Shown piece by piece: positions 1-64,000 of a stretch of DNA of 64,000 nt. How positions within the stretch are numbered: position 1 is the stretch's first letter; each line of letters starts with the position of its first letter. This DNA comes from Cyclobacteriaceae bacterium. Its GTDB lineage: Bacteria > Bacteroidota > Bacteroidia > Cytophagales > Cyclobacteriaceae. The position numbers were made by a program, and so were the translations under genes. The stretch covers positions 2,001,125 to 2,065,124 of the forward strand of contig OZ245814.1 in assembly GCA_965228415.1 (NCBI GenBank), read 5' to 3'. The notes under the pieces were generated by a model. That model was not told the origin of the DNA. It worked only from the letters and a program-made list of their open reading frames with translations, and did no database searches.

Positions 1-827
1 GCTTCCATGAAATGTCCATTACGGCTTATACCTTTTTTAAAAATCTGGACAGAAATCAGGTGCTGGAGCTGGCCGAGGAAGTTCCAAATGGGGAGAGTTG
101 CCGGCAATTAATAAGTATTTCCGACAAATATGAAATCCCGATACTGGCAGGGTTGGTCGAAGTAGATGGCGACCATATTTATAATACCTACGTTTGTGCG
201 GACCAAGGGGAAATAATAGCCAGGTACCGCAAGATCCATCCCTTTATCAGCACCTATATGTCCGCGGGCGATGAATACGTCACCTTCAATCTGAAGGGCT
301 GGAAATGCGGGATATTGATCTGTTATGATAACAACGTTATTGAAAACGTAAGAGCAACGGCATTACTCGGAGCCGATATCATATTTGCCCCGCATGTCAC
401 CTGCTGTACGCCGTCGGCCATGCCGGGAAGAGGTTATGTGGATGACGCGCTTTGGCAGAACAGGCATAGCAATCCTCAAGCCCTGAGAACAGAGTTTGAC
501 GGCCCCAAGGGAAGAGGATGGTTACTCCGGTGGCTTCCGGCAAGGGCTTACGACAATGGTGTCTATTACGTATTTACTAACCCGGTTGGGTACGACGGCG
601 AACATTTAAAGAATGGCAACTCCATGATCCTGGATCCCTACGGTGAGATTTTGGCGGAAATTAAAAGTTTCGATGACGCCATCACCATGGCGACCCTTAC
701 CCCGGATAAATTAAAACTGGCCGGAGGCCATCGCTACAGGAATGCACGAAGACCCGATCTTTATGGCGATATCATCGGCAGAGAACACGATTCCGAAACA
801 AAACCGGTTTGGCTGCAAGAGAAATAG
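1..827 (+). CDS. Carbon-nitrogen hydrolase (nitrilase/amidase superfamily), 5'-partial at window edge
   Basis: Catalytic Cys sits in the ILICYDN motif, with conserved surrounding CN-hydrolase blocks (ARYRKIHPF, GADIIFAPH). The Cys lies only ~100 residues from the first Met, so the true N-terminus probably runs off the window start. Confidence 0.75.
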   Translation, partial: FHEMSITAYTFFKNLDRNQVLELAEEVPNGESCRQLISISDKYEIPILAGLVEVDGDHIYNTYVCADQGEIIARYRKIHPFISTYMSAGDEYVTFNLKGWKCGILICYDNNVIENVRATALLGADIIFAPHVTCCTPSAMPGRGYVDDALWQNRHSNPQALRTEFDGPKGRGWLLRWLPARAYDNGVYYVFTNPVGYDGEHLKNGNSMILDPYGEILAEIKSFDDAITMATLTPDKLKLAGGHRYRNARRPDLYGDIIGREHDSETKPVWLQEK

Positions 828-891
828 CTGAAGGCAAGACCCAATGTCCCCGGTTTGGTTTGTTTGTCTTTGATATGAACACAGCAAGAGG

Positions 892-1983
892 CTAATCCCT
901 GCTTAAAAACGCTGCTACCAGGCGATGAAAATGATGAACACCCTGTTCCATTGAGGGAGAAAAGCGTCCGGATGGATAATACCTGGATTTCACCCCCTGA
1001 TGGGTACTTTCCACGACTAATTCATCTTCCTGCTCCACTTTATCTAATGAGCCCCCGGCACCGCGGTCCAATTTGGTGCTATCGTAGACATAAGTAAGAA
1101 AAGAAACTTTGGTACGCTCCCCGGATAACGGCTTTACAATATTGATCGACAAACCCCAGGGGTAAAAATTAAACATCATATTTGGGAAAATCCAATAATA
1201 ATAGGCAGCTACATTTTTCCCATGATCTATATGACCGGCAGGGAGGTCAAAAGCCTGGGCAGGATCGTCGGTATAGGCCATTTGCAGATTAAAATACTCG
1301 TCCAGTTCCGTCGTATAACTTTCGTAATCAATAACTGCATTTAATCCTTTATGCACGTAAGGGATATGAAATCCTTCCAGGTAATTGTCACAATACAATG
1401 CCCAATGTGCATTGACAAAATAATCTTTTGACCGCTTCGCATCAAAGACAAATGCCTCCAAAGGCAAAAAATCAATCCTTTGATTAATTTTAGCCACCAC
1501 ATCGGCAAATTGAAAATCGGGCTCCAGCCCTGCAAAAACAAACGGCCCCCATGTTTCCAGAGGAAATTGATGCAGATCTTCACATGGTCTGGGGAAATTC
1601 CGGGCTTCCTTAAACTCCGGCATGTATTCAAATCGCCCCGCCAAATCAAACCTTCGTCCATGATATTGACAGATAAGTTTTTGCTGTTTTCCGGCATGCT
1701 GCACCAGCAGGTTACCGCGGTGGGTACAAACGTTGCTAAGACACCTCAATTGATTTTCCTCACTCCTGACCAACAACAGTGGTTCATCCAAAAAACCAGC
1801 AATAGGAGTAAATGGAAAGACGTCACCGGCCTTAGGGACCAGCCTGGTTCCCCCAACCCACTGCCATGATCTCCGAAATATCTTTTCCCTGATCGCTTCA
1901 AATATAGCCTTGTCCTGATAAAAGGACGCCGGTAATGTTTCGGCCCTGGTTATGTCGGGATCTACATAAAAATTATATTTCAT
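892..1983 (-). CDS. Rieske [2Fe-2S] non-heme iron oxygenase alpha-subunit-like protein
   Basis: Rieske motif CTHRGNLL...CQYHGRRF (CxH-N17-CxxH) in the N-terminal third; C-terminal catalytic domain with His-rich region. Nested ORFs on both strands are ignored. Confidence 0.8.
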   Translation of the reverse strand: MKYNFYVDPDITRAETLPASFYQDKAIFEAIREKIFRRSWQWVGGTRLVPKAGDVFPFTPIAGFLDEPLLLVRSEENQLRCLSNVCTHRGNLLVQHAGKQQKLICQYHGRRFDLAGRFEYMPEFKEARNFPRPCEDLHQFPLETWGPFVFAGLEPDFQFADVVAKINQRIDFLPLEAFVFDAKRSKDYFVNAHWALYCDNYLEGFHIPYVHKGLNAVIDYESYTTELDEYFNLQMAYTDDPAQAFDLPAGHIDHGKNVAAYYYWIFPNMMFNFYPWGLSINIVKPLSGERTKVSFLTYVYDSTKLDRGAGGSLDKVEQEDELVVESTHQGVKSRYYPSGRFSPSMEQGVHHFHRLVAAFLSRD

Positions 1984-2139
1984 AAAATTAAAGGCACCGG
2001 TCAGATTGATGGCTTCTTAAATATAATAAAGTATTGGTGGATGAAGGGAAATAAGTCAATGAATCAATTTCCGGTGTGGGTTAAAGGAAGCATTCATTGA
2101 ACAAGCCGGAATTAGAAAGTCGCCAGGTCTACCGGTGGG

Positions 2140-2862
2140 TTACATACGCCCTTCTAAAACAGTTTTATTAAAGATAGACCGGTAAGAATCTCCTATAGGC
2201 AAATATCTGTCCCTTATTTTGACTTTTCCCTTCCTGTAGGACTGTATCTTATTGATGGATACAATGTAAGATTTATGTATCCTTACAAAAGCATCGTGAG
2301 GCAATACACTTTCGAGGGATTTTAAGCTTTTAATGGTGAGGACCGGTTGTTGTTCACCGGTAAAGACCTTCAAATAGTCTTTATAACCTTCAATATATTC
2401 AATATCACTTAAGTTAATTTTAATGATATTATGTGTTGATTTTACAAATATGTAGTCGTCGACCCCCTGATGCTGATCCCTTTCCGGGATGCCAACAGGT
2501 CTTTTTTGCATTAGGTCATAGGCTTTGTCTGTGGCGCGTAAAAGCCGGTTGAATGAAAATGGTTTTAACAGATAATCTACCGCGTTTAATTCAAATCCCT
2601 CCACTGCATATTGCTCAAAGGCGGTCGTCATGATAACTTTTGGAGGGTTTTGCAGACTTCTAAAAAAATCAATACCTGAAAAATCCGGCATATGGATATC
2701 CAGGAATATTAAGTCCACCTTATTTTTCTTTAAAAAATTAAGCGCTTTAAAAGAATTCTCAAAGCTTTCCATTAAACTTAAATAAGGGATTTTAACCACA
2801 TATTCCTCCAATAATTCGATGGCCAGTGGCTCGTCGTCGATAATAATAATGTTGATCGTCAT
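2140..2862 (-). CDS. LytTR-family two-component response regulator
   Basis: N-terminal receiver domain (IIIIDDEPLA...LDIHMPDFSG) and C-terminal LytTR DNA-binding domain. Its stop overlaps the upstream kinase start by 4 nt. Confidence 0.85.
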   Translation of the reverse strand: MTINIIIIDDEPLAIELLEEYVVKIPYLSLMESFENSFKALNFLKKNKVDLIFLDIHMPDFSGIDFFRSLQNPPKVIMTTAFEQYAVEGFELNAVDYLLKPFSFNRLLRATDKAYDLMQKRPVGIPERDQHQGVDDYIFVKSTHNIIKINLSDIEYIEGYKDYLKVFTGEQQPVLTIKSLKSLESVLPHDAFVRIHKSYIVSINKIQSYRKGKVKIRDRYLPIGDSYRSIFNKTVLEGRM

Positions 2863-3911
2863 ACCAATATTGTTAACTTGGTTTGGTAATAATCATGCCC
2901 GTCATTGATCTTTAATTCATAGCGCTCCGGATAAGATAAGTTTAATCGTCTGATCGTATTGGACAGCCCGATCCCGGCATGCTCGTTGACTGTATCAAGT
3001 GTAGCGGTATTGGTCTTTTTTTTGGTGTTGTAAACTTCAAAGACCACAATGTTAGCCTCGGCTTTCAAGCTAACAGACACCAGTGAGTCCTTATTGTAGG
3101 AAACGCCGTGTTTAAATGCATTTTCCAAAAAGGGTATAAATATCAAAGGTTCAATGAATGTACCGGAAAAGTTACCACTTTCCTTAAAGTCAATCCTCAC
3201 CGACTCTTTTTTTGAAATTCTTAATCGTTGCAGGGCAATGTAATTCTTCAGGCCCTGAATCTCCTGCGTAAGTTTAATCTGGCTGCGGGACGACTCATAT
3301 AGGATGTATCGCATCAGATCTGATAATAATAACACCGCCTGGCTGGCATTTTTGGGGCTTCTTTGTATCAGTGAATAAATGCTGTTTAAAGAGTTAAAAA
3401 GAAAATGTGGGTTTACCTGCGACTTTAAAAAGGCAAGCTCAGCATATAATTTTTCTTTTTTTACCTCCTCTTTTTCCCTGCGCTGTTTTTCCGAATTTAA
3501 AATCATTTCAAAACTGGTACCAATGGAAAAGCTTAACAAAAACGGAAAAATCAGTTGCAGTGGGGTAAAGGGTCTTGGATTTAAGGGTTTCATTTGGAAA
3601 ATCTTGATATCCCTAAAATCAGTTGAACTAAAAAAGGATCTAAGCAGCACATTGGAGCTAAAAATGAGTATAAATGATAGCATGATAGATCCAACATACA
3701 ATTTATAACGTTGCTTACTGAGTAACCTCGGGATAAGTACAAAGACGTTAAGGAGATAAAAAAGCACCAGGAGAGAAGTCTGAATTGTTAGTAATTTCAT
3801 CAAATCAGTGTTATGACGTAAAGGAATAAATAGTCTCGGCAGAGAAATCATTACCACCAAAATCAAAAGATGGAATGCTGCTCTGTACTTTTTTACATGT
3901 ACTGTATTCAT
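2859..3911 (-). CDS. Sensor histidine kinase (LytS/His_kinase PF06580-type) with multi-TM N-terminal sensor
   Basis: Several N-terminal TM helices and the NPHFLFNSLNSIYSLI histidine-kinase internal motif, followed by a C-terminal HATPase region. Translationally coupled to the LytTR regulator. Confidence 0.8.
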   Translation of the reverse strand: MNTVHVKKYRAAFHLLILVVMISLPRLFIPLRHNTDLMKLLTIQTSLLVLFYLLNVFVLIPRLLSKQRYKLYVGSIMLSFILIFSSNVLLRSFFSSTDFRDIKIFQMKPLNPRPFTPLQLIFPFLLSFSIGTSFEMILNSEKQRREKEEVKKEKLYAELAFLKSQVNPHFLFNSLNSIYSLIQRSPKNASQAVLLLSDLMRYILYESSRSQIKLTQEIQGLKNYIALQRLRISKKESVRIDFKESGNFSGTFIEPLIFIPFLENAFKHGVSYNKDSLVSVSLKAEANIVVFEVYNTKKKTNTATLDTVNEHAGIGLSNTIRRLNLSYPERYELKINDGHDYYQTKLTILV

Positions 3912-3947
3912 ACCTTAATTTTCCTCTCCTTAAATATCACTTATCTT

Positions 3948-4988
3948 TTAATCATCCTCATCAAAAATATCATCAGGTAAAAATTCCCACATATCATCAA
4001 ATCGCCTGGTTCCACTTTGACCTGTGGTAACAAATATTCTACCGTTGAGGATAAAACTTACCGCTGCTGTCCTGGAGGCGCCTTCGAAGGCTGTCTTGTC
4101 CTCCCATGCATTATTGGCCGGATTAAATTCCCACACTGAGCTTTGTATCGTGCCATTGGATCCGCCCACTATGTAACCTTTGCCGTTAAACCCAAACGCA
4201 ATGGCATCGTGACGCTGTGTTGCCTGAAGATATTCATCGTAATAATCATCTTCATCATCCAGCGACCGGCTTGTCCAGGAGTTATCGGCTGGATTAAATT
4301 CCCAGAAGTCATCTTCATATAACCCGTTATTCCTGCCGGCTCCCACATAGGCAAGCCCGTCGATCACAAAAGCCAGTCCCTCCTCTCTTTTTTGCCCTGG
4401 TAAACTCCTGATTTCTGTCCAGCTGTCGTTAGATGGATTATATTGCCAGAAATCATTGTTAAAATTGTCACCATCAAAGCCTGTTCCCAGATATCCCAGA
4501 CCATTTAAACTAAAACCTACTGCATTGTATCGCCGGGTTCCTGCAAAATCCTTTAGTTTGGTCCAGCTATCCGTTCCCGGATCATACTTCCAAAAATCCT
4601 TCAACTCTTCAACATCTTCATCGCGATTGTATCCTACACCTACATAACCAATGCCATTAATGCTAAAGGCGACCGCTCTTTCCCTTAAAGTGCCGGGAAA
4701 AGAGTCCTTCTGTTGCCAGATACCGCTTGCGGGATCAAACTCATAAAAATCAGGCAAATAATCATCTCCGTCATAACCTAATCCGACGTAGGCTTTATCG
4801 CCGGCGGTAAAGGCAATGGCCCCTGATCGGGGTCTGCCCCTGAACGGAGTGGTTTCTACCCAGTTGCCCTCATCATCATCCTCTTCAGATGATTCATCAC
4901 AGGCGGTAAAACTAAAAACAGTGGTAACCAATAATACCGGATATACCAGTTGGCGGTTCATAAAATCCATTATCATACTCAAAATCAT
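3948..4988 (-). CDS. Kelch-repeat beta-propeller lipoprotein
   Basis: Signal peptide with lipobox FSFTAC. Six repeats of the pattern G.GYxGDDxxxDFWEFxP, i.e. Kelch/galactose-oxidase-type blades. Confidence 0.7.
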   Translation of the reverse strand: MILSMIMDFMNRQLVYPVLLVTTVFSFTACDESSEEDDDEGNWVETTPFRGRPRSGAIAFTAGDKAYVGLGYDGDDYLPDFYEFDPASGIWQQKDSFPGTLRERAVAFSINGIGYVGVGYNRDEDVEELKDFWKYDPGTDSWTKLKDFAGTRRYNAVGFSLNGLGYLGTGFDGDNFNNDFWQYNPSNDSWTEIRSLPGQKREEGLAFVIDGLAYVGAGRNNGLYEDDFWEFNPADNSWTSRSLDDEDDYYDEYLQATQRHDAIAFGFNGKGYIVGGSNGTIQSSVWEFNPANNAWEDKTAFEGASRTAAVSFILNGRIFVTTGQSGTRRFDDMWEFLPDDIFDEDD

Positions 4989-5007
4989 TTTTTCCGTTTT
5001 CTTAAAT

Positions 5008-6333
5008 TCAATCTTCTATTAGTGAAATGTATAATACCGTCAGTTCCATTTGATACTTGTTTTCCGGATCACCTACATAAACCCTGTCGACGGTACTGCG
5101 AAAAATACTGTCAGGAGGTGTGAGCAACAGGGCATTTTCATTAAACTCATCAATTTGTATCTGGCTTTTAATAAATGAAACAATGTTAGCCTCGTATTTT
5201 GTATCGCGGCCAAGTTCCAGATCCTCCTGGAAAAGCAACTGCTGTTCCAGGCTACCAAGGATCTCATTGTCTTCATCAATTATATAGGTAATGATATCTC
5301 TTGGCAAAGGGGTGCCTCCGTCAAAAGAATTATTTACCGGTCTCAAGGTCAGTATGGCGCTGCTGATGAAAAAATCGTCGCTAGAAAAAATCAGGCCTTT
5401 AATATTTGGGATCATCACTTTAAGCCCCAACCCAACGCCGGATTGTATGTACAATTCATTATCGGTAACACCGGAACTGAGATCTTCTTCCAGTCTCGTT
5501 AAATCACCCAGTTTTGTATTGGTGCGATCGTAAGTTATCTGACTAAAATATGGTTCGGTCCCTATAGAGAATTCCAGGTATTTTTGCCGGGAAGGTATGC
5601 TGGATCTATCCTGATAATATAACCTTAATTGAGAGTTTGGGGTAAATCCCACAATACTATTGCTTTGAAGGGAGTCCGGTACCAGAGCAAATCCGTTAAA
5701 ATATTCCGAAAACTCCGTGGCGTCGCTCATAATTTCACTACCCTCAAAAGCCAACTGGACCAACGCCTCTCCCATTTCATCTGAAAGCCTCACCTCAACC
5801 CCCTCATCCCGCGAAGGCCTTGGACGAACAGACATGCTCCCCAACAGACTGTCTTCCAGATAGTTGCCAAGGGGCCGTTCGCTATAGCTTGTATTGTAAA
5901 GAAGTCCGGTATCCTCCCGGAATTCCAATTTTTCCTTCAAGCCATAGAGGGTATAGCCCTGCTCCTGTAAGGTATCATAATAATAATAGCCATCAAACTC
6001 AAGAAACAGGGTAATAGAGTCATAAACGGAGATGGACTGATCCAACTCATAAGTGGAGTCCAACCCCACGTTAAAAAAAACAGTTGATTTTATCTTCCCC
6101 AATTTTTCATCTTCCCCGTGGCCAAACAATAACCTGCCGGTATGGCTTGTAGGTAAACTGTCAAATTGCACCGTTGAGGTCATTAATTCCAGTGTGTCTA
6201 CATAAGTGATCTCGAAAGACTCTTCGCTAAAGAAATCCGAATCTATCGTATTCGGCTCCTCGGTGCAGGCCATCATTGCCATGGCCATTATCAATAAAAA
6301 AAGACAATCTATTCGCATATTTTCTTTGAACAT
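5008..6333 (-). CDS. Hypothetical lipoprotein (possibly DUF4270-like)
   Basis: Signal peptide plus lipobox MMAC; a 441-aa beta-rich protein with no recognisable catalytic motif. Confidence 0.45.
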   Translation of the reverse strand: MFKENMRIDCLFLLIMAMAMMACTEEPNTIDSDFFSEESFEITYVDTLELMTSTVQFDSLPTSHTGRLLFGHGEDEKLGKIKSTVFFNVGLDSTYELDQSISVYDSITLFLEFDGYYYYDTLQEQGYTLYGLKEKLEFREDTGLLYNTSYSERPLGNYLEDSLLGSMSVRPRPSRDEGVEVRLSDEMGEALVQLAFEGSEIMSDATEFSEYFNGFALVPDSLQSNSIVGFTPNSQLRLYYQDRSSIPSRQKYLEFSIGTEPYFSQITYDRTNTKLGDLTRLEEDLSSGVTDNELYIQSGVGLGLKVMIPNIKGLIFSSDDFFISSAILTLRPVNNSFDGGTPLPRDIITYIIDEDNEILGSLEQQLLFQEDLELGRDTKYEANIVSFIKSQIQIDEFNENALLLTPPDSIFRSTVDRVYVGDPENKYQMELTVLYISLIED

Positions 6334-6724
6334 ATCCGAAGTTAATTTTGACGTATCTCCCTCTCAAATATTATATACCAGCCGCCGGTGTTTATCTACT
6401 TAGATGCCGACTTCATAGAAAACCAGACAGCCTTCCAACAAAGCCGTGTTGGTCGTACAAACCTGCATTTTGAGCATGATAATGACCGTGTTGGTAGTTT
6501 TTCCAATTGAAAGGCAACCTTCACAGATGTTATCGTATCGCCCACTGCGGTCCGTAAAACCAGTGGTTTATCCGGGTATGGTTGCTTTTAATCTATTTCC
6601 GGGGCAAATACATCGATCAATGGGTTCATAGCAAAAACAGGTATGCTTTACCAGGAAAAATGGGGTTTAGTCTAGTTTAATTGCAGGTCGGCTGGCAGTC
6701 GATACTTTAGCAGCAACAATATGC

Positions 6725-7981
6725 ATGAATATCATGAAATACACGAATTTCCAACTACTCCCGGTGCTTATAATGATCTCTTTCATTTCAAGCATCGATA
6801 CCAAAGCGCAAAGCATCGCCGGCTCGGCCTATACTGTTTTTGGAATAGGTGATTTGATACCCAAACAATCAGCGATAAACAAGGCGCTGGGGGGAAATGG
6901 CATCGGGTTAAGAAGTGACCTGTATATTAATTTGCAAAACCCTGCCTCGCTTACTGCCATCACCAGTCCGGTCACGCAGATATTTGAAATGGGCGCTCAC
7001 GTGGAATTTGACCGGTACAAAACCTCGGATGCCGAAGAAACCGGCACAAGTGGGAATCTCAGCAACCTAAACCTATGGTTCAGGCTTTCTCCACGGTGGG
7101 CCGTGGCCATAGGGTTTTCTCCCTACAGTAAGGTAGACTATGATATTACTACCCAACGAAATCTGGGCGCTTTATCAACGGCAAGCGCCATTAATTATCA
7201 GGGAAGTGGCGGCTTTAATCAGGTATACTTTGGTAACGGTTTTCAAGTCACCAAAAATTTATCGGTCGGCTTCAACAGCGCTTTTCTCTTTGGTTCTATT
7301 CTGAAAACCGAAATCGTTGAATCATTGGATTTGTCCAATACCTTCAGGGTGGAAAATCAGCTGTTCATGAATAAAGTGTTATTCGATTTTGGGGCCCAAT
7401 ACAGTGTATTCTTACCTAAATCGATCATTACGGTAGGCACTACTTTTGCCTATGAAACAGCCTTTTCCGTCACCAAAGAAGCTACCTTGTTTGAGTCCGA
7501 CTTAAATACGATCAGCGGGGAAACAACCACGGAGGATAATTACCGGCTTCCTTTAACAGCGGGAGTCGGCTTATCATTCAGCAGCCTTAAATCAACCATC
7601 TCGGCCGATATAAAATATCAAAACTGGTTCGCCGCCTCATTTAGCGATGACAATGGATTCCGGGATATTTATCACTACTCATTGGGCTACGAATACAAAG
7701 CCAATTTTTCCAGCGACCATAATCTCAATATGGTCGGTTTCAGATCCGGCATTTTTTATAAAGACAATTACCTGGACCTGGCAGATGGCACCTTTGCAGA
7801 ATGGGGATTTAACTTTGGCATTGGCATTCCAGTTCAGGGCAATAAAACCACTTTAAATCTCAATTACAGCTACCTGAAGCGAGGCACTACCAACAACGGC
7901 TTAATCGAAGAAAACGCCAGTTTAATTAATTTTGACGTGGTCATCAGAGACGCCTGGTTTATCAGAAGAAAATTTAATTAG
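6725..7981 (+). CDS. Outer-membrane beta-barrel protein, FadL/PorV-like
   Basis: Signal peptide, N-terminal block AQSIAGSAYTVFGIGD...NPASLT resembling the FadL/Toluene_X/PorV N-terminal signature, and alternating amphipathic beta-strand pattern throughout. Confidence 0.5.
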   Translation: MNIMKYTNFQLLPVLIMISFISSIDTKAQSIAGSAYTVFGIGDLIPKQSAINKALGGNGIGLRSDLYINLQNPASLTAITSPVTQIFEMGAHVEFDRYKTSDAEETGTSGNLSNLNLWFRLSPRWAVAIGFSPYSKVDYDITTQRNLGALSTASAINYQGSGGFNQVYFGNGFQVTKNLSVGFNSAFLFGSILKTEIVESLDLSNTFRVENQLFMNKVLFDFGAQYSVFLPKSIITVGTTFAYETAFSVTKEATLFESDLNTISGETTTEDNYRLPLTAGVGLSFSSLKSTISADIKYQNWFAASFSDDNGFRDIYHYSLGYEYKANFSSDHNLNMVGFRSGIFYKDNYLDLADGTFAEWGFNFGIGIPVQGNKTTLNLNYSYLKRGTTNNGLIEENASLINFDVVIRDAWFIRRKFN

Positions 7982-8093
7982 CGAGCGTGATTCCCGACAG
8001 CTACTTTTGAATCAAAATCATTCTCAATACCCGGGTTATCACGCCCTGCCCGGTAAATCCATACAAAAAGCCGGTGGCCGGCATACCGGTTTA

Positions 8094-10559
8094 TTACTCG
8101 TACTTCAGAGAGTCCACCGGATTTAATTTCGCGGCCTTCAGGGTCTGATAGCTCATGGCAAAAAAAGCGACGATAACCACTGTCAAAGACGCCAGCGATA
8201 ACAGAAGCCAATTGACCCGTACCCTCGTGGCAAAATCCTGGAGCCAGTTATCCATGATAAAATAAACCAGTGGCAGGCCCAGGACGCAGGCAATGACTAT
8301 CAGCTGAAGGAATTCTTTAGACAAAAGCGCCATAATGCCTGAAACAGAAGAACCCAGTACCTTTCGTACACCTATTTCCTTCGTTTTACGCTGAGCAGTA
8401 TAGGCCGATAAACCATACAAACCCAAACACCCTACTATCAGTGCAATAATTGCAAACAAGCCAAATAAGCTTCCAAAGTTCTGCTCGTTTTGATACTGGC
8501 GATTGAAATAATCATCCAGGAAAAAATAGTCAAAGGGATTGCCCGGAAATGCTTTTTCCCAGGAAGTGCGGACATGCTCAATGGTCTGGGGTAAATTATG
8601 GGTGCTGATGTTCATCGAATAATATTCGCCGCCATTAATGGTGCAATAAAATGCCATTGGATCCCGCTGTTTTTTCAACGACTCCTGGTGATAATCATTT
8701 ACCATACCAACCACGATAGGTTTCCATCCAAATTGCGGGACTTCAAGGGTTTGTCCTACAATATCCTCAGGATTATCGAACCCGAGTAACTTCGCCGCTG
8801 ATACGGATAGTACAAGAGAGGTGTCCGGGTCATTGACAAAGTCCTCGGAAAATACTCTGCCAGCCAGTAACTCCATTTCAAAAACATCCATAAAATCATG
8901 ATCCATGCTATTCCATCTTAGGATCACTACGTCATCATCCGGAGCGCCATATTTTTTGACACCAATTTTGTATTCCCGTTTATGTCCCGGTATGGTGCCC
9001 GTGGCAGAAACGGCTTTAATCGAAGGAGATCGCAACAATTCATCTCTGAACACTTTAATATTGCTGGCAAATTCAGCCCTGTCACGGCTGGCGACGCTTG
9101 GTCTTTCAATCGTAAGGATCTGGTCTATTTTCATACCAATATCCTGATCCATGAGGTAATTCATCTGCTGGTAAACGGTTAAAGTACCGCCAATCAATAC
9201 CACGGAAGCCATGAATTGAAAGGTCACCAATGACTTTCTGAAAAAGACCCCGCTCCCGCTATTTCTTAACTTGCCTTTCAGAACGGTAACAGGATGGAAT
9301 GAAGACAGCACGAAGGAGGGATAAACGCCGGATAACAGTGTGCCTACCAACCATAAACCCAACAGTGTAAGCCCAAACCAGGGTTGCAACAAATAGGTTG
9401 CCGTATTCTCAACCCCGATAATCCGGTTAAAATAGGGTAAGGCCAATAACATAATCACCATCGACAATATGATCGCCAGCAGGTTAATCAGGCCTGATTC
9501 GATCATGAATTGGGTTATTAACTGATTTTTAAAAGCACCCATGGATTTCCTGACACCTACCTCCCCTGCCCTTTCAAGGGCTTTGGCCGTTGCCAGGTTG
9601 ATATAGTTTACCCAGGCGATGAACAAAATAAAAAAGCCAATGATAGTCAAAAATAGCACCCTGTTGGCATCTCCATTTATTTCTGCTTCTTCGGCCAGGT
9701 TTGAATGGAGGTGAATATCTTTTATTCGCTGTAATTTGAGTTCTCTCCTAAACGAATTACGATCCTGGTCAGGATTATATTTATTGACAATTGTCGCAAA
9801 TTTTGAGGACAAAAGGTCCGGGTCGGTTTCAGGTCGTACCAGCAGGTAAGTGTACATATCCTTTCGCTGCCAGGATTTATCATACCTGTCCGGTGCGTTC
9901 TCGAAGCGGCCAAACAAAGTCTTATACGAAAACAAGATATCAAACTTTAAATGTGTGTTTTTAGGCAGGTCCTTGAAAACAGCGGTCACCTCGCAGGTTT
10001 CATCATTAAAGTCGTCATCTTGCAATCTCAGATTTTTTCCAATCGGGTCGGCGTCTCCGAAATACTTTTTGGCATATGTTTCTGAAATAGCCGTTGTATT
10101 GGGTTTGCTTAAGGCGGTTGCCGGGTCACCTGCAATTATCTGATAACCAAACATCGGCAGAAAGGATGAGTCGGCATACATAAAGCGACGATGTTTGAAA
10201 CGGACCGGACCCGCCGGTCCATCCTCATAGGTGATCACAATGTTATTTTTATAACCTAAATTATACAGGCGCGCATAGTCTATTACTTCCGGCAGCTCCG
10301 CTTTTAGCGCCGGACCCACAGCAGGATAATTCTCAGCACTGCGCATGAATAGTTCATTGTTGCGAAATTGATTCAATTGTACCCGGTAGATATGGTCGGC
10401 TTTCTCAAAAAACTTGTCGTAACTCTTTTCAAATACGACATACTGCAAAATGAGTAAAAATGCAGCCATACCCATGGCCAGGCCAAAAATATTGATAAAC
10501 GAGAATACTTTTTCCTTGAACAGATTGCGGAAGGCGATCTTGAGATAGTTCTTTAGCAT
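8094..10559 (-). CDS. ABC transporter permease, FtsX/MacB-like with two FtsX domains
   Basis: Classic Bacteroidota ~800-aa FtsX-family N-terminus (MLKNYLKIAFRNLFKEKVFSFINIFGLAMGMA), two 4-TM FtsX modules and large periplasmic domains. Confidence 0.85.
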   Translation of the reverse strand: MLKNYLKIAFRNLFKEKVFSFINIFGLAMGMAAFLLILQYVVFEKSYDKFFEKADHIYRVQLNQFRNNELFMRSAENYPAVGPALKAELPEVIDYARLYNLGYKNNIVITYEDGPAGPVRFKHRRFMYADSSFLPMFGYQIIAGDPATALSKPNTTAISETYAKKYFGDADPIGKNLRLQDDDFNDETCEVTAVFKDLPKNTHLKFDILFSYKTLFGRFENAPDRYDKSWQRKDMYTYLLVRPETDPDLLSSKFATIVNKYNPDQDRNSFRRELKLQRIKDIHLHSNLAEEAEINGDANRVLFLTIIGFFILFIAWVNYINLATAKALERAGEVGVRKSMGAFKNQLITQFMIESGLINLLAIILSMVIMLLALPYFNRIIGVENTATYLLQPWFGLTLLGLWLVGTLLSGVYPSFVLSSFHPVTVLKGKLRNSGSGVFFRKSLVTFQFMASVVLIGGTLTVYQQMNYLMDQDIGMKIDQILTIERPSVASRDRAEFASNIKVFRDELLRSPSIKAVSATGTIPGHKREYKIGVKKYGAPDDDVVILRWNSMDHDFMDVFEMELLAGRVFSEDFVNDPDTSLVLSVSAAKLLGFDNPEDIVGQTLEVPQFGWKPIVVGMVNDYHQESLKKQRDPMAFYCTINGGEYYSMNISTHNLPQTIEHVRTSWEKAFPGNPFDYFFLDDYFNRQYQNEQNFGSLFGLFAIIALIVGCLGLYGLSAYTAQRKTKEIGVRKVLGSSVSGIMALLSKEFLQLIVIACVLGLPLVYFIMDNWLQDFATRVRVNWLLLSLASLTVVIVAFFAMSYQTLKAAKLNPVDSLKYE

Positions 10560-10878
10560 GATTGTTGTTGTTTTGAGTTTTACTTTGAGTTCTTTTGTTC
10601 TTACAAGATATCATTTATTGGTATGCCTAGCAAGCATTTTATAGTCAATTTGGGATATCGGGGCGGTATGCTTTATACAGACCATGTGCTATTTGATAGG
10701 AAATTTGATTACGCAGTATTAAAAATTCAGCTATCTTGACGATAATAATTTTTGGAATAATCAGTTACAACGGTTAGGAGTTTTTCTGCGTCTTAATTAT
10801 ATCACATGTAAAATACCACTGGACGCTGCATGAACGATTTTACCGATAAATCATGTTGAATAAAATAACAAGTGATCT

Positions 10879-11454
10879 ATGGTTTACAATTACATATTCT
10901 GGTTAACAATAATCCTGTTCCCGGGAAGGACCACCGTTTCGCAACCCGAAATTATGGATAACAATAAGATTCAATGGTCGTTGGATCGCAAATTGTCCTG
11001 GGCGGATTTTAAAGGCAGTCCCAACACCGGCAGTCAATTTAGTGCCGAGTCCAGTTTACAGATTTCATATGGATTAAAAATACGCCAGGAGTCTGGTACT
11101 ACCCACTATTCATTTACGGTGGATTGTTATTTTGAAAAGAATTCCTCCTGGGTAAAGGATGGCAAAAAGACGGATAATCTATTGAAACACGAGCAATTGC
11201 ACTTTGATATTGCGGAATATTTCGGTAGAAAACTGAGAAGAGAATTTAAAAACAATTCCTTCAATATCGATAACTACCAAAGTAAATCCACTAAAATTTT
11301 CAATAAAAACTTCGCGGAATATCAAAGCTATCAGGCCAACTATGATGCTGAGACCCGGCACGGCAGCATGCCGGAACCGCAGGCAAATTGGGAGGAGCGC
11401 GTAAAAGTGCTACTGCAAAAAAGTAAAGCTTACAAAAAAAGTCAATCTCTTTAA
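10879..11454 (+). CDS. DUF922-like putative secreted Zn-metallopeptidase
   Basis: Signal peptide and an HExxH motif (LKHEQLHFDIAEY); the size and block order fit DUF922. Confidence 0.55.
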   Translation: MVYNYIFWLTIILFPGRTTVSQPEIMDNNKIQWSLDRKLSWADFKGSPNTGSQFSAESSLQISYGLKIRQESGTTHYSFTVDCYFEKNSSWVKDGKKTDNLLKHEQLHFDIAEYFGRKLRREFKNNSFNIDNYQSKSTKIFNKNFAEYQSYQANYDAETRHGSMPEPQANWEERVKVLLQKSKAYKKSQSL

Positions 11455-11478
11455 CTGAAATCATACTAAACCTTATCT

Positions 11479-14400
11479 ATGACCAAATTTTTTACCGGAT
11501 TTTTATTTTTCATATTCCTTTGTGCCATATGCAAGGTTGATGCACAGCAGTCAATGACTGCTCACACCGGACTTAAATTTATTGAGAATAAAGGGCAATG
11601 GGATCCATCTGTGCAATTTGCAGCCGATATTCCCGGGGGAAAGCTCCATTTAGAGAAAAATCAACTGCACTATACTTTTTATGACACCAGGGTTTTAACC
11701 AGGCAACACCATCCACATCTGGAAGAATCCAGCAGCCAGGCCCGGACTACAAGTCAAATTAAACATGAAGAGATTCCGTTGGAACATGTCCGGGTCATAT
11801 TCAACAATGCCAATACAAATGCCGGGTTGAAAATTAAAAAAAAGGGAGCTGAGACCTACAATTACTATTTGGGCGCCGACCGAAGCACCTGGACTTCCGG
11901 TTGCAGGGCATACGAGGAAGTAACCTATTCAGACTTGTACCCGGGGATCAATTTGCGGCTATATACCCAAAATAACCTGGTTAAATACGATTTAATACTG
12001 GAAAAAGGAGCTGATCCGGAACAGATCAAATTTAGTTATCAGGGCCTGGAGAAAATCAGTATTAAAAATAAACAGCTTTACTGCGAGACCAAAATCAATA
12101 CCTTCATTGAAAATATTCCCTATGCTTATCAGGTTGATGCAAAAGGCAAAAAAAAGGAGGTGATTTGTGAATTTCAATTGAAAAACAATGAAGTCTCGTT
12201 TCACTTTCCTAATGGATATAATCACAAAAAACAGTTGGTTATAGACCCGGAACTTATTTTTTCCACTTTTTCGGGCTCTGTAGCAGATAATTTCGGTTAC
12301 ACCGCTTGTTTCGATAATGATGGCAATCTCTATAGCGGAGGTATCGCGTTTGGGGCTGGCTTTCCTACTACGGGCAACTCGACATTTAATGGGGGCTTTT
12401 ATGATATGGGCATTTTGAAATATGATTCCTCAGGACATCAGTTACTTTATGCAACCTATATTGGTGGATTATCCCAGGATACTCCTCATAGCCTGATCGT
12501 AAACAATCAGAATGAACTACTGATATTAGGCACTACCGGATCATCCGATTATCCTACTTCCACTGGCGCATATGACGAAACATTTAATGGCGGCACTTTC
12601 TTTTCAATTTTTAACAGTTTAAATGAAGGTTCGGATATTGTATTGACCAAATTAAACCAAAACGGCGTATTGATGGCATCGACCTTTGTGGGTAGCAATG
12701 GCAATGATGGAATTTTAAAGATGGTCGGCATTGGCAATTATACGAATGATTTAATCCGGAATTACGGGGATTATGTGAGGGGGGATATTATCGTGGATAC
12801 AGATGATAATATATATGTAGCCAGCAGCACAGATGCAGATGGGTTTCCAACTACCAGCGCTATTCAGCCCAATTTTTCAGGAGGCAACTCCGATGCCGTT
12901 ATTTTTAAAATGACCGCTGATCTAAATGATCTGTTATGGAGTTCCTATCTTGGCGGAACTGCTGATGATGCTACCTATTCAATTAAAATAGATGAATCAA
13001 ATTTTGTGTACGTGGGTGGGGGCACAAACAGTACAAATTTCCCATCAACCGGTGGTGTTATTAACGAACACCTCAGTGGTAACATCGATGGTTTTATCAC
13101 TAAAATTGATGTTGAAAATGATAGCATCGTATACAGCACCTTTTTGGGCACCTCTAATTACGACCAGATCTATTTCATAGATATTGACAATTCGGAAAAC
13201 GTTTACGCATTTGGTCAGACCAAAGGTAATTATCCTGTTACCGCGGGTGTCTTTAACAATCCGAATAGTGGTCAGTTTGTTCATAAATTAACCAACCGCC
13301 TGGATTCGACTTTATTTTCCCTGACTTTTGGATCTGGCACACCGGAACCCAATATTTCTCCTACGGCTTTTTTAGTGAATGAATGCGAAAATATATTTTT
13401 GAGTGGATGGGGAGGCAACATCAATAACAGCGGTAGTTCCAATCGCAATCAAGGTACAACCCATGGATTACCCGTTACCAACGATGCAATTTTCCCTGCC
13501 ACCGATGGATCAGATTTTTATTTAATGGCGTTGTCAGCGGACGGAGAGGATTTATTGTACGGAACATTTTTTGGGTCTACCAATACGGATGGAGATCATG
13601 TGGACGGTGGTACCAGCAGATTTGACAAAAGAGGTATCATCTATCAATCGGTATGTACCTGCGGTGGCAGCGCTGATAACTTTCCTACTACACCTGGCGC
13701 CTGGGCAACCGTCAATCGTGGCGTTAATGCTGTCGGTACAGAACGTTGCAATAACGCCGCATTTAAATTTGACCTCGCCTCTCTTGAAGCCAGACTCCAG
13801 ACCAATAACCTCATCGGCAATGATTTGGGGGTCAGAGACGGGTGCGCCCCGCTGGAGCTCATGTTCTTAAACCAAAGCGTTGGTGGTGTTGAGTTTTTGT
13901 GGAATTTTGGAGATGGTAATACCTCCACCCAAGTTGATAGCGTTGTCAATGTTTTTGAAGATCCCGGGTCTTATTTTGTCACCTTGACGGTAAGAGATAT
14001 CAATACCTGTACCGTGCAGGACATTGCGTCTGCCATTATCACGGTGCACGATGTAAACTTTAAAATCTCCGGGGATGTGGAGATATGTGGCGGGGAATCT
14101 ACCCAGCTGTCAGCTTCCGGAGGAGCCGGTTATATCTGGACCGATAGTAAAAATGCATTTGTTAGTGATATTGCCAATCCTGTCGTAGCCCCGGATTCTA
14201 CCAGTGTTTATAAGATCAACATCATAGACAGCAATGGCTGTACCTTTGAAGACTCGTTAACTGTCTCGGTGATTCCGCAGGTCACTGCTGATTTTGAAGT
14301 CAACAAACTCTTTAATTGTGAGTCCGTTCCGATTGTAAGTTTTGAAAACCAATCCATCAATGCGGAAACATTCCAGTGGGACTTTGGCGATGGTAATACA

Positions 14401-14754
14401 TCCGACGAAATCAGTCCGGTGCACCGGTATGAAGATATCGGTGACTACGAGGTGCAGTTGACGGTTTCATCCCAGGGCTGTCTGCATCAGGAAAAAAAGG
14501 CTTTCTCGGTTTCAAATTTATTTATTCCCAACGTCATTACCCTAAACAGTGACGGCAACAACGAAAAATTTCAACTTTTATCAGGGGAGCAGATAGCGGT
14601 AACCATCTTTAACCGCTGGGGAAAAAAGCTATTTGAAGCGAACAATTACCAAAATGACTGGCCCCGGAAAGATGTTGGGTCTGGTGTTTATTACTATGAG
14701 GCGGAGTTCCCAAATGGCACGCTTTGCAATGGCTGGGTACACGTCCTGAAATAA
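11479..14754 (+). CDS. Large secreted T9SS cargo protein with SBBP beta-propeller repeats, PKD domains and a type-B C-terminal sorting domain
   Basis: Signal peptide; repeated Gly/Asn-rich propeller blades (DNFGYTACFDNDGNLYSGG...); two PKD-like blocks (NFGDGNTSTQ, WDFGDGNTSDE). C-terminal ~90 aa match the gliding-motility-associated/T9SS type-B CTD (IPNVITLNSDGNNEKF...GVYYYEAEF...GWVHVLK). Confidence 0.8.
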   Translation: MTKFFTGFLFFIFLCAICKVDAQQSMTAHTGLKFIENKGQWDPSVQFAADIPGGKLHLEKNQLHYTFYDTRVLTRQHHPHLEESSSQARTTSQIKHEEIPLEHVRVIFNNANTNAGLKIKKKGAETYNYYLGADRSTWTSGCRAYEEVTYSDLYPGINLRLYTQNNLVKYDLILEKGADPEQIKFSYQGLEKISIKNKQLYCETKINTFIENIPYAYQVDAKGKKKEVICEFQLKNNEVSFHFPNGYNHKKQLVIDPELIFSTFSGSVADNFGYTACFDNDGNLYSGGIAFGAGFPTTGNSTFNGGFYDMGILKYDSSGHQLLYATYIGGLSQDTPHSLIVNNQNELLILGTTGSSDYPTSTGAYDETFNGGTFFSIFNSLNEGSDIVLTKLNQNGVLMASTFVGSNGNDGILKMVGIGNYTNDLIRNYGDYVRGDIIVDTDDNIYVASSTDADGFPTTSAIQPNFSGGNSDAVIFKMTADLNDLLWSSYLGGTADDATYSIKIDESNFVYVGGGTNSTNFPSTGGVINEHLSGNIDGFITKIDVENDSIVYSTFLGTSNYDQIYFIDIDNSENVYAFGQTKGNYPVTAGVFNNPNSGQFVHKLTNRLDSTLFSLTFGSGTPEPNISPTAFLVNECENIFLSGWGGNINNSGSSNRNQGTTHGLPVTNDAIFPATDGSDFYLMALSADGEDLLYGTFFGSTNTDGDHVDGGTSRFDKRGIIYQSVCTCGGSADNFPTTPGAWATVNRGVNAVGTERCNNAAFKFDLASLEARLQTNNLIGNDLGVRDGCAPLELMFLNQSVGGVEFLWNFGDGNTSTQVDSVVNVFEDPGSYFVTLTVRDINTCTVQDIASAIITVHDVNFKISGDVEICGGESTQLSASGGAGYIWTDSKNAFVSDIANPVVAPDSTSVYKINIIDSNGCTFEDSLTVSVIPQVTADFEVNKLFNCESVPIVSFENQSINAETFQWDFGDGNTSDEISPVHRYEDIGDYEVQLTVSSQGCLHQEKKAFSVSNLFIPNVITLNSDGNNEKFQLLSGEQIAVTIFNRWGKKLFEANNYQNDWPRKDVGSGVYYYEAEFPNGTLCNGWVHVLK

Positions 14755-14927
14755 CTGTGCTCGAGAACTCAATAAATTTTTCCATATTTATTTCAGGGTA
14801 AAATTTTTAATTCAGACAAATTCTTCATTTATTGCCTCTTAATTTTTTAAATTCCTTCTTCTAATATCCTGCATCAGGGATGGGGACTGGATATTTTTAA
14901 CCATGAAATAATCGACAAAAAGAGACT

Positions 14928-16760
14928 ATGCAACTTAATACTCTGGATTACAGCATCATTATTTGCTTCTTTATTATTGTTCTGGTCATTGGAATAGTAG
15001 TTTCTAAAAAATCAGGAAAAAATACCTCCGAGTATTTTCTATCCGGCCGTAGTATGCCCTGGTGGCTTTTGGGGTTTTCCATGGTGGCCACAACTTTTTC
15101 CACAGATACACCAAACCTGGTGACAGATATCGTTCGGTCTAGCGGGGTATCCGGCAATTGGGTCTGGTGGGCATTTCTATTGACGGGTTTATCGACCGTT
15201 TTTATATATGCAAAACTATGGCGCAAGTCAGATGTCTTGACTGACATGGAATTTTACGAGCTCCGGTATCAAGGCAAACCCGCCAAATTCCTCAGAGGTT
15301 TCAGATCCATTTATCTGGGTCTCTTTTTCAATATCATTACCCTGGCTTCCGTAAATTTAGCAGCTATAAAAATTGGGGGTATTATGTTGGGGTTGTCGCC
15401 GGTTGAAACGGTATTAATCGGGGGTGTCATCACCGCCATTTTTAGTGCTGTTGGTGGATTCAGGGGCGTAGTTTACACCGATTTCCTGTTGTTCTTTGTG
15501 GCCATTGTCGGCGCTGTAGGCGCTGCTTATTATTTAGTTAATATACCGGAAGTCGGAGGTGTTTCAAAACTAATTTCGCATGAAAACGTTTCCGGCAAAT
15601 TATCCATCTTACCGGATTTTTCGGATACTGAAGCGCTTATTGCCATATTAATCATTCCTTTGGCTATACAGTGGTGGAGTTCCTGGTACCCCGGTGCTGA
15701 GCCAGGTGGCGGTGGTTATATCGCACAACGGATGTTGGCGGCGAAAAATGAAAACCATGCCATCGCTTCTACTTTCTTCTTCAATATTATGCACTATGCC
15801 TTAAGGCCCTGGCCCTGGATACTGGTCGCACTGGCATCTATGGTGGTATATCCCGATATTGCCAGCATCCAGGAGGCTTTTCCCAACATAGAAGAAAGCA
15901 AATTGGGAAATGACCTGGCCTACTCCGCTATGTTAACCAGGTTGCCAAGTGGTCTGCTGGGCCTCGTACTGGCTTCTCTGGGTGCCGCTTATATGAGTAC
16001 CGTTTCAACTCAGCTAAACTGGGGGTCATCATATATTGTTAATGATTTTTACAAACAGCAGATTAAACCGGGGGCATCTGAAAAGGAATTGGTAAATGCC
16101 GGAAGGATTTCTACCGTAATACTGATGGTAGCAGGCGCTATCATGGCCTTACTGTTGACGAATGCGCTACAGCTTTTTGGTATACTGCTTATGTTTGGTG
16201 CCGGTACCGGCCTGGTCTATATTTTACGTTGGTTCTGGTGGCGCATCAACGCATGGAGTGAGATTTCAGTCATGTTTGCTGCCGCCATTGTCAGCCTTGT
16301 TTTAACTTTTTCTTCGCTTGGTGATATCCTTTTTGGCCACACCGACGAGATGGGCATGCTCATTGAAGGGGTCTTCCCCTCATGGGCCAGGTTTCCGGCA
16401 ATTGTAGTGGTTACTTCCATAATCTGGATAGCGGCTACTTTTCTCACCAAACCGGAGGACAAAGAGATTCTGAATAGTTTCTACAAAAAAACACAACCGG
16501 GAGGTCCGGGCTGGAAGAAAATAATAGATGAAGCCAAAGCCAATGGTGAGAACATCGTAGAGGATGAGAAAAAATGGATCGTTCCGTCTGGAATACTGGC
16601 GATGATCCTGGGTTGTATCCTGGTGTACAGCTGCATGTTTGCGACCGGTAATTGGATTTATGGCAATTATCCTCTGGCTATAGGGCTTTCGGCCAGTGCC
16701 ATCATTTCAGGATACTTGTTGGCCAGGGTATGGAAGACCTTGAAAAACGATATTTTGTAA
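14928..16760 (+). CDS. Sodium:solute symporter (SSS) family transporter
   Basis: 13–14 TM helices with the SSF N-terminal signature SEYFLSGRSMPWWLLGFSMVATTFSTDT. Confidence 0.85.
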   Translation: MQLNTLDYSIIICFFIIVLVIGIVVSKKSGKNTSEYFLSGRSMPWWLLGFSMVATTFSTDTPNLVTDIVRSSGVSGNWVWWAFLLTGLSTVFIYAKLWRKSDVLTDMEFYELRYQGKPAKFLRGFRSIYLGLFFNIITLASVNLAAIKIGGIMLGLSPVETVLIGGVITAIFSAVGGFRGVVYTDFLLFFVAIVGAVGAAYYLVNIPEVGGVSKLISHENVSGKLSILPDFSDTEALIAILIIPLAIQWWSSWYPGAEPGGGGYIAQRMLAAKNENHAIASTFFFNIMHYALRPWPWILVALASMVVYPDIASIQEAFPNIEESKLGNDLAYSAMLTRLPSGLLGLVLASLGAAYMSTVSTQLNWGSSYIVNDFYKQQIKPGASEKELVNAGRISTVILMVAGAIMALLLTNALQLFGILLMFGAGTGLVYILRWFWWRINAWSEISVMFAAAIVSLVLTFSSLGDILFGHTDEMGMLIEGVFPSWARFPAIVVVTSIIWIAATFLTKPEDKEILNSFYKKTQPGGPGWKKIIDEAKANGENIVEDEKKWIVPSGILAMILGCILVYSCMFATGNWIYGNYPLAIGLSASAIISGYLLARVWKTLKNDIL

Positions 16761-17173
16761 TATGTATAGGCTGGAATGGTAAGCTGAAGGGCGTATTCGG
16801 CTGAATTTGGTATTGCCCTGTTCTCTTACCATCAGGATAAGGATAACGTATCAAAATGTGCACCTCGAATTTAGCTTAATTTGTTGATTAGCCATGCTTT
16901 TAAGAAAGGACTTTTTACTTTTGTAAACAATGGCCCCATATCTATCGGGTATCGTTTACCAGGTTACCGGCTATAGGAATTTCAGTTAAAATCACTTTTT
17001 GCATCGGAACCAACCATTAAATTGTAAAAGTTGTTTTAATCTTACATACTGCCGGTTCACCGTGGCTTTTTATCAAGAATTTGAGATGAATAATTTTATA
17101 ACAATTAAAAACACTTTAAATTCACATAAATGTTTAACACAAACTATAACCATAAATAATTAAGCGTTTTGTT

Positions 17174-18262
17174 ATGACCACAGCTGAAATTAAATCAAGT
17201 TTTAAGCCCGGCGTATTGGCCGGAAATGATGTTCAGAATTTATTGAATTATGCGAACGAAAATAATTTTGCCCTGCCTGCGGTTAATGCCATAGGTACCA
17301 ATTCCATTAATGCCATTCTGGAAACGGCAAAATTTATTAACTCACCGGTCATTATTCAGTTTTCAAACGGCGGAGCAGTGTTTATTGCAGGAAAAGGTCT
17401 TGACAATACCAATCAGCGAGCAGCCATTGCCGGTGGGATTGCGGGTGCAAACCATGTACATATCCTGGCCGAAGAATACGAGGTGCCTGTGATTTTACAC
17501 ACTGACCATGCTGCCAAAAAATTATTACCCTGGATAGACGGATTGCTCGATGCAGGAGAGAAGTTCTATGAAAGGCACGGCAAACCTTTATTCAGCTCTC
17601 ATATGCTGGATTTATCAGAGGAGCCACTGGAAGAAAATATAGAAATTTCAAAAAGGTATCTGGAAAGAATGAGTAAACTGGACATGACGCTGGAAATTGA
17701 GTTGGGGGTAACCGGCGGTGAAGAGGATGGCGTTGATAATACCGACGTGGACAGTTCCAAGCTATACACTCAACCCGAAGAGGTGGCTTATGCCTATGAG
17801 GAATTAAGCCAGGTAAGTGACAGATTCACTGTGGCCGCGGCTTTTGGTAATGTTCACGGTGTCTATAAGCCTGGGAACGTGGAATTGAAGCCAATTATTT
17901 TGAAAAACACGCAGCAATATATTAAAGAGAAGTTTCAGACTTCCGAAAACCCGGTCAATTTTGTTTTCCATGGAGGTTCGGGCTCGCCAAAACATCAGAT
18001 CAAAGAGGCCATAGAGTATGGCGCCATTAAAATGAATATTGACACCGATATGCAATGGGCTTTTTGGGAAGGTGTAAAAGATTATTACGAAGAAAAGAAA
18101 GACTTCCTCCAAAGTCAGATAGGAAGTCCTTTGGGAGAAGATAGCCCCAATAAAAAGTACTATGATCCCAGGGTTTGGTTAAGAGAAGGCGAGAAAAACT
18201 TCGTGGAAAGGCTGAAACAGGCTTTTGACGATTTAAACTGCATTAATATCAATCCTTCATAA
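17174..18262 (+). CDS. fbaA: Fructose-bisphosphate aldolase, class II
   Basis: Length 362 aa with the class-II FBA blocks LLNYANENNFALPAVNA, VIIQFSNGGA and HTDHAAK. Confidence 0.9.
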   Translation: MTTAEIKSSFKPGVLAGNDVQNLLNYANENNFALPAVNAIGTNSINAILETAKFINSPVIIQFSNGGAVFIAGKGLDNTNQRAAIAGGIAGANHVHILAEEYEVPVILHTDHAAKKLLPWIDGLLDAGEKFYERHGKPLFSSHMLDLSEEPLEENIEISKRYLERMSKLDMTLEIELGVTGGEEDGVDNTDVDSSKLYTQPEEVAYAYEELSQVSDRFTVAAAFGNVHGVYKPGNVELKPIILKNTQQYIKEKFQTSENPVNFVFHGGSGSPKHQIKEAIEYGAIKMNIDTDMQWAFWEGVKDYYEEKKDFLQSQIGSPLGEDSPNKKYYDPRVWLREGEKNFVERLKQAFDDLNCININPS

Positions 18263-18271
18263 ATCCTGCAA

Positions 18272-18706
18272 ATGGAGGCAAGGAAAACCATTGCATTGGT
18301 AGCCCATGATAATGAAAAGGAAAGTTTATTATCATGGGCGCTTCAAAATAAAGCAAAATTAGAAAAGCATTCCCTATACGCAACAGGCACCACCGGTAAA
18401 CTCCTGAAAAGCAAATGTGGCCTGAAAGTAAAATCACTTCAAAGCGGCCCGCTGGGTGGAGACCTTCAAATTGGTGCGTTGATTGCCGAAGGAAAAATCA
18501 ATTTCCTTGTTTTTTTCTGGGATCCGCTGGAAGCCCAGCCTCATGACCCGGATGTGAAGGCTTTGCTGAGAATATGTGCGGTATGGAATATTCCTGTCGC
18601 ATGCAATCAATCATCTGCTGACTTTATGTTTAGCTCGCCATTGATCGATCAGGCCTATGATCACAGGATCAAATCATTTAAAGGACACCTTAACCGTAAA
18701 GTTTGA
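18272..18706 (+). CDS. mgsA: Methylglyoxal synthase
   Basis: Matches MgsA blocks IALVAHDNEK, ATGTTG, GGDLQIGA and FFWDPLEAQPHDPDV. Lies 10 bp downstream of fbaA. Confidence 0.85.
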   Translation: MEARKTIALVAHDNEKESLLSWALQNKAKLEKHSLYATGTTGKLLKSKCGLKVKSLQSGPLGGDLQIGALIAEGKINFLVFFWDPLEAQPHDPDVKALLRICAVWNIPVACNQSSADFMFSSPLIDQAYDHRIKSFKGHLNRKV

Positions 18707-18752
18707 CCTGGCTTAAGAGCGGCAAAACGGCTTTCAGACACACATCCAAAAC

Positions 18753-20117
18753 TCATTTTTTGTCATCTTCCAAAGCCTTAAAATATTTCTTTGCCTCTTT
18801 TTTAACTTTTGGAGACAATAGAATCGCCGAAATCATGGTGGGGATTGACATCAATGCATAAGATGCGTCTATGAGGCTGATAATGGATGCCAGTGAAGCG
18901 GTAGATCCAAATACAATGCTGCCGACATAAAAATAATTAAACACGTTCTTATATTTCGCGCCCGCAATAAATGACAGACATTTGGTGCCATAATAGGAAT
19001 ATGAAAAAAATGAAGTGGTGGCAAAAATGGTTACGCAAATCATTAATATGTAGATGCCCGCCTCCGGGATTGCCTGGGCAAAGGCGTTTACAGTAACTGT
19101 GACACCTCCGCTTTCGCTATCTTGCCAGGTACCGGTAATCAGGATAGCCAGGGCTGTTAAGGTACAAACGACAATGGTATCAATAAAAGGCCCCAGCATT
19201 GCTACCAGCCCCTCCCGCACAGGTTCCACGGTTTTGGCGGCACCATGTGCCATGGGAGCAGTGCCAATACCCGCCTCATTCGAAAATGCAGCCCGCCGGG
19301 CGCCGGCGATAATAATGGCTCCTAGCGCACCTCCCAATACTGCATCGCCGGTAAAAGCATCTTTAAATATCAATACAAAAGACGCCGGTACGGCATCGAA
19401 GTTGGACAGGAGGATGTAGAAAACCGATGCAAAATAAAGAACCACCATCATGGGCACCATTTTGCCGGCTACTTTGCCAATTCTTTTAATCCCTCCGAAT
19501 ATGACTAGTGACACCACAATGGTAATAACCAACCCCGTGATTAAATTGGTTTTGAAGGAACCTTCAATGCCATTAGGCACCAGGAGAACATCTCTTAAAA
19601 TCTGTGTAAATTGATTGGCCTGAAAGATCGGTAAGACGCCGATCAAACCGGCAACCGAAAAAAAGACGGCTAACGGCCTCCACTGCTTGCCCAATCCTTC
19701 TGTGATTACATACATAGGACCACCCTGTATTTCACCAAAAGTATCCTTGCCCCGGTACATGATGGCCAGGGTACAGGTAAAAAATTTGGTAGCTATACCG
19801 ATGACAGCACTTACCCACATCCAAAAGATGGCGCCAGGCCCGCCAGTTGTAATAGCCACAGCCACGCCACTAATGTTACCCATTCCAACAGTGGCAGCAA
19901 GCGCTGTAGACAATGCCTCATAGTGATTAATCTGTCCCGGATCATGTGGGTCATCGTATTTGCCACGTAAGACGTCGATGGCATGTCCAAAATACTTAAA
20001 GGGAATAAAATTCGAATAAATGACAAAATAAATCCCACCACCAAGTAACAAAATCAACAATGGCATACCCCACAACCAATTGCTAAAATCTACAATAAGA
20101 CGCTCAAAAATTTCCAA
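18753..20117 (-). CDS. Alanine/glycine:cation symporter (AGCS family)
   Basis: AGCS N-terminal signature (GGGIYFVIYSNFIPFKYFGHAIDVLRGKYDD...GQINHYEALSTALAATVGMGNISGVA) and ~11 TM helices. Confidence 0.85.
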   Translation of the reverse strand: MEIFERLIVDFSNWLWGMPLLILLLGGGIYFVIYSNFIPFKYFGHAIDVLRGKYDDPHDPGQINHYEALSTALAATVGMGNISGVAVAITTGGPGAIFWMWVSAVIGIATKFFTCTLAIMYRGKDTFGEIQGGPMYVITEGLGKQWRPLAVFFSVAGLIGVLPIFQANQFTQILRDVLLVPNGIEGSFKTNLITGLVITIVVSLVIFGGIKRIGKVAGKMVPMMVVLYFASVFYILLSNFDAVPASFVLIFKDAFTGDAVLGGALGAIIIAGARRAAFSNEAGIGTAPMAHGAAKTVEPVREGLVAMLGPFIDTIVVCTLTALAILITGTWQDSESGGVTVTVNAFAQAIPEAGIYILMICVTIFATTSFFSYSYYGTKCLSFIAGAKYKNVFNYFYVGSIVFGSTASLASIISLIDASYALMSIPTMISAILLSPKVKKEAKKYFKALEDDKK

Positions 20118-20333
20118 AAGATAAATTGATTTATGTTTGTCAGAAAAACGAATTCCCTAAATTAAAAGATTTCAGTTAAAAGTTGTAAGATAGTGAAAAT
20201 TAAGGCCTGTATTATTTATACGGCATTTTATTTGCCAATCATTCGCCTGCGACATGCTTTTGCTGCTTGAAAAGGGTAACCCGGTGGTAGGTAGTGGGCG
20301 AGTGAATACAAACAAGATTAAAAGACATTTCCT

Positions 20334-23300
20334 CTAGCGAATTGAGGCCTTCTCATCTTTGTCTTTCTTATTCTTTTCGTTAATGCCAAGTGATGGTTTA
20401 ATACCGCTCAAAAGGGATTTCCAAAGAAAGTTAAACAGGGATTTCTTTTTGTCCCTTTCAAAATAAATCTCTCCTACTCTCAAATTTTTGCCATTAGGGT
20501 TTTTATTGTTAATGACAAAAGTATTCGCTAAAAATGAAGCAAATCCACCTTTGTCACCGGTTTTCTTTTTAATCACCGTAATCTTCAAATCACTATATCT
20601 AAAGCGCATTTCACCAACGGCAAAATTATTATTTCCGTCAAATGAAAAATCCATCTTATCGTTCTGGCCGCTTTTTACAGAAACAAAGGCGACATTTTCC
20701 AACATCGGATTCACATCTCTTAAATCAAAGCGGTCGATGGTTCCCTGAAGTGTAAATTTGTTCTGCTTACCGGAAATATTGGAACTAAAATATGCCTGGA
20801 TTTTGCCTTTTCCCATCAACATGGCCCGGGCGTCAATGGTAAGCATGTCATTTCTTTTCCAGGCCGCCGGCGCGTTGGTAATATTTCTTACGTCGGCATT
20901 CACGTTGGTAAATTCGATTTTACCCGGTTTTTGTCCATCTTCCGTGAATTCTTCATAGGATACATAGCCATTTTTCAATTGCAACAGATCCAGCTTCAGG
21001 TAGCGGTCAAAATCTCTAATCCATTCCTGGGGCATAAGTGGCTTTTGATCTGTTGGAAATGGTAACCTTTTGTCTCTAAAATTCCGTGCCCTGAAATTAT
21101 TTATATTAACGATGCCTGCCTTCACCCAACCCCGCAAAATATAATTTTCAAAATCGAAGTTTTTAAATTCCACCAGCCGTGCATTAAATTCTACACGGTC
21201 TTTTTCATGACCCAGCTTATTGGCAAATTGAAACTTTCCGTATTTTGGTTTCAAAACGACGGAATCCATATATATTCTGGATTTTGCCAGACTGACACCA
21301 ATTTCATCGGCTTTCAACGTGTAGAGACTATCCGGTAAGCGATAGGTATAATCCTTAATCTTAAGATCAATATCATCAGCGTAAAACAGCCTGGAATCGA
21401 TCTTCCTTGATTTGTTATTCAAATTAAAATTTTTCACCTTTCCTGAAATCCGTTCCAGCAGCATGTCCTGACTTTCGGGATCTTTCACTTTTTTCAGCGA
21501 AAAGGTAGCACCGCTGAAATCAAGTTTTTGCACATTCAAAAATTTGAGGTTCTTGGACAGTAATTTGTCCAGGATATCCTTCGGATCGATCCGCTTACCT
21601 CCCTGAACAGGTTCTTTATAGCTGATTAACCCGATATTCGGGTTTTTGATATAGGCATTTCTTACCGTGTAATTCTTTTGCAAATAAGCCTTTTCCAGGT
21701 CGATACCAGTCAGGTCAATTTTTGGAAAACTTACATCAAACAGGAGTTTACTTTTCTGATTTCTCAGCAGTTGGTTATAATTTTTGTTTCTTCTGGGTTT
21801 TAGTCTGAAGTCTTCTGCGGATAAAAGCTTTTTGCCCGATGATACGTTGATGTTGCTGGCACTTATATGATGTATACTATCCGGCAACCGCATTTGATAA
21901 TTAGTCATATCCAGCTCAATGTTATCTGCATAAAGAATTTTCCGGCTGTTGTTCAAGATGACAGAATCAAGCAAAAAATCATTCAGCCTCATGGAAAAAT
22001 CGGTAGTAGAGAAGATTTGTTTCTTCCTTCCCAGTTGGTTTCCCAAAGCCACCCGGCCATTGGTCAACTTAACATCCTTGATCTTGACACCCTTCAGAAC
22101 AGCCGGCATTCGGGCCTGTCGGGAGCGGCTCATAAACTTGTTTTTCCCCTTAATTTCTACCTGGTTAATAATTTCAAAGGTCGGTTTGCTCAGTTCAATA
22201 TCATTAATCTCCAGCAGGTTGTTGTAATATAACTTGTTGATATCCACGCCCTGCATGACAATGGTAGGCACCGACACGTTGTAAAATGCTGGCAAATCCA
22301 CCGTATCCAGGCGGTTGCTTTTCGGATGTAGCTTAGAAGATTTTAAATATATCTCCGATTTGGCCGTAGAAATTCCTACTTCCCGGGTCCTCAACACATG
22401 AATACTGTCGGGAAGGTTAATGAGATAATTATTCAACTTCACTTCAATATCATCGGAATAAAAAATCCGGTTTTTGTTGCGGCTGGACTGGTTATTTAAC
22501 ACAAAGTTGGTGGCCTCAATAGAGACATTATTTTGCGATAAAGTATTGGCGTCTTGCGATGTGTTGGTGACAACATTAAAAAACCCGTTGTTTAAACGCA
22601 TTTTTGTTATATTGATTGATTTGAGGTAATCTTCAAACAAAGCGTACAAATCATCTTTTTTGAATGTTGAGTTCCTCCTTTGCCGGGTGATGTGGGTGTA
22701 GCGATTGAGTACAACATTCGGTTTGTCGATGGTAATAGTCTTAATATTTAAAAAATGCCTGAAATAGGCCTTTCGTATATCAGCCCCATTGATAAGCAAA
22801 GATGGAATATCGATGTTGTACAGGACAGATCGATTTGACCTTCTAAGAAACATATCTATGTTCTTGACCGGGATAGGAAATAGTTTTATACCGTTGGCAT
22901 AGATCTGTGACTTGATGGTTGATATTCCTACTTTCCTGGCTTTTAATATGTGCAAATCATCTGACAACTTCATCAGATAACGCTCTAAAGTAAAGGTGAT
23001 GTTATCGGCAAAGAAAATCCGGTTGGACGTATATTGACCTACGGAATCAAGCTTGAAATTGTCCAGTGAAAAAGCAATTCTACCCGCCCTTATCGTATCC
23101 TTTTTGGCTCCTTTATAATTCGCATATTCCAGGCTTCCGTCTCTCAGCTGTATCTGGCTGACTGCGATGGATTTCACATAGTTCTTAATCAGCCGGTACA
23201 GTGACGCTTCGTCAAGCTGGTTGTGGCTGACCCTCGGCTTGCTATAATCAGAGATTTTTACAATCGGGTTTTCAACCAATAATTTTCGAAATTCAAGATC

Positions 23301-24761
23301 CCGGTAGTTGTATACCTTTTTAAAATCAACCCCCTCAAGGTCCAGTTGCGGAACAGACAAATTATACAATTCATATCCATTTCTCCTTGCCAGGGCCTCA
23401 TTCCCTTGTTTTGGCTGCAAGGAAACCGTATTGGCAATCGCTGATCTACTGAGCGTTGAGAACTCAATTTTTGCCGCTTTTAATATATGGAGACTGTCCG
23501 CGAGATCCATGGTATATTCACCGATATCTACAGTCAAATCATCCGCATAGAATATTTTTTCCTCGTTTCGATAAGATGATGAATCCACGAGAAACTGGCT
23601 GATCGCCACCGATACATCATTGGCCAGAATATGGGGCCTGTTGTTATCTATTTCCTGGGTGATGGCAAATTTACCATTGACGATTTCAAACGAGTCCACG
23701 TGAATCTTGTCAAGATAGGCGGAGCTTAGCGAGTACAAATTTCTGGAAATGGAATCGCGGTCCATTTTTGTGAATTTCTTTCTGGTTATAAACCTGATCT
23801 CGGGTTCATTCAGGTTTACATAGTCAATATCAAAAACACCATCAAAATAGGCCTGGTAAATATCTGCGCCGCTGATTTCTATCTCCGGAATGTAGATATC
23901 GTAAAACTCTTCATTATCATCATTCTTGATACTATCCGGCGCCATGCTTGGCAGTAACCACAATTTCTTCCCGCTAATGGTAGAGGTGGCAGTAGAAACA
24001 TTGACTTCCTCAGCCTCCAGCACATGCACACCATCACTTAATTTTAACCTGTAGTCCTCAATGTCAAGGTTGATGTGATCGGCAAACAGCAGCCGGCTGC
24101 TATCTTGCGTGAAAGTGGAATCAATGCGAAATCCATTTAAGGTAATGAAGATATCGCCGGCAGTAGATAATGCGGTCTTGCCATACTGGCTGTTTTCCAA
24201 AATAATTGAGCCGTTGGAAAACTTCAATTCCTTGATTAATAGCGCCTTAATATATTTTCTAAGAAAGGGATAAACATCGTTATATATCTTGTTGTGCCTG
24301 TTGGTCCCGTCAAACTTGTTGGCGCCTAAAAAATCCACTTTAGGATCTGTAATTTCTACGTTGGCAATTTCTAAAACCTTGTCGTAATAAAGTTTCAATA
24401 GCCCTATCCCGCCTACCTTAATTTCCGGAAACTCGATGTTATAGTAGCTTTTGACAGTGTCGGCCTTAACCTTATCCAGGAATGCATCGTTGGGTTGGAC
24501 GCTTAAATCCTTAATTTTGAAACCCAGACCCGCCAGGTTGATATGCACTTTCTCAAATTCGATTTTGTACACCCCGCCGCTCTCGGCCATTAGTTTTCGC
24601 TGTAAAACCTGCCGGATGAAAGGATCGGAAAAATAAAACAGCAGTACCTGGAATATCACTAATATACCAAGGATTGATAATGATACTCTCAAAAACCTGC
24701 GTCTGGTCCTTCCAGGCCTTTTGGCTTTTTTTTGTTTAATATTTGCCTTTTTGTTACTCAA
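20334..24761 (-). CDS. AsmA/TamB-family giant envelope protein (1475 aa)
   Basis: N-terminal basic stretch plus a single TM anchor; long beta-rich body with more than five internal ~150-aa repeats (...LHILKARKVGISTIKSQIYANGIKL..., ...IHVLRTREVGISTAKSEIYLKSSKL...) typical of AsmA-like/TamB proteins. Confidence 0.5.
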   Translation of the reverse strand: MSNKKANIKQKKAKRPGRTRRRFLRVSLSILGILVIFQVLLFYFSDPFIRQVLQRKLMAESGGVYKIEFEKVHINLAGLGFKIKDLSVQPNDAFLDKVKADTVKSYYNIEFPEIKVGGIGLLKLYYDKVLEIANVEITDPKVDFLGANKFDGTNRHNKIYNDVYPFLRKYIKALLIKELKFSNGSIILENSQYGKTALSTAGDIFITLNGFRIDSTFTQDSSRLLFADHINLDIEDYRLKLSDGVHVLEAEEVNVSTATSTISGKKLWLLPSMAPDSIKNDDNEEFYDIYIPEIEISGADIYQAYFDGVFDIDYVNLNEPEIRFITRKKFTKMDRDSISRNLYSLSSAYLDKIHVDSFEIVNGKFAITQEIDNNRPHILANDVSVAISQFLVDSSSYRNEEKIFYADDLTVDIGEYTMDLADSLHILKAAKIEFSTLSRSAIANTVSLQPKQGNEALARRNGYELYNLSVPQLDLEGVDFKKVYNYRDLEFRKLLVENPIVKISDYSKPRVSHNQLDEASLYRLIKNYVKSIAVSQIQLRDGSLEYANYKGAKKDTIRAGRIAFSLDNFKLDSVGQYTSNRIFFADNITFTLERYLMKLSDDLHILKARKVGISTIKSQIYANGIKLFPIPVKNIDMFLRRSNRSVLYNIDIPSLLINGADIRKAYFRHFLNIKTITIDKPNVVLNRYTHITRQRRNSTFKKDDLYALFEDYLKSINITKMRLNNGFFNVVTNTSQDANTLSQNNVSIEATNFVLNNQSSRNKNRIFYSDDIEVKLNNYLINLPDSIHVLRTREVGISTAKSEIYLKSSKLHPKSNRLDTVDLPAFYNVSVPTIVMQGVDINKLYYNNLLEINDIELSKPTFEIINQVEIKGKNKFMSRSRQARMPAVLKGVKIKDVKLTNGRVALGNQLGRKKQIFSTTDFSMRLNDFLLDSVILNNSRKILYADNIELDMTNYQMRLPDSIHHISASNINVSSGKKLLSAEDFRLKPRRNKNYNQLLRNQKSKLLFDVSFPKIDLTGIDLEKAYLQKNYTVRNAYIKNPNIGLISYKEPVQGGKRIDPKDILDKLLSKNLKFLNVQKLDFSGATFSLKKVKDPESQDMLLERISGKVKNFNLNNKSRKIDSRLFYADDIDLKIKDYTYRLPDSLYTLKADEIGVSLAKSRIYMDSVVLKPKYGKFQFANKLGHEKDRVEFNARLVEFKNFDFENYILRGWVKAGIVNINNFRARNFRDKRLPFPTDQKPLMPQEWIRDFDRYLKLDLLQLKNGYVSYEEFTEDGQKPGKIEFTNVNADVRNITNAPAAWKRNDMLTIDARAMLMGKGKIQAYFSSNISGKQNKFTLQGTIDRFDLRDVNPMLENVAFVSVKSGQNDKMDFSFDGNNNFAVGEMRFRYSDLKITVIKKKTGDKGGFASFLANTFVINNKNPNGKNLRVGEIYFERDKKKSLFNFLWKSLLSGIKPSLGINEKNKKDKDEKASIR

Positions 24762-24886
24762 AAAAACGACAGTTATTAGTAAAAATAAGACAATCGCCTA
24801 ACATATCCTCAGTATGACCCATAATTCAAATAATCTTGCACGGTTAAAAGCCGCGCCCTTATCAATGCAAAACGCCCGAAATTATG

Positions 24887-25492
24887 CTAAATTAACGGGA
24901 ATGTACAAATACTCTTGTGACAGGTGCAGTGGTTTCCCAGATGAAATAATCCCACCTTATCATAGGTGACGGTATCTGGTATCCGGATACTGTCGGGCAC
25001 TTTTCCATAGCCAAGGGTAATATGAGGCCAAAAATTTTCGCCTATATTCCGTTCCCAAAAATTATTAATGTAGGTTATACTGGAATCCCCAATTTGTGAA
25101 TCACCGGCAAACATTGCTGCGGTTATGTCTCCCACCAAAGAAGATCTGAAACTTTTTATCAATGTTTCATGCAGCTGCTGCAGGCGTTCATTTTTTTTAA
25201 AATCAAGGCTCGCACAGTCATTTTTATAGGCCACTTTATCAATTTTCAGATGAAATGGAGCACAAGACGAGGTCAATGACCGAATTTCTTTAGCGGACCC
25301 CTCCAGCTGATCCACCGGAAATCCTCCCATCACGAGGGTAAGGTGCGGCAAATTAGTGGCCTTTGATAAAACAATTTGCTGATTAGCTGGTTGCCGTAAC
25401 GTCCTGTTCAGCAAGACGATATCTATGATATCCCGATCTGACGGTAATAAAACAATGTCTGCCGCTATAATTTCTGTCGGGTGTTGGTACAA
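24887..25492 (-). CDS. 2H-phosphoesterase superfamily protein (LigT/ThpR 2'-5' RNA ligase-like)
   Basis: Two H-x-T/S-x motifs (LPHLTLVMGGF and WPHITLGYGK) at the spacing expected for the 2H fold. Confidence 0.6.
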   Translation of the reverse strand: MYQHPTEIIAADIVLLPSDRDIIDIVLLNRTLRQPANQQIVLSKATNLPHLTLVMGGFPVDQLEGSAKEIRSLTSSCAPFHLKIDKVAYKNDCASLDFKKNERLQQLHETLIKSFRSSLVGDITAAMFAGDSQIGDSSITYINNFWERNIGENFWPHITLGYGKVPDSIRIPDTVTYDKVGLFHLGNHCTCHKSICTFPLI

Positions 25493-25524
25493 GGGAATGG
25501 TTGCTTGATTTATTTCATATTAAA

Positions 25525-25977
25525 TCACCATATTTCTAATTCCAGGTGTAATTCTCCTTCATTATCATAGATGCCACTGTCAATATCATTACACCGCAAC
25601 TGCAATACCTTAGGGTAATCTGTTTTGGGAATTAAAATTCCATCCCGGTCAATGGCAAACAACGTAGCGTTGTTATTATCCCCATCGTCCTCCAATTGTG
25701 GAAATTCCATGACAAAATGCCCGTTTGACTTTATGTTTTCGGAATACAATACTCTTCCAATCAGACAGCCTTCGTTTTTCCCGGCCATTGGATACTCCGA
25801 CTTTTCAGCTTTGACCGGCCCTCCTTCCGGGCCATATTTATTGGGCCCGTGCTTGCCGGGATTAATATTCCATAACCCGTCTTTATAGTGCACAAATACA
25901 GAATATCCTGCTGGAATGGTGATTCCTTTTTGCCACGTTTCGAAGGCCACAACTTTTCTAGGTATTTTGGCTCCCAT
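25525..25977 (-). CDS. Hypothetical protein with PA-IL/LecA-like lectin domain
   Basis: Block NINPGKHGPNKYGPEGGP...GCLIGRVLYS resembles the PA-IL galactophilic lectin core (..SYGPTQKWGPQG...GLICHDAFCGALVMKIG). No signal peptide is obvious. Confidence 0.4.
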   Translation of the reverse strand: MGAKIPRKVVAFETWQKGITIPAGYSVFVHYKDGLWNINPGKHGPNKYGPEGGPVKAEKSEYPMAGKNEGCLIGRVLYSENIKSNGHFVMEFPQLEDDGDNNNATLFAIDRDGILIPKTDYPKVLQLRCNDIDSGIYDNEGELHLELEIW

Positions 25978-26097
25978 GATTTATTATGTTTTTTCACATC
26001 ATCAACTGCTTCAAATATATACATTATACCACTTGAAAATTCCTTAAATATTACCAATACCTAACATGGATTAAATAATTGAGGCAATCGTCTCAAT

Positions 26098-26598
26098 TCA
26101 ATCCCGGCTCATATAGGCAATAGAAGCAATTTTCCATTGACCGTTAAACCTGATCAAAGTGATGGCATCAATTCCCTCCCATCGGTAAAGGCTATCTTCG
26201 GTACCAAACTTAGCTTCGTAAAATACCCACGCCTGGGCCAGGCCACCTTCAACCTTAATGTCGCTTTTCACCATCTTTTCCTCAAATATCGGCTGACTGT
26301 CAGGCCCTTCGGGTGCCTTTACAATAAATTCAGGAATGGTAGTATAATGGATGTCTTCTGCACTTTCGCCAGGTTTTTGCCAGACAGTTGTCATTACAGC
26401 TCCCTCCCAGAAATGAGTCGCAAAAGCCTGCCAGTTCCGGTCCGAAAAATCCTGGTAATATTGGGCCAACGCCGCCTCGATCCTCTTTTTAGATAAGACA
26501 TTTTCCTCGCTTTCTTTCAATTCCTTTTTTTTCGGAGAACAGGCCTTAAAAGACAGCGCAATTAAAAGTAATGATATGGCAAAAGCAGAAACCCTCAT
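26098..26598 (-). CDS. Hypothetical lipoprotein, NTF2-like fold (DUF4440-like)
   Basis: Signal peptide with lipobox SFKAC; ~150-aa alpha+beta domain of the NTF2/SnoaL size class. Confidence 0.4.
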   Translation of the reverse strand: MRVSAFAISLLLIALSFKACSPKKKELKESEENVLSKKRIEAALAQYYQDFSDRNWQAFATHFWEGAVMTTVWQKPGESAEDIHYTTIPEFIVKAPEGPDSQPIFEEKMVKSDIKVEGGLAQAWVFYEAKFGTEDSLYRWEGIDAITLIRFNGQWKIASIAYMSRD

Positions 26599-26603
26599 GT
26601 CAA

Positions 26604-27083
26604 TTATTGGTAGGTGGCATGTTGGGCTATAAATTTTTCCAGGTTATTCAATGCAGTCTTATGAACTTTGTTTTTTAAAACCGGTGACCACCCCAACGCC
26701 AGGCCCGGCAACCCGAGTGCCTGTCTTGACCATCGCCAAAAGTTAAATTCATCGTCATGTTGTATAATTTTGCCCGCTTCAAACCGGAATTTTGCCTTGA
26801 TGATATTATGCACCTTTTGCCCTGTAGCTGAAAAAGTGTATTTTGCTTCCCACCGGCAGGAACCTCGCCGCTCATCACTTTCCACCTCGCTAAACGTAAG
26901 CTCCAAATCCTTTCCTCGTTCACAAAGCATATGCCACATGGCAGCAGTCTGTTTGTAATTTAGTGTCAGAAATGCCGGGTCTCTGAAAGTCAGCTTCTCG
27001 TGGTAGCAGGCGGCCATGGATTGATAGTCTCTCCTTTGGAATGCCTCGTAAAATGATGCGATTAAATGATTATGATCTGGCAA
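26604..27083 (-). CDS. SnoaL/NTF2-like small protein
   Basis: The N-terminal IASFYEAFQRRDYQSMAACYHEKLTFRDPAF block is typical of SnoaL-like polyketide-cyclase/NTF2 domains. Lies 5 bp from the upstream lipoprotein gene. Confidence 0.5.
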   Translation of the reverse strand: MPDHNHLIASFYEAFQRRDYQSMAACYHEKLTFRDPAFLTLNYKQTAAMWHMLCERGKDLELTFSEVESDERRGSCRWEAKYTFSATGQKVHNIIKAKFRFEAGKIIQHDDEFNFWRWSRQALGLPGLALGWSPVLKNKVHKTALNNLEKFIAQHATYQ

Positions 27084-27106
27084 GGGTTAAGGGTTTAGGT
27101 AATTGT

Positions 27107-27814
27107 TTAGTATCTCATGTCAGGAAAACCAACCGGATCCGCCCACAATCTGTTAAACTCTTTCTGATAGCTTTTGACCACCGCCGCATCCTGCGTCACC
27201 ATTAAATTCTCATGGTTATTCTCGGCAGCGCTTCTCGTCCAGTTGTAACTCCCCGTAAGTACGGAAATACCATCAATAACTGCAAATTTATGGTGCATAT
27301 GATGGGAGGTGTCATCGGTTTTTATATGGATACCCGCTTTTAACATTGTTTCGATATCGGAACCCAGATCGTAAATTTTGTCGTTGTCGGTAATGATCCT
27401 AACGGCAATCCCTCTGCGGTGGCAATCAATAATGGCCCTGGTAATCCTGTCATCGCTAATCGTAAACACACATAGGTTGATCGTTTTTATGGCCTGGTTT
27501 AGCGCTGTTAATATAGCTTCCAAACAGGCACTTCCCGGAGAAAAGTAAACCTGGCTAACACCATGTACCGACTTTTTAGGTAATAGAATTTTATTGGCCG
27601 TCTCCAACCAATCGATGATTTTTAAAATTCCATGCTCATGGGCATGGTTCCGGGCCAGTTCAAAAATTTTATGCCTCAGCAGGTCGAGTGTGCGTTTATC
27701 CTGACGGTAGTCTTCTATTTTTTGTTTGAGCGCTCGCTTTTCCAGCCTCGAAAAATTGCCGTCCTCAATAGTATCGCGAAACGACTGAGTAATCTCTTCC
27801 ATTGGTTCAGACAT
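27107..27814 (-). CDS. PLD-family single-HKD (Nuc-like) nuclease/phosphodiesterase with ~100-aa N-terminal helical extension
   Basis: HxK(x)4D(x)6GSxN motif HHKFAVIDGISVLTGSYNWT, preceded by the Nuc-like core VYFSPGSA...ITDNDK. A single HKD copy implies a homodimeric active site. Confidence 0.75.
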   Translation of the reverse strand: MSEPMEEITQSFRDTIEDGNFSRLEKRALKQKIEDYRQDKRTLDLLRHKIFELARNHAHEHGILKIIDWLETANKILLPKKSVHGVSQVYFSPGSACLEAILTALNQAIKTINLCVFTISDDRITRAIIDCHRRGIAVRIITDNDKIYDLGSDIETMLKAGIHIKTDDTSHHMHHKFAVIDGISVLTGSYNWTRSAAENNHENLMVTQDAAVVKSYQKEFNRLWADPVGFPDMRY

Positions 27815-27838
27815 CTTTGAACTAATTTTTGAACATTT

Positions 27839-28618
27839 CTATTTTAATTTCTTTTTTATCTCTCTGATTTCATCCTCAATTTTCAGAACCCTTGCCTCCA
27901 CGGCGGAGGGTGGGTTTAGGTAGATACTATAAACCCCGTAAACCTGCCATAACTCCAGGATCTCATCAGTTTTCAGGTAAATGGTAGAATAGTTGGGATC
28001 ATCCGCAGAAAATTCGATCTGGTCGCCGATATCCGTTATTCTTCGCGTAGTAATATTGTCTTTGGTCACCACCACGAATACCTTACCCTTCCTGATATTC
28101 CTGGCTGTTAATGTTTCGATTTGATAACCCAGCAAAATGTCTCCATGATGCAGCCCATTGTGATTATATTCCATCTCACTGCCATTCAACTGAAAAGCCC
28201 TTGACTTTTCCTTGCGACTGATGGGCAGGTAAATTTTTTCCAGCCTGGAAATAAAATCCTTATTCTGATAATTTACAATGTACTCCAGGTATTTGTCTAC
28301 CAAAACCAGCGATATGCCACCTTCCGGCATGGCACTTGTCTTTTTTCCGGCATCAGGCAGGCCTACTCCATCCGCGTCACCGACAATAATATCGAATTTA
28401 TAAAGATCATTTACCGTCAATTCTTTATTTAATAGCAAATCAATGGAAAGTCCAAAATGATGAGCAATTTGAACAATTGTCTCGATCTTTGGTTCCGCTC
28501 TACCCTCCTCATATGCTCCAACACTAGGCCTGGCCAGGCTAAATAATTCAGCAAAACTAGCCTGACTAAGCTTTTTAACCGTTCTAATCTTTTTAATATT
28601 TTTTCCAATATATGACAT
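27839..28618 (-). CDS. XRE-family HTH + S24 peptidase (LexA/phage CI-like) repressor
   Basis: N-terminal HTH_XRE (IKKIRTVKKLSQASFAELFSLARPSVGAYEEG) and a C-terminal S24 LexA-like beta-domain. It is the first gene of the minus-strand operon. Confidence 0.8.
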   Translation of the reverse strand: MSYIGKNIKKIRTVKKLSQASFAELFSLARPSVGAYEEGRAEPKIETIVQIAHHFGLSIDLLLNKELTVNDLYKFDIIVGDADGVGLPDAGKKTSAMPEGGISLVLVDKYLEYIVNYQNKDFISRLEKIYLPISRKEKSRAFQLNGSEMEYNHNGLHHGDILLGYQIETLTARNIRKGKVFVVVTKDNITTRRITDIGDQIEFSADDPNYSTIYLKTDEILELWQVYGVYSIYLNPPSAVEARVLKIEDEIREIKKKLK

Positions 28619-28916
28619 AACAAAAATTATTTTATGCTAATTTTTTGAGCTTCTCTAAAACTTTTAGTATATTTATTCCGTAAACAATATTAAACGCCGT
28701 CTAATTTAACGAATAAATATCTAATATTATTATCATAGTAAATAAAAGTAGCATTTCCAATTTCAATTAACAAACCACTACCAACAAACATATTCATGAA
28801 AAAAAAATTAGATCGATACTAAATGCCTTCCTTTTAAATTAACCTGCTTCAAAATAAGCAGATATATCAAATCAAAACAATTTTACAATGGATAAGAACT
28901 TATAAAAACTCAAACA

Positions 28917-29312
28917 ATGGATAACGATTTTAATAAAGTAAAAAACTACATCCTTGAACTCAATTATCTAATTACCTACGAAAACGAAAGCGACGGACTG
29001 ATTGCCATCGAAAAAGAAACGGAAGGAATCAAAAACCTGGTACTGGGTATTGCCGAACCCTTATTAATTGTCGAACAATTTATTCTTGAAATTAATAAAG
29101 ACAACCAGGATGTATACAAAAGTCTTTTACAAAAAAACCGGGATATCATTCACGGTGCCTTTGTACTGGACGAAAGCGGCAAAAAACTCATCTTCAGAAA
29201 CACCCATGAATTAGAAAATCTCAATTTGAATGAAATCGAAGGGACTTTAAATTCTTTGGGACTATTGCTCAGTGAATACTCTGAAGAGTTAATAAAATTT
29301 TCCAAAAATTAA
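28917..29312 (+). CDS. Small hypothetical protein, possibly YbjN/T3SS-chaperone-like
   Basis: 131 aa, acidic, with two alpha/beta half-repeats; it is the first gene of the psp-like cluster. The fold assignment is tentative. Confidence 0.35.
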   Translation: MDNDFNKVKNYILELNYLITYENESDGLIAIEKETEGIKNLVLGIAEPLLIVEQFILEINKDNQDVYKSLLQKNRDIIHGAFVLDESGKKLIFRNTHELENLNLNEIEGTLNSLGLLLSEYSEELIKFSKN

Positions 29313-29326
29313 ACGCAAGTTGTATT

Positions 29327-30061
29327 ATGAACATTTTCAAGAGAATCTTTAAAATCGGACAGGCTGAGGCCCATTCCACGGTTGATAAACTGGAGGATCC
29401 CATTAAAATGACCGAGCAGGGAATCAGAGATATGAAGGCAGACCTGGAGAAAAGCCTGAAAGCTTTGGCGGAGGTAAAATCCCTCGCTATAAGAGCCCGG
29501 GATGATGCAGAAAGTAATAAAAACAAAGCAAAAGATTATGAAAACAAGGCCATGCTACTTTTAAAGAGAGCACAGTCTGGTGATATGGATATGTCGGAAG
29601 CCGACCGGTTAGCCACCGAAGCCCTGGTAAAAAAAGAGGAGTGTCTGCAGCAAACCAGCAGGGCCAATGCACAGCAACACAAATTTGAGGAAAATGTAGC
29701 CGCACTCAATGCCAATATCAAGACCATACGCGGAAATATCAGCAAGTGGGAAAATGAATTAAAAACCCTGAAAGCCAGGGTAAAAGTGAGCTCGGCCACC
29801 AAGACTTTAAATAAGCAATTAGCTCAAATTGATTCCTCCAGCACTGTATCAATGCTGGAAAAAATGAAGGATAAAGTGGCCAGGGAGGAAGCAATCGCGG
29901 AATCTTACGGTGAGATTGCTCAGGAAAGCAGATCTGTAGATGAGGAAATTGACAAGGCACTGGCCGGAGCCGGCCATGACCGTGCTGTGGAAGATCTAGG
30001 AGCACTCAAAAAGAAATTAGGAATTATCAAAAAAGACGATGAGGGAGCAGAAGGGGAATAA
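29327..30061 (+). CDS. PspA/IM30 (Vipp1/LiaH, ESCRT-III-like) family protein
   Basis: Canonical PspA N-terminus (MNIFKRIFKIGQAEAHSTVDKLEDPIKMTEQGIRDMKADL) and coiled-coil throughout, 244 aa. Confidence 0.85.
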   Translation: MNIFKRIFKIGQAEAHSTVDKLEDPIKMTEQGIRDMKADLEKSLKALAEVKSLAIRARDDAESNKNKAKDYENKAMLLLKRAQSGDMDMSEADRLATEALVKKEECLQQTSRANAQQHKFEENVAALNANIKTIRGNISKWENELKTLKARVKVSSATKTLNKQLAQIDSSSTVSMLEKMKDKVAREEAIAESYGEIAQESRSVDEEIDKALAGAGHDRAVEDLGALKKKLGIIKKDDEGAEGE

Positions 30062-30221
30062 TCCCGCTGCTTCCATCAACGACTTAACCAATCATACAAT
30101 TTATACCAAAGGTATTAAGGCATCGTCGTGGTTAACCAGGTTAATTTTAACCCATGCGCAAATGCGATGCCTGCCTAAAACTGAATTTTCAAATTTTTGA
30201 TCGTTAGAATTATTTACGTCC

Positions 30222-30875
30222 ATGACAGAACTTTTTGATGCAGCGATTTCATTGCCCAATATTATCCCAACAGCCTTGCTGGGCCTGGTATTGCTATACT
30301 GGATAACAGTTGTGTTGGGTGCATTGGATTTTGATTTTTTGGATTTTGACCTGGATACGGAAATCGAGGGTGAATTAGAGGTGAGTGCAGACGCAGGCGG
30401 TGAGGGTGATGTTTCCATATCCTGGCTCAATTCAATTCTCGTATTCTTTAATATTGGCAGAGTCCCCTTCATGCTGTTTTTAAGCACTTTAGCGTTGCCA
30501 TTGTGGGTACTCTCCGTAATGACCAACTATTACCTGGGCATCGAATCGTTCCTGGGCGGATTACTGGTTTTTGTTCCGGTATTTTTTGTAAGCCTGTTCA
30601 TTGCCAAATTTCTGACCTTTCCGTTTGTTAAGCTATTTCAACATATGGAAAAAGAAGACGGAGAATCGAATTCGGCTGTCGGCAAGATTTGCGTTGTCTC
30701 TACCCTGATCACAGATAAAAAAATCGGTCAGGCGCAAGTAGCAACCAGCGGATCACCGATTTTACTGAATGTGGTAACGGGATCGGGCCATCAACTTAAA
30801 AGTGGCGACACCGCACTGGTCATCGAATTTTTAAAAGAGAGAAACCTGTACCTGGTAGAACCCTATAGCGGCTGA
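30222..30875 (+). CDS. NfeD/YqiJ-like membrane protein with C-terminal OB-fold
   Basis: Acidic DFDFLDFDLD segment, 3–4 TM helices, and a C-terminal NfeD beta-barrel (GKICVVSTLITDKKIGQAQV...GDTALVIEF). Confidence 0.6.
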   Translation: MTELFDAAISLPNIIPTALLGLVLLYWITVVLGALDFDFLDFDLDTEIEGELEVSADAGGEGDVSISWLNSILVFFNIGRVPFMLFLSTLALPLWVLSVMTNYYLGIESFLGGLLVFVPVFFVSLFIAKFLTFPFVKLFQHMEKEDGESNSAVGKICVVSTLITDKKIGQAQVATSGSPILLNVVTGSGHQLKSGDTALVIEFLKERNLYLVEPYSG

Positions 30876-30928
30876 CAAATGTCAGTCATGAATTATCAAT
30901 TTTAATCAACAACTTATCATCAAATCAT

Positions 30929-33061
30929 ATGGAAACATCAATGCTTTGGACAATAGTCATATTAACAGCATTCTTTTTAATAGCAATTTTGATACTCATT
31001 GCCAGAATGTACCGCAAGGCGGTGCAGGGCGAAGCTCTGGTCAGAACAGGGGCCGGGGGCACTAAAATATCATTCAATGGTATACTATCTTTTCCGGTAA
31101 TTCACAAACTTGAAATTATGGATATCACCCTGAAAACCATGGTGGTCTCCAGAACGGGAAAAGACGGCTTAATTTGCAAAGACAACATGCGAGCCGATAT
31201 TCAAATCACCTTTTTTGTAAGGGTTAACAAAACCGAGGATGATGTAAAACACGTGGCACAATCAATAGGTTGTCATCGCGCTTCCGATACCCAACAATTG
31301 GAGTTACTCTTTGATGCCAAATTTTCAGAGGCATTGAAGACGGTGGGCAAGCAATTTGATTTTGTAGAACTTTATAACTCCAGGGCTGATTTCAGGGATA
31401 AAATCATTGAAGAAATAGGCACCAACCTTAACGGTTACATACTTGATGACTGTGCCATCGATTACCTGGAACAAACCCCGCTTGATTCCCTTAATGAAAG
31501 TAATATCCTGGATGCTGAGGGTATTAAAAAAATCATTGACATTACTTCAAGGGAGAAAATCAAAGCCAACTTAATTGAAAAAGAGAAAGAGAAAACGATT
31601 ACAAAACAAAATGTGGAAGCCCGTGAGACCATACTGGAACTGGAAAAACAGCTGGCGGAAACTGAGGAAAAACAACGCAAGGAAATTGCGATCACAAAAG
31701 CCCGCGAGGAAGCGGAGACGAAGACTATGCAGGAGCAGGAAAGGCTGAAGTCAGAAAAAGCCCGCATTGTTACGGATGAAGAGCTACAGGTAGCCGAGGA
31801 AAACAAAATGCGTGAAATCATTGTGGCATTGAAAAACAAGGAGAAAACAGAAGCCATAGAAAGTGAGCGAGTGGAGCAGGCGCGGTCTCTTGAAGCTACG
31901 GAAAGAGAAAGAATCGTGACCCTCGCACAAATAGAGAAGGAAAAGGCCGTGGAAGAGGAGCGCAAAAACATCCAGGATGTTATCCGTGAAAGGGTAGCCG
32001 TGGAAAAAGCTGTGGTGGAGGAAGAGGAGAAAATTAAAGACACAAAGGCATATGCCGAGGCTGACAGGTTGAAAAAAGTGGCCATTACCAACGCTGAAAA
32101 AGACGCTGAGGAAGCACTGGTGAAGGAAATCAAAAGTGCCGAAGCCAAGAAACACGCAGCTGAGCACCTCGCCAAGCAAAAACTGATTGATGCCGATGCC
32201 GAGCAGGCATCTGCTGGACAAAGGGCAGACGCCATTAAAACACTGGCGGAAGCCAAGGCCGCTGAAGCTGCTGCACTGGGCATGTCCGAAGCTCAGGTAA
32301 TGGAAGCCAAAGCCGATGCACGCATCAAACAGGGTGAGGCAGAAGCCAGCGTTATCGAGGACCAGGCCATAGCTGAAGCCAAAGGCATTCAGGCCAAATC
32401 GGAAGCTCAGGCGTTGGGGAATCAAAAAATAGGTTTGGCCGAGGCAACTGTCATTGAAGCCCGGGCCCAGGCCGAAGAAAAGAAAGGCCTTGCCGAAGCA
32501 ACGGTCATGTCTGAGAAGTTTTCAGTAGACGCCAAAGGCATTGAGCAAAAAGCCAATGCGATGAAGAAACTGGATGGTGTTGGCAAGGAGCATGAGGAAT
32601 TCAAGTTGAAGTTAGGAAAGGAAAAGGAAATAGAGCTGGCTTCTATCCATATCCAGAAAGACATCGCCGAAGCCCAGGCCAGGGTCATCGCGGAAGCCTT
32701 GAAGGCTGCCAACATAGATATTGTAGGCGGAGAAACCATGTTCTTTGATCAAATCATTAACGCAGTTACCAGGGGTAAGTCAATTGACAGAATGGTCGAC
32801 AACAGTCATGTGATCGGCAGTGTTAAAGATACTTTCTTTAATTCCGATACCGGTGGGAATTTCAAAACCAGGCTCTCACAATTTATAGATCAGTTTGGAA
32901 TTAACCCGGAAGATGTCAAAAACTTAAGCCTGTCGGCGCTGTTGCTGAAAATGATGCATAAAGCCAAGGACAAGGATACCAAAGGCATTATCAGTCAATT
33001 GACCAGCGTTTCCGAAGCGCTCGGAATCGCGGATAAATCTGCTGAAAGCATCGGCCTGTAG
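30929..33061 (+). CDS. Flotillin/SPFH (band-7, YqiK-like) protein with long Ala/Glu-rich coiled-coil
   Basis: N-terminal TM and an SPFH core (ALVRTGAGGTKISFNGILSFPVIHKLEIMDITL), then ~350 aa of EA-rich heptad repeats and a C-terminal flotillin tail. Confidence 0.8.
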   Translation: METSMLWTIVILTAFFLIAILILIARMYRKAVQGEALVRTGAGGTKISFNGILSFPVIHKLEIMDITLKTMVVSRTGKDGLICKDNMRADIQITFFVRVNKTEDDVKHVAQSIGCHRASDTQQLELLFDAKFSEALKTVGKQFDFVELYNSRADFRDKIIEEIGTNLNGYILDDCAIDYLEQTPLDSLNESNILDAEGIKKIIDITSREKIKANLIEKEKEKTITKQNVEARETILELEKQLAETEEKQRKEIAITKAREEAETKTMQEQERLKSEKARIVTDEELQVAEENKMREIIVALKNKEKTEAIESERVEQARSLEATERERIVTLAQIEKEKAVEEERKNIQDVIRERVAVEKAVVEEEEKIKDTKAYAEADRLKKVAITNAEKDAEEALVKEIKSAEAKKHAAEHLAKQKLIDADAEQASAGQRADAIKTLAEAKAAEAAALGMSEAQVMEAKADARIKQGEAEASVIEDQAIAEAKGIQAKSEAQALGNQKIGLAEATVIEARAQAEEKKGLAEATVMSEKFSVDAKGIEQKANAMKKLDGVGKEHEEFKLKLGKEKEIELASIHIQKDIAEAQARVIAEALKAANIDIVGGETMFFDQIINAVTRGKSIDRMVDNSHVIGSVKDTFFNSDTGGNFKTRLSQFIDQFGINPEDVKNLSLSALLLKMMHKAKDKDTKGIISQLTSVSEALGIADKSAESIGL

Positions 33062-33197
33062 CAAGCCGCTTAATTGGACAATGCCGGGGTTTAGTCAAAT
33101 CCCGGCAATCCCAAAAATCTAATAGTATAAATAGAAAGACAATCTTGCTGGATCTGTAAGAGGGAGGTAGCTACTATCATACTTAAACCTCTGTAAA

Positions 33198-33422
33198 ATG
33201 AATAGTTCAAACGAAAAACTTGCTTGTAAAATCAGTGGTATGATCATCAGCTTTTTCATTGCTGGTATGATGATCATTCTGCTAACCAATGCAGATCACC
33301 ATAGAATATCTACCTGGATCGCTTTTTTCATAGCCATGCTGGGTTTGGTGGCACTCAATATCATTTACCTGAATTTGATAGAAAATGTATTTAGAAAGCT
33401 TAACCATAAAAATAAATTATAA
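33198..33422 (+). CDS. Small 2-TM membrane protein (74 aa)
   Basis: Two clear hydrophobic helices; sits in the gap between flotillin and the permease on the same strand. No homology is recognised. Confidence 0.35.
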   Translation: MNSSNEKLACKISGMIISFFIAGMMIILLTNADHHRISTWIAFFIAMLGLVALNIIYLNLIENVFRKLNHKNKL

Positions 33423-33426
33423 ACAG

Positions 33427-33699
33427 ATGAAATACTGGCCAAGAGAGCCGATAAAGGATAGTCTGAAAACACGAAAACAATCAACTGACAAGTCTGAAAA
33501 GAATTTTGAAGATGAATTACACAGATTCGAGATTACAGGGCTGAAAAAGAAAATCAAAAAGCTAAAACAACGCAATCTCGAAAAATTTAAAGAAAGAGCC
33601 GCTTATAAGAAACAGGTTGTACAAAAACAAATTACGCTGGTATTGCTGATTTTTACATTGATCTGGTTCTTTTTGTTGATGATGATTTGGCTTAATTAG
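33427..33699 (+). CDS. Small tail-anchored coiled-coil protein (~90 aa)
   Basis: ATG at 33427 lies 5 bp after the preceding stop. Lys/Glu-rich helix followed by a C-terminal TM (ITLVLLIFTLIWFFLLMMIWL). Confidence 0.35.
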   Translation: MKYWPREPIKDSLKTRKQSTDKSEKNFEDELHRFEITGLKKKIKKLKQRNLEKFKERAAYKKQVVQKQITLVLLIFTLIWFFLLMMIWLN

Positions 33700-33756
33700 G
33701 CTCACTCAAACAAGTAGACTTTAACAATACAATAACATAAAAAGATACTAAACACT

Positions 33757-35235
33757 ATGATAAAACATTTAATAAGTCATCAGTGGAAGCAATCTTCCAG
33801 ATCTAAAAAATTTGCCGAAAGCACCGGGATTAAAATTGTATATTGGTTTTTTGTAGGCCTTATGCTTTTATATGTCCTGGCGGCTGGATTTTTTATCGAT
33901 AAAATTCTGGAGGCATCATTCCCTAATCAGGACCTTATAACCGTTTTTAATAGTTTCATTTTATATTATTTCACAGCGGATGTATTTATGCGGTTTTATC
34001 TTCAGGATGTGCCTATTTTATCGATCAGCCCCTATCTGCATTTACCCATAAAAAAGCGTAAAATGATTCATTTTATGCTCTCAAAGTCGCTGCTAAGCCT
34101 TTTTAATTACCTGCCACTCTTTGTATTTATCCCATTTGGGCTGAAGGTAATTCTTCCAGCATTGGGGGCGGGTTATGCAATTATCTGGCTGTTGGGGATG
34201 TATGGCTTAATTTTGACCAATAACTTCCTGGCAATTTATTTAAAGAGACAATTGGTAGGAAACTTTAAGGTGGTCATCAGCTTTATCGCCCTTATTATTA
34301 CCTCGGCCATTGTCGATTTAATGGGCTGGGTAGATTTTTCTGAACTATCATCCCTGCTTTTCACCGGCCTGGGATACAGTTCCGGATATCTGCTGGTTGT
34401 CGGGGGCCTATTACTAACTGCCTATTTGTCAAATTATCTTTTACTAAAGAAAAATAGTTACCTGGACGAAATTGACTACGGAAAAAAGAAAGACGGCTTC
34501 AAGGCCATCAACACCTCTTTTTTACAGCGTTATGGCAACATAGGATCCCTGATCGCCATGGAGTTAAAGCTGATCTTCAGGAATAAAAGGCCTAAATCGA
34601 TATTTTTCATGAGCATTGTGCTCTTGTTGTATGGTTTTTTATTTTATCCCAACGACTTCTATATGGAGGGATTTGGTATGCTCACGTTTGTAGGAGTCTT
34701 TATGACCGGCATATTCCTGAGCAATTACGGCCAGTTATTGTTAAGCTGGAATAGCAATTTCTTTGATAAGATCATCACCAGCCGCGTCAATATGCACGAG
34801 TATTTTGAGTCGAAATTCTGGCTGTTTTTTGTTACTTCCACCGCTGCCTTTATCCTTACTGTTCCATATTTATATTTTGGCTGGAAGGTATTGGCTATCA
34901 ATGCAGCCTGTTATTTATTTAATATTGGCGTCAATGCCTTTGTGATATTTTACTTCAGCATGCGAAACCCCAAGCGAATAGATCTGTCCAAAAGTGCTTC
35001 TTTCAACTACGAAGGTGTCACGGCTACACAGTTCATCTTAATCTTGCCTATTCTGCTATTCCCGGTTTTACTGGTATTGCCCTTCCAATATGTGGAAGTG
35101 CCATACCTGGGAATTTCCCTGCTGGCGGTTATGGGCATAGTGGGGCTGTTTTTGAAAAATACCTGGTTTAAACTGATTGAAAAAAGATACAGGACCAAAA
35201 AGCACGAACTTGCTACTGGTTTCAGACAAGTGTAA
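33757..35235 (+). CDS. Polytopic membrane protein (~12 TM), putative ABC-2-type permease partner
   Basis: Two 6-TM halves and no conserved catalytic motif; immediately followed by the ABC ATPase. Confidence 0.55.
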   Translation: MIKHLISHQWKQSSRSKKFAESTGIKIVYWFFVGLMLLYVLAAGFFIDKILEASFPNQDLITVFNSFILYYFTADVFMRFYLQDVPILSISPYLHLPIKKRKMIHFMLSKSLLSLFNYLPLFVFIPFGLKVILPALGAGYAIIWLLGMYGLILTNNFLAIYLKRQLVGNFKVVISFIALIITSAIVDLMGWVDFSELSSLLFTGLGYSSGYLLVVGGLLLTAYLSNYLLLKKNSYLDEIDYGKKKDGFKAINTSFLQRYGNIGSLIAMELKLIFRNKRPKSIFFMSIVLLLYGFLFYPNDFYMEGFGMLTFVGVFMTGIFLSNYGQLLLSWNSNFFDKIITSRVNMHEYFESKFWLFFVTSTAAFILTVPYLYFGWKVLAINAACYLFNIGVNAFVIFYFSMRNPKRIDLSKSASFNYEGVTATQFILILPILLFPVLLVLPFQYVEVPYLGISLLAVMGIVGLFLKNTWFKLIEKRYRTKKHELATGFRQV

Positions 35236-35272
35236 GTGTAAATTCTTCATCAACCTATTAATATTAAATACT

Positions 35273-35974
35273 ATGAATTTTATAGAAATCAATAACCTCA
35301 AAAAAGCATATAAACTAACAGAAGTTGTCAATATTCCCCATCTGGCTATTCCGGTGGGTGAGAGTTTTGGACTCGTGGGTAACAATGGGGCCGGCAAAAC
35401 CACACTGTTTAGAATGATCCTTGACCTCACCAGACCCAATTACGGAGAGGTCGCCAGCAAAGGCATCAATGTCAGGCAAAGTGAGGAATGGAAAGGCTAT
35501 ACGGGCTCTTACCTGGACGAAGGCTTTGTCATTGATTTTTTGACACCCGATGAATACTTTCATTTCATCGGCGATATTAATCAACTCTCCAAAGGCGATA
35601 TCAATGAGTTTCTGGATGCTTTTGCCGAAGTTTTTAATGACGAAATCATTGGAAAAAAGAAATATATCCGCGATTTATCCAAGGGCAACCAGAAAAAAGT
35701 GGGTATTGCGGCAGCACTGATGATCAACCCGGAAATAATCCTGCTGGACGAACCCTTCGCCAACCTGGATCCAAGTACACAGATACGGCTCAAAAAATAC
35801 CTGATAGAGATCAAACGACAAAAACAAGTTACCTTACTCATTTCCAGTCACGATCTCAATCATGTGACCGAAGTTTGTGAGAGAATTGTAGTATTGGAAA
35901 AAGGAGAAATTATTCATGACATAAGAACCAGCCAAAACACCTTAAAAGCATTGGAAGAACATTTCGCCGTGTAG
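35273..35974 (+). CDS. ABC transporter ATP-binding protein
   Basis: Walker A GNNGAGKTT, ABC signature LSKGNQKKV and Walker B ILLDEP. The start is placed at MNFIEINNL because the longer ORF starting at 35177 would overlap the permease. Confidence 0.85.
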   Translation: MNFIEINNLKKAYKLTEVVNIPHLAIPVGESFGLVGNNGAGKTTLFRMILDLTRPNYGEVASKGINVRQSEEWKGYTGSYLDEGFVIDFLTPDEYFHFIGDINQLSKGDINEFLDAFAEVFNDEIIGKKKYIRDLSKGNQKKVGIAAALMINPEIILLDEPFANLDPSTQIRLKKYLIEIKRQKQVTLLISSHDLNHVTEVCERIVVLEKGEIIHDIRTSQNTLKALEEHFAV

Positions 35975-36033
35975 CGACAAAGTTCCCGGATCATTTTATA
36001 AAAACACTTTAATATCAATCAGAATAACCATTA

Positions 36034-39000
36034 ATGACAGAAAAAAAAACAAATAACAAAAAGAAAAATCAAAATCCGGCTGCCGAATTGGAGGCGGGAA
36101 CTTATGAAATTTTAAGCAAAAGGCTGCAAAATAATGGCCTTCAGCTCAGGGAAAAGCTACACAGGCTCAACGAATCCAGAAAGGAAGTATTTGGATCAAT
36201 TGATACTGCGCTGATCACAACCGAAAGAATAAATACGGAGCACAACTGTATTCCCTGGGACATGGAACCGATCGGTAATCACTTTATCTTTGGCTACAAT
36301 GTCCATATCGGGCTGAAAGTGGAAATGCAACTCGCCGATGTGTTCAGTATTTATACTTTCAAAGATCACGGCTTTCACGCCGAAGGACTCGAATTGATCA
36401 CCGACAACGCCTTCATTGAAGATTTCAGAAAGTTATATAAGTATTATAAAAACACCCGGTTTGTAAAATTTGCACGGATTGAAAATCATTTGTTCATGAT
36501 TTTCCGGGTAGGAAAAGGCAGGGATGATATCAAGACATTTAAATGGTTAATAAACGGTTTGGAATTGGTCTATGTAGACAACAGGAGTGATCATGAATAT
36601 GTTTTTCCCAGCCAACACGAATTTAACTGGAAAAAAACCAACAGAGACTTCCACCGGGAAGGTGAATTTCCTCATATCTCTATTGAGGACAAGGTTTTTG
36701 TAGAAACGATTGGTGGTGACCTTACCATTAAAATAGAGGACAACACCGATGAGGGAAAAGGAATATATGCGGAAAAGGTGGAAAATATAGATCAAAGACT
36801 GGAAGACGCTGAGATTTATTATACCATTTTAGGAAATATTATTATTCTTAAAATCAGACCTTATCAGGAAAAAAACTTTCGCTATATCGTTTACAACGCA
36901 AAATTAAAGGAAGCCAGGAGAATCGACGCTTTAAAAGATGCCTGTGTATTGTTGCCGGATGATTATGGGATCATTTTTTCCAACGGCTATTACCTAAAGA
37001 CGGGAGAGTTTAAGCAATTCGACAACCAGTTGGATAACATGCATTTTGAAAGAAGAATTGCCTCGCCTAATGGCGAAGATTTTCTTTATGTCTTTTACAA
37101 TAAAGACTCCGGGGTTTATCTTTTATTTCCTTATAATATCATCGAGCAAAAAGTCAATACGCCGCTAACCTGTCACGGTTATTCGATCTTTGAAAACGGG
37201 GAGCTTATTATTTTGAATGCGGACAATGCAGCCAAAAAGCATCACGCTATACAAATATGGCAGACCCCTTATACCGGACCAAATTACCAGGTACAGGGCT
37301 CCAACAACTCCTATTTATATAAAATCGGCAACAAAGAAATCGTTAAGGCCATGGCTGAATGCCATGAAGTAATCAGCCTCATTGAAAAGGGAGACGACTA
37401 CGAAAACCTATATGCAGATTTAATAGGGATTACCGGCGATTTAAAAGACAGCTATCATTGGGTCGCCAGAGAAGAGGCGCATGATCTGGCTTCATCGTTG
37501 ACAGCCATACACGAGACCGCATCATCTGCTATCTCCGAATTTGAAAAAGTAAACGCGCTTAGAAAAAACACCAGAGAACAGGTGGCCTTGATATCAAAGG
37601 AAACCAAGGGCCTGATCAGCAAAATAAAACGTCAAAAAACGGACACGGTCAATGCCTACGTGTTGAACCTGCAAGACCTGCGAAATATCCGGGGTAAATT
37701 GATTTCTTTGAAAGAACTGCGGTACGTGGATCTTGAAGCCGTTGAAGGGTTTGAAAAAGAGGTGGAAATGGCTACTGCGAATACCTCCGGGGAATGTATT
37801 AAATTCTTGCTAAAAAAAGATGCACTGGCACCCTACGCGCAAAACGTGACCAGGATTGAGCGCGCAGTGCAACAGTTGGAAAAAATAGTGGAAGCCAACC
37901 AATTGGCAGAGGAGATTGCCAAAGTATCAGGGGAGTTGGAATTACTGATAGAAATTGTCACCAACCTGAAAATTGAAGATGCTACCGAAACTACCAGAAT
38001 TGTGGATAACATTTCGACCATCTATTCAGGTTTTAATAAAATAAAGGCAGATCTCAAAAATAAGAGAATATTGCTGTTGGGTGTCGAGGGTAAGGCGGAG
38101 TTCAATGCACAAATGAAGTTGGTAGACCAGGGGCTGATCAACTACCTGGACATCTGTGACACACCCGAAAAATGTGATGAATACCTTACCAGGTTAATGG
38201 TTCAGCTGGAGGAGCTGGAAGGTAAATTTTCCGAATTCGATGAATTTATAGATAAAATAAGCCTCAAAAGGGAAGAAATCTATAACGGGTTTGAAACCCG
38301 CAAAATTGCCCTGATCGAAGCGCAAACCAAACGGGCCAATACGTTGATGCAGGCCGCCGACAGAATTTTGGGTGCGGTCAAAAGCCGTGTGTCCAGGTTT
38401 GAATCAATTGATGAGATCAATGGCTATTACGCCGGGGATCTGATGGTAGAAAAAGCACGTGACATAATTACCTCACTGGTAGATTTGGGTGATACCGTGA
38501 AATCCGATGAGATCCAAAGCCGGCTGAAAGCAGTGCGCGAAGAAGCTATGAGGCAACTCAAAGACAAAAAAGAGCTGTTCCTTTCCGGAGAAAATATCAT
38601 TCAATTTGGTAATCATAAGTTTTCGGTCAATACGCAACCCCTTAGTCTTACCATTGTACCAAAAGGGGATGACATGTATTTTCACCTGACAGGCACAAAC
38701 TTTTTCGAAAAAATCAACGATGCCGGCTTTAATGATTGCAAAGCTGTCTGGGATCAGGCCCATGTATCTGAAAATCCACAGGTTTACAAAGGCGAATACC
38801 TGGCTTACAAAATCATAAAATCAAAGCCTTCGGGTTCAGGTGCAGCGCAAAATATAGCCGTTCTTACGCCCGAGCAGTTAATAAAGCTGGATCAAAAAAA
38901 ATTGAAGAATTACGTGCAGCAATTCATGGCCACAAGATATCATGAAGCCTATATAAAAGGGGTTCATGACCACGATGCCATCATGATATTAAATGTTTTA

Positions 39001-40965
39001 CTCAGGTTCTTAAAGTCGGGAGATTTACTGAGATATTCGTCAGAAGCCAGAGCCTGTGCTACCCTATACTGGAAAGTTTTCATTTCGGCAGAAAACAAAA
39101 ACCATCTTAACCATCAGTTAAAGGGTGTCGGCACCATCCTGAAAGTATTCCCTGAAACCAGAGAATTTGATGATATCAAACTGGTATTACAAAGAAAAAT
39201 TGAAGCCTTTGTAGGTGACACTGGTCTGTTTGACAGCACCGTTTGCCATCAGGCAGCTGAATATTTATTCCATGAGGTAAACCGGGGCGACAGGTTTATT
39301 ATCGATGTGGAATCGGCCAGACTCTATGAGGGGTTTTTTCAATACCTCGGCAAAAAAAAGGCAAAAAAAGAGTTCGACCGATCTATTGCACAAATTGCTG
39401 CCGACTCTTTGGCAAAATACAGATTAATTCAGCACTGGCTGCGGGCCTTTGTCCGGTCCGGCGATAAAATCACCGGTGATGAATACATCAACGAAACCGC
39501 TGCCATCATTTTAACGGACTCCTTTAAACCCAACCACGTAATTCATGTCGCCTTAAAAGAGACGCTGCAAGGTTTATTGGGTACACATAGCATGATTAAA
39601 GACAAGAAGTATGAGCTGGACTATAATGCCTTTACTCTGAAACTGGATAATTTTGAAAAGCAGGTAGTTCCTAAATACCACAAATTTCTGCAATTAAAGA
39701 AAGAGATTTCCACCACTTATAGCGAAGCGCTGAGGCTGGAGGAATTCAGACCAAGAATTTTATCATCATTCGTAAGAAATCAATTAATAGATAGCGTATA
39801 CCTTCCACTGATAGGTGCCAATCTGGCAAAACAGATTGGAACCGTCGGAGAAAACAAGAGAACCGACCTGATGGGCATGTTATTGCTAATTTCCCCACCT
39901 GGCTACGGCAAAACCACCCTCATGGAATATATTGCTAATCGCCTGGGGCTCATATTTATGAAAATAAACGGCCCCGCTATCGGCCATCAGGTTACCGCTG
40001 TTGATCCGGCGGAAGCTACAAATGCCGGTGCCAGAGAGGAGTTGGAAAAATTAAACCTTGCATTCGAGATGGGTGACAACGTGATGATTTACCTAGATGA
40101 CATTCAACATTGTAATCCGGAGTTTCTGCAAAAATTCATCTCACTCTGCGATGGTCAAAGAAAAATTGAGGGAATATATAAAGGCAAGAGTAAAACCTAC
40201 GATTTCAAGGGGAAAAAGGTTTGTGTGGTGATGGCCGGCAATCCCTATACCGAAAGTGGGGAGAAGTTTAGCATTCCCGATATGCTGGCTAACCGGGCAG
40301 ATATTTATAATCTGGGAGATATCATAGGTGATAACGCCAATGTATTTAAGTTGAGCTACCTGGAAAACAGCCTGACCTCTAATCCGGTCATGAATAAACT
40401 GGCGGGAAAAAGTCAGAAGGACCTGTATACCATGATCAAAATTGCTGAAACTGACAACAAGGAAGGGCTTGATTTTGACTACGCTTATGCCACTACTGAA
40501 ATAGATGAATATGTCAACGTTCTGAAAAAACTGCTGAAAGTACGCGATATCATATTAAAGGTCAACATGGCCTATATATACTCCGCTGCGCAAGCCGATG
40601 AATATCGAACTGAGCCACCTTTTAAACTACAGGGGTCTTACAGGGATATGAACAAAATTGCCGAAAAGGTAGTACCTGTGATGAATGAAAAAGAACTGGC
40701 AACCCTGATTGATACTCATTATGAAAATGAGGCACAAACACTGACGACCGGTGCGGAGGCAAATTTATTGAAGTACAAAGAGCTTCAAAAAGCCCTGAAC
40801 GGCCAGGATCAACAAAGGTGGGATGAGATCAAAAAGACCTTTGTCCGCAAACAGCAGCTAAGTGCACTTGGAGGGCAAAATCAGGTAGGACAGGTATTGT
40901 TGCAGATGGAGCATATTAACGACGGATTGAAAGGCATCATCAGTGCCTTGATACAAGATAAATAA
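36034..40965 (+). CDS. Giant (1643 aa) protein with single C-terminal MoxR/AAA_5-like AAA+ module and ~1280-aa coiled-coil-rich N-terminal extension
   Basis: Walker A variant LLLISPPGYGKTTL and Walker B VMIYLDDIQH. MoxR-type sensor/arginine block VVMAGNPYTESGEKFSIPDMLANRAD. The first ~430 aa are beta-rich; residues ~430–1280 are largely helical/coiled-coil. Confidence 0.7.
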   Translation: MTEKKTNNKKKNQNPAAELEAGTYEILSKRLQNNGLQLREKLHRLNESRKEVFGSIDTALITTERINTEHNCIPWDMEPIGNHFIFGYNVHIGLKVEMQLADVFSIYTFKDHGFHAEGLELITDNAFIEDFRKLYKYYKNTRFVKFARIENHLFMIFRVGKGRDDIKTFKWLINGLELVYVDNRSDHEYVFPSQHEFNWKKTNRDFHREGEFPHISIEDKVFVETIGGDLTIKIEDNTDEGKGIYAEKVENIDQRLEDAEIYYTILGNIIILKIRPYQEKNFRYIVYNAKLKEARRIDALKDACVLLPDDYGIIFSNGYYLKTGEFKQFDNQLDNMHFERRIASPNGEDFLYVFYNKDSGVYLLFPYNIIEQKVNTPLTCHGYSIFENGELIILNADNAAKKHHAIQIWQTPYTGPNYQVQGSNNSYLYKIGNKEIVKAMAECHEVISLIEKGDDYENLYADLIGITGDLKDSYHWVAREEAHDLASSLTAIHETASSAISEFEKVNALRKNTREQVALISKETKGLISKIKRQKTDTVNAYVLNLQDLRNIRGKLISLKELRYVDLEAVEGFEKEVEMATANTSGECIKFLLKKDALAPYAQNVTRIERAVQQLEKIVEANQLAEEIAKVSGELELLIEIVTNLKIEDATETTRIVDNISTIYSGFNKIKADLKNKRILLLGVEGKAEFNAQMKLVDQGLINYLDICDTPEKCDEYLTRLMVQLEELEGKFSEFDEFIDKISLKREEIYNGFETRKIALIEAQTKRANTLMQAADRILGAVKSRVSRFESIDEINGYYAGDLMVEKARDIITSLVDLGDTVKSDEIQSRLKAVREEAMRQLKDKKELFLSGENIIQFGNHKFSVNTQPLSLTIVPKGDDMYFHLTGTNFFEKINDAGFNDCKAVWDQAHVSENPQVYKGEYLAYKIIKSKPSGSGAAQNIAVLTPEQLIKLDQKKLKNYVQQFMATRYHEAYIKGVHDHDAIMILNVLLRFLKSGDLLRYSSEARACATLYWKVFISAENKNHLNHQLKGVGTILKVFPETREFDDIKLVLQRKIEAFVGDTGLFDSTVCHQAAEYLFHEVNRGDRFIIDVESARLYEGFFQYLGKKKAKKEFDRSIAQIAADSLAKYRLIQHWLRAFVRSGDKITGDEYINETAAIILTDSFKPNHVIHVALKETLQGLLGTHSMIKDKKYELDYNAFTLKLDNFEKQVVPKYHKFLQLKKEISTTYSEALRLEEFRPRILSSFVRNQLIDSVYLPLIGANLAKQIGTVGENKRTDLMGMLLLISPPGYGKTTLMEYIANRLGLIFMKINGPAIGHQVTAVDPAEATNAGAREELEKLNLAFEMGDNVMIYLDDIQHCNPEFLQKFISLCDGQRKIEGIYKGKSKTYDFKGKKVCVVMAGNPYTESGEKFSIPDMLANRADIYNLGDIIGDNANVFKLSYLENSLTSNPVMNKLAGKSQKDLYTMIKIAETDNKEGLDFDYAYATTEIDEYVNVLKKLLKVRDIILKVNMAYIYSAAQADEYRTEPPFKLQGSYRDMNKIAEKVVPVMNEKELATLIDTHYENEAQTLTTGAEANLLKYKELQKALNGQDQQRWDEIKKTFVRKQQLSALGGQNQVGQVLLQMEHINDGLKGIISALIQDK

Positions 40966-41056
40966 ATAGTTTTTCCTTTTGCTAGCTTTTATATAAAGGA
41001 AATTTAGCTATGGCCATAGCTCTGTATCATTTTATTCACTTTAAACCAATAAAATT

Positions 41057-41314
41057 ATGGGATACCTGGGCTTTGGAATGCGCAAGGAAGTTTATGCACG
41101 AAAACCTAAATCCGCATTCAAAAAAATAAAAAAAATCTATGGCAAGCACCTGGATTTGCCAAAATCGCCTTTGAAATTAACACCTGACCAAACGAGTCCA
41201 TACCGGCAAAAAAAATCAATCCATCTGTTAGATACCGCCGCTTTTAAGGTATTTATCTTTCTGATTTTAGTTGGAAGTGTGTTACTTATCATGCACTTGT
41301 TAGGATCAATATAA
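41057..41314 (+). CDS. Small hypothetical protein with C-terminal TM (85 aa)
   Basis: Basic N-terminus and a C-terminal hydrophobic helix; lies just downstream of the giant gene. This is a weak call. Confidence 0.25.
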   Translation: MGYLGFGMRKEVYARKPKSAFKKIKKIYGKHLDLPKSPLKLTPDQTSPYRQKKSIHLLDTAAFKVFIFLILVGSVLLIMHLLGSI

Positions 41315-41362
41315 TTCCGGGTAAATCAACTTAATATCGGACAGGTAATTTGTTCTTATCCT

Positions 41363-41399
41363 AAAAATCACGGCTATCTTACTGTTTGAGATAGCCGTG
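41363..41399 (-). terminator. Putative terminator downstream of aminotransferase gene (minus strand)
   Basis: 11-bp perfect inverted repeat CACGGCTATCT/AGATAGCCGTG with a 9-nt loop. An A-tract on the plus side gives a U-tract on the minus strand. Confidence 0.5.
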
Positions 41400-41573
41400 A
41401 GCTATGCTTAATAGATAATGATTTTATGTCTTGTTATTTGCTGATTTTGCTCAATATTGAGAATATAGATACCATTGCGTAATTCGGCATTTGGCTTAAT
41501 ACTGACGTTTGTCCCCATATTCTGAGGATCTATTAAGTCATAGTAGTAACGTTTTCCTGAAATATCCGGACCA

Positions 41574-42689
41574 TTAACCCATAATTGTCTTTAAAGCTGC
41601 CAGTAACATATTTACATGATTTTTTGAGGAACTTTCGCCCATCAAACCGATACGCCAGATTTTACCGGCCAGATCGCCGAGTCCTCCTCCTATTTCGATA
41701 TCATATTCTTCCAGGAGTCTTTTCCGGACGTCAGCATCATCCAGTCCCTGAGGAAGTACCACAGCATTCAGCATAGGCAGCCGGAATTCGGGTTCCACAA
41801 GAAACTCAAAACCCAGCTCTTTTAATCCTTCCCGTAACAATTCATGATTTTGCTGGTGGCGGATAAATCGGTTTTGCAACCCTTCCTCCATCACAAGTTG
41901 TAACGCCTCCCGCAAGGCAAACATAGCCGATACAGGGGCAGTATGGTGGTATGCCCTTTTGGCGCCTTGCCAATAGTTTTTCACCATAGTCAGGTCTAAA
42001 AACCAACTTTGTACTTTGGTTTTCCTTTCATCCAACACTTTTATTGCCCGGTCGCTAAACGATACAGGCGATAAACCGGGAGGGGCGCTCAGGCACTTTT
42101 GAGTCCCGGAATAAAGCGCATCAATCTGCCATTCATCCATTTTAATCTCTGCACCACAAAAAGAGGTGACTGCATCGACGACAAATAAGGCTCCAGCATC
42201 ATGGGCAAGTTCACTTAAGGTTTCCAAAGGTTGCAAAACGCCGGTAGAAGTTTCAGCATGCACGACTGCAACCAGCTTTGGTGAACAGCTTTGCAGTGCC
42301 TGCTCTACCTGGGCAGGATCGATTGGCGCTCCCCAGGGTGCATCTACCCGAATTAATTTGGCACCGCAGCGTTCTACAATATCACTCATTCTATTACCAA
42401 ACACCCCATTAACACAGATCAACGCCTCGTCTCCCGGCTCCAACAGATTTACCAGGCAAGTTTCCATTCCAGCGCTACCCGGAGCTGAAACGGCAAAGGT
42501 AAGGTGATTTTTCGTTTGAAGGGCTTGTTGCAACATTAGCTTAATATCATCCATCACCTCAAGAAACTGCGGATCAAGATGGCCCACAAGCGGTGTAGCC
42601 ATCGCTTTTAATACACGAGGATGAACATTGCTGGGTCCGGGACCCATTAAGACTCTGGCACTGGTGTTTAAGGCTTCCTGATACGACAT
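41574..42689 (-). CDS. Class-V aminotransferase (alanine-glyoxylate / serine-pyruvate aminotransferase-like)
   Basis: AGXT-family N-terminus ([17 protein letters not shown]...[10 protein letters not shown]) and a PLP-Lys region; 371 aa. Confidence 0.85.
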
Positions 42690-42842
42690 AGATTTTTGAT
42701 TCTTAGTTTCTCGATTTTAATTCTTGATATTAAGTTTGCGATTTGGTTGCTGGACAAGGCTTGTGAGAAAGGCTCATCCATATTGCTTAAGATACCTAAT
42801 TGGGTAAGCGCTGTTGCACGAGCAATGTTTTGGTCTTAGCGC

Positions 42843-44540
42843 CTAGTCTGGGATCAAAGGATCTCCAACTTGCAAAAAGTTTATGGCCATCAATCCCAGT
42901 ATTCCTACTATCAGGACATAATAAACAGTAGGAATAATGGTTTTACGTAAAGTGTTTCCCTCCTGCCCCAGCAACCCTACCGTTGCCGATGCAGCCACTA
43001 CATTATGGATGGCGATCATATTGCCGGCTGCGGCTCCTACTGCCTGCAAAGCCACAACAGTCGCCATTGGCAAAATGAGGCTTTTAGCCACCCCAAACTG
43101 AAATAGACTGAACATAAGATTGCTGACAGTATTACTTCCGGCAATAAATGCACCCAACGCGCCAATGGAGGGGGCAAACAATGGCCAGATAATACCGACA
43201 TTACCAGCTACCCATTCAGCCATGGCAATAGGCATGCCTGATATGCCCAGCTCGTTTACGCCGGAATTGATGTATATTCTCACCATGGGAACAGTAAAAA
43301 TCAGCACGAAACCCGCGCCAAAAACCATTTTAGAGGAATCATTGATTGCTTTACCCAGTTGCGGCAATGTCATTTTATGCAAAAAATAAGTGATAATTCC
43401 AACTAAAATCAAGATGGTTCCAGGCAAATAAAGTGGTGTACTTGCACCGTTAACACCGGTATCCAGGATATCTAACCAGCTAAATTTCACACTTGTCAGG
43501 AATGCTTTAAATGGCAACTGCGGTAAACGGGAAATTACCAGCAATAGCGCCAGCAGCAGATAGGGAAGCCAGGCGCGGGAGATACTCATGGGCTTTGTAG
43601 CTGTTAACGCTTCTACTTTAATCTCTATTTTTCCCATCCAATGCTTTGGCCATGTTTCCCTGGGAGCAAAGTCCCAATCCTGCTTGGGAGTTAAAACTTT
43701 TTTCTTTGCCAGAAAAGTTATTAATATCATGCCTATCAGGGAGCCCAGTAGGGAGGGGAATTCAGGGCCCAGGAAAATGCCTGTCAGTAAATATGGAATC
43801 GTAAACGCCAACCCACCGATAAGTGCAAAAGGAAATATCGCCAACCCCTCTTTCCAGGATTTGTTTTTACCAAAGTACCGCGTCATCATGGCACACATAA
43901 AAAGTGGCATGATGGTTCCTGCGATGGCGTGAAATATGGCAACGTTGACCGTTATCAGCTGCAAATAATCGCCAAACTCCCATCCCGCTGAGGCCAGCTG
44001 CGCATTAAGATCCGGGTTTTCCAGTCCTCCTTTAATACCCACCAAAACGGGCGTGCCAACGGCTCCAAAAGTAACCGGTGTACTTTGTACCATCATACCA
44101 AGCATAACGGCTGCTGCTGCCGGAAAACCAAGCGCTACCATCAGTGGCGCGGTAATAGCCGCCGGCGTACCAAACCCTGCCGCACCTTCAATGAAGGCAC
44201 CAAACAGCCATATAGCAATTACCACCTGTACCCGCCGGTCGGTACTTATGACTGAAAAGCCGGCTCGGATTACCTGGATGGCCCCGGAATATTTCAATAT
44301 ATTCAGTAATAATATAGCGCCGAAAATTATATACAGAATATCGAAGGTAATAAACAACCCTTGAATAGTTGATGCAATAACTCTTTGGAAAGTCATCCCC
44401 CAGCCTGAAATCACGATTACTACCGTCAGCAAATAGGCCAGTGGCATGGTACGGCTTGCAGGCCACCGGAAACCAATCAACATAACCGCCACACCCAAAA
44501 TTGGAAGAACGGCCAGCAAGGTTTGTAGATCCGGGGACAT
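42843..44540 (-). CDS. L-lactate permease (LctP family)
   Basis: 565 aa, 12–14 TM helices, with LctP N-terminal and central blocks. Confidence 0.8.
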
Positions 44541-44834
44541 AAATTATTTTTTTACAGTCGATAAAGTGGCTATTTGTTTAGGATCAAAAGTCAACAATCA
44601 GGGCAAACAATTGATATAGCAAATAACATCTTGTTAAATTGTAGCAATCCTGAAAATCATTCGGATCACCAGTTCAATGCCATATTCTTGGGTTCACCAG
44701 TTGTTTACTTTTTGAATTGCCTCACAAAAAATTGGCATTACCAAATCCTAATCCAGCCACCTCAGACGTGCCGGGTTCAGGCAAGCATTCGGTTAATCTA
44801 TTACCTTTTAACTTAAAAATCAAGAAAAATTATT

Positions 44835-46958
44835 TCAGGGCATAAGCTGTTTGATGGCCAGGGCTGTTTCAGTAACCGGCAAACGACAGGATTTGTCCTG
44901 ACACACGTAAATGGTTGTTTTACCATCCACCAGCTTATTTTCCAATAAAGGCAGTTTTCCTTCCTCTTTCCCTCCCATAAAGAAAACATTGGGTAGGTAA
45001 CTTTGGTCAAATTCCTTTCTTATATTTTCAAAATCATTGCCTACAATAGCCACCTCATAGGGTTGCGCAATCATCCAACTCATCAAAACGGACCAATTGG
45101 CATAATAGGGGCCGCCTTCCACCAAACTCTCTTTTACGTTATTCAGCATTTGTTTAGATTTCTCCACCCACTCAGGCTTGTATAAATATTGACCCAACAT
45201 ATACAAATTTTTCGCCATCACAGAATTGGAGGAGGGGATTACATTGTCCGGCACTTCAGTTTTCCTTGCCACCAGGGCAGGGTCCAGGTCTGACGTATAA
45301 TAAAACATACCGTTTTCAGAGTTGTAAAAATGCACCAATGTATAATCCAATAATTTTTCAGCCTTAAACAGCCACTCTTCGTCGAAGGTGGCCTGATACA
45401 AACTGATAAAAGCATCTATAGTAAACGCATAGTCTTCTAAAAATCCGTTGATGCTCGCTTTTCCATCCTTAAAACTCCGCATCAACCTGTAGTCATCCTG
45501 CATCACATGATTGAGTATCAAGGCAGCATTGGATTTAGCCTTATCTAGAAATTCTTTTTCGTTAAATGCCCTATAGGCGTCCACATAACCCTTAAGCATC
45601 AATGCATTAAGACTCGTTAGGGCCTTGTCATCCAGGCCGGGCTTTTCTCTTTTATCCCTAACCTCAAATAGTTTCTTCCTGGAGTCTGCTATTCGTTTAT
45701 GAAGTTCATCGATTGTAATGCCGAATTTCTCAGCTATCTCATTGTCAGTCTGTGTTTTCAGCAATATATTCTTACCTTCCTCCCAGTTACCTTCTTCCTC
45801 TACCGAATAATAGGCATTGAACACTTCTGCCTTATCACCCAGCAAGGCATCGATCTCTGATTTTTGCCAAACGTAAAACTTACCTTCTTCTCCCTCACTA
45901 TCAGCATCCAGTGAGGAATAAAATGCCCCGGAGGAGGCTGTTAGCTCCCGTTCAACAAATTCCAGTGTTTCATAGACTACCTGTTTATATAGCGGTTTTT
46001 TGGTCATCTGGAACGCGTGGGAATAGAGAGTAACCAACTGTGCATTATCATAAAGCATTTTCTCAAAATGTGGCACCTTCCAGTAAATGTCTGTCGAATA
46101 CCTGGCAAATCCACCACCAATTTGGTCGTATATGCCACCGAAGGCCATTTTATCAAGCGTCGTCAGCACCGCCTTTTGTGCAGACTCATCTCCGGTTAAA
46201 AATGCATATTTCAAGAGAAATTCCTGTCCGACAGGCATGGGGAATTTGGGTGCTCTTTTTTGACCTCCCAATTCATAATCGATGATAGGCTCCCAATTCG
46301 AGAACACCGCCTTCAAATCTTCTAAACTGTAGATCTGTTCTTCTTCAATCTTTGGAACTAACCCCACGGTATTAATTCCTTCTGTAATCTTCTCTGCCTG
46401 TTCATTCACCTTATCCGGACTTTTTATATATACATCCTGAATTTTATGCAATAAATTAAGCCAATTCTCCTTCGGGAAATAAGTGCCGGCAAATATAGGC
46501 CTTCCGTCAGGCAGTGCAATGGCATTCAGCGGCCATCCTCCCCTACCGGTAAGCAACTCCGCGGCACCCTGGTAAATCTGGTCGACATCGGGTCTTTCCT
46601 CCCGATCCACCTTAATTGATATAAAATTCTTGTTCATGATCTCCGCTACCGTTGAGTCTTCAAAGGACTCGTCTTCCATGACATGGCACCAGTGACAGGC
46701 AGCATAACCAATACTGATAATCATCAGCTTATTCTCATCCTTGGCTTTTTCCAGGGCTTCTTCTCCCCAGGGATACCAATCCACCGGATTATGTGCATGT
46801 TGCAAAAGATAAGGGCTGCTTTGGTTAACCAGCCTGTTTGTAAATGTATGACCGTCAGTTTGTTTCAAGTGATTGGATTTTTGTCCGCACGAATTATTTA
46901 TAATAATACATAATGACAGCCACAATACTATTTTTATTTTAATATTTATCATCATCAT
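44835..46958 (-). CDS. Thioredoxin-domain protein YyaL/DUF255 + (alpha/alpha)6 barrel
   Basis: Matches the DUF255/YyaL family at [43 protein letters not shown] and [13 protein letters not shown]. Carries a signal peptide. Confidence 0.85.
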
Positions 46959-47034
46959 TCAGTCAACAGAAGTATATACTTCATTTCACGGAAACAATCA
47001 ATTAAGGTTAATAATGTGGTCAAAGTTCCCAACA

Positions 47035-47706
47035 TTAAAAAAAATAAAATACAATGCCGATACGGTAAAGAAATTTTCCACTCGTAATCTTTAAATTTTC
47101 GTCGTCTACGTTTACCAGGTTTTTATACACATAGTCTGCGCCAATTTGCAGGGCAACATCTTTTGTTTCATTGAGGAATATATCATATCCTAACCCACCT
47201 GTGGCATAGATCCCATTGTAATTTGTATTGGTTACGGAACTGCCGCTTTCAATTTTGAGATTTTGTATTCCATAACCACCCAAGGCCTGAAAGAATAACT
47301 GATCAATAAAATACCACCGTATAAATGGCCCTCCGAAAAAATCCACGGCCGTTGTTTCATCTCCATCAGCGCCATCTATGTATTCTACATCCAGAGTCAG
47401 TCCCAAACCAATAGCAAATCTATCCATTATAAAATATCCACCCTGAGCCGTGCCCCATATGTCCATTGTACTTATTTCTGTTTGCGTGTTGGGAGAGATG
47501 TCAATTTTATCTTTGCCATGCATAAGACCAAAATTCGCATTAAGCAATAAATCATCTTTTAAATATAATTCATCGTCGTTGGTAGTATAGGGAAGCAGCC
47601 GGTCTATTGACGGCGTTTGACTTGTGTCCTCGGATTCCGTTTCCTGTGCAAACAACGGACTGGCAAGCAGTACACACAGCAATAAAATGATGGCATTTAA
47701 TTTCAT
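47035..47706 (-). CDS. Small outer-membrane beta-barrel protein (OMP_b-brl type)
   Basis: Signal peptide, alternating beta pattern and a C-terminal aromatic terminus (IGIVFYFF). Confidence 0.6.
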   Translation of the reverse strand: MKLNAIILLLCVLLASPLFAQETESEDTSQTPSIDRLLPYTTNDDELYLKDDLLLNANFGLMHGKDKIDISPNTQTEISTMDIWGTAQGGYFIMDRFAIGLGLTLDVEYIDGADGDETTAVDFFGGPFIRWYFIDQLFFQALGGYGIQNLKIESGSSVTNTNYNGIYATGGLGYDIFLNETKDVALQIGADYVYKNLVNVDDENLKITSGKFLYRIGIVFYFF

Positions 47707-48054
47707 GAACGTTACTAGGGTTAAGTAATATATTTAGTTGACTGTCTTTAAGTTATTGCAAAATAGTCCCAATTAATATAAAAAATCATGATTATGTCAA
47801 GAAATTTGACTTCTTAACAGATTAAATCAGCAATTGGCCTGGTAAAATTAAACCTTATGATTTCGGTTTTTTGCCAATTATAATCAGCAATTTCAGACTA
47901 CAAAGCTTCGCAAAGGTAAATTTTTTAAGGAAATATTACATATTTAAGTCACGCCCGGTTTGTTCTTTATTTTGACTGTCAATTTACCTAAATTGATATA
48001 AGCTTAATTCTAAATGAAGAAAGCTAAATGTAACAATCAATAAGTGAAACAGCC

Positions 48055-50490
48055 ATGAAATTGAAGCAAGTAATCTTTACCATGTTAATGGTTTCGGTCT
48101 TTCAAAACCTGTTTGCAATCGAAAAAAAAGGGATTTTTTCTGATAAACCACCAGCATATGAACTCCCACTTGGGTATTTCCAACCGGTTGGAGGCTATTT
48201 CGGTTTAGGTTTTTATTCAGAGAACCACGGGCAAGCAAATGACGACAAGGAATTAAAAATAAGAATTAATCGGGGTAGGAAATTTACTAATAAGGGAGAA
48301 ATCGAGGTAGAAATACGACCAATTAAGCTTAGTGCTACACTCATCTCAAAAATGAAAATCGGTTTCCAGCCAGATCTTAGTGATGCCGAATGGGAAACCT
48401 TCAAATACAATAAATTTTTAAATATTCCTCAAAAAAATGGTGAGCTGGTGGTATATGCAAGTTTGCAGGATAAGGCCGGAAATAATTCTCCTATTGAAAA
48501 AGCAAAAATAATCATCGACACCACACCGCCTACAAGTACCGGTGTGATTATAAATAAAGGTGCCGAATTCACCAATGATCCTGAAATGAGGGTACGTCTG
48601 GCAATCCAGGCCACGGATGCCTACAAGATGCAGGTCAGCAATACAGGTCAATTTAATGATTCGGAATGGGAGGATTACGTACCTCAAAAAAACTGGATGA
48701 TCGGTCCCAGAAAGGAAGGCAAAAAAACAGTCTATGTTCGTTTTGCTGATAAGGCTACCAATATCAGCGAACCGGTATCGGCCTCTATTATGGTGGATCT
48801 GACGCCACCCGTCGGAACGCTAGAAATCAATCAGGGAGCAAAATATACTAACAGCAGAGATGTATCTATTAATATCAACTCCAAAGACGCAACGGTCGTA
48901 AGAATTGTTGGTTCCAAAATTCAAAATGCCCCTTACCAAAAGACTAAGGAGGATGGCAGTATGACCAAAAGTCTGCGGTTAGACTCGGTGAATGGAAAGA
49001 AATTCGTCAAGGTTTATTTCAGGGATAATGCGGGAAATATAAACAAGCAACCTGCTATTGACGAAATCATCCTGGACACCAAAGCGCCGCACATCGGGCT
49101 GTTTAAGATCAATCAGGGTGAAAAATATTGTACCCAAAAAGAGGGCAAGGTAACCTTAAAAATTGGAACAAGGGAAGAGTTGGGCTCCTTCGATATGTAT
49201 GTCAGTAATGATAGAGAATTTAAAGATGCCAAACCCAGAGCCTATGTCCCCAAGATTGACAACTGGCAACTCGACGCTACATCAGATGGGCTGAAACACG
49301 TTTATTTAAAGTTTGTGGATAAGGCGGGAAACGTTTCAAAAATAGCTGTATCCAAGGTAATTTTAGATCGCCAGCCTCCCATAGCGGATAAGATCGTTGT
49401 TGATAATGGCAATGAATGGGTCAGTAAAAATTATGCCAGCTTATCGCTCAGAGCCATGGATGCTGATTATATGGAAGTTAGCAACAGCCCCAAATTTTCA
49501 CAGATCAATGCCTGGGAAACATTTGCGACCACCAGGGCTAATTGGATGTTGCCAGCAAGAGATGGAAAAATTAATGTCTATGCCAGGTTTAAGGATAGAG
49601 CGGGAAATGTTTCTGAAGTTATTTCCGATTTTATACATAAAGACACCAAATCACCTACCGGAAAAATCAGTATCAACAATGGTGCTAAATTTACCAAAGA
49701 TGTGTCAAAAACGGTGAGTTTATCCATGTCTTACGACAGCGATGCTTATGAAATGCAAATAAATAACAGTCCGAATTTCAACAATGTGAAGTGGGAAATG
49801 GTAAGTGCCAAAATTGATTCCTGGAATTTGGATGAGGAAGATGGGGAAAAAAGAATTTTTGCCCGCTATAAGGACAAGGCAGGTAACATATCTGAAATAA
49901 TAGCTGCCAGAATTATACTTGATACACAGGCACCGCTATACCCTTCAATAACCATTAACGGAGACTCTTTATATACTGGCAGAATGGATAAAATGGTTGA
50001 TCTGGATATTAACGCTGAAGATGCGGCTTATATGATGGTATCTTCCAAAGCGGATTTTAGTGATGCTAAGTGGGAGCAATATAATCAGCAAAGAAAATTT
50101 ATGCTTGCAGGATCTGATGGGGAAAAAGAAATATTTGTAAAATTCAAAGATGAAGCGGGCAACGTATCTCCGGCAGCCAGTAGTAAGATAATTCTGGATC
50201 GCTATCCGCCAAAGCCTATTTCATTTCAGATCAACAATGGCGATGAATGGAGTAACCAGGCTAATAAAGAAGTGACACTTCAAATCCAGGCCGAAGATGC
50301 CACGAAAATGATTATTTCTGACAACCCGGAGTTTGCCGGTGCTAAATGGCAACCTTATAAGACCGAAATAGCCAATTATGAACTTCAGGGAGATGATGGC
50401 TTGAAAACACTGTTTATCTCCTTCAAAGACGAGGCGGGTCATCAATCCAAGAACCTTTCTGCTACCATCAAACTTAAAAGAGAATTCTAA
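48055..50490 (+). CDS. Secreted protein of eight tandem ~96-aa Ig-like repeats
   Basis: Signal peptide followed by 8 repeats. Each begins D-T-(P/A)-P and contains INxGxxYT...SNxxxFxxxxWExY...DGxKxVYxxFKDxAGNxS. Confidence 0.6.
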   Translation: MKLKQVIFTMLMVSVFQNLFAIEKKGIFSDKPPAYELPLGYFQPVGGYFGLGFYSENHGQANDDKELKIRINRGRKFTNKGEIEVEIRPIKLSATLISKMKIGFQPDLSDAEWETFKYNKFLNIPQKNGELVVYASLQDKAGNNSPIEKAKIIIDTTPPTSTGVIINKGAEFTNDPEMRVRLAIQATDAYKMQVSNTGQFNDSEWEDYVPQKNWMIGPRKEGKKTVYVRFADKATNISEPVSASIMVDLTPPVGTLEINQGAKYTNSRDVSININSKDATVVRIVGSKIQNAPYQKTKEDGSMTKSLRLDSVNGKKFVKVYFRDNAGNINKQPAIDEIILDTKAPHIGLFKINQGEKYCTQKEGKVTLKIGTREELGSFDMYVSNDREFKDAKPRAYVPKIDNWQLDATSDGLKHVYLKFVDKAGNVSKIAVSKVILDRQPPIADKIVVDNGNEWVSKNYASLSLRAMDADYMEVSNSPKFSQINAWETFATTRANWMLPARDGKINVYARFKDRAGNVSEVISDFIHKDTKSPTGKISINNGAKFTKDVSKTVSLSMSYDSDAYEMQINNSPNFNNVKWEMVSAKIDSWNLDEEDGEKRIFARYKDKAGNISEIIAARIILDTQAPLYPSITINGDSLYTGRMDKMVDLDINAEDAAYMMVSSKADFSDAKWEQYNQQRKFMLAGSDGEKEIFVKFKDEAGNVSPAASSKIILDRYPPKPISFQINNGDEWSNQANKEVTLQIQAEDATKMIISDNPEFAGAKWQPYKTEIANYELQGDDGLKTLFISFKDEAGHQSKNLSATIKLKREF

Positions 50491-50532
50491 TAACATTCTT
50501 AAATTAGCGAAGCAATGTCATGATTGCCGGCC

Positions 50533-50579
50533 GTGATAACAGATTAAAACGGCCGGCAATTTTATTTTAGACCGGGTCT
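50533..50579 (+). terminator. Rho-independent terminator after repeat-protein gene
   Basis: Perfect 12-bp stem ATTGCCGGCCGT/ACGGCCGGCAAT with a 14-nt loop, followed by TTTTATTTT. Confidence 0.8.
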
Positions 50580-50619
50580 TAATAAATTTACACCCAACCC
50601 GTTCCGAAGTCATTGCTGC

Positions 50620-51684
50620 ATGTTCAAATTATTGTATAAATTATTTCTCCTTTTAACCGCCCTCGTTTACTTAAGCAGCTTTGTTTCGCCGGGATGGGTT
50701 TGGTTCTTTGGATTATCTTCATTTCTCATACCTGTTTTGTTGTTCCTTCACCTGTCCTCCTTTGTTTTCTGGATAATATTCAAAAGAAAGTTCCTGATAT
50801 ATCCCGCCGTGGGACTGGTTATGAGCCTGCCTTATCTTTTAATAACCGTCTCCTTTCATTCAAAAAAAGAAAAGCCTGAAGGATTATCGGTATTAAGTTA
50901 TAATGCGCGCGTATTCAATGTCTACAAGCATTTAAATCACGATTTTGAATCCTCCAAAAAGATGATCGCGTGGGCTGTGCAGGACACATCAGCTATCAAG
51001 TGTTTTCAGGAATTTCACAACCAAAAGGAGTCTGAAATATTCAATACTACCGAAATTTTTAGTGAACACGGCAGGTATGAACCTTTTGTAAAGCCTCATG
51101 TCATAAACAGTATGGGGCATGAATTCGGTCTGGCTATATTCAGCAGGTACCCGGTAATCAATAAGGGTATGGTAGTATTTAAGCAATCCGGCAATAACAA
51201 CAGCGCCATATACGTAGATGTTGTTTATAACAGCGATACCGTAAGAATATATAATGCTCACTTTGAATCAATGAGCATCAGTGGAAATGAGCTGGATGCA
51301 CCATCTGGTCTCAAACAGTTTTGGCATAACCTTATGGCCCGGTTGCGATCAGGCATGGTGATACGGGCCAGGCAGGTTGGAGAATTAATGAGACACATTG
51401 AAAACTGTCCCTTCAATGTGGTACTATGCTGCGATCTCAATGAACTACCCTATAGCTATGTTTATCATAAAATTAAAAATCAACTGGCTAATTCATTTGA
51501 GAAAGGTGGTCGCGGGTTTGGCTTCAGCTATAATGGCAAAATACCTTTTTTGCGGATTGATAATCAATTTTTCAGTAGCCGGCTTGAGATCCTGAAATAT
51601 CAGAATTTACAAAAAATCAATTATTCAGATCATTATCCCATTAAATGCGTTTATCGTTTTAACAAAAAGGATAAAAACGAATGA
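50620..51684 (+). CDS. Endonuclease/exonuclease/phosphatase (EEP) family protein with N-terminal membrane anchor
   Basis: Three N-terminal TM helices and an EEP core (LSVLSYNARVFN...IYNAHFES...DHYPI). Confidence 0.7.
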   Translation: MFKLLYKLFLLLTALVYLSSFVSPGWVWFFGLSSFLIPVLLFLHLSSFVFWIIFKRKFLIYPAVGLVMSLPYLLITVSFHSKKEKPEGLSVLSYNARVFNVYKHLNHDFESSKKMIAWAVQDTSAIKCFQEFHNQKESEIFNTTEIFSEHGRYEPFVKPHVINSMGHEFGLAIFSRYPVINKGMVVFKQSGNNNSAIYVDVVYNSDTVRIYNAHFESMSISGNELDAPSGLKQFWHNLMARLRSGMVIRARQVGELMRHIENCPFNVVLCCDLNELPYSYVYHKIKNQLANSFEKGGRGFGFSYNGKIPFLRIDNQFFSSRLEILKYQNLQKINYSDHYPIKCVYRFNKKDKNE

Positions 51685-51744
51685 TTGGCATAAATCACTG
51701 TCATCACTAAAACACAATAATAACTTAGAATTTTTTAAACATAT

Positions 51745-52908
51745 TTGCAGCATATGCTTTGTCAAAAAGATCATTTTTCCATTCCCGATCATATCACTTA
51801 TCTAAATTGCGCCTACATGTCACCGCAGCTGAAAACGGTTATGGACGCCGGGATTGAAGCCGCTCATATAAAAAATCACCCTTTTCAAATTAAACCGGAA
51901 GATTTCTTTAATGCCACAACGACGTTGCGCCAGACATTTTCCAAATTAATCAGCAACCCTGATCCCGACAGGATTGCCGTCATTCCTTCCGTATCCTACG
52001 GTATGGCCATTGTAAGTAAAAATCTGAATTTGCAACCTGGCGAGGAAATCCTGTTGGCAAATGAACAATTTCCCAGTAATTTTTACCCCTGGCAAAAGCT
52101 GGCCCATGAAAAAAAGGGGCAATTGGTCATCGTCGAGGCACCGGATGAGGACAACCGGGGCAAAAAATGGAATGAAAAAATTCTGGAAAATATCAACGGA
52201 AAGACAAAACTGGTTACCATCGGTAATGTTCACTGGGCGGATGGAACCAAATTTGATCTCAAAGCTATTCGCCAAAGGACGTTGGAAGTGGGTGCGTTGC
52301 TGGTGGTAGATGGTACACAGTCAGTGGGCGCCTTGCCATTCGACATAGGAGATATACAACCCGATGCACTGGTATGTTCGGGTTATAAATGGTTGTTAGG
52401 GCCTTATTCTATGGCCTTTGCCTATTTTGGATCCTTCTTCGATCAGGGTGATCCTATAGAGGAAAACTGGATCAATCGGCGCAATAGCGAGGATTTTGCA
52501 GGATTGGTGGCCTACGAGCCTAACTATAAGGAAAAAGCACTTCGATATGCAGTGGGAGAACATAGTAATTTTTCTTTAACACCTATGATGCAAAAAGCGC
52601 TTGAGCAATTAATTGAATGGGGGGCTTCAGGCATCCAGCAATATTGTTGTCAGCTAACAAAGGCTCCAGTCGCCGAGTTATTGTCGATGGGCTTCAGGAT
52701 TGAAAATGAGCACTTTAGGGGATCTCATTTAATCGGTGTGAGGGCGCCTGATCATTTGGATGTCAAAGCCTTGTCAAACCAGTTTAAGCAGCATGATGTA
52801 TACATTTCTGTCAGGGGAAATGCTATCCGGGTAGCCCCCAATGTTTACAATGATCAAAATGATATGGATAAACTGGTGGAAATAATTAAGAAGGCAATCC
52901 CGCGATGA
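51745..52908 (+). CDS. Class-V aminotransferase-fold PLP enzyme (kynureninase/IscS-like fold)
   Basis: YLNCAYMSPQ start, VVDGTQSVGALP and a SGYKWLLGP PLP-lysine block. Confidence 0.75.
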   Translation: MQHMLCQKDHFSIPDHITYLNCAYMSPQLKTVMDAGIEAAHIKNHPFQIKPEDFFNATTTLRQTFSKLISNPDPDRIAVIPSVSYGMAIVSKNLNLQPGEEILLANEQFPSNFYPWQKLAHEKKGQLVIVEAPDEDNRGKKWNEKILENINGKTKLVTIGNVHWADGTKFDLKAIRQRTLEVGALLVVDGTQSVGALPFDIGDIQPDALVCSGYKWLLGPYSMAFAYFGSFFDQGDPIEENWINRRNSEDFAGLVAYEPNYKEKALRYAVGEHSNFSLTPMMQKALEQLIEWGASGIQQYCCQLTKAPVAELLSMGFRIENEHFRGSHLIGVRAPDHLDVKALSNQFKQHDVYISVRGNAIRVAPNVYNDQNDMDKLVEIIKKAIPR

Positions 52909-52967
52909 CATACTTTTTTGCCGGTACCAGACGGAACGGCGGCAAGCCCCATTTTTAATTTGGCAGG

Positions 52968-54668
52968 CTAAAGGCTTCGCACAAAATGCAACTCCACCCG
53001 TTTATTTTTGACCTTACCCAAAGGATCTCCGGACGGCACCACCGGGTTACTATCACCAAAACCCTCGATCCTGATACGGTGTCCCGGCACTCCCTGTTTC
53101 AGGAAATGATTTAATAAGGTCTCAGCCTGTTTGATCGTGCGATCATTGTGATACGTATATTTTATGGCTTGAATAGCCGGCTCAGGAATGCTATTATTCA
53201 GGCTATCCAAATCAACATCTTTATCAATGTGTTCAACATCGGTCCACCCGCTGCCATTGCCATTTCCAGAATTTTCCTCATTTGAGGAACTGAACTCGTG
53301 GAAGGCATAGACCGTATCGATCCTAACCTCCGTCAAGTCTTCGCTACTTTGAATGGAATCGCTAAACACCTGATCAGTATGCACCCCAATCTCAAGATTT
53401 AAATTGGGATTGTCTTTTAGCGCTTTCATTATTCTTTTAAGCTCAAAGCCGGAAGCATTATCCAATTCGGCGGAATACGGCTTGAACCTGATATTCTCCG
53501 AGATTACAGTCAGGCCATCTCTTATTTTTTTTAGCCTGAATATGTGGTTTTCCTTCACTGAGCTTTTCATGGAGTCAGCAAAATATATTTTTGAACTATA
53601 CAAATACTTCTTATCCAGCGATTGGATTGAGAAATCACAAACTCTGCCAACCGGAAACACCGTATAAAATTTACCGCTGGCTTCATCGGTTCTTGCGTAT
53701 AGAATCCTTTTTTGCGTTTCCGCATCATATACCTGTATAAATGCTTTCAATGGGTCTTCCGTATCATCGTCCACTACCAGGCCGTCCATCAACACCACTT
53801 TTTCACCCTGGAAATCTACCGGTAATTTTGAGACTATTATGTTTTCCTTGCCCCTGTAATCTGCTGAAAAATAGATTTCGGTTCCTTTGGCTGTCAGGCT
53901 GGTAAACATTTCATCCCTGGCCGAATTCAAAAATGACATTGAGACCGGCTTTGACCAGCTATCCTCCTGTTTTTGTGTTAGATAAAAGTCAAGTCCACCC
54001 TTACCCCCGGGCCGGCCAGAGGCAAAAACCAAGGTTTTATTGTCCGGAAATATCGATGGAAACTGTTCATTGCCCAGATTTACAGGAGATGGCAATTTTG
54101 TAGGTGTATTCCATAACTCCCGGTTTCTTTTTTTAGACACCCAAATACCACAATCCGAGGCAGCATCTTTTGTCATGCTTGCGCAACGCATAAAATACAG
54201 ATATTGGCCATCGGGAGATATTGAGGGAGCCCCTTCGTGTCCACTGGAGTTTACCGGCTTTCCAATATTTCTGGCCGGGGTCCAGTATCCCCCCTTTTTC
54301 TCGGTGTACATAATATCGTAGCCACCAATTCCCTGACCACGTTTCGATGTAAAATAGATGGTTTTTCCATCGGCGCTAAGACACGCACCTCCAATGAAAT
54401 TTAGCTCTAAAAAGTTGTTAACCTCTTTGACATCCTCAGGTGTCGACCATTTACCAGGCCCCACCTTGCGGGTATATTTTAGTTCAGGAGCTCCGCTGGC
54501 TGAATAGGTTGATAAAAATATCATGGTCTTGCCATCAGCACTAAGGCTGGGAGCAAAATTGTCTTTGTTCATGATATTGATACTCTTTGGTAATACTTTT
54601 CGCCCCACCTGGGCATTGGAGGCCATATGAAAGACTATCACAAAAAATAAAAAGTATAAGTATCTCAT
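52968..54668 (-). CDS. OmpA-family protein with TolB-like PD40 beta-propeller
   Basis: Signal peptide; repeated PD40 blades (LSADGKTMIFLS, ISPDGQYLYFM, FPDNKTLVFAS). C-terminal OmpA_C peptidoglycan-binding domain (...NRQYQ-like block TIKQAETLLNHFLKQGV...NKRVELHFV). Confidence 0.8.
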   Translation of the reverse strand: MRYLYFLFFVIVFHMASNAQVGRKVLPKSINIMNKDNFAPSLSADGKTMIFLSTYSASGAPELKYTRKVGPGKWSTPEDVKEVNNFLELNFIGGACLSADGKTIYFTSKRGQGIGGYDIMYTEKKGGYWTPARNIGKPVNSSGHEGAPSISPDGQYLYFMRCASMTKDAASDCGIWVSKKRNRELWNTPTKLPSPVNLGNEQFPSIFPDNKTLVFASGRPGGKGGLDFYLTQKQEDSWSKPVSMSFLNSARDEMFTSLTAKGTEIYFSADYRGKENIIVSKLPVDFQGEKVVLMDGLVVDDDTEDPLKAFIQVYDAETQKRILYARTDEASGKFYTVFPVGRVCDFSIQSLDKKYLYSSKIYFADSMKSSVKENHIFRLKKIRDGLTVISENIRFKPYSAELDNASGFELKRIMKALKDNPNLNLEIGVHTDQVFSDSIQSSEDLTEVRIDTVYAFHEFSSSNEENSGNGNGSGWTDVEHIDKDVDLDSLNNSIPEPAIQAIKYTYHNDRTIKQAETLLNHFLKQGVPGHRIRIEGFGDSNPVVPSGDPLGKVKNKRVELHFVRSL

Positions 54669-54880
54669 TTGTAAAGCATTTACTATATAACTTAGATATT
54701 TTAAAATTAGTGAATCCGGGACTTAAAAACTTTGAAAGATATTTTGTTTGATTGCCAATGACATGTTTTGCTCAAAAACTGTACAAATTCGACCGAACAA
54801 GTGTCCGAAATCAATACAGTATACAGCAAAACAAATAGCCGGAAGTTTATAACCTATTGATTATCAGCATATTATAAAAT

Positions 54881-54899
54881 TTGGCACATTCATTGGCAA
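54881..54899 (+). promoter_or_regulatory. Conserved TTGGCACATT-N2-TTGGCAA motif (copy 1)
   Basis: A near-identical 19-mer is repeated at 62731. It lies 56 bp upstream of the 54955 ORF. Confidence 0.35.
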
Positions 54900-54954
54900 T
54901 GTAATAACGAAGGTCAAAACTCAATTTAAAAACTCCAAATAACACTCAACAACA

Positions 54955-55302
54955 ATGAAAAGCGCCATTATCCTACTAAAATACACATCGGCTTCTCTTT
55001 GTATTTTCCTACTTTGCAGTTTTTTCCCTGATCGGCCTGCAACAAACAGTACAGATGGTGATAAAAACAAAAAAGAGAAAGTCAAAGAACTGTCGTATGA
55101 CAAAGTCTTCTCATCAAATTCATTGGATTTTGAATTTGAAGCTCAACCAAAAGTAAAAATTTATAACAGCAATGATATTCTTGTTTATGAAGACAACGTT
55201 GCTTCAATCGAGGATATACCCCAAGAGAGTTTAAAAAAATTGTTTTCAAAATGTAATTTTTTAATGGAGAATAATAACATCCGTTACTACATTATTAATT
55301 GA
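54955..55302 (+). CDS. Small secreted hypothetical protein (115 aa)
   Basis: Signal peptide. Bracketed by the conserved TTGGCA-N6-TTGGCA motif upstream and a strong rho-independent terminator downstream, which supports expression. Confidence 0.4.
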   Translation: MKSAIILLKYTSASLCIFLLCSFFPDRPATNSTDGDKNKKEKVKELSYDKVFSSNSLDFEFEAQPKVKIYNSNDILVYEDNVASIEDIPQESLKKLFSKCNFLMENNNIRYYIIN

Positions 55303-55331
55303 TAAACATAAAAATCTTCTTCATAAGTGAT

Positions 55332-55370
55332 AGTTTAGTTAAAATCTTATTCAAGCCCTTGAATAAGATT
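55332..55370 (+). terminator. Rho-independent terminator between small secreted ORF and hutG
   Basis: 13–14 bp perfect stem AAATCTTATTCAAG/CTTGAATAAGATTT, followed by TTTTTCTTTTT. Confidence 0.8.
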
Positions 55371-55512
55371 TTTTCTTTTTGATAAGCATAAAACTTTCCT
55401 GTATTCGGGAAGATTCAAGATCCATCGATCAGATTTCATACTAATGCCCTTTTTCCTTTCTGTGCGATTCTCTAATTTTAGTTCGAATTCATCTACCGAA
55501 CCATGTTTGCGA

Positions 55513-56304
55513 ATGGACGCATTTAAAATTATTCCCCCCGTTAAAAAAAAAGTGCCCATCGTGGTCAGTGTACCCCATTGCGGCATTGCCCTGCCACCTG
55601 AAGTCAAACCCCAGCTTAAACCAGATATGGTCGGATTTATTGATGACACGGATTGGTATGTTGATCGGCTTTATGATTTTACCACAGACCTGGGCATTAC
55701 GATGATCAGCGCCGTTTACAGCAGGTGGGTCATTGACTTAAACCGGGCGCCTGGCAGCGAACCATTGTACCAGGATGGACGAATTATTACAGAGCTGTTA
55801 CCCACTACAGATTTTTTAGGTAATCCACTATACCTGCATGCCCCCCCTGACCCAAAAGAAATAGCCAGAAGATCCAGGTTATACTATTATCCCTATCACC
55901 AGGCCTTAGAGCAGCTTTTGCTGGATTTAAAAGAGGAATTTGGTAAAGTAATACTGTTCGACGCACACTCTATCCGGCAACATGTCCCCACCATATCCCC
56001 GAAAAAGTTTCCCGACGCAATCTTAGGAGATAATAACGGTAAAAGTGCTGACACCAGGTTTGTAACCGCTGCATTGCAACAACTGAAACTTGGCGCATGG
56101 CAGGTTGAGCACAATTACTTATTTAAAGGGGGACATATCACGAGAAAGTTTGGTCAACCAAAAGATGATATTCACGCCATTCAGCTGGAAATGACTAAGA
56201 TCAATTATATGGATTCCGATGAAAAAACCTATCACCCGGCAAAGGCGAACAATACCAGAAAAATATTGGAAAACACCTTTAATGCCATTATTGATCTACT
56301 ATAA
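55513..56304 (+). CDS. hutG: N-formylglutamate amidohydrolase (FGase/HutG-like)
   Basis: FGase family block PIVVSVPHCG...DAHS, with the start chosen at MDAFKIIPP. Immediately upstream of hutF. Confidence 0.7.
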   Translation: MDAFKIIPPVKKKVPIVVSVPHCGIALPPEVKPQLKPDMVGFIDDTDWYVDRLYDFTTDLGITMISAVYSRWVIDLNRAPGSEPLYQDGRIITELLPTTDFLGNPLYLHAPPDPKEIARRSRLYYYPYHQALEQLLLDLKEEFGKVILFDAHSIRQHVPTISPKKFPDAILGDNNGKSADTRFVTAALQQLKLGAWQVEHNYLFKGGHITRKFGQPKDDIHAIQLEMTKINYMDSDEKTYHPAKANNTRKILENTFNAIIDLL

Positions 56305-56309
56305 GTCAT

Positions 56310-57695
56310 ATGAAAACACTGAGATTTCAAGGATTATTACAAAACAAAGGGTGGCTAAGCCCCGCTTATGTTGGTATCGATGATAATGGTATAATTGAAA
56401 GTATCAATGACCACAATGTCCCGGGTGGCAAGGTAGAATCAATTGAAGGCCTGGCGCTGCCTGGTTTTCAAAATGCACACTCACATGCCTTTCAATATGC
56501 TATGGCAGGGTTGGCCGAAGATCATACGAATGCCGCAGGGCTTAACGATAACTTCTGGTCCTGGCGGAAAAAAATGTATCAAATAGCCCTGTCAATTAAT
56601 CCTGATCAGTTAGAAGCCATCGCCGCCAGGTTATATGCCGAAATGGTACGGCATGGATATACTCATGTCGCCGAATTTCATTACCTGCATCTGGACCCAA
56701 CGGGAAGGCCTTATGCAAACAAAGCCGAGTTGGCAGAAAAATTGATTTCAGCAGCCAAAACAGCGGGTATCAATATTACGTTGGTTCCAATTTTTTATCA
56801 AAAAGGAGGTTTTGGTAAAGCTGCCAGGGAGGAACAGAAAAGATTTATCTGCCAGGATAGATCCGCCTATTTCGAGCTGTGGCAAGCTACAAGTGAGGTC
56901 TGCGACCAACATGAGCATGCCAGGGTTGCCCTGGGAATTCATTCCATGCGGGCTGTCGAGCCCAATGAAATTATAGCCACCCTGGACGAGGCGCCATCCC
57001 ACATTCCTATTCACATTCATGTTGCAGAGCAGTTACTGGAAGTAGAAGCGTCTTTAGCTTATTTAGGTCAAAGGCCGGTCGAATGGCTGTCGAATGAGGC
57101 GGGATTAAATGATAATTTTCACCTGGTTCACGCTACACACCTAAGTGACAATGAGATAAAAAAAATAGCTGATGCCGGGGCCAACGTTGTATTGTGTCCT
57201 TCGACCGAGGGTAACCTGGGTGATGGCTTATTTCCGTACCGTCAGTTTCAGGAGCATAATGGACGATGGTCGATTGGGACCGACAGCCACATTGGCTTGA
57301 ATCCCATGGAAGAATTGAGGTGGCTGGATTACGGTCAACGACTTCATACACACAACAGAAACACTTTTCGCCTGCCCTCACAAAAATGTATTAGTGGATT
57401 AATAGCCATCGGTCACTGTTTTCGACATGGGAGAAAGGCGATGGGCTTCAATGATCATGAATTTTTCAAAATTGGCAGTCCTATGAACGCCCTGGTAGTT
57501 GATGCCGTCAATCCGCTCATACAGGCTACGAGCTTTGAAAGTTTGGCATCCACCATCGTTTACAGCAGCGATGTCACCTTCAACCTGGGTACCCTGGTAA
57601 ATGGTAAGTGGCTGGTTAAAAACAATATCCATAGTGACATAGAAAACATAAACCGACAATTTATGACAGCTATGAAAAGCCTGGCCATCAGATAA
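56310..57695 (+). CDS. hutF: Formimidoylglutamate deiminase (amidohydrolase superfamily)
   Basis: Strong HutF match at LPGFQNAHSHAFQYAMAGLAE...FWSWRKKMY...GYTHVAEFHYLH. Confidence 0.8.
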   Translation: MKTLRFQGLLQNKGWLSPAYVGIDDNGIIESINDHNVPGGKVESIEGLALPGFQNAHSHAFQYAMAGLAEDHTNAAGLNDNFWSWRKKMYQIALSINPDQLEAIAARLYAEMVRHGYTHVAEFHYLHLDPTGRPYANKAELAEKLISAAKTAGINITLVPIFYQKGGFGKAAREEQKRFICQDRSAYFELWQATSEVCDQHEHARVALGIHSMRAVEPNEIIATLDEAPSHIPIHIHVAEQLLEVEASLAYLGQRPVEWLSNEAGLNDNFHLVHATHLSDNEIKKIADAGANVVLCPSTEGNLGDGLFPYRQFQEHNGRWSIGTDSHIGLNPMEELRWLDYGQRLHTHNRNTFRLPSQKCISGLIAIGHCFRHGRKAMGFNDHEFFKIGSPMNALVVDAVNPLIQATSFESLASTIVYSSDVTFNLGTLVNGKWLVKNNIHSDIENINRQFMTAMKSLAIR

Positions 57696-57825
57696 ATTTT
57701 ATCACCCATTATCTCTTTTTGCCAAACCGCGGATTTAAGCACTATAAAGATAAAATACCGAATCCCCAACTTTAACGGGGAAGCTTGTGGTTTAAGGAGT
57801 TATTGAAAAACCTGTCAAATGCCAA

Positions 57826-58119
57826 TTACGCATAGGTTACACCTATGACAATCAACATCAGAATAATAAAACCCAAAGAAAGATTAAAAATATTGCGGAG
57901 CTGGACGCTATTAAGAGTAATGGCGGTTATCACACCAATGATTAAGCCCCCTAAAAATCCGATGAAAACATAACCCAAAAAATTACTTAATTTATCCCAT
58001 CCTATTCCTGTTGGGTCAAAATTCAAAGCAAAGTTTGAAAATATAATACCCATTAAAATGCCATCCATACACATTATAATTACCAAGAGAAACCTTGGTA
58101 ATTGCTTCGAAAAATCCAT
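57826..58119 (-). CDS. Small 2–3 TM membrane protein
   Basis: 97 aa and hydrophobic; lies 4 bp downstream of the anti-sigma candidate. Confidence 0.3.
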   Translation of the reverse strand: MDFSKQLPRFLLVIIMCMDGILMGIIFSNFALNFDPTGIGWDKLSNFLGYVFIGFLGGLIIGVITAITLNSVQLRNIFNLSLGFIILMLIVIGVTYA

Positions 58120-58123
58120 CCAG

Positions 58124-59398
58124 TTATCTTAATTTATAAAAAGCACCCAGGTTTAAGCTTAATGCATTAACGGACCTTCTCTCAACCCCAAGCTTTCCCA
58201 GCCCGTATTGGTAGTCTACACTCATCTGGCCGGCAAATTTTCTACTGAACTTATGCTCAATACCGACCGATCCTGTAAAGTTACCTAAATAAATTTTTAA
58301 ATCCTTCTCTTGTGTTACTTCATTGGTCTCAACAAGCTTGTCATTGTCAATTTCAATGTATTTGTAGTCAAATGACTGATTGAGCAAAAAGTCGATGGTT
58401 GGACCGCCTGACATAAAAACTGACCAACTATAGTTTAAATCCTTGTAAACCCTGAGGTGTAAGGGCACCTGGATAATTTCATTGTCAATAATAATCTCAT
58501 CGGGAATCCTGCCTAGCTCGGCATAACCTGGGTATCGGGCCAAATCCTCTGCATTAAAGTTGTTGTCATCAACTTCATCCAGTTTATAATTAAACCGATT
58601 CAGGTGGATACCTGTTAAAAACCTGAGATTTCTTTTTAGTGAAAACTCTCCATGAAGCCCAAATTTTTCACTTATGTATCTTTCGCCAATGTCGGGGTCT
58701 GGTACCAGCAGGCCTGCTGTTACTCCCAACCTGGCCTCAAAAGGGTTTGAAATGTATTTTCTGCACGGTGTCTTTTTGCTGCGTTTAACCCCTTTTATCG
58801 CGACTCTTTGTAAATAATCTTCCAACCACTTTTCGGGATCAACTATTTCAGATTCTATCATGGCTATATCTTCTGACCTGGCCGGTGCCAGATCACCGCT
58901 CTCCGGATATTGAACAGGCGATAAAAAGCCCTTCCAAGAAGACCGTGGGAACGCATTGTTATTGAGAGATGCCGATAAACTAAGATAATTAGGTGCTCCT
59001 TTTCCGGATTTGGCAGGCCACCAGGTGTCTGATAAAGATTTGGAAGATATTATCTGGCCAGAGGCTTGTGCAGGGTCAGTGCGGGCAACGTTTTTTGTAA
59101 TAAATAAAGTATCAAATACGCGAATAGTATCCACCACCTGCACGATTGATTGCGGATGATGCTTCCAATCATACAGGCCATTTTTTTCGGATCTGATTTC
59201 CCAGAGCAAATAAAAATTCAACAATGAAAACAGCAGAAGTCCGCCCGTCCAAAAAGCCTTTTGCCAACGTTGGTACCATGGTTGCGGCGCGGAATAGCGG
59301 AGAATATCCGCCATGTCATCCCAGCTATCCGGACTAAACTTTGGATTCAATTCGGAAAATTTCTCTCTAATACGATCATCAAAAGCTTTATGATCCAT
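58124..59398 (-). CDS. Putative anti-sigma factor with TM segment and beta-barrel-like C-terminus
   Basis: Overlaps the ECF sigma gene by 11 nt. Short cytoplasmic N-terminus, one TM (FWTGGLLLFSLLNFYLLW) and a C-terminal alternating-beta region. Confidence 0.45.
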   Translation of the reverse strand: MDHKAFDDRIREKFSELNPKFSPDSWDDMADILRYSAPQPWYQRWQKAFWTGGLLLFSLLNFYLLWEIRSEKNGLYDWKHHPQSIVQVVDTIRVFDTLFITKNVARTDPAQASGQIISSKSLSDTWWPAKSGKGAPNYLSLSASLNNNAFPRSSWKGFLSPVQYPESGDLAPARSEDIAMIESEIVDPEKWLEDYLQRVAIKGVKRSKKTPCRKYISNPFEARLGVTAGLLVPDPDIGERYISEKFGLHGEFSLKRNLRFLTGIHLNRFNYKLDEVDDNNFNAEDLARYPGYAELGRIPDEIIIDNEIIQVPLHLRVYKDLNYSWSVFMSGGPTIDFLLNQSFDYKYIEIDNDKLVETNEVTQEKDLKIYLGNFTGSVGIEHKFSRKFAGQMSVDYQYGLGKLGVERRSVNALSLNLGAFYKLR

Positions 59399-59957
59399 AT
59401 ATGCTTAATCCCTCCGTTTTGTTTACTTCCAACATTGCCTTTAACTTCATCCTCGCTTTGGCAAGGTTTGATTTTGACGTTCCTTCACTAATACCCAACT
59501 TTTCGCTGATTTCGCGGTGGTTGTACCCTTCAATGACAAATAAGTTGAATACTATTTGATATGCCGGGGGCAATTTCTGCACCATTTTAAGTATTTCATC
59601 AACTGAAAACTGTTCAACAACCTCCGGGTTAATAACCTCTGAATCGGCTTTGGTAATCTCCAACATATGCCGAAAATGATTATGCTTGCGGTAATGGTCA
59701 ATAGAAGTGTTAACCATAATTCTTCTGACCCAGGCTTTAAATGATTGACCGGGCGAGTGTTGATCAATTTTCGTAAATACTTTCAGGAACCCATCGTTGA
59801 GAATCTCTTTTGCTTCATCCTCTCCGTTAGAATACCTGAGGCATATACTCATCGTATAGGGATACAGCATTCGGTAAAGCTTCTTTTGAGCTTTTCTATC
59901 ACCCTTTTTACACCCGTTTATGAGTGCATTTACGATATTTTTGTTGTCAAAATCCAA
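59388..59957 (-). CDS. ECF-subfamily RNA polymerase sigma-70 factor
   Basis: Sigma region 2 (ILNDGFLKVF...AWVRRIMVNTSIDHYRK) and region 4 (EGYNHREISEKLGISEGTSKS). Confidence 0.85.
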   Translation of the reverse strand: MDFDNKNIVNALINGCKKGDRKAQKKLYRMLYPYTMSICLRYSNGEDEAKEILNDGFLKVFTKIDQHSPGQSFKAWVRRIMVNTSIDHYRKHNHFRHMLEITKADSEVINPEVVEQFSVDEILKMVQKLPPAYQIVFNLFVIEGYNHREISEKLGISEGTSKSNLAKARMKLKAMLEVNKTEGLSIYGS

Positions 59958-60134
59958 AAGTGGAATTTTTGTGTAAACAAGACGTAAATATTACAACTAT
60001 CGTTGCCATTACCCTAATACCTTAATAAATTTAATACTTTGCGCTTATAAAAGTAACTTTGAGATAATAAATAGGCAACTTAACCCGATAACACCTCGTC
60101 ATGTGGTCAGGTGCAGCAAATACTATATGGGTCA

Positions 60135-61607
60135 ATGAAAAATTTTTTAATCATATGCCTGCTTTCATCGATATTATTGTCCTGCAGTGATATTCTTGAA
60201 GATCCGGACCTGGTCAGGACAGGTATTGCCATTGACCCGGAATTGATGGCTTCGAGCATCTGGAAGGTAGAATATACCAATAGCAATCCCCAAAATGGCA
60301 CTACCGGTTTTCAGGGAGCTTTTCTGGAATTTAATGCGGATAACACCTTTGACCTTGTAAATAGCGATCACGAACTTTTCACCGGAGAATGGGCGCTTTC
60401 GCAGGAAAGGGATCTGCTGGTGATAAGATCAGATGGCAAAATCGAGGCTCCCTATGACGAAATTGAAAATGAGTGGATTATTTTAATTGCTGAAAATAAC
60501 CATATCAGGATACAGGAACGAGACCCCAAGGGTAGTGAGGAGATTAACTTTACGACTGCTTCCAACCATGAAATCCCGAACATGTGTGAGGGCATTACCG
60601 ACCTGATCAAGAAAAAGGAATGGCATATTCAACGTTTTGTGATGGCAGGCGAAGATATTACCTCCTGGTTTAGCAACTTCGAATTGGTGTTTGACACGGA
60701 AGCCAGGGCCACTGCCACCAATGGTTCCAACACATTTAACGGTAGCTGGCAGCCCGGAATTCGATGCGATAAATTTCAGTTGGGTTTCGATCACGTCAGT
60801 GTATTGAATCCTATCTCTCATTTGTGGAAACTTTCCTATTTTACTGAAAATACCATTAGTTTGACCCTCACGAAAGATTCTTTCACCTGGGAAATGATAT
60901 TGGTAACCGGTCAAAACCTTGCCGATAACCTGTGCGAGCAGGCAGAATCGATCGTAAAGGCGGGCAGTTGGAAGGTTTCAAAGTTTGTCACCGGCAATGA
61001 CAACTACAGCAATGATTTTAAGGATTATCTTTTCCGCTTTAATGCCAACGGGCAATTAGTGGCCTCGGCTGAGAATACGGAATTTATTGGGGACTGGTCC
61101 CTGGTCAATGGTTGTAGAAACATGCCTCTGGACATCCGTGGAAATGACTTTTTAGACAAAGTCAGTGAAGACTGGAAGCTGGTTTTAGTTTCCGAAAACC
61201 TAATTAATCTGATTGCTGAGACAGAAAACAGGAAAAAGGAAATTCAATTCACCAAACTGCCGGAGCCAACCGATTTATGCGATTCACTGATAAAACAATT
61301 CGGTCGGGAACAAGCCTGGCAAGTGTCTTCATACAAGGTAAACAATGAAGATTTAAGTGAGCAACTGAAGGGTATAGCGATTACATTCAACAAAGATGGC
61401 ACTTTGATATTAACCAATGGAGATCATAAAAATGAAGGTGATTGGAATATAAAAGAAGATTGCACAAAAGTTGAAATCAAGTTGCAGAGCGGTGGTATAG
61501 TAAATAAAATTTTGGGAGAATGGTATATAACCGAAGTAACCGAAAAAAAGATTATCCTGGTATACGAAAGTGAAACAGAGCGCATTGAGTTACAACTAAC
61601 CCTTTGA
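60135..61607 (+). CDS. Lipoprotein of four tandem lipocalin-like (~100 aa) repeats
   Basis: Lipobox LLSCS; four repeats each starting W(K/H/Q)V and ending in GxW...hydrophobic strands. The start is taken at MKNFLIICLL. Confidence 0.5.
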   Translation: MKNFLIICLLSSILLSCSDILEDPDLVRTGIAIDPELMASSIWKVEYTNSNPQNGTTGFQGAFLEFNADNTFDLVNSDHELFTGEWALSQERDLLVIRSDGKIEAPYDEIENEWIILIAENNHIRIQERDPKGSEEINFTTASNHEIPNMCEGITDLIKKKEWHIQRFVMAGEDITSWFSNFELVFDTEARATATNGSNTFNGSWQPGIRCDKFQLGFDHVSVLNPISHLWKLSYFTENTISLTLTKDSFTWEMILVTGQNLADNLCEQAESIVKAGSWKVSKFVTGNDNYSNDFKDYLFRFNANGQLVASAENTEFIGDWSLVNGCRNMPLDIRGNDFLDKVSEDWKLVLVSENLINLIAETENRKKEIQFTKLPEPTDLCDSLIKQFGREQAWQVSSYKVNNEDLSEQLKGIAITFNKDGTLILTNGDHKNEGDWNIKEDCTKVEIKLQSGGIVNKILGEWYITEVTEKKIILVYESETERIELQLTL

Positions 61608-61663
61608 CAAGACATCGCTCCTAACAGCTTTTATGCTATGATTTTTTTATTCAATTACTCATT

Positions 61664-61699
61664 GAAGCCGTGGTGTATTCATATCACGGCTTTTTCAAG
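61664..61699 (+). terminator. Rho-independent terminator after lipocalin-repeat lipoprotein gene
   Basis: Stem AAGCCGTG/CACGGCTT followed by TTTTTC. Confidence 0.6.
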
Positions 61700-61728
61700 A
61701 AAACGGGAAATTCGGCAGCAACCCGTAT

Positions 61729-62418
61729 TTAGGTTTGGGCTGTTACAACCTGCGAATCTTTCACCACGGCACCATCTTCGATCCTTACAATTCTTTTTCC
61801 AAATTGGGCATTTTTCTCCGAGTGGGTCACCTGGATAATCGTCATGCCCTCCTCGTTAAGCTTTCGAAAGACCCCCATAATTTCTTCGCCCTGCTCGGAA
61901 TGCAAATTGCCGGTAGGCTCATCGGCCAGTAGCAACTTGGGATTACCGACAATAGCCCTGGCGACACCCACCAATTGTTGCTGGCCACCGGAAAGTTGAT
62001 CGGGAAAAAGATCTTTTTTAGCCACCATATTGAAACGGTCCAGCATTTCAGCCACCATACTCTTTCTTTCCTTGGATTTTATTCCTTTATATAACAACGG
62101 GGTCTCAATGTTCTCGTATACCGTAAGCTCATCAATTAAGTGGTAAGCCTGAAAAATAAAGCCAATGTGATGCTTGTGCAACTCGGTCTTCATTCTTTCT
62201 CTTAACCGGTGCACCGGCTCGTCCATAAAAAAATATTCGCCGGCCGAGGGTTGGTCCAGCATACCAATAATATTTAACAAAGTAGATTTTCCTGCACCAC
62301 TTGGGCCCATGATGGTCAAAAACTCTCCTTGCTGAACCTCAAGTTCAACACCTTTTAGAATAAATACACGCTGGTATTTCGAATCTACGTATTTGTCTAT
62401 ATCATTAAGTTTAATCAT
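61729..62418 (-). CDS. ABC transporter ATP-binding protein, LolD/MacB-type
   Basis: Walker A GPSGAGKSTLLN, signature LSGGQQQ and Walker B LLLADEPTGNL. Confidence 0.85.
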   Translation of the reverse strand: MIKLNDIDKYVDSKYQRVFILKGVELEVQQGEFLTIMGPSGAGKSTLLNIIGMLDQPSAGEYFFMDEPVHRLRERMKTELHKHHIGFIFQAYHLIDELTVYENIETPLLYKGIKSKERKSMVAEMLDRFNMVAKKDLFPDQLSGGQQQLVGVARAIVGNPKLLLADEPTGNLHSEQGEEIMGVFRKLNEEGMTIIQVTHSEKNAQFGKRIVRIEDGAVVKDSQVVTAQT

Positions 62419-62730
62419 AGTATAAGCGTTTGATGGACAAAAGCCAATAAATATGCCAAATTCACCATTTGGTGGGATCCAATATTATTTCAATCATTTA
62501 TATCCATTAATATACTAATCCTATGACAATATTAAATGGTTTTAAACTAATTTAAAGATGGAAATATTACTTTGGACCGGCTGCACAATTATGAGCTATG
62601 GTTTAAATCATCCATCGGTGGATGCTTTTCCACATAAGCGGCAATGTTCAAAAATGAACAGAATCGTACGAAATCGATCAATTAATTATCTTAAATAAGG
62701 CAAATACCCCAAAATAACGAAAAAATCACT

Positions 62731-62749
62731 TTGGCACATTTGTTGGCAA
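62731..62749 (+). promoter_or_regulatory. Conserved TTGGCACATT-N2-TTGGCAA motif (copy 2)
   Basis: Lies 44 bp upstream of the HlyD-adaptor start; 17 of 19 positions match the copy at 54881. Confidence 0.35.
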
Positions 62750-62792
62750 GTCACTATTATTAAGTATAAACTGAATATAATTGCTCATAATT

Positions 62793-64000
62793 ATGGGAAT
62801 GGATAGAAAAATCAAAAAGAAAATGTGGACGCCAAAAAGGATATTAACCATTGGAGGTGCCACTGCCCTCTTCTCGGTGATTCTATATACCTTGCTGTTT
62901 GCGGATAACAGGTCCAAATTAAATGTGGATTCCAATAAAATCACGATTTCTACTATTACCGAAGGTGATTTTCAGGAATGGATCCCTGAGACCGGTACAG
63001 TTCAACCCATTAAAACCTACTTCCTCGACGCCATTGAAGGTGGCATTATTCAGGCCTTAAATATGGAAACCGGCTCAATGGTAAAAAAGGGTGACGCACT
63101 CATTACGCTGAGCAACTCAAATTTACAACTGGATGTACTACAGCGTGAAGCCCAACTATACGAGCAAATCGACCGCTTAAGAAATTCAAGATTACTCCTA
63201 GATCAAAATACCCAGGATTTAGAAACACGACTCGCGGAAATCGACTATCAAATCAAATTATTGCAACCCCAGAAGAAAAGGCAGGAATATTTGCTGGAAG
63301 AAAAGGCCATTTCCCAGCAGGAATATGAAGATGTTATCGAAAATTATAACTACAACCTCAAAAGGAGGGCTCTTACTTATAAGGCTTACCGGAGAGATTC
63401 CGTTTTAAAAAAAATCCAATTAAAACAACTCAATGACTCTGAGGCAAGAATGTGGAAAAGCCTGGAGGCAGTGGGAAGCATTTTAGATAACCTTGTTGTA
63501 AAAGCACCTAAAGACGGCCTGTTTGCATCTCCACAGCTGGAAATAGGGCAATCTATCGCTCCCAGGGAAAGGCTGGGCCAAATAGATATCATTGATGATT
63601 TCAAATTAAGAATAGAAATTGATGAAATATACCTGCCCAGAATTAGCGTAGGGCAAATTGCTACCTACACCAATCCGGGTGGAAAAGTTTATAAACTGGA
63701 GGTAACAAAAGTATACCCCACCATTGCCAACGGCAACTTTGAAGTGGATATGGAATTCGAGTCGGGGGCTCCTAACGGTGTAAAACGGGGGCAGTCACTT
63801 CGAATCAGAATTGAATTGGGTAATCCAGGCCAGGCATTATTATTATCTACAGGCGGTTTCTTTCAATCAACTGGTGGGAATTGGGTATATCTGTTAGATG
63901 AATCAGGACAAAAAGCCGTTAAGCAACCGATCCGGGTTGGGCGTAAGAATTCTGAAAACTATGAGGTACTGGAAGGCCTGAAACCAGGTGATCGGGTAAT
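62793..64000 (+). CDS. HlyD-family periplasmic adaptor (membrane-fusion protein), 3'-partial
   Basis: Open frame from the ATG at 62793 to the window end. N-terminal TM, coiled-coil hairpin, then beta-barrel/lipoyl blocks typical of MFPs. Confidence 0.7.
   Translation, partial: MGMDRKIKKKMWTPKRILTIGGATALFSVILYTLLFADNRSKLNVDSNKITISTITEGDFQEWIPETGTVQPIKTYFLDAIEGGIIQALNMETGSMVKKGDALITLSNSNLQLDVLQREAQLYEQIDRLRNSRLLLDQNTQDLETRLAEIDYQIKLLQPQKKRQEYLLEEKAISQQEYEDVIENYNYNLKRRALTYKAYRRDSVLKKIQLKQLNDSEARMWKSLEAVGSILDNLVVKAPKDGLFASPQLEIGQSIAPRERLGQIDIIDDFKLRIEIDEIYLPRISVGQIATYTNPGGKVYKLEVTKVYPTIANGNFEVDMEFESGAPNGVKRGQSLRIRIELGNPGQALLLSTGGFFQSTGGNWVYLLDESGQKAVKQPIRVGRKNSENYEVLEGLKPGDRV

Follow-up and report, generated by a model that had tools for sequence, protein, structure and literature searches.

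A PspA-linked XRE-family regulator with a degenerate S24-like domain, its candidate operator and a partner HKD phosphodiesterase in a Cyclobacteriaceae bacterium

We analysed a 64,000-nucleotide window from a Cyclobacteriaceae bacterium (assembly GCA_965228415.1, contig OZ245814.1), in which six ORFs lie on the minus strand between positions 24887 and 28618 with intergenic gaps of 24, 23, 5, 120 and 32 bp, counted from the regulator gene onwards. A sequence-only reading of this DNA had described six minus-strand genes with gaps of 5–120 bp, and its coordinates agree with ours; its domain calls (XRE-HTH with S24, single-HKD PLD, SnoaL and 2H) were likewise right by Pfam comparison. The genes and features of the locus are:

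24838..24856, minus strand: terminator-like hairpin 3' of the 2H gene
24887-25492, minus strand: 2H phosphoesterase (2_5_RNA_ligase2, 7e-9)
25525-25977, minus strand: 150-aa protein
26098-26598, minus strand: probable NTF2-like lipoprotein (lipoprotein-like leader; sub-threshold NTF2-clan matches, E 0.01-0.05)
26604-27083, minus strand: SnoaL_2 protein (Pfam, 2.4e-13)
27107..27814, minus strand: single-HKD phosphodiesterase of the MitoPLD/Zucchini/Nuc clade, 235 aa (PLDc_2, 3.5e-32, residues 101-224), here called PLD
27839..28618, minus strand: XRE-family regulator, 259 aa (Pfam HTH_3, 1e-9; Peptidase_S24, 9.6e-8)
28619..28916, no strand: shared divergent control region, 298 bp, ~23% GC against ~42% in its surroundings
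28917-29312, plus strand: CesT/Tir-like chaperone gene (CesT_Tir_1, 2e-53)
29327-30061, plus strand: PspA/IM30 gene, 14 bp from the CesT gene (PspA_IM30, 1.9e-41)
30222-30875, plus strand: membrane protein, 217 aa, labelled YqiJ/NfeD-like from its position and architecture
30929-33061, plus strand: flotillin, 710 aa, with homologues conserved across loci
36034..40965, plus strand: giant DUF3686-DUF7902-AAA+ ATPase, 1643 aa, of the flotillin-type PSP cluster (Pfam)

The plus-strand genes resemble a known operon type that combines CesT/Tir-PspA with Band-7/flotillin, YqiJ/YuaF and AAA+ proteins and, in some Proteobacteria, an HKD phospholipase D (Ravi et al., mSystems 2024, PMC11237479). The window shares with that operon the CesT_Tir_1 protein, PspA, a membrane protein (no Pfam match, but syntenic in all flotillin-type loci), flotillin, the giant DUF3686-AAA+ protein and an HKD hydrolase. 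It differs in the placement of its PLD gene, which follows an XRE regulator gene on the other strand, and in two genes, for a DUF5687 protein and an ABC ATPase, that separate flotillin from the AAA+ gene. The regulator goes unmentioned in the main text of PMC11237479, where the terms XRE, S24, LexA and peptidase do not occur.

To characterise the neighbourhood of the regulator, we used 45 XRE-centred orthologue loci (identity of 33% or more, with 700 bp or more of sequence upstream). Its constant partner is the divergent CesT/PspA dyad, found in 40 of the 45 loci and kept for flotillin-type operons and for DUF4178/DUF350/spermine-synthase-type operons alike; in five loci (L083 and L084, for example) no psp genes lie nearby. 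The divergent arrangement spans Cytophagales, Flavobacteriales, Marinilabiliales and Bacteroidales, while the genes downstream of the regulator vary. PLD follows the regulator in only 4/33 loci (3/10 of the flotillin-type and 0/8 of the non-flotillin loci). Viewed from PLD, the XRE+psp arrangement recurs in 16 of 80 PLD-centred loci from several Bacteroidota orders, so the search for an XRE-S24 and PLD pairing proposed in the sequence-only reading does recover it in relatives. Fourteen of these 16 loci have a regulator-PLD gap of -8 to +24 bp, by which the two genes are almost certainly co-transcribed, as had been supposed from the window; the membrane protein and flotillin are syntenic in 14/16, and the gene after PLD is on the opposite strand in 10/16. 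In most of the PLD family (62/80 loci), neither psp nor flotillin genes lie within 8 kb. Flotillin-type PSP clusters that include PLD occur in Bacteroidota, Proteobacteria and Planctomycetota. In Corallincola (L077) PLD is co-operonic and directly follows the DUF3686-AAA+ gene, which recovers the proteobacterial form of PMC11237479, and is itself followed by a gene for a TFIIB-type zinc-ribbon protein. In a Pirellulaceae MAG (L052) it is co-operonic and precedes flotillin and a 213-aa ORF that matches the 217-aa membrane protein of the window at 30% identity.

The regulator starts with an HTH (residues 4-66) and ends in a coiled-coil tail; between them lies a degenerate S24-like domain (residues ~130-226). 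The Peptidase_S24 match runs over residues 130-219 and profile positions 29-107 of 116, placing the domain in the S24 fold, and the family profile matched LexA chains alone in the PDB. It thus shares with LexA, lambda CI and UmuD an N-terminal DNA-binding domain joined to a C-terminal S24-fold domain, but the catalytic residues differ. In HMM alignments, Glu150 (at least 90% conserved) takes the place of the Ser nucleophile (LexA Ser119, UmuD Ser60) and Arg192 that of the Lys base (LexA Lys156, UmuD Lys97); position 192 is mostly R in the family, with K in a few members and H in a few, and its invariant neighbour Arg193 is matched to LexA Arg157. Scores were low for these alignments (E ~0.02-0.05 for LexA), but the LexA and UmuD results agree with each other. 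Three residues N-terminal of Glu150 lies Ser147, ~90% conserved, which some members replace by Pro, Arg or His; it is out of register with the LexA/UmuD nucleophile, although with alignments this weak in score a non-canonical register is possible. G-G-I is conserved at residues 100-102, and the HMM alignments end short of the linker that carries the Ala-Gly/Cys-Gly cleavage site in autoproteolytic S24 repressors. The family has conserved motifs of its own (RAFE[LM]NGSEMEY.Q.GLHHGD, SDDPNY and YLNPP, including the HH and D residues), and the coiled-coil tail and a psp/flotillin neighbourhood (40/45 loci) in place of an SOS or prophage context further separate it from LexA, lambda CI and UmuD. 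In orthologues of other orders that occupy this genomic position, the C-domain is replaced by another one (Carboxylicivirga and Bacteroidales MAGs) or missing (Crocinitomix, 110-115 aa). Because the Ser/Lys dyad has been lost, we regard the S24-like domain as a pseudo-peptidase, which probably serves oligomerisation or signal sensing instead of RecA-type self-cleavage. The proposal of a self-cleaving repressor of the lambda CI/LexA type therefore does not hold for this protein.

PLD combines a four-helix bundle at its N-terminus (residues 3-77), specific to the family, with one HKD domain (residues 88-226); ~95 extra residues precede the PLDc_2 match. The HKD motif is intact (HHKFAVID ... GSYNWT), and H174, K176, D181, S189 and N191 are invariant among 25 family members. 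Mouse MitoPLD is the closest solved homologue (3.6e-30; Nuc, 2.7e-13), and Foldseek comparisons with Nuc/Zucchini relatives gave values of 1.5e-13 to 3e-12 with TM scores of 0.75-0.87 relative to the targets. The single HKD domain with HxKx4D...GSxN is shared with MitoPLD/PLD6/Zucchini, Nuc (Salmonella plasmid pKM101) and NucT (Helicobacter). MitoPLD carries an N-terminal membrane anchor and Nuc a signal peptide, both of which are absent from PLD, whose conserved cytosolic four-helix bundle and genomic link to PspA and flotillin distinguish it from this group. A bacterial cardiolipin synthase is ruled out by the single HKD, the soluble helical N-terminus and Cls model scores far below cut-offs, so PLD is not the housekeeping two-HKD enzyme that the sequence-only reading had set against its own account. 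The family is ~230 aa long, widespread and single-copy, with members in at least 595 species genomes. Judged by its motifs, PLD is an active-looking HKD phosphodiesterase and would be an optional member of PSP clusters of the flotillin type.

The AT-rich divergent intergenic region of ~300 bp noticed earlier measures 298 bp at 23% GC, and the equivalent regions of 55 related loci range from 121 to 379 bp and from 17 to 43% GC. Three conserved elements lie next to the regulator gene:

28634..28652, minus strand: P2, candidate operator AAGCTCAAAAAATTAGCAT, compared with the family consensus TTGCtAA-N5-TTAGCAA
28655..28667, minus strand: P1, perfect palindrome CTAAAAGTTTTAG directly 5' of P2, supported by motif counts
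28671..28686, minus strand: P0, conserved block TGTTTACG..., as seen in aligned upstream regions

P2 ends 15 nt 5' of the regulator ATG. TTGC-N11-GCAA with at most one mismatch occurs in 40/56 intergenic regions, as compared to a mean of 1.6 and a maximum of 6 in shuffled sequences, and the consensus was built from 39 distinct sites. This dyad keeps a fixed position 5' of the regulator ATG and is present in some loci as 2-3 copies ~41 bp apart. Compensatory changes at its inner positions did not exceed chance (116 complementary cells versus 113.9 expected). Elements of the P1 type (CTA-N7-TAG or CCA-N7-TGG) were found in 34/56 regions against 3.4 expected, with the symmetry kept in CCAAAAGTTTTGG variants, and in some relatives P0 is fully palindromic (TGTTTACGTAAACA). 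We infer that a dimer of the 259-aa XRE protein most likely binds TTGCtAA-N5-TTAGCAA, and would in this way autoregulate the regulator-PLD transcript. Control of the divergent CesT-PspA operon would follow by analogy with PspF of E. coli and the Cro-like ClgR of Mycobacterium, dedicated transcription factors that are likewise encoded beside pspA (PMC11237479). ClgR and the regulator share a Cro/XRE-type HTH, but beyond HTH class the regulator has no sequence relationship to either protein; ClgR is encoded inside the mycobacterial clgR-pspA operon whereas the regulator is divergent, and PspF is an AAA+ enhancer-binding protein.

The remaining four minus-strand genes stand apart from this arrangement. 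Only Agaribacillus aureus (L001), the closest relative, has them beside the regulator-PLD pair, which argues against the six genes being one functional unit as earlier suggested. The 2H phosphoesterase has both HxT motifs in its translation (HLTL and HITL), and the 150-aa protein, tentatively lectin-like in the sequence-only reading, had no match in Pfam, NCBIfam, PADLOC, PHROGs or PDB sequences. A TATATTTG box at 26012-26019, fitting the Bacteroidota -7 consensus TAnnTTTG, suggests, from the sequence alone, that these two genes may be transcribed from a promoter of their own. The four genes are probably recent passengers, which may ride on the regulator-PLD transcript outside the conserved unit.

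The sequence-only reading had proposed a damage- or phage-induced toxin or defence module, in which a LexA/CI-type repressor cleaves itself upon DNA damage or phage infection and so derepresses a nuclease operon. The HTH and S24 architecture, a PLD of a nuclease clade immediately 3' of the regulator and probably co-transcribed with it, and weak PLD-domain similarity to DrmC, DpdK and MkoC are in its favour. However, the self-cleavage residues are lost and the C-domain is dispensable in orthologues, therefore neither a DNA-damage nor a phage switch is expected here. The regulator moreover lacks a downstream PLD in 29/33 loci while CesT-PspA is kept, no prophage, recA/SOS or defence-island genes lie nearby, and PLD itself belongs to a widespread single-copy family. 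The component proteins matched PADLOC-DB 2.0 models no further than at the level of generic HTH, PLD and ABC-ATPase domains. Together with the partner counts (CesT-PspA in 40/45, PLD in 4/33), these results make a defence role very improbable.

A nucleic-acid substrate for PLD is a serious alternative, though on balance we consider it unlikely. The regulator would act as proposed above, and PLD would be a nuclease on RNA or DNA that works with the DUF3686 AAA+ ATPase, the flotillin/PspA cluster coupling membrane events to nucleic-acid processing. To our knowledge, the biochemically well-characterised close relatives Nuc, NucT and Zucchini are all nucleases; DUF3686 is named 'ATPase involved in DNA repair' in Pfam, and the zinc-ribbon gene of Corallincola would fit such a role. 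Yet the conserved neighbours of PLD (PspA, flotillin and the YqiJ-like protein) are all membrane-dynamics proteins, PLD itself lacks a nucleic-acid-binding domain, its N-domain being a simple four-helix bundle, and MitoPLD, its closest homologue, is also labelled cardiolipin hydrolase as a PDB molecule name. The favoured substrate is a membrane phospholipid, for example cardiolipin or phosphatidylglycerol, which PLD may convert to phosphatidic acid, and such lipid turnover would support membrane remodelling or repair. Less probable again is that the regulator controls its own transcript alone, with or without PLD, and that its adjacency to CesT-PspA is inherited synteny of no regulatory meaning. 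The dyads may serve autoregulation alone because they adjoin the regulator's start (all conserved dyads are within ~70 nt of its ATG) and lie 100-250 bp away from the CesT promoter region, and most loci show an ordinary TAnnTTTG box on the CesT side. Against this, a third copy of the operator lies ~100 nt from the start of CesT in some lineages, and the divergent arrangement has been kept in four orders and with two psp operon types while the genes downstream of the regulator vary. Persistence of a divergent regulator and operon normally points to shared control.

The above analyses suggest, with a probability of about 0.6, that this locus forms the regulatory and accessory part of an envelope-stress (PSP) system of the CesT/Tir-PspA-flotillin-AAA+ type, and consists of a PSP-linked pseudo-peptidase regulator and a co-transcribed phosphodiesterase. 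While the link between PLD and PSP was already present in the 2024 paper, the XRE regulator family and its candidate operator are new here.

The six minus-strand open reading frames that the sequence-only reading had placed between 24887 and 28618 are all present, with gaps of 24, 23, 5, 120 and 32 bp, and database searches recovered the XRE-HTH and S24 regions expected in the first gene and the single-HKD PLD domain of the second, preceded by ~95 residues. The third protein is, as proposed, a SnoaL_2 protein (Pfam and NCBIfam), and the last matches the 2',5'-RNA-ligase/2H domain, with both HxT motifs in its translation. The fourth carries a lipoprotein-like leader and matched three NTF2-clan families, all below threshold, while for the fifth protein (150 aa) the lectin-like label drew no backing from Pfam (E up to 10), NCBIfam, PHROGs, PADLOC or PDB sequences. 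The two genes that carry the argument, and three conserved DNA blocks upstream of the first, are as follows.

Regulator and PLD genes and conserved upstream blocks (window positions)
27839-28618, minus strand: regulator gene, XRE-type HTH_3 (1e-9) and Peptidase_S24 (9.6e-8) by Pfam and NCBIfam
27107-27814, minus strand: PLD gene, one PLDc_2 domain (3.5e-32, residues 101-224)
28634-28652: block P2, TTGCtAA-N5-TTAGCAA dyad, candidate operator
28655-28667: block P1, palindrome CTAAAAGTTTTAG
28671-28686: block P0, TGTTTACG

A terminator-like hairpin lies 3' of the 2H gene; the sigma-70 promoter scan is not meaningful for Bacteroidota promoters and was used for such hairpins only. Within the 120-bp gap, a TATATTTG box (26012-26019) matching TAnnTTTG sits 35 nt 5' of the 150-aa reading frame, and the 150-aa and 2H genes may, judging from this box, have a promoter of their own. 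Beyond the hairpin, 125 bp 3' of the 2H gene and on the same strand, a 1475-aa reading frame (20334-24761; 96% identity in Agaribacillus aureus) opens with a basic N-terminus and a hydrophobic segment, after which comes a long repetitive body, an appearance that makes it a suspected AsmA-like candidate.

The divergent intergenic region (28619-28916, 298 bp) is as AT-rich as had been noticed, with ~23% GC versus ~42% around it, and across it lie CesT_Tir_1, PspA, 217-aa membrane protein and flotillin genes. The AAA+ member of this cluster, a 1643-aa DUF3686-DUF7902-AAA+ protein, comes only after the flotillin gene and two inserted genes at 33757-35974, encoding a DUF5687 protein (492 aa, E 1.4e-152) and an ABC-type ATPase (265 aa). 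The cluster is exactly the operon class described by Ravi et al. 2024 (PMC11237479), in which a CesT/Tir-PspA dyad accompanies Band-7/flotillin, a YqiJ/YuaF-type membrane protein and a novel AAA+ ATPase; the DUF5687 and ABC-type ATPase genes of the window are not listed in that description.

The regulator had been read as a self-cleaving LexA/CI-type repressor, and its C-terminal half does not bear this out. The family comprises ~260-aa proteins (1187 sequence-cluster representatives matched at E <= 1e-5) whose C-terminal half shows the invariant signature RAFE[LM]NGSEMEY.Q.GLHHGD, Arg193, SDDPNY, W..G.YS.YLNPP and a coiled-coil tail. When a profile of this half was compared with the PDB, LexA chains were the sole matches, with an alignment free of gaps through the active-site region that placed Ser119 on Glu150, Lys156 on Arg192 and Arg157 on the invariant Arg193. 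UmuD, aligned independently, fell in the same register (Ser60 on Glu150, Lys97 on Arg192). At position 192 the family has R, K or H, and some members carry Pro, Arg or His in place of the nearby Ser147. Same-position orthologues in Carboxylicivirga and Bacteroidales MAGs carry an unrelated ~170-aa C-terminal domain, and those of Crocinitomix, only 110-115 aa long, consist of the HTH and a coiled coil. Because the Ser and Lys positions are substituted and the C-terminal domain is swapped or absent in orthologues, self-cleavage is neither chemically supported nor conserved, and by these alignments the S24 domain does not qualify as an autoprotease of the LexA type. Several family members are recorded at NCBI as 'LexA family' transcriptional regulators despite the missing catalytic dyad, which is probably systematic over-annotation.

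The genomic partners of the regulator point to the PSP system. Seeding a metagenome scan with the regulator family yielded 80 loci, and three look-ups added four more. Among the 45 orthologues that share at least 33% identity and have 700 bp or more of sequence upstream, CesT/Tir-PspA genes lay divergently upstream in 40; among 34 more distant XRE-S24 proteins (<33% identity) this was so in only 1. PLD followed the regulator in 4 of the 33 orthologue loci with enough downstream sequence. The neighbouring psp operon can be of the flotillin type, as in the window, or of a DUF4178-DUF350-spermine-synthase type. The latter was seen in a Cyclobacteriaceae MAG and in Fulvivirga ulvae, neither of which has a PLD gene after the regulator. 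In that Cyclobacteriaceae MAG (L082), a small PspC-domain gene (13850-14035) was seen ~6 kb from the regulator. Two Flammeovirgaceae MAG contigs (L083 and L084) hold a 50%-identical orthologue that does not adjoin psp genes and is flanked by a VIT-VWA gene and a 205-aa/HTH_34/CreD/VanZ/M23 peptidase set, another envelope-related neighbourhood.

Seen from the PLD side, the protein represents a full-length family of ~230 aa (3453 matches), and the genome scan yielded at least 595 relatives; the 80 loci fetched came from Bacteroidota, Planctomycetota, Myxococcota, Verrucomicrobiota, Proteobacteria and Aminicenantes. An exact-sequence look-up of the window PLD for curated gene calls returned no record. 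The XRE-S24 plus PLD pairing recurs in relatives, with regulator, PLD and divergent CesT-PspA found together in 16 of the 80 fetched loci, all of them Bacteroidota from several orders, and membrane protein and flotillin genes were also present in 14 of these 16. Outside this arrangement, a Corallincola locus (Gammaproteobacteria) has flotillin, the DUF3686-AAA+ gene and then directly PLD on one strand, and in a Pirellulaceae MAG locus PLD lies 5' of a 213-aa reading frame matching the 217-aa membrane protein (30% identity) and of flotillin; the remaining 62 fetched loci showed no neighbours of that kind. As for the claimed six-gene operon, the close spacing of regulator and PLD held (-8 to +24 bp in 14 of 16 loci), but the last four genes follow PLD only in Agaribacillus aureus, the closest genome among the fetched loci (92% PLD identity), and the gene after PLD is on the opposite strand in 10 of 16. 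Given these short gaps, the variable or opposite-strand next gene and the restriction of the passengers to Agaribacillus, we take the conserved unit to be a two-gene transcript of regulator and PLD.

To characterize the control region, we compared the regulator-CesT intergenic regions of the window and 55 related loci (56 in total). P0, P1 and P2 are conserved across orders within ~70 nt of the regulator ATG. The P2 core TTGC-N11-GCAA (at most one mismatch) occurs in 40/56 regions, versus a mean of 1.6 and a maximum of 6 in shuffles, and P1-type palindromes in 34/56 versus 3.4 expected. Carboxylicivirga and Bacteroidales loci contain two or three TTAGC-containing copies ~41 bp apart, and in five loci (L014, L018, L035, L005 and L006) such operator-like sites fall at about -94, -53 and -12 from the regulator ATG, a phasing that suggests cooperative binding. 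Compensatory covariation within the dyad was considered and rejected: individual sites had looked covarying (TTGCCAAT-ATA-ATTGGCAA and GCTCAAA-C-TTTGAGC), yet a column shuffle over 39 distinct sites gave 116 versus 113.9 expected, with no excess. Since this inner-position test was negative, the claim for P2 is limited to motif conservation and a palindromic consensus. A search of the window for further copies (TTGC-N11-GCAA, one mismatch) was uninformative, with 43 matches versus 37.8 expected.

On the CesT side, a TAnnTTTG box, the Bacteroidota -7 consensus, lies ~40-50 nt 5' of the CesT start in most loci. The window also has a perfect 6-6-6 palindrome, CTGCTTATTTTGAAGCAG (28844-28861, 56-73 nt 5' of CesT), which resembles the P2 dyad with its GC cores 1 bp nearer each other and is retained in Agaribacillus aureus with one mismatch. 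A G/C-rich island ~80-110 nt 5' of CesT (about 28795-28810 in the window), reading CCACC/CCNCC in the CesT sense and GGAGG-like in the regulator sense, stands out from DNA of roughly 20% GC and recurs in L028, L036, L082, L105, L108-L111, L127-L133 and other intergenic regions.

The PLD protein is closest by HKD-domain sequence to mouse MitoPLD/Zucchini (3.6e-30), followed by Nuc (2.7e-13) and NucT (1e-10), and structure alignments to PDB 4ggj and 9lkx gave 34-36% identity to mammalian MitoPLD, with bacterial Nuc/NucT much more distant. This hints that eukaryotic PLD6/Zucchini derived from the bacterial PLD family of the window. Foldseek matches of the AF2 model (pLDDT 86) were Zucchini, Nuc, NucT and FAM83. 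The catalytic H, K and D and the GSxN motif are invariant; a four-helix bundle, made up of the N-terminal 77 residues, has five invariant positions, and no specific structural relative of it was found. The relatives Zucchini, Nuc and NucT are nucleases, and MitoPLD has also been reported as a cardiolipin hydrolase. The genomic partners of PLD are all membrane-remodelling proteins, and with modest confidence we favour a lipid substrate.

The sequence-only reading had seen here a CI/LexA-like damage switch over a nuclease toxin or defence module, a view in keeping with the HTH-S24 architecture and the nuclease relatives of PLD. The features seen in the sequence are real; this interpretation of them is not supported. 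PADLOC scans of all 13 proteins gave domain-level matches only, and the locus does not represent a new defence or toxin system. The regulator is best explained as a transcription factor associated with PSP and bearing a pseudo-peptidase domain. PLD would then be a Zucchini-like phosphodiesterase, optional in the flotillin-type PSP system and co-transcribed with the regulator, and the SnoaL, NTF2-like, 150-aa and 2H genes would be four lineage-specific passengers. The fuller proposal, that the XRE/pseudo-S24 protein is a dedicated and as yet unrecognised PSP transcription factor across Bacteroidota and PLD a cytosolic cardiolipin/PG hydrolase, is tentative, and we give it roughly one chance in four. 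Under it, the catalytically dead S24 domain and the coiled-coil tail would let the regulator sense membrane stress, for instance by reversibly binding PspA or the CesT-like chaperone, by analogy with PspF, which is bound by PspA, and the Zucchini-like PLD would be recruited to PspA/flotillin repair sites.

To our knowledge, little has been worked out about how PspA systems are regulated beyond Proteobacteria, Firmicutes and Actinobacteria. Both the system class and the link of PLD to it have been published; the family of the regulator, the degeneracy of its S24 domain and the candidate operator appear not to have been described before. The main text of Ravi et al. 2024 (PMC11237479) makes no mention of an XRE, S24 or LexA-like regulator and, for the psp operon of mycobacteria, notes ClgR, an HTH regulator of the Cro-like kind. 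Popp et al. 2022 (PMC9239133) found that pspA tends generally to adjoin HTH genes, and Band-7 genes in Bacteroidota, and do not describe the regulator family of the window.

The locus shows clearly how an S24 peptidase domain can become a non-catalytic module, and it cautions against calling every HTH+S24 protein 'LexA family'. That a close relative of MitoPLD/Zucchini in bacteria is repeatedly linked to flotillin and PspA is relevant to whether the substrates of this clade are lipids or nucleic acids; if the fuller proposal is true, PLD would be a bacterial forerunner of mitochondrial MitoPLD, and a lipid role would be supported for this contested enzyme family. The regulator family, its fixed divergent place beside CesT-PspA and the candidate operator together make PSP regulation in Bacteroidota directly testable.

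Follow-up and report, generated by a model that had tools for sequence, protein, structure and literature searches.

A giant DUF3686-family AAA+ ATPase encoded beside flotillin-like and NfeD-like genes in Bacteroidota and other bacterial phyla

Introduction

SPFH proteins form membrane-attached cages able to enclose the AAA+ protein FtsH, and PspA, together with Vipp1, belongs to the ESCRT-III superfamily, whose polymers are recycled by the AAA+ ATPase Vps4. MoxR-type ATPases, such as NorQ, CbbQ and RavA, are not known to act as processive unfoldases or disassemblases of the Vps4 or FtsH kind. The mechanistic role of bacterial flotillins and their NfeD partners is a standing question, as is the recycling of PspA-type polymers in those bacteria lacking a Vps4.

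In a comparative-genomic survey, a protein with the architecture “Betapropeller+Coiled-coil+AAA-ATPase” was listed in a CesT/Tir-PspA-band-7 operon, the table of which also includes “<-cHTH+Protease” and gives Dokdonia as the Bacteroidetes exemplar (Ravi et al. 2024, mSystems, PMC11237479). Our literature search returned this survey as the sole mention of the family, which is identifiable by the Pfam domain DUF3686, and no experimental study of any of its members; neither Hinderhofer 2009 nor a 2026 paper on a Pseudomonas aeruginosa SPFH protein mentions the DUF3686 ATPase. Here we describe a member encoded in a 64,000-nt stretch of a Cyclobacteriaceae genome (hereafter the window), for which the original prediction, made from the sequence alone, had found no known bacterial counterpart. 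The ORF and the motifs that it quoted are borne out, and its interpretation in part only.

Gene order in the window

The ATPase gene and the genes preceding it are arranged as follows:

27839..28618, minus strand: protein with HTH_3 and Peptidase_S24 domains (Pfam), LexA/CI-like, divergently transcribed
28917..29312, plus strand: CesT/Tir-like chaperone, 131 aa (Pfam CesT_Tir_1, E 2e-53), paired with PspA
29327..30061, plus strand: PspA/IM30, 244 aa (Pfam PspA_IM30, E 1.9e-41), accessory, mainly in Bacteroidota
30222..30875, plus strand: YqiJ/YuaF (NfeD)-like protein with three transmembrane (TM) segments, 217 aa (three hydrophobic segments)
30929..33061, plus strand: SPFH/flotillin-like protein, 710 aa, with one N-terminal TM segment (residues 6-24), a divergent band-7 domain and a long coiled coil
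33757..35974, plus strand: DUF5687 membrane protein and ABC ATPase (Pfam), between the flotillin-like and AAA+ genes
36034..40965, plus strand: giant AAA+ gene of the DUF3686 family, ATG start, 1643 aa (ORF, Pfam and full-length homologues)

Genes in the interval 27839-40965 follow the same order as the published Dokdonia string, sharing with it the divergent cHTH+protease gene and those for CesT/Tir, PspA, YqiJ/YuaF, band-7/flotillin and the AAA+ protein, the sole departure being the inserted DUF5687 + ABC pair. The window protein displays full-length collinear homology to the published family, with identical domain order, and nothing essential differs between them. It is an ordinary, intact orthologue within a family to which comparative genomics had already drawn attention, and the architecture thought to lack a bacterial counterpart had been catalogued under that heading and in databases as DUF3686 or “DNA repair ATPase”.

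Identities of the 710-aa and 217-aa proteins, neither of which has a direct Pfam or PDB match of its own, were established via orthologues and a family profile. Band_7 is matched in 3 of 31 flotillin-like orthologues (E 3e-13), which carry the NCBI labels “SPFH domain-containing” or “flotillin family”, and the family profile retrieves the SPFH protein QmcA from the PDB (E 5e-4), while orthologues of the 217-aa protein match YqiJ_N in 12 cases out of 27 and NfeD in two (Pfam). Both partners possess TM segments. The ATPase does not: no hydrophobic 19-mer exceeds the threshold, and because it has no TM segment the 1643-aa protein is presumably soluble and cytoplasmic.

The DUF5687 + ABC pair was rejected as a functional partner: none of the 80 other loci examined contains DUF5687, the ABC ATPase is never adjacent to the AAA+ gene there, and the pair is common only to the window and a 94%-identical relative, Fulvivirgaceae BMA12. 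It is a lineage-specific insertion outside the conserved module. The HTH_3 + Peptidase_S24 protein is a candidate operon regulator. A scan for sigma-70 promoters and terminators, with models that do not cover Bacteroidota promoters, yielded counts near those of shuffled controls.

Conservation of the gene neighbourhood

The most informative clue, missed by the original prediction, is the near-obligate linkage of the ATPase gene to upstream flotillin/NfeD (and PspA) genes. A flotillin-like gene lies directly 5′ of the ATPase gene on the same strand in 59 of the 62 genomes with enough flanking sequence, at a median gap of 183 bp, and is itself preceded by a YqiJ-like gene in 52 of 60 testable loci. 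Linked genomes come from Bacteroidota, Planctomycetota, Verrucomicrobiota, Desulfobacterota, Kiritimatiellota, Omnitrophota and Clostridia; the triad also occurs on Pseudomonas and Streptomyces replicons, and in family members just 26-29% identical to the window protein. Identities to the window proteins co-vary between the ATPase and its flotillin-like neighbour (r = 0.86, n = 63). The minimal conserved module consists of the YqiJ-like, flotillin-like and ATPase genes, the last of these being the ATPase gene.

In Bacteroidota, including the window, the module is extended at its 5′ end by CesT/Tir, PspA and the divergent LexA/CI-like regulator. A profile search placed PspA within 10 kb in 24 of 85 loci, to which the convergent PspA genes of two further loci (L081 and L082), missed by the profile, should be added; PspA is found overall in about 30% of loci. 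The CesT/Tir gene was seen in 19 loci, every time with PspA, and the HTH-S24 gene keeps its position and orientation in 19 Bacteroidota loci. Beyond these five neighbours no other recurrent gene was found in the 80 loci, and none recurs downstream. The association with flotillin is one of gene neighbourhood, and it has its exceptions, since three genomes with ample upstream sequence have no flotillin-like gene beside the ATPase; these exceptions, like the limited share of loci with PspA, count against a role tied to either partner.

Could the module serve in anti-phage defense or abortive infection, with the AAA+ protein sensing infection and the membrane proteins acting as effectors? Its patchy distribution across phyla, its occurrence on megaplasmids and chromids, the adjacent CI/LexA-like regulator, and a Pontibacter copy adjoining an integrase and group II intron reverse transcriptases would agree with such a role. 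However, the matches in PADLOC-DB v2 are weak and restricted to the P-loop (the best being mad8, E 1.2e-4, and IetA, E 1.3e-3), none was obtained among 50,697 phage records, most flanking genes are of the housekeeping type, and there is coupling to the envelope-stress gene pspA, making a defensive function quite improbable.

Family identity and spread

Pfam assigns to the 1643-aa protein DUF3686 (E 1.7e-183), DUF7902 (E 1e-27), AAA and AAA_5. The DUF3686 (PF12458) match scores 610.7 bits against a cut-off of 25 and extends over residues 38-475, covering profile positions 2-448 out of 448, so that the N-terminal 1280 residues, said earlier to have no recognisable motif, contain one family domain at the start and another, DUF7902, in the middle. 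The order DUF3686, DUF7902, C-terminal AAA+ is accompanied by the same Pfam set in 120 of 120 homologues among the matches listed. When the N-terminal 1200 residues were searched alone, they retrieved 1405 clusters (at 50% identity) from at least eight phyla.

An assembly or frameshift artefact fusing two genes, for which the unusual length is the one argument and which the original prediction had considered as an alternative, has a practically negligible chance of being correct. Full length is kept at 46-94% identity across hundreds of genomes, tblastn yields collinear coverage of residues ~1-1640 in 80 genomes, and the 1600-1900-aa architecture is collinear from residue ~15 to ~1640 in these 80 independent genomes and is retained in representatives whose identity is as low as 26%.

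Matching over the full length does lead to an annotated family, and goes halfway towards the refutation foreseen in the original prediction, which called for a family of known function: at least 4868 homologues bear the NCBI name “DNA repair ATPase”, and the name is unsupported. That the protein is a DNA repair ATPase, as the databases have it, is very improbable. Apart from the name, the reading can draw on the LexA-like neighbour in Bacteroidota and on weak RuvB_N/RuvB matches; the latter, however, fall below curated cut-offs (RuvB_N, 24.1 bits versus 27; NCBIfam RuvB, 23.4 versus 282) and align only 47 residues around the P-loop. Moreover, Pfam detects no domain for DNA binding or nuclease activity, the genes conserved alongside encode membrane proteins, no conserved DNA-repair gene is found nearby in the 80 loci, and we found no supporting literature. 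The database label should be corrected accordingly, as nothing supports it, and the gene neighbourhood suggests that membrane scaffolds, rather than DNA, are what the ATPase most likely acts upon.

The N-terminal and middle regions

The part of the protein that precedes the AAA+ module is composed of the following regions, all on the plus strand:

36208..37263 (residues 59-410): divergent beta-propeller-like domain, the core of DUF3686, preceded by a long helix (19-53)
37312..38553 (residues ~427-840): mainly helical/coiled-coil region (AlphaFold2 helices at 427-484; alpha-type hydrophobic periodicity, weak)
37819-38067 (residues 596-678): DUF7902 (Pfam, E 1e-27)
38554..39783 (residues ~841-1250): conserved middle region (invariant alignment columns)

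The AlphaFold2 model of residues 1-485 (pLDDT 85, pTM 0.84) consists of one helix at 19-53, about 26 strands between residues 59 and 410, and helices thereafter (427-484), in line with the beta-rich N-terminus of ~430 aa that had been expected. The ~850 aa of coiled coil or helix proposed to follow are an approximation only. By hydrophobic periodicity, a crude and weak method, residues 441-840 are indeed mostly helical, while ~841-880 are beta-like and conserved, and the remainder, up to ~1250, is mixed or helical. The middle region includes two conserved stretches, FGxHxFxVNTQPL...HLTGTNFF and RYxEGYxKGVHDHDA, and matches no Pfam family between residues ~841 and 1250, even at E 10. In PDB searches with the protein and with the family profile, no match fell within the first 1250 residues other than one to TEX12, due to coiled-coil bias. 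The ~770 residues between 480 and 1250 could harbour an unrecognised activity.

The AAA+ module and its nucleotide site

The C-terminal part comprises the following elements, those with nucleotide coordinates being on the plus strand:

39877..40323 (residues 1282-1430): AAA+ alpha/beta core (Pfam AAA/AAA_5 at residues 1283-1409)
39892-39915 (residues 1287-1294, S1287-T1294): Walker A, SPPGYGKT, read from the sequence
40081-40101 (VMIYLDD): part of Walker B, VMIYLDDIQH, residues 1350-1359, with the acidic pair D1355-D1356
residues ~1377-1390: predicted pre-sensor-1 beta-hairpin, between alpha3 and beta4 (AlphaFold2 model)
residues 1399-1423: VMAGNP...LANRAD, with sensor-1 N1403 and, in LANRAD, the conserved R1421
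40336..40962 (residues ~1435-1643): helical lid and conserved helical C-terminal extension, e.g. YRTEPPFKLQGSYRDMNK (AlphaFold2 secondary structure and alignment conservation)

One AAA+ module is present, as stated originally: a maximum-sensitivity phmmer search with the module as query gave no match elsewhere in the protein, nor is there a second P-loop pattern. All of the motifs quoted earlier (SPPGYGKT, IYLDDIQH, AGNP...LANRAD) were recovered, although the residues given as S1296 and K1301 were misnumbered by about 8-9 positions and are in fact S1287 and K1293. The Walker A motif, which had been described as degenerate, is an invariant family signature and not a product of decay, being identical in 120 of 120 close homologues, 79 of 80 genomes from several phyla and 68 of 70 distant representatives. 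Conversely, Walker B is not intact in the sense intended, as it reads DD rather than DE, again invariably throughout the family. The combined signature SPPGYGKT / DDIQH / AGNP / L.NRAD is present in the window protein and in 68 of 70 distant representatives.

K1293/T1294, the acidic pair, N1403 and R1421 are conserved across the family, which argues for a functional nucleotide site, and the S-type Walker A together with the DD Walker B suggests a nucleotide cycle that is specialised and may be slow and regulated. A DD Walker B could also mean very low ATPase activity, which would weigh against a remodelling machine. Walker B motifs of the DD type are also encountered among switch-like AAA+ initiators, DnaA for instance. 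It is conceivable, but unlikely, that the protein is a nucleotide-dependent switch or scaffold and not a motor, hydrolyzing slowly and serving as a timer or adaptor that licenses assembly of flotillin/NfeD (and PspA) without mechanical remodelling. This would be in keeping with the invariant DD, with Ser in place of the first Walker A glycine, with a possible resemblance of the DDIQ motif to that of DnaA, and with the lack of an obvious aromatic pore-loop motif between beta2 and alpha2 in the sequence. The very strong constraint on the nucleotide pocket, including the sensor-1 Asn and the conserved Arg, however, fits catalysis equally well.

The AAA+ model (pLDDT 76, moderate) finds its closest folds in the NorQ hexamer, which is the top structural match, and in CbbQ, i.e. 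the core is structurally nearest to MoxR proteins, with p97/Cdc48 ranking lower; at the sequence level, identity to NorQ/CbbQ amounts to 14-18%. For AAA_5 the score is 24.8-27.7 bits (cut-off 22), generic AAA scores higher (30.7-34.1 bits), and the MoxR-specific AAA_3 does not appear even at E 10. With regard to the helix-2 insert and pre-sensor-1 beta-hairpin of MoxR proteins, the AlphaFold2 model has a hairpin at ~1377-1390 and, in the beta2-alpha2 segment (1313-1330), a loop rather than a hairpin. PDB sequence searches with the protein and with the family profile gave matches confined to the P-loop region of p97, Cdc48, Rpt3 and RuvB. Those to p97/Cdc48 span residues 1281-1340 (P-loop to beta2), so that similarity to classical-clade AAA proteins over the whole core is absent, and the segment from Walker B to the Arg finger, searched alone against the PDB, had no significant sequence match, and so none to DnaA either.

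These affinities bring up the possibility of a canonical MoxR-type maturation chaperone, which, together with a VWA/MIDAS protein encoded elsewhere, would activate a membrane enzyme complex or load it with a cofactor, flotillin being no more than a platform. NorQ and CbbQ, its nearest solved structures, are both MoxR-family activases, and the AAA_5 match points the same way. Yet we judge such a function improbable: there is no VWA gene among the window neighbours, as noted originally, and no further conserved neighbour in the 80 loci; AAA_3 is unmatched; no solved protein shows detectable sequence similarity to the half running from Walker B to the Arg finger; and the ATPase is five times the size of a MoxR protein. 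In comparison with NorQ, CbbQ and RavA, it carries ~1280 extra N-terminal and ~200 extra C-terminal residues, in addition to the Ser-first Walker A and the DD Walker B.

A possible role on membrane scaffolds

On balance, and with moderate confidence, we infer from the near-constant adjacency to flotillin-type genes that the protein works in the cytoplasm, probably as a hexameric ATPase, to remodel or assemble the membrane scaffolds of flotillin and PspA, and that its gene is the closing one of a conserved module for membrane stress. Its AAA+ modules may form a ring similar to the NorQ hexamer. The propeller and helical arms would dock this ring onto the cytoplasmic flotillin-NfeD assembly, and also onto any PspA polymers present, and by binding and hydrolysing nucleotide the ring could then assemble, disassemble or remodel the scaffolds when the membrane is stressed or under repair. 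A long-armed hexameric remodelling machine, as envisaged in the original prediction, remains plausible. A point against it is that no processive unfolding or disassembly is known for MoxR-type ATPases.

The proposed logic would be akin to that of FtsH inside HflK/C cages and of Vps4 on ESCRT-III. As in FtsH-HflK/C, an AAA+ protein would be tied at the inner membrane to an SPFH scaffold and a partner of NfeD type, but the likeness is one of logic only: the window ATPase has neither a protease domain nor a TM anchor and is not of the classical clade, while its partner, assigned here by gene neighbourhood, is of flotillin rather than HflK/C type. Similarly to Vps4-ESCRT-III, the AAA+ protein is encoded with a polymer-forming membrane remodeller, PspA, which suggests recycling or remodelling; Vps4, however, is a small classical-clade AAA+ protein with an MIT domain, whereas the window protein is giant, MoxR-like and endowed with a beta-propeller, and most loci are without PspA.

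A giant ATPase with at least 46% identity over 1600 residues across phyla, and with a gene that almost always directly follows a flotillin-like one, makes a strong candidate for the active component missing so far from such scaffolds. A more specific version, which we put forward tentatively as a less likely possibility, is that the DUF3686 family constitutes the dedicated energy-consuming partner of bacterial flotillin, with the MoxR-like ring on propeller/coiled-coil arms opening, closing or recycling the flotillin-NfeD dome (and PspA/ESCRT-III-like polymers where present) through the cycle of its S-type Walker A and DD Walker B. If true, it would provide a bacterial counterpart of Vps4-ESCRT-III or FtsH-HflK/C drawn from a different AAA+ clade, and an ATP-driven dynamic cycle, so far undemonstrated, for bacterial flotillin microdomains. 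The odd Walker A and B motifs, as conserved signatures, are worth mutating, and the minimal module of YqiJ-like, flotillin-like and ATPase genes is now defined for experiments. With regard to dynein and midasin, to which the protein had also been likened, these combine six concatenated AAA+ modules per chain, whereas the window protein has a single module and must oligomerise.

Family membership and distribution

Orthologues of the giant ATPase gene form a large family, already catalogued and described computationally but uncharacterised in function, and the gene is an ordinary member of it. Residues 38-475 cover the Pfam family DUF3686 ("ATPase involved in DNA repair"; E 1.7e-183) from one end to the other, DUF7902 is matched by residues 596-678 (E 1e-27), and a word-indexed search returned at least 4868 homologues at E ≤ 1e-5, headed by one from Fulvivirgaceae bacterium BMA12 with 94% identity; with an operon of this type already published, the original prediction that no bacterial counterpart is known does not stand. 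The best 120 of these homologues are all 1626-1848 aa long with the same Pfam set and, where the source names them, are usually called "DNA repair ATPase" (NCBI) and sometimes "MoxR-like ATPase" (JGI). Nor was orphan status borne out for the N-terminal region: an exhaustive HMMER search with residues 1-1200, leaving out the AAA+ module, yielded 1405 clusters (50% identity) at E ≤ 1e-3, including 447 at E ≤ 1e-30, with full-length members as low as 26% identity.

A scan of GTDB species genomes identified at least 585 loci, the best 80 of which cover about residues 1-1640 at 46-75% identity and belong to Bacteroidota, Planctomycetota, Verrucomicrobiota, Desulfobacterota, Kiritimatiellota, Omnitrophota and Clostridia, while members from Gammaproteobacteria, Actinomycetota and Deinococcus came from plasmid and chromid records. 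A fusion or frameshift artefact is excluded, since full-length homologues of the same length and architecture recur across genomes and phyla. The database name is probably misleading, and a role in DNA repair exists in name only: RuvB-type matches fell below threshold and were confined to the P-loop, and the neighbourhood lacks a linked repair gene.

Operon structure and conserved neighbourhood

All genes from 28917 to 40965 lie on the + strand.

Genes surrounding the giant ATPase (window positions)
27107-27814, −, PLD-like protein (HKD, PLDc_2; E 3.5e-32), adjoining the HTH-S24 gene
27839-28618, −, HTH_3 + Peptidase_S24 protein (LexA/CI-like), divergent from the CesT-PspA operon
28917-29312, +, CesT_Tir_1 (Pfam, E 2e-53)
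29327-30061, +, PspA/IM30 (Pfam, E 1.9e-41)
30222-30875, +, 217-aa protein, three hydrophobic segments
30929-33061, +, 710-aa protein, one N-terminal TM and a long Glu/Lys/Ala-rich stretch
33385-33699, +, small ORF between the 710-aa protein gene and DUF5687
33757-35235, +, DUF5687 multi-TM protein (Pfam)
to 35974, +, ABC-transporter ATPase (listed ORF has a TTG start)
36034-40965, +, giant ATPase, ATG start, uninterrupted, 1643 aa

We compared the window neighbours by tblastn with 80 related loci. Linkage of the ATPase to two flotillin/NfeD-type membrane proteins is near-obligate: of the 62 loci whose flank exceeds 2.5 kb, 59 encode the 710-aa protein upstream of the ATPase on the shared strand (median gap 183 bp), and the 217-aa protein directly precedes the 710-aa protein in 52/60. 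The ATPase and the 710-aa protein vary together in their identity to the window counterparts (r = 0.86, n = 63). At 26-29% identity, four very distant members display the order ~210-aa protein, Band_7 protein of ~670 aa, ATPase, two of them with PspA nearby, and the same order is seen on two plasmids, pQBR103 of Pseudomonas fluorescens (annotated "SPFH domain-containing protein") and one from Streptomyces ("flotillin family protein"). Linkage to PspA/CesT is facultative, with CesT, PspA and the divergent HTH-S24 gene co-occurring in 19-21 of the 80 loci, nearly all from Bacteroidota; the HTH-S24 gene occupies the same divergent position in 19 Bacteroidota loci. In three loci (L022, L034 and L040), which have 7.7-10 kb of sequence before the ATPase gene, neither a flotillin-like nor a YqiJ-like gene adjoins it.

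Neither the 710-aa nor the 217-aa protein of the window matches Pfam directly. Band_7/SPFH is matched by 3 of 31 orthologues of the former (best E 3.3e-13), and its family profile matches the SPFH protein QmcA in PDB (E 5e-4); among orthologues of the latter, 12/27 match YqiJ_N and 2/27 NfeD. Because of these matches, the conserved core order is assigned as YqiJ/NfeD-like, then SPFH/flotillin-like, then DUF3686 ATPase.

All-against-all clustering of every flank ORF of the 80 loci revealed no further conserved neighbours, upstream or downstream. No VWA gene was found as a neighbour, as originally predicted, which contradicts the reading of the protein as a canonical MoxR-VWA chaperone. Patchy distribution, plasmid carriage and the CI-like regulator would fit anti-phage defence, but neither PADLOC nor phage records provided support, and the probability of such a role is low.

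The DUF5687 + ABC pair (33757-35974) separates the flotillin-like gene from the ATPase gene. It is common only to the window and the 94%-identical BMA12, DUF5687 being found in 0/80 loci and the ABC ATPase never being adjacent to the ATPase gene in them, and therefore was apparently inserted into the operon recently and in this lineage alone. As listed, with its TTG start, the ABC ORF shares 59 nt with DUF5687; the BMA12 gene call is shorter (233 aa) and free of overlap. Apart from this pair, the window matches gene for gene the CesT/Tir-PspA operons with three added components, one of them a 3-TM YqiJ/YuaF protein, described by Ravi et al. 2024 (mSystems; PMC11237479), who also reported more widespread abbreviated flotillin-YqiJ(-AAA+) operons and a PLD hydrolase in some proteobacterial versions. 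A literature search found no experimental study of any family member, and the DUF3686 ATPases are a worthwhile target for experiments.

Domain anatomy and the ATP site

In an AlphaFold2 model of residues 1-485 (47-sequence alignment, pLDDT 85, pTM 0.84), a disordered Lys/Asn-rich tip (1-18) and a long helix (19-53) precede about 26 beta-strands (59-410), with helices from 427. Residues of about 441-840, which include DUF7902, show alpha-type hydrophobic periodicity, and are followed by a highly conserved beta-like stretch around 841-880 and by residues 880-1250, which are conserved, yet match nothing in Pfam. A hydrophobicity check of the whole protein found no TM-compatible segment.

The Pfam AAA+ module is confined to residues 1283-1409 (AAA, 30.7 bits; AAA_5, 24.8 bits, barely exceeding the cut-off). 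A maximum-sensitivity search with this module found no second copy in the rest of the protein, and a pattern search found no other P-loop, in agreement with the single unit initially proposed. In the model of residues 1201-1643 (pLDDT 76), a pair of linker helices precedes an AAA+ core of five strands, in which a beta-hairpin (about 1377-1390) separates alpha3 from beta4; a helical lid follows, and after it an additional helical extension. The top structural-search match is the NorQ hexamer. The predicted MoxR-like fold is thus supported by modelling. Strict MoxR family membership is not supported, because the hallmark VWA partner is absent; AAA_3 (MoxR proper) is also unmatched in Pfam. The stretch from the P-loop to beta2 resembles p97 D1 at the sequence level, and a PDB search found no solved protein with a detectable sequence match to the half from Walker B to the Arg finger.

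ATP-site motifs of the giant ATPase
residues 1287-1294 (nt 39892-39915), +, Walker A, SPPGYGKT
residues 1350-1359, +, Walker B, VMIYLDDIQH
residues 1399-1423, +, VMAGNP...LANRAD

All motifs quoted in the original prediction were recovered, although the numbering of its proposed mutants, S1296 and K1301, was about 8-9 too high (correctly S1287 and K1293). The Walker A, then regarded as degenerate, is a conserved family signature rather than a product of decay, being identical in 120/120 close homologues, 79/80 cross-phylum loci and 68/70 distant representatives. Walker B, hhhDDIQH in essentially all members of these three sets, is indeed present, but "intact" needs qualifying, because Asp replaces the usual AAA+ catalytic Glu. 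Sensor-1 (AGNP) and the Arg of L.NR[AS]D are as conserved as the Walker motifs, and no other part of the protein is as conserved as the AAA+ core (mean column conservation 0.88-0.94 vs 0.45-0.8 elsewhere); judging from these alignments, purifying selection on the nucleotide site is strong. With its DD Walker B and S-type Walker A, the protein may be a slow, switch-like ATPase instead of a motor.

Possible role at the membrane

The giant ATPase is very probably a functional partner of the flotillin/NfeD module. There are two precedents: FtsH functions inside HflK/C SPFH cages, and ESCRT-III, to the superfamily of which PspA belongs, is recycled by Vps4. Much more tentatively, we propose a specific remodeller mechanism, in which the AAA+ module would mediate oligomerisation, as in the NorQ hexamer, at the cytoplasmic face; the propeller and helical arms would contact the flotillin-NfeD assembly, as well as PspA in genomes that have it, and the nucleotide cycle would be coupled to assembly, disassembly or remodelling of these scaffolds.

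Accessory genes and flanking regions

In the HTH-S24 protein, inspection of the S24 dyad by eye shows Ser (NGSEM) and, at the expected Lys position, Arg (ITTRRI); self-cleavage may fail if that position is truly Arg. The PLD-like gene is also found with the module in BMA12, Pontibacter (L089) and loci L004, L011, L015 and L074, and a lipid-modifying accessory would fit a membrane role.

On the 425-kb megaplasmid pQBR103 of P. fluorescens SBW25 (L086, 1-12190), the YqiJ-like/SPFH/ATPase triad is part of a longer same-strand array with PspA, a rhomboid protease, DUF2491, DUF350, DUF1190 and glutathionylspermidine synthase, uniting two PspA neighbourhood classes kept separate by Ravi et al. 2024 (PMC11237479).

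Upstream of the module lies a second very long ORF (20334-24761, −; 1475 aa, listed with a TTG start). Immediately downstream of the ATPase gene, an 85-aa ORF (41057-41314, +) has a conserved counterpart in BMA12 and a weakly conserved one (49% identity) in related locus L001. Past it window-BMA12 synteny ends, with a class-V aminotransferase and lactate permease on the − strand of the window and a 4435-aa Por_Secre_tail protein in BMA12. In Pontibacter sp. SGAir0037 (L089, 14250-19818), a tyrosine integrase and two group II intron-type reverse transcriptases lie directly downstream of the ATPase gene, which hints that the module borders mobile DNA in some genomes.
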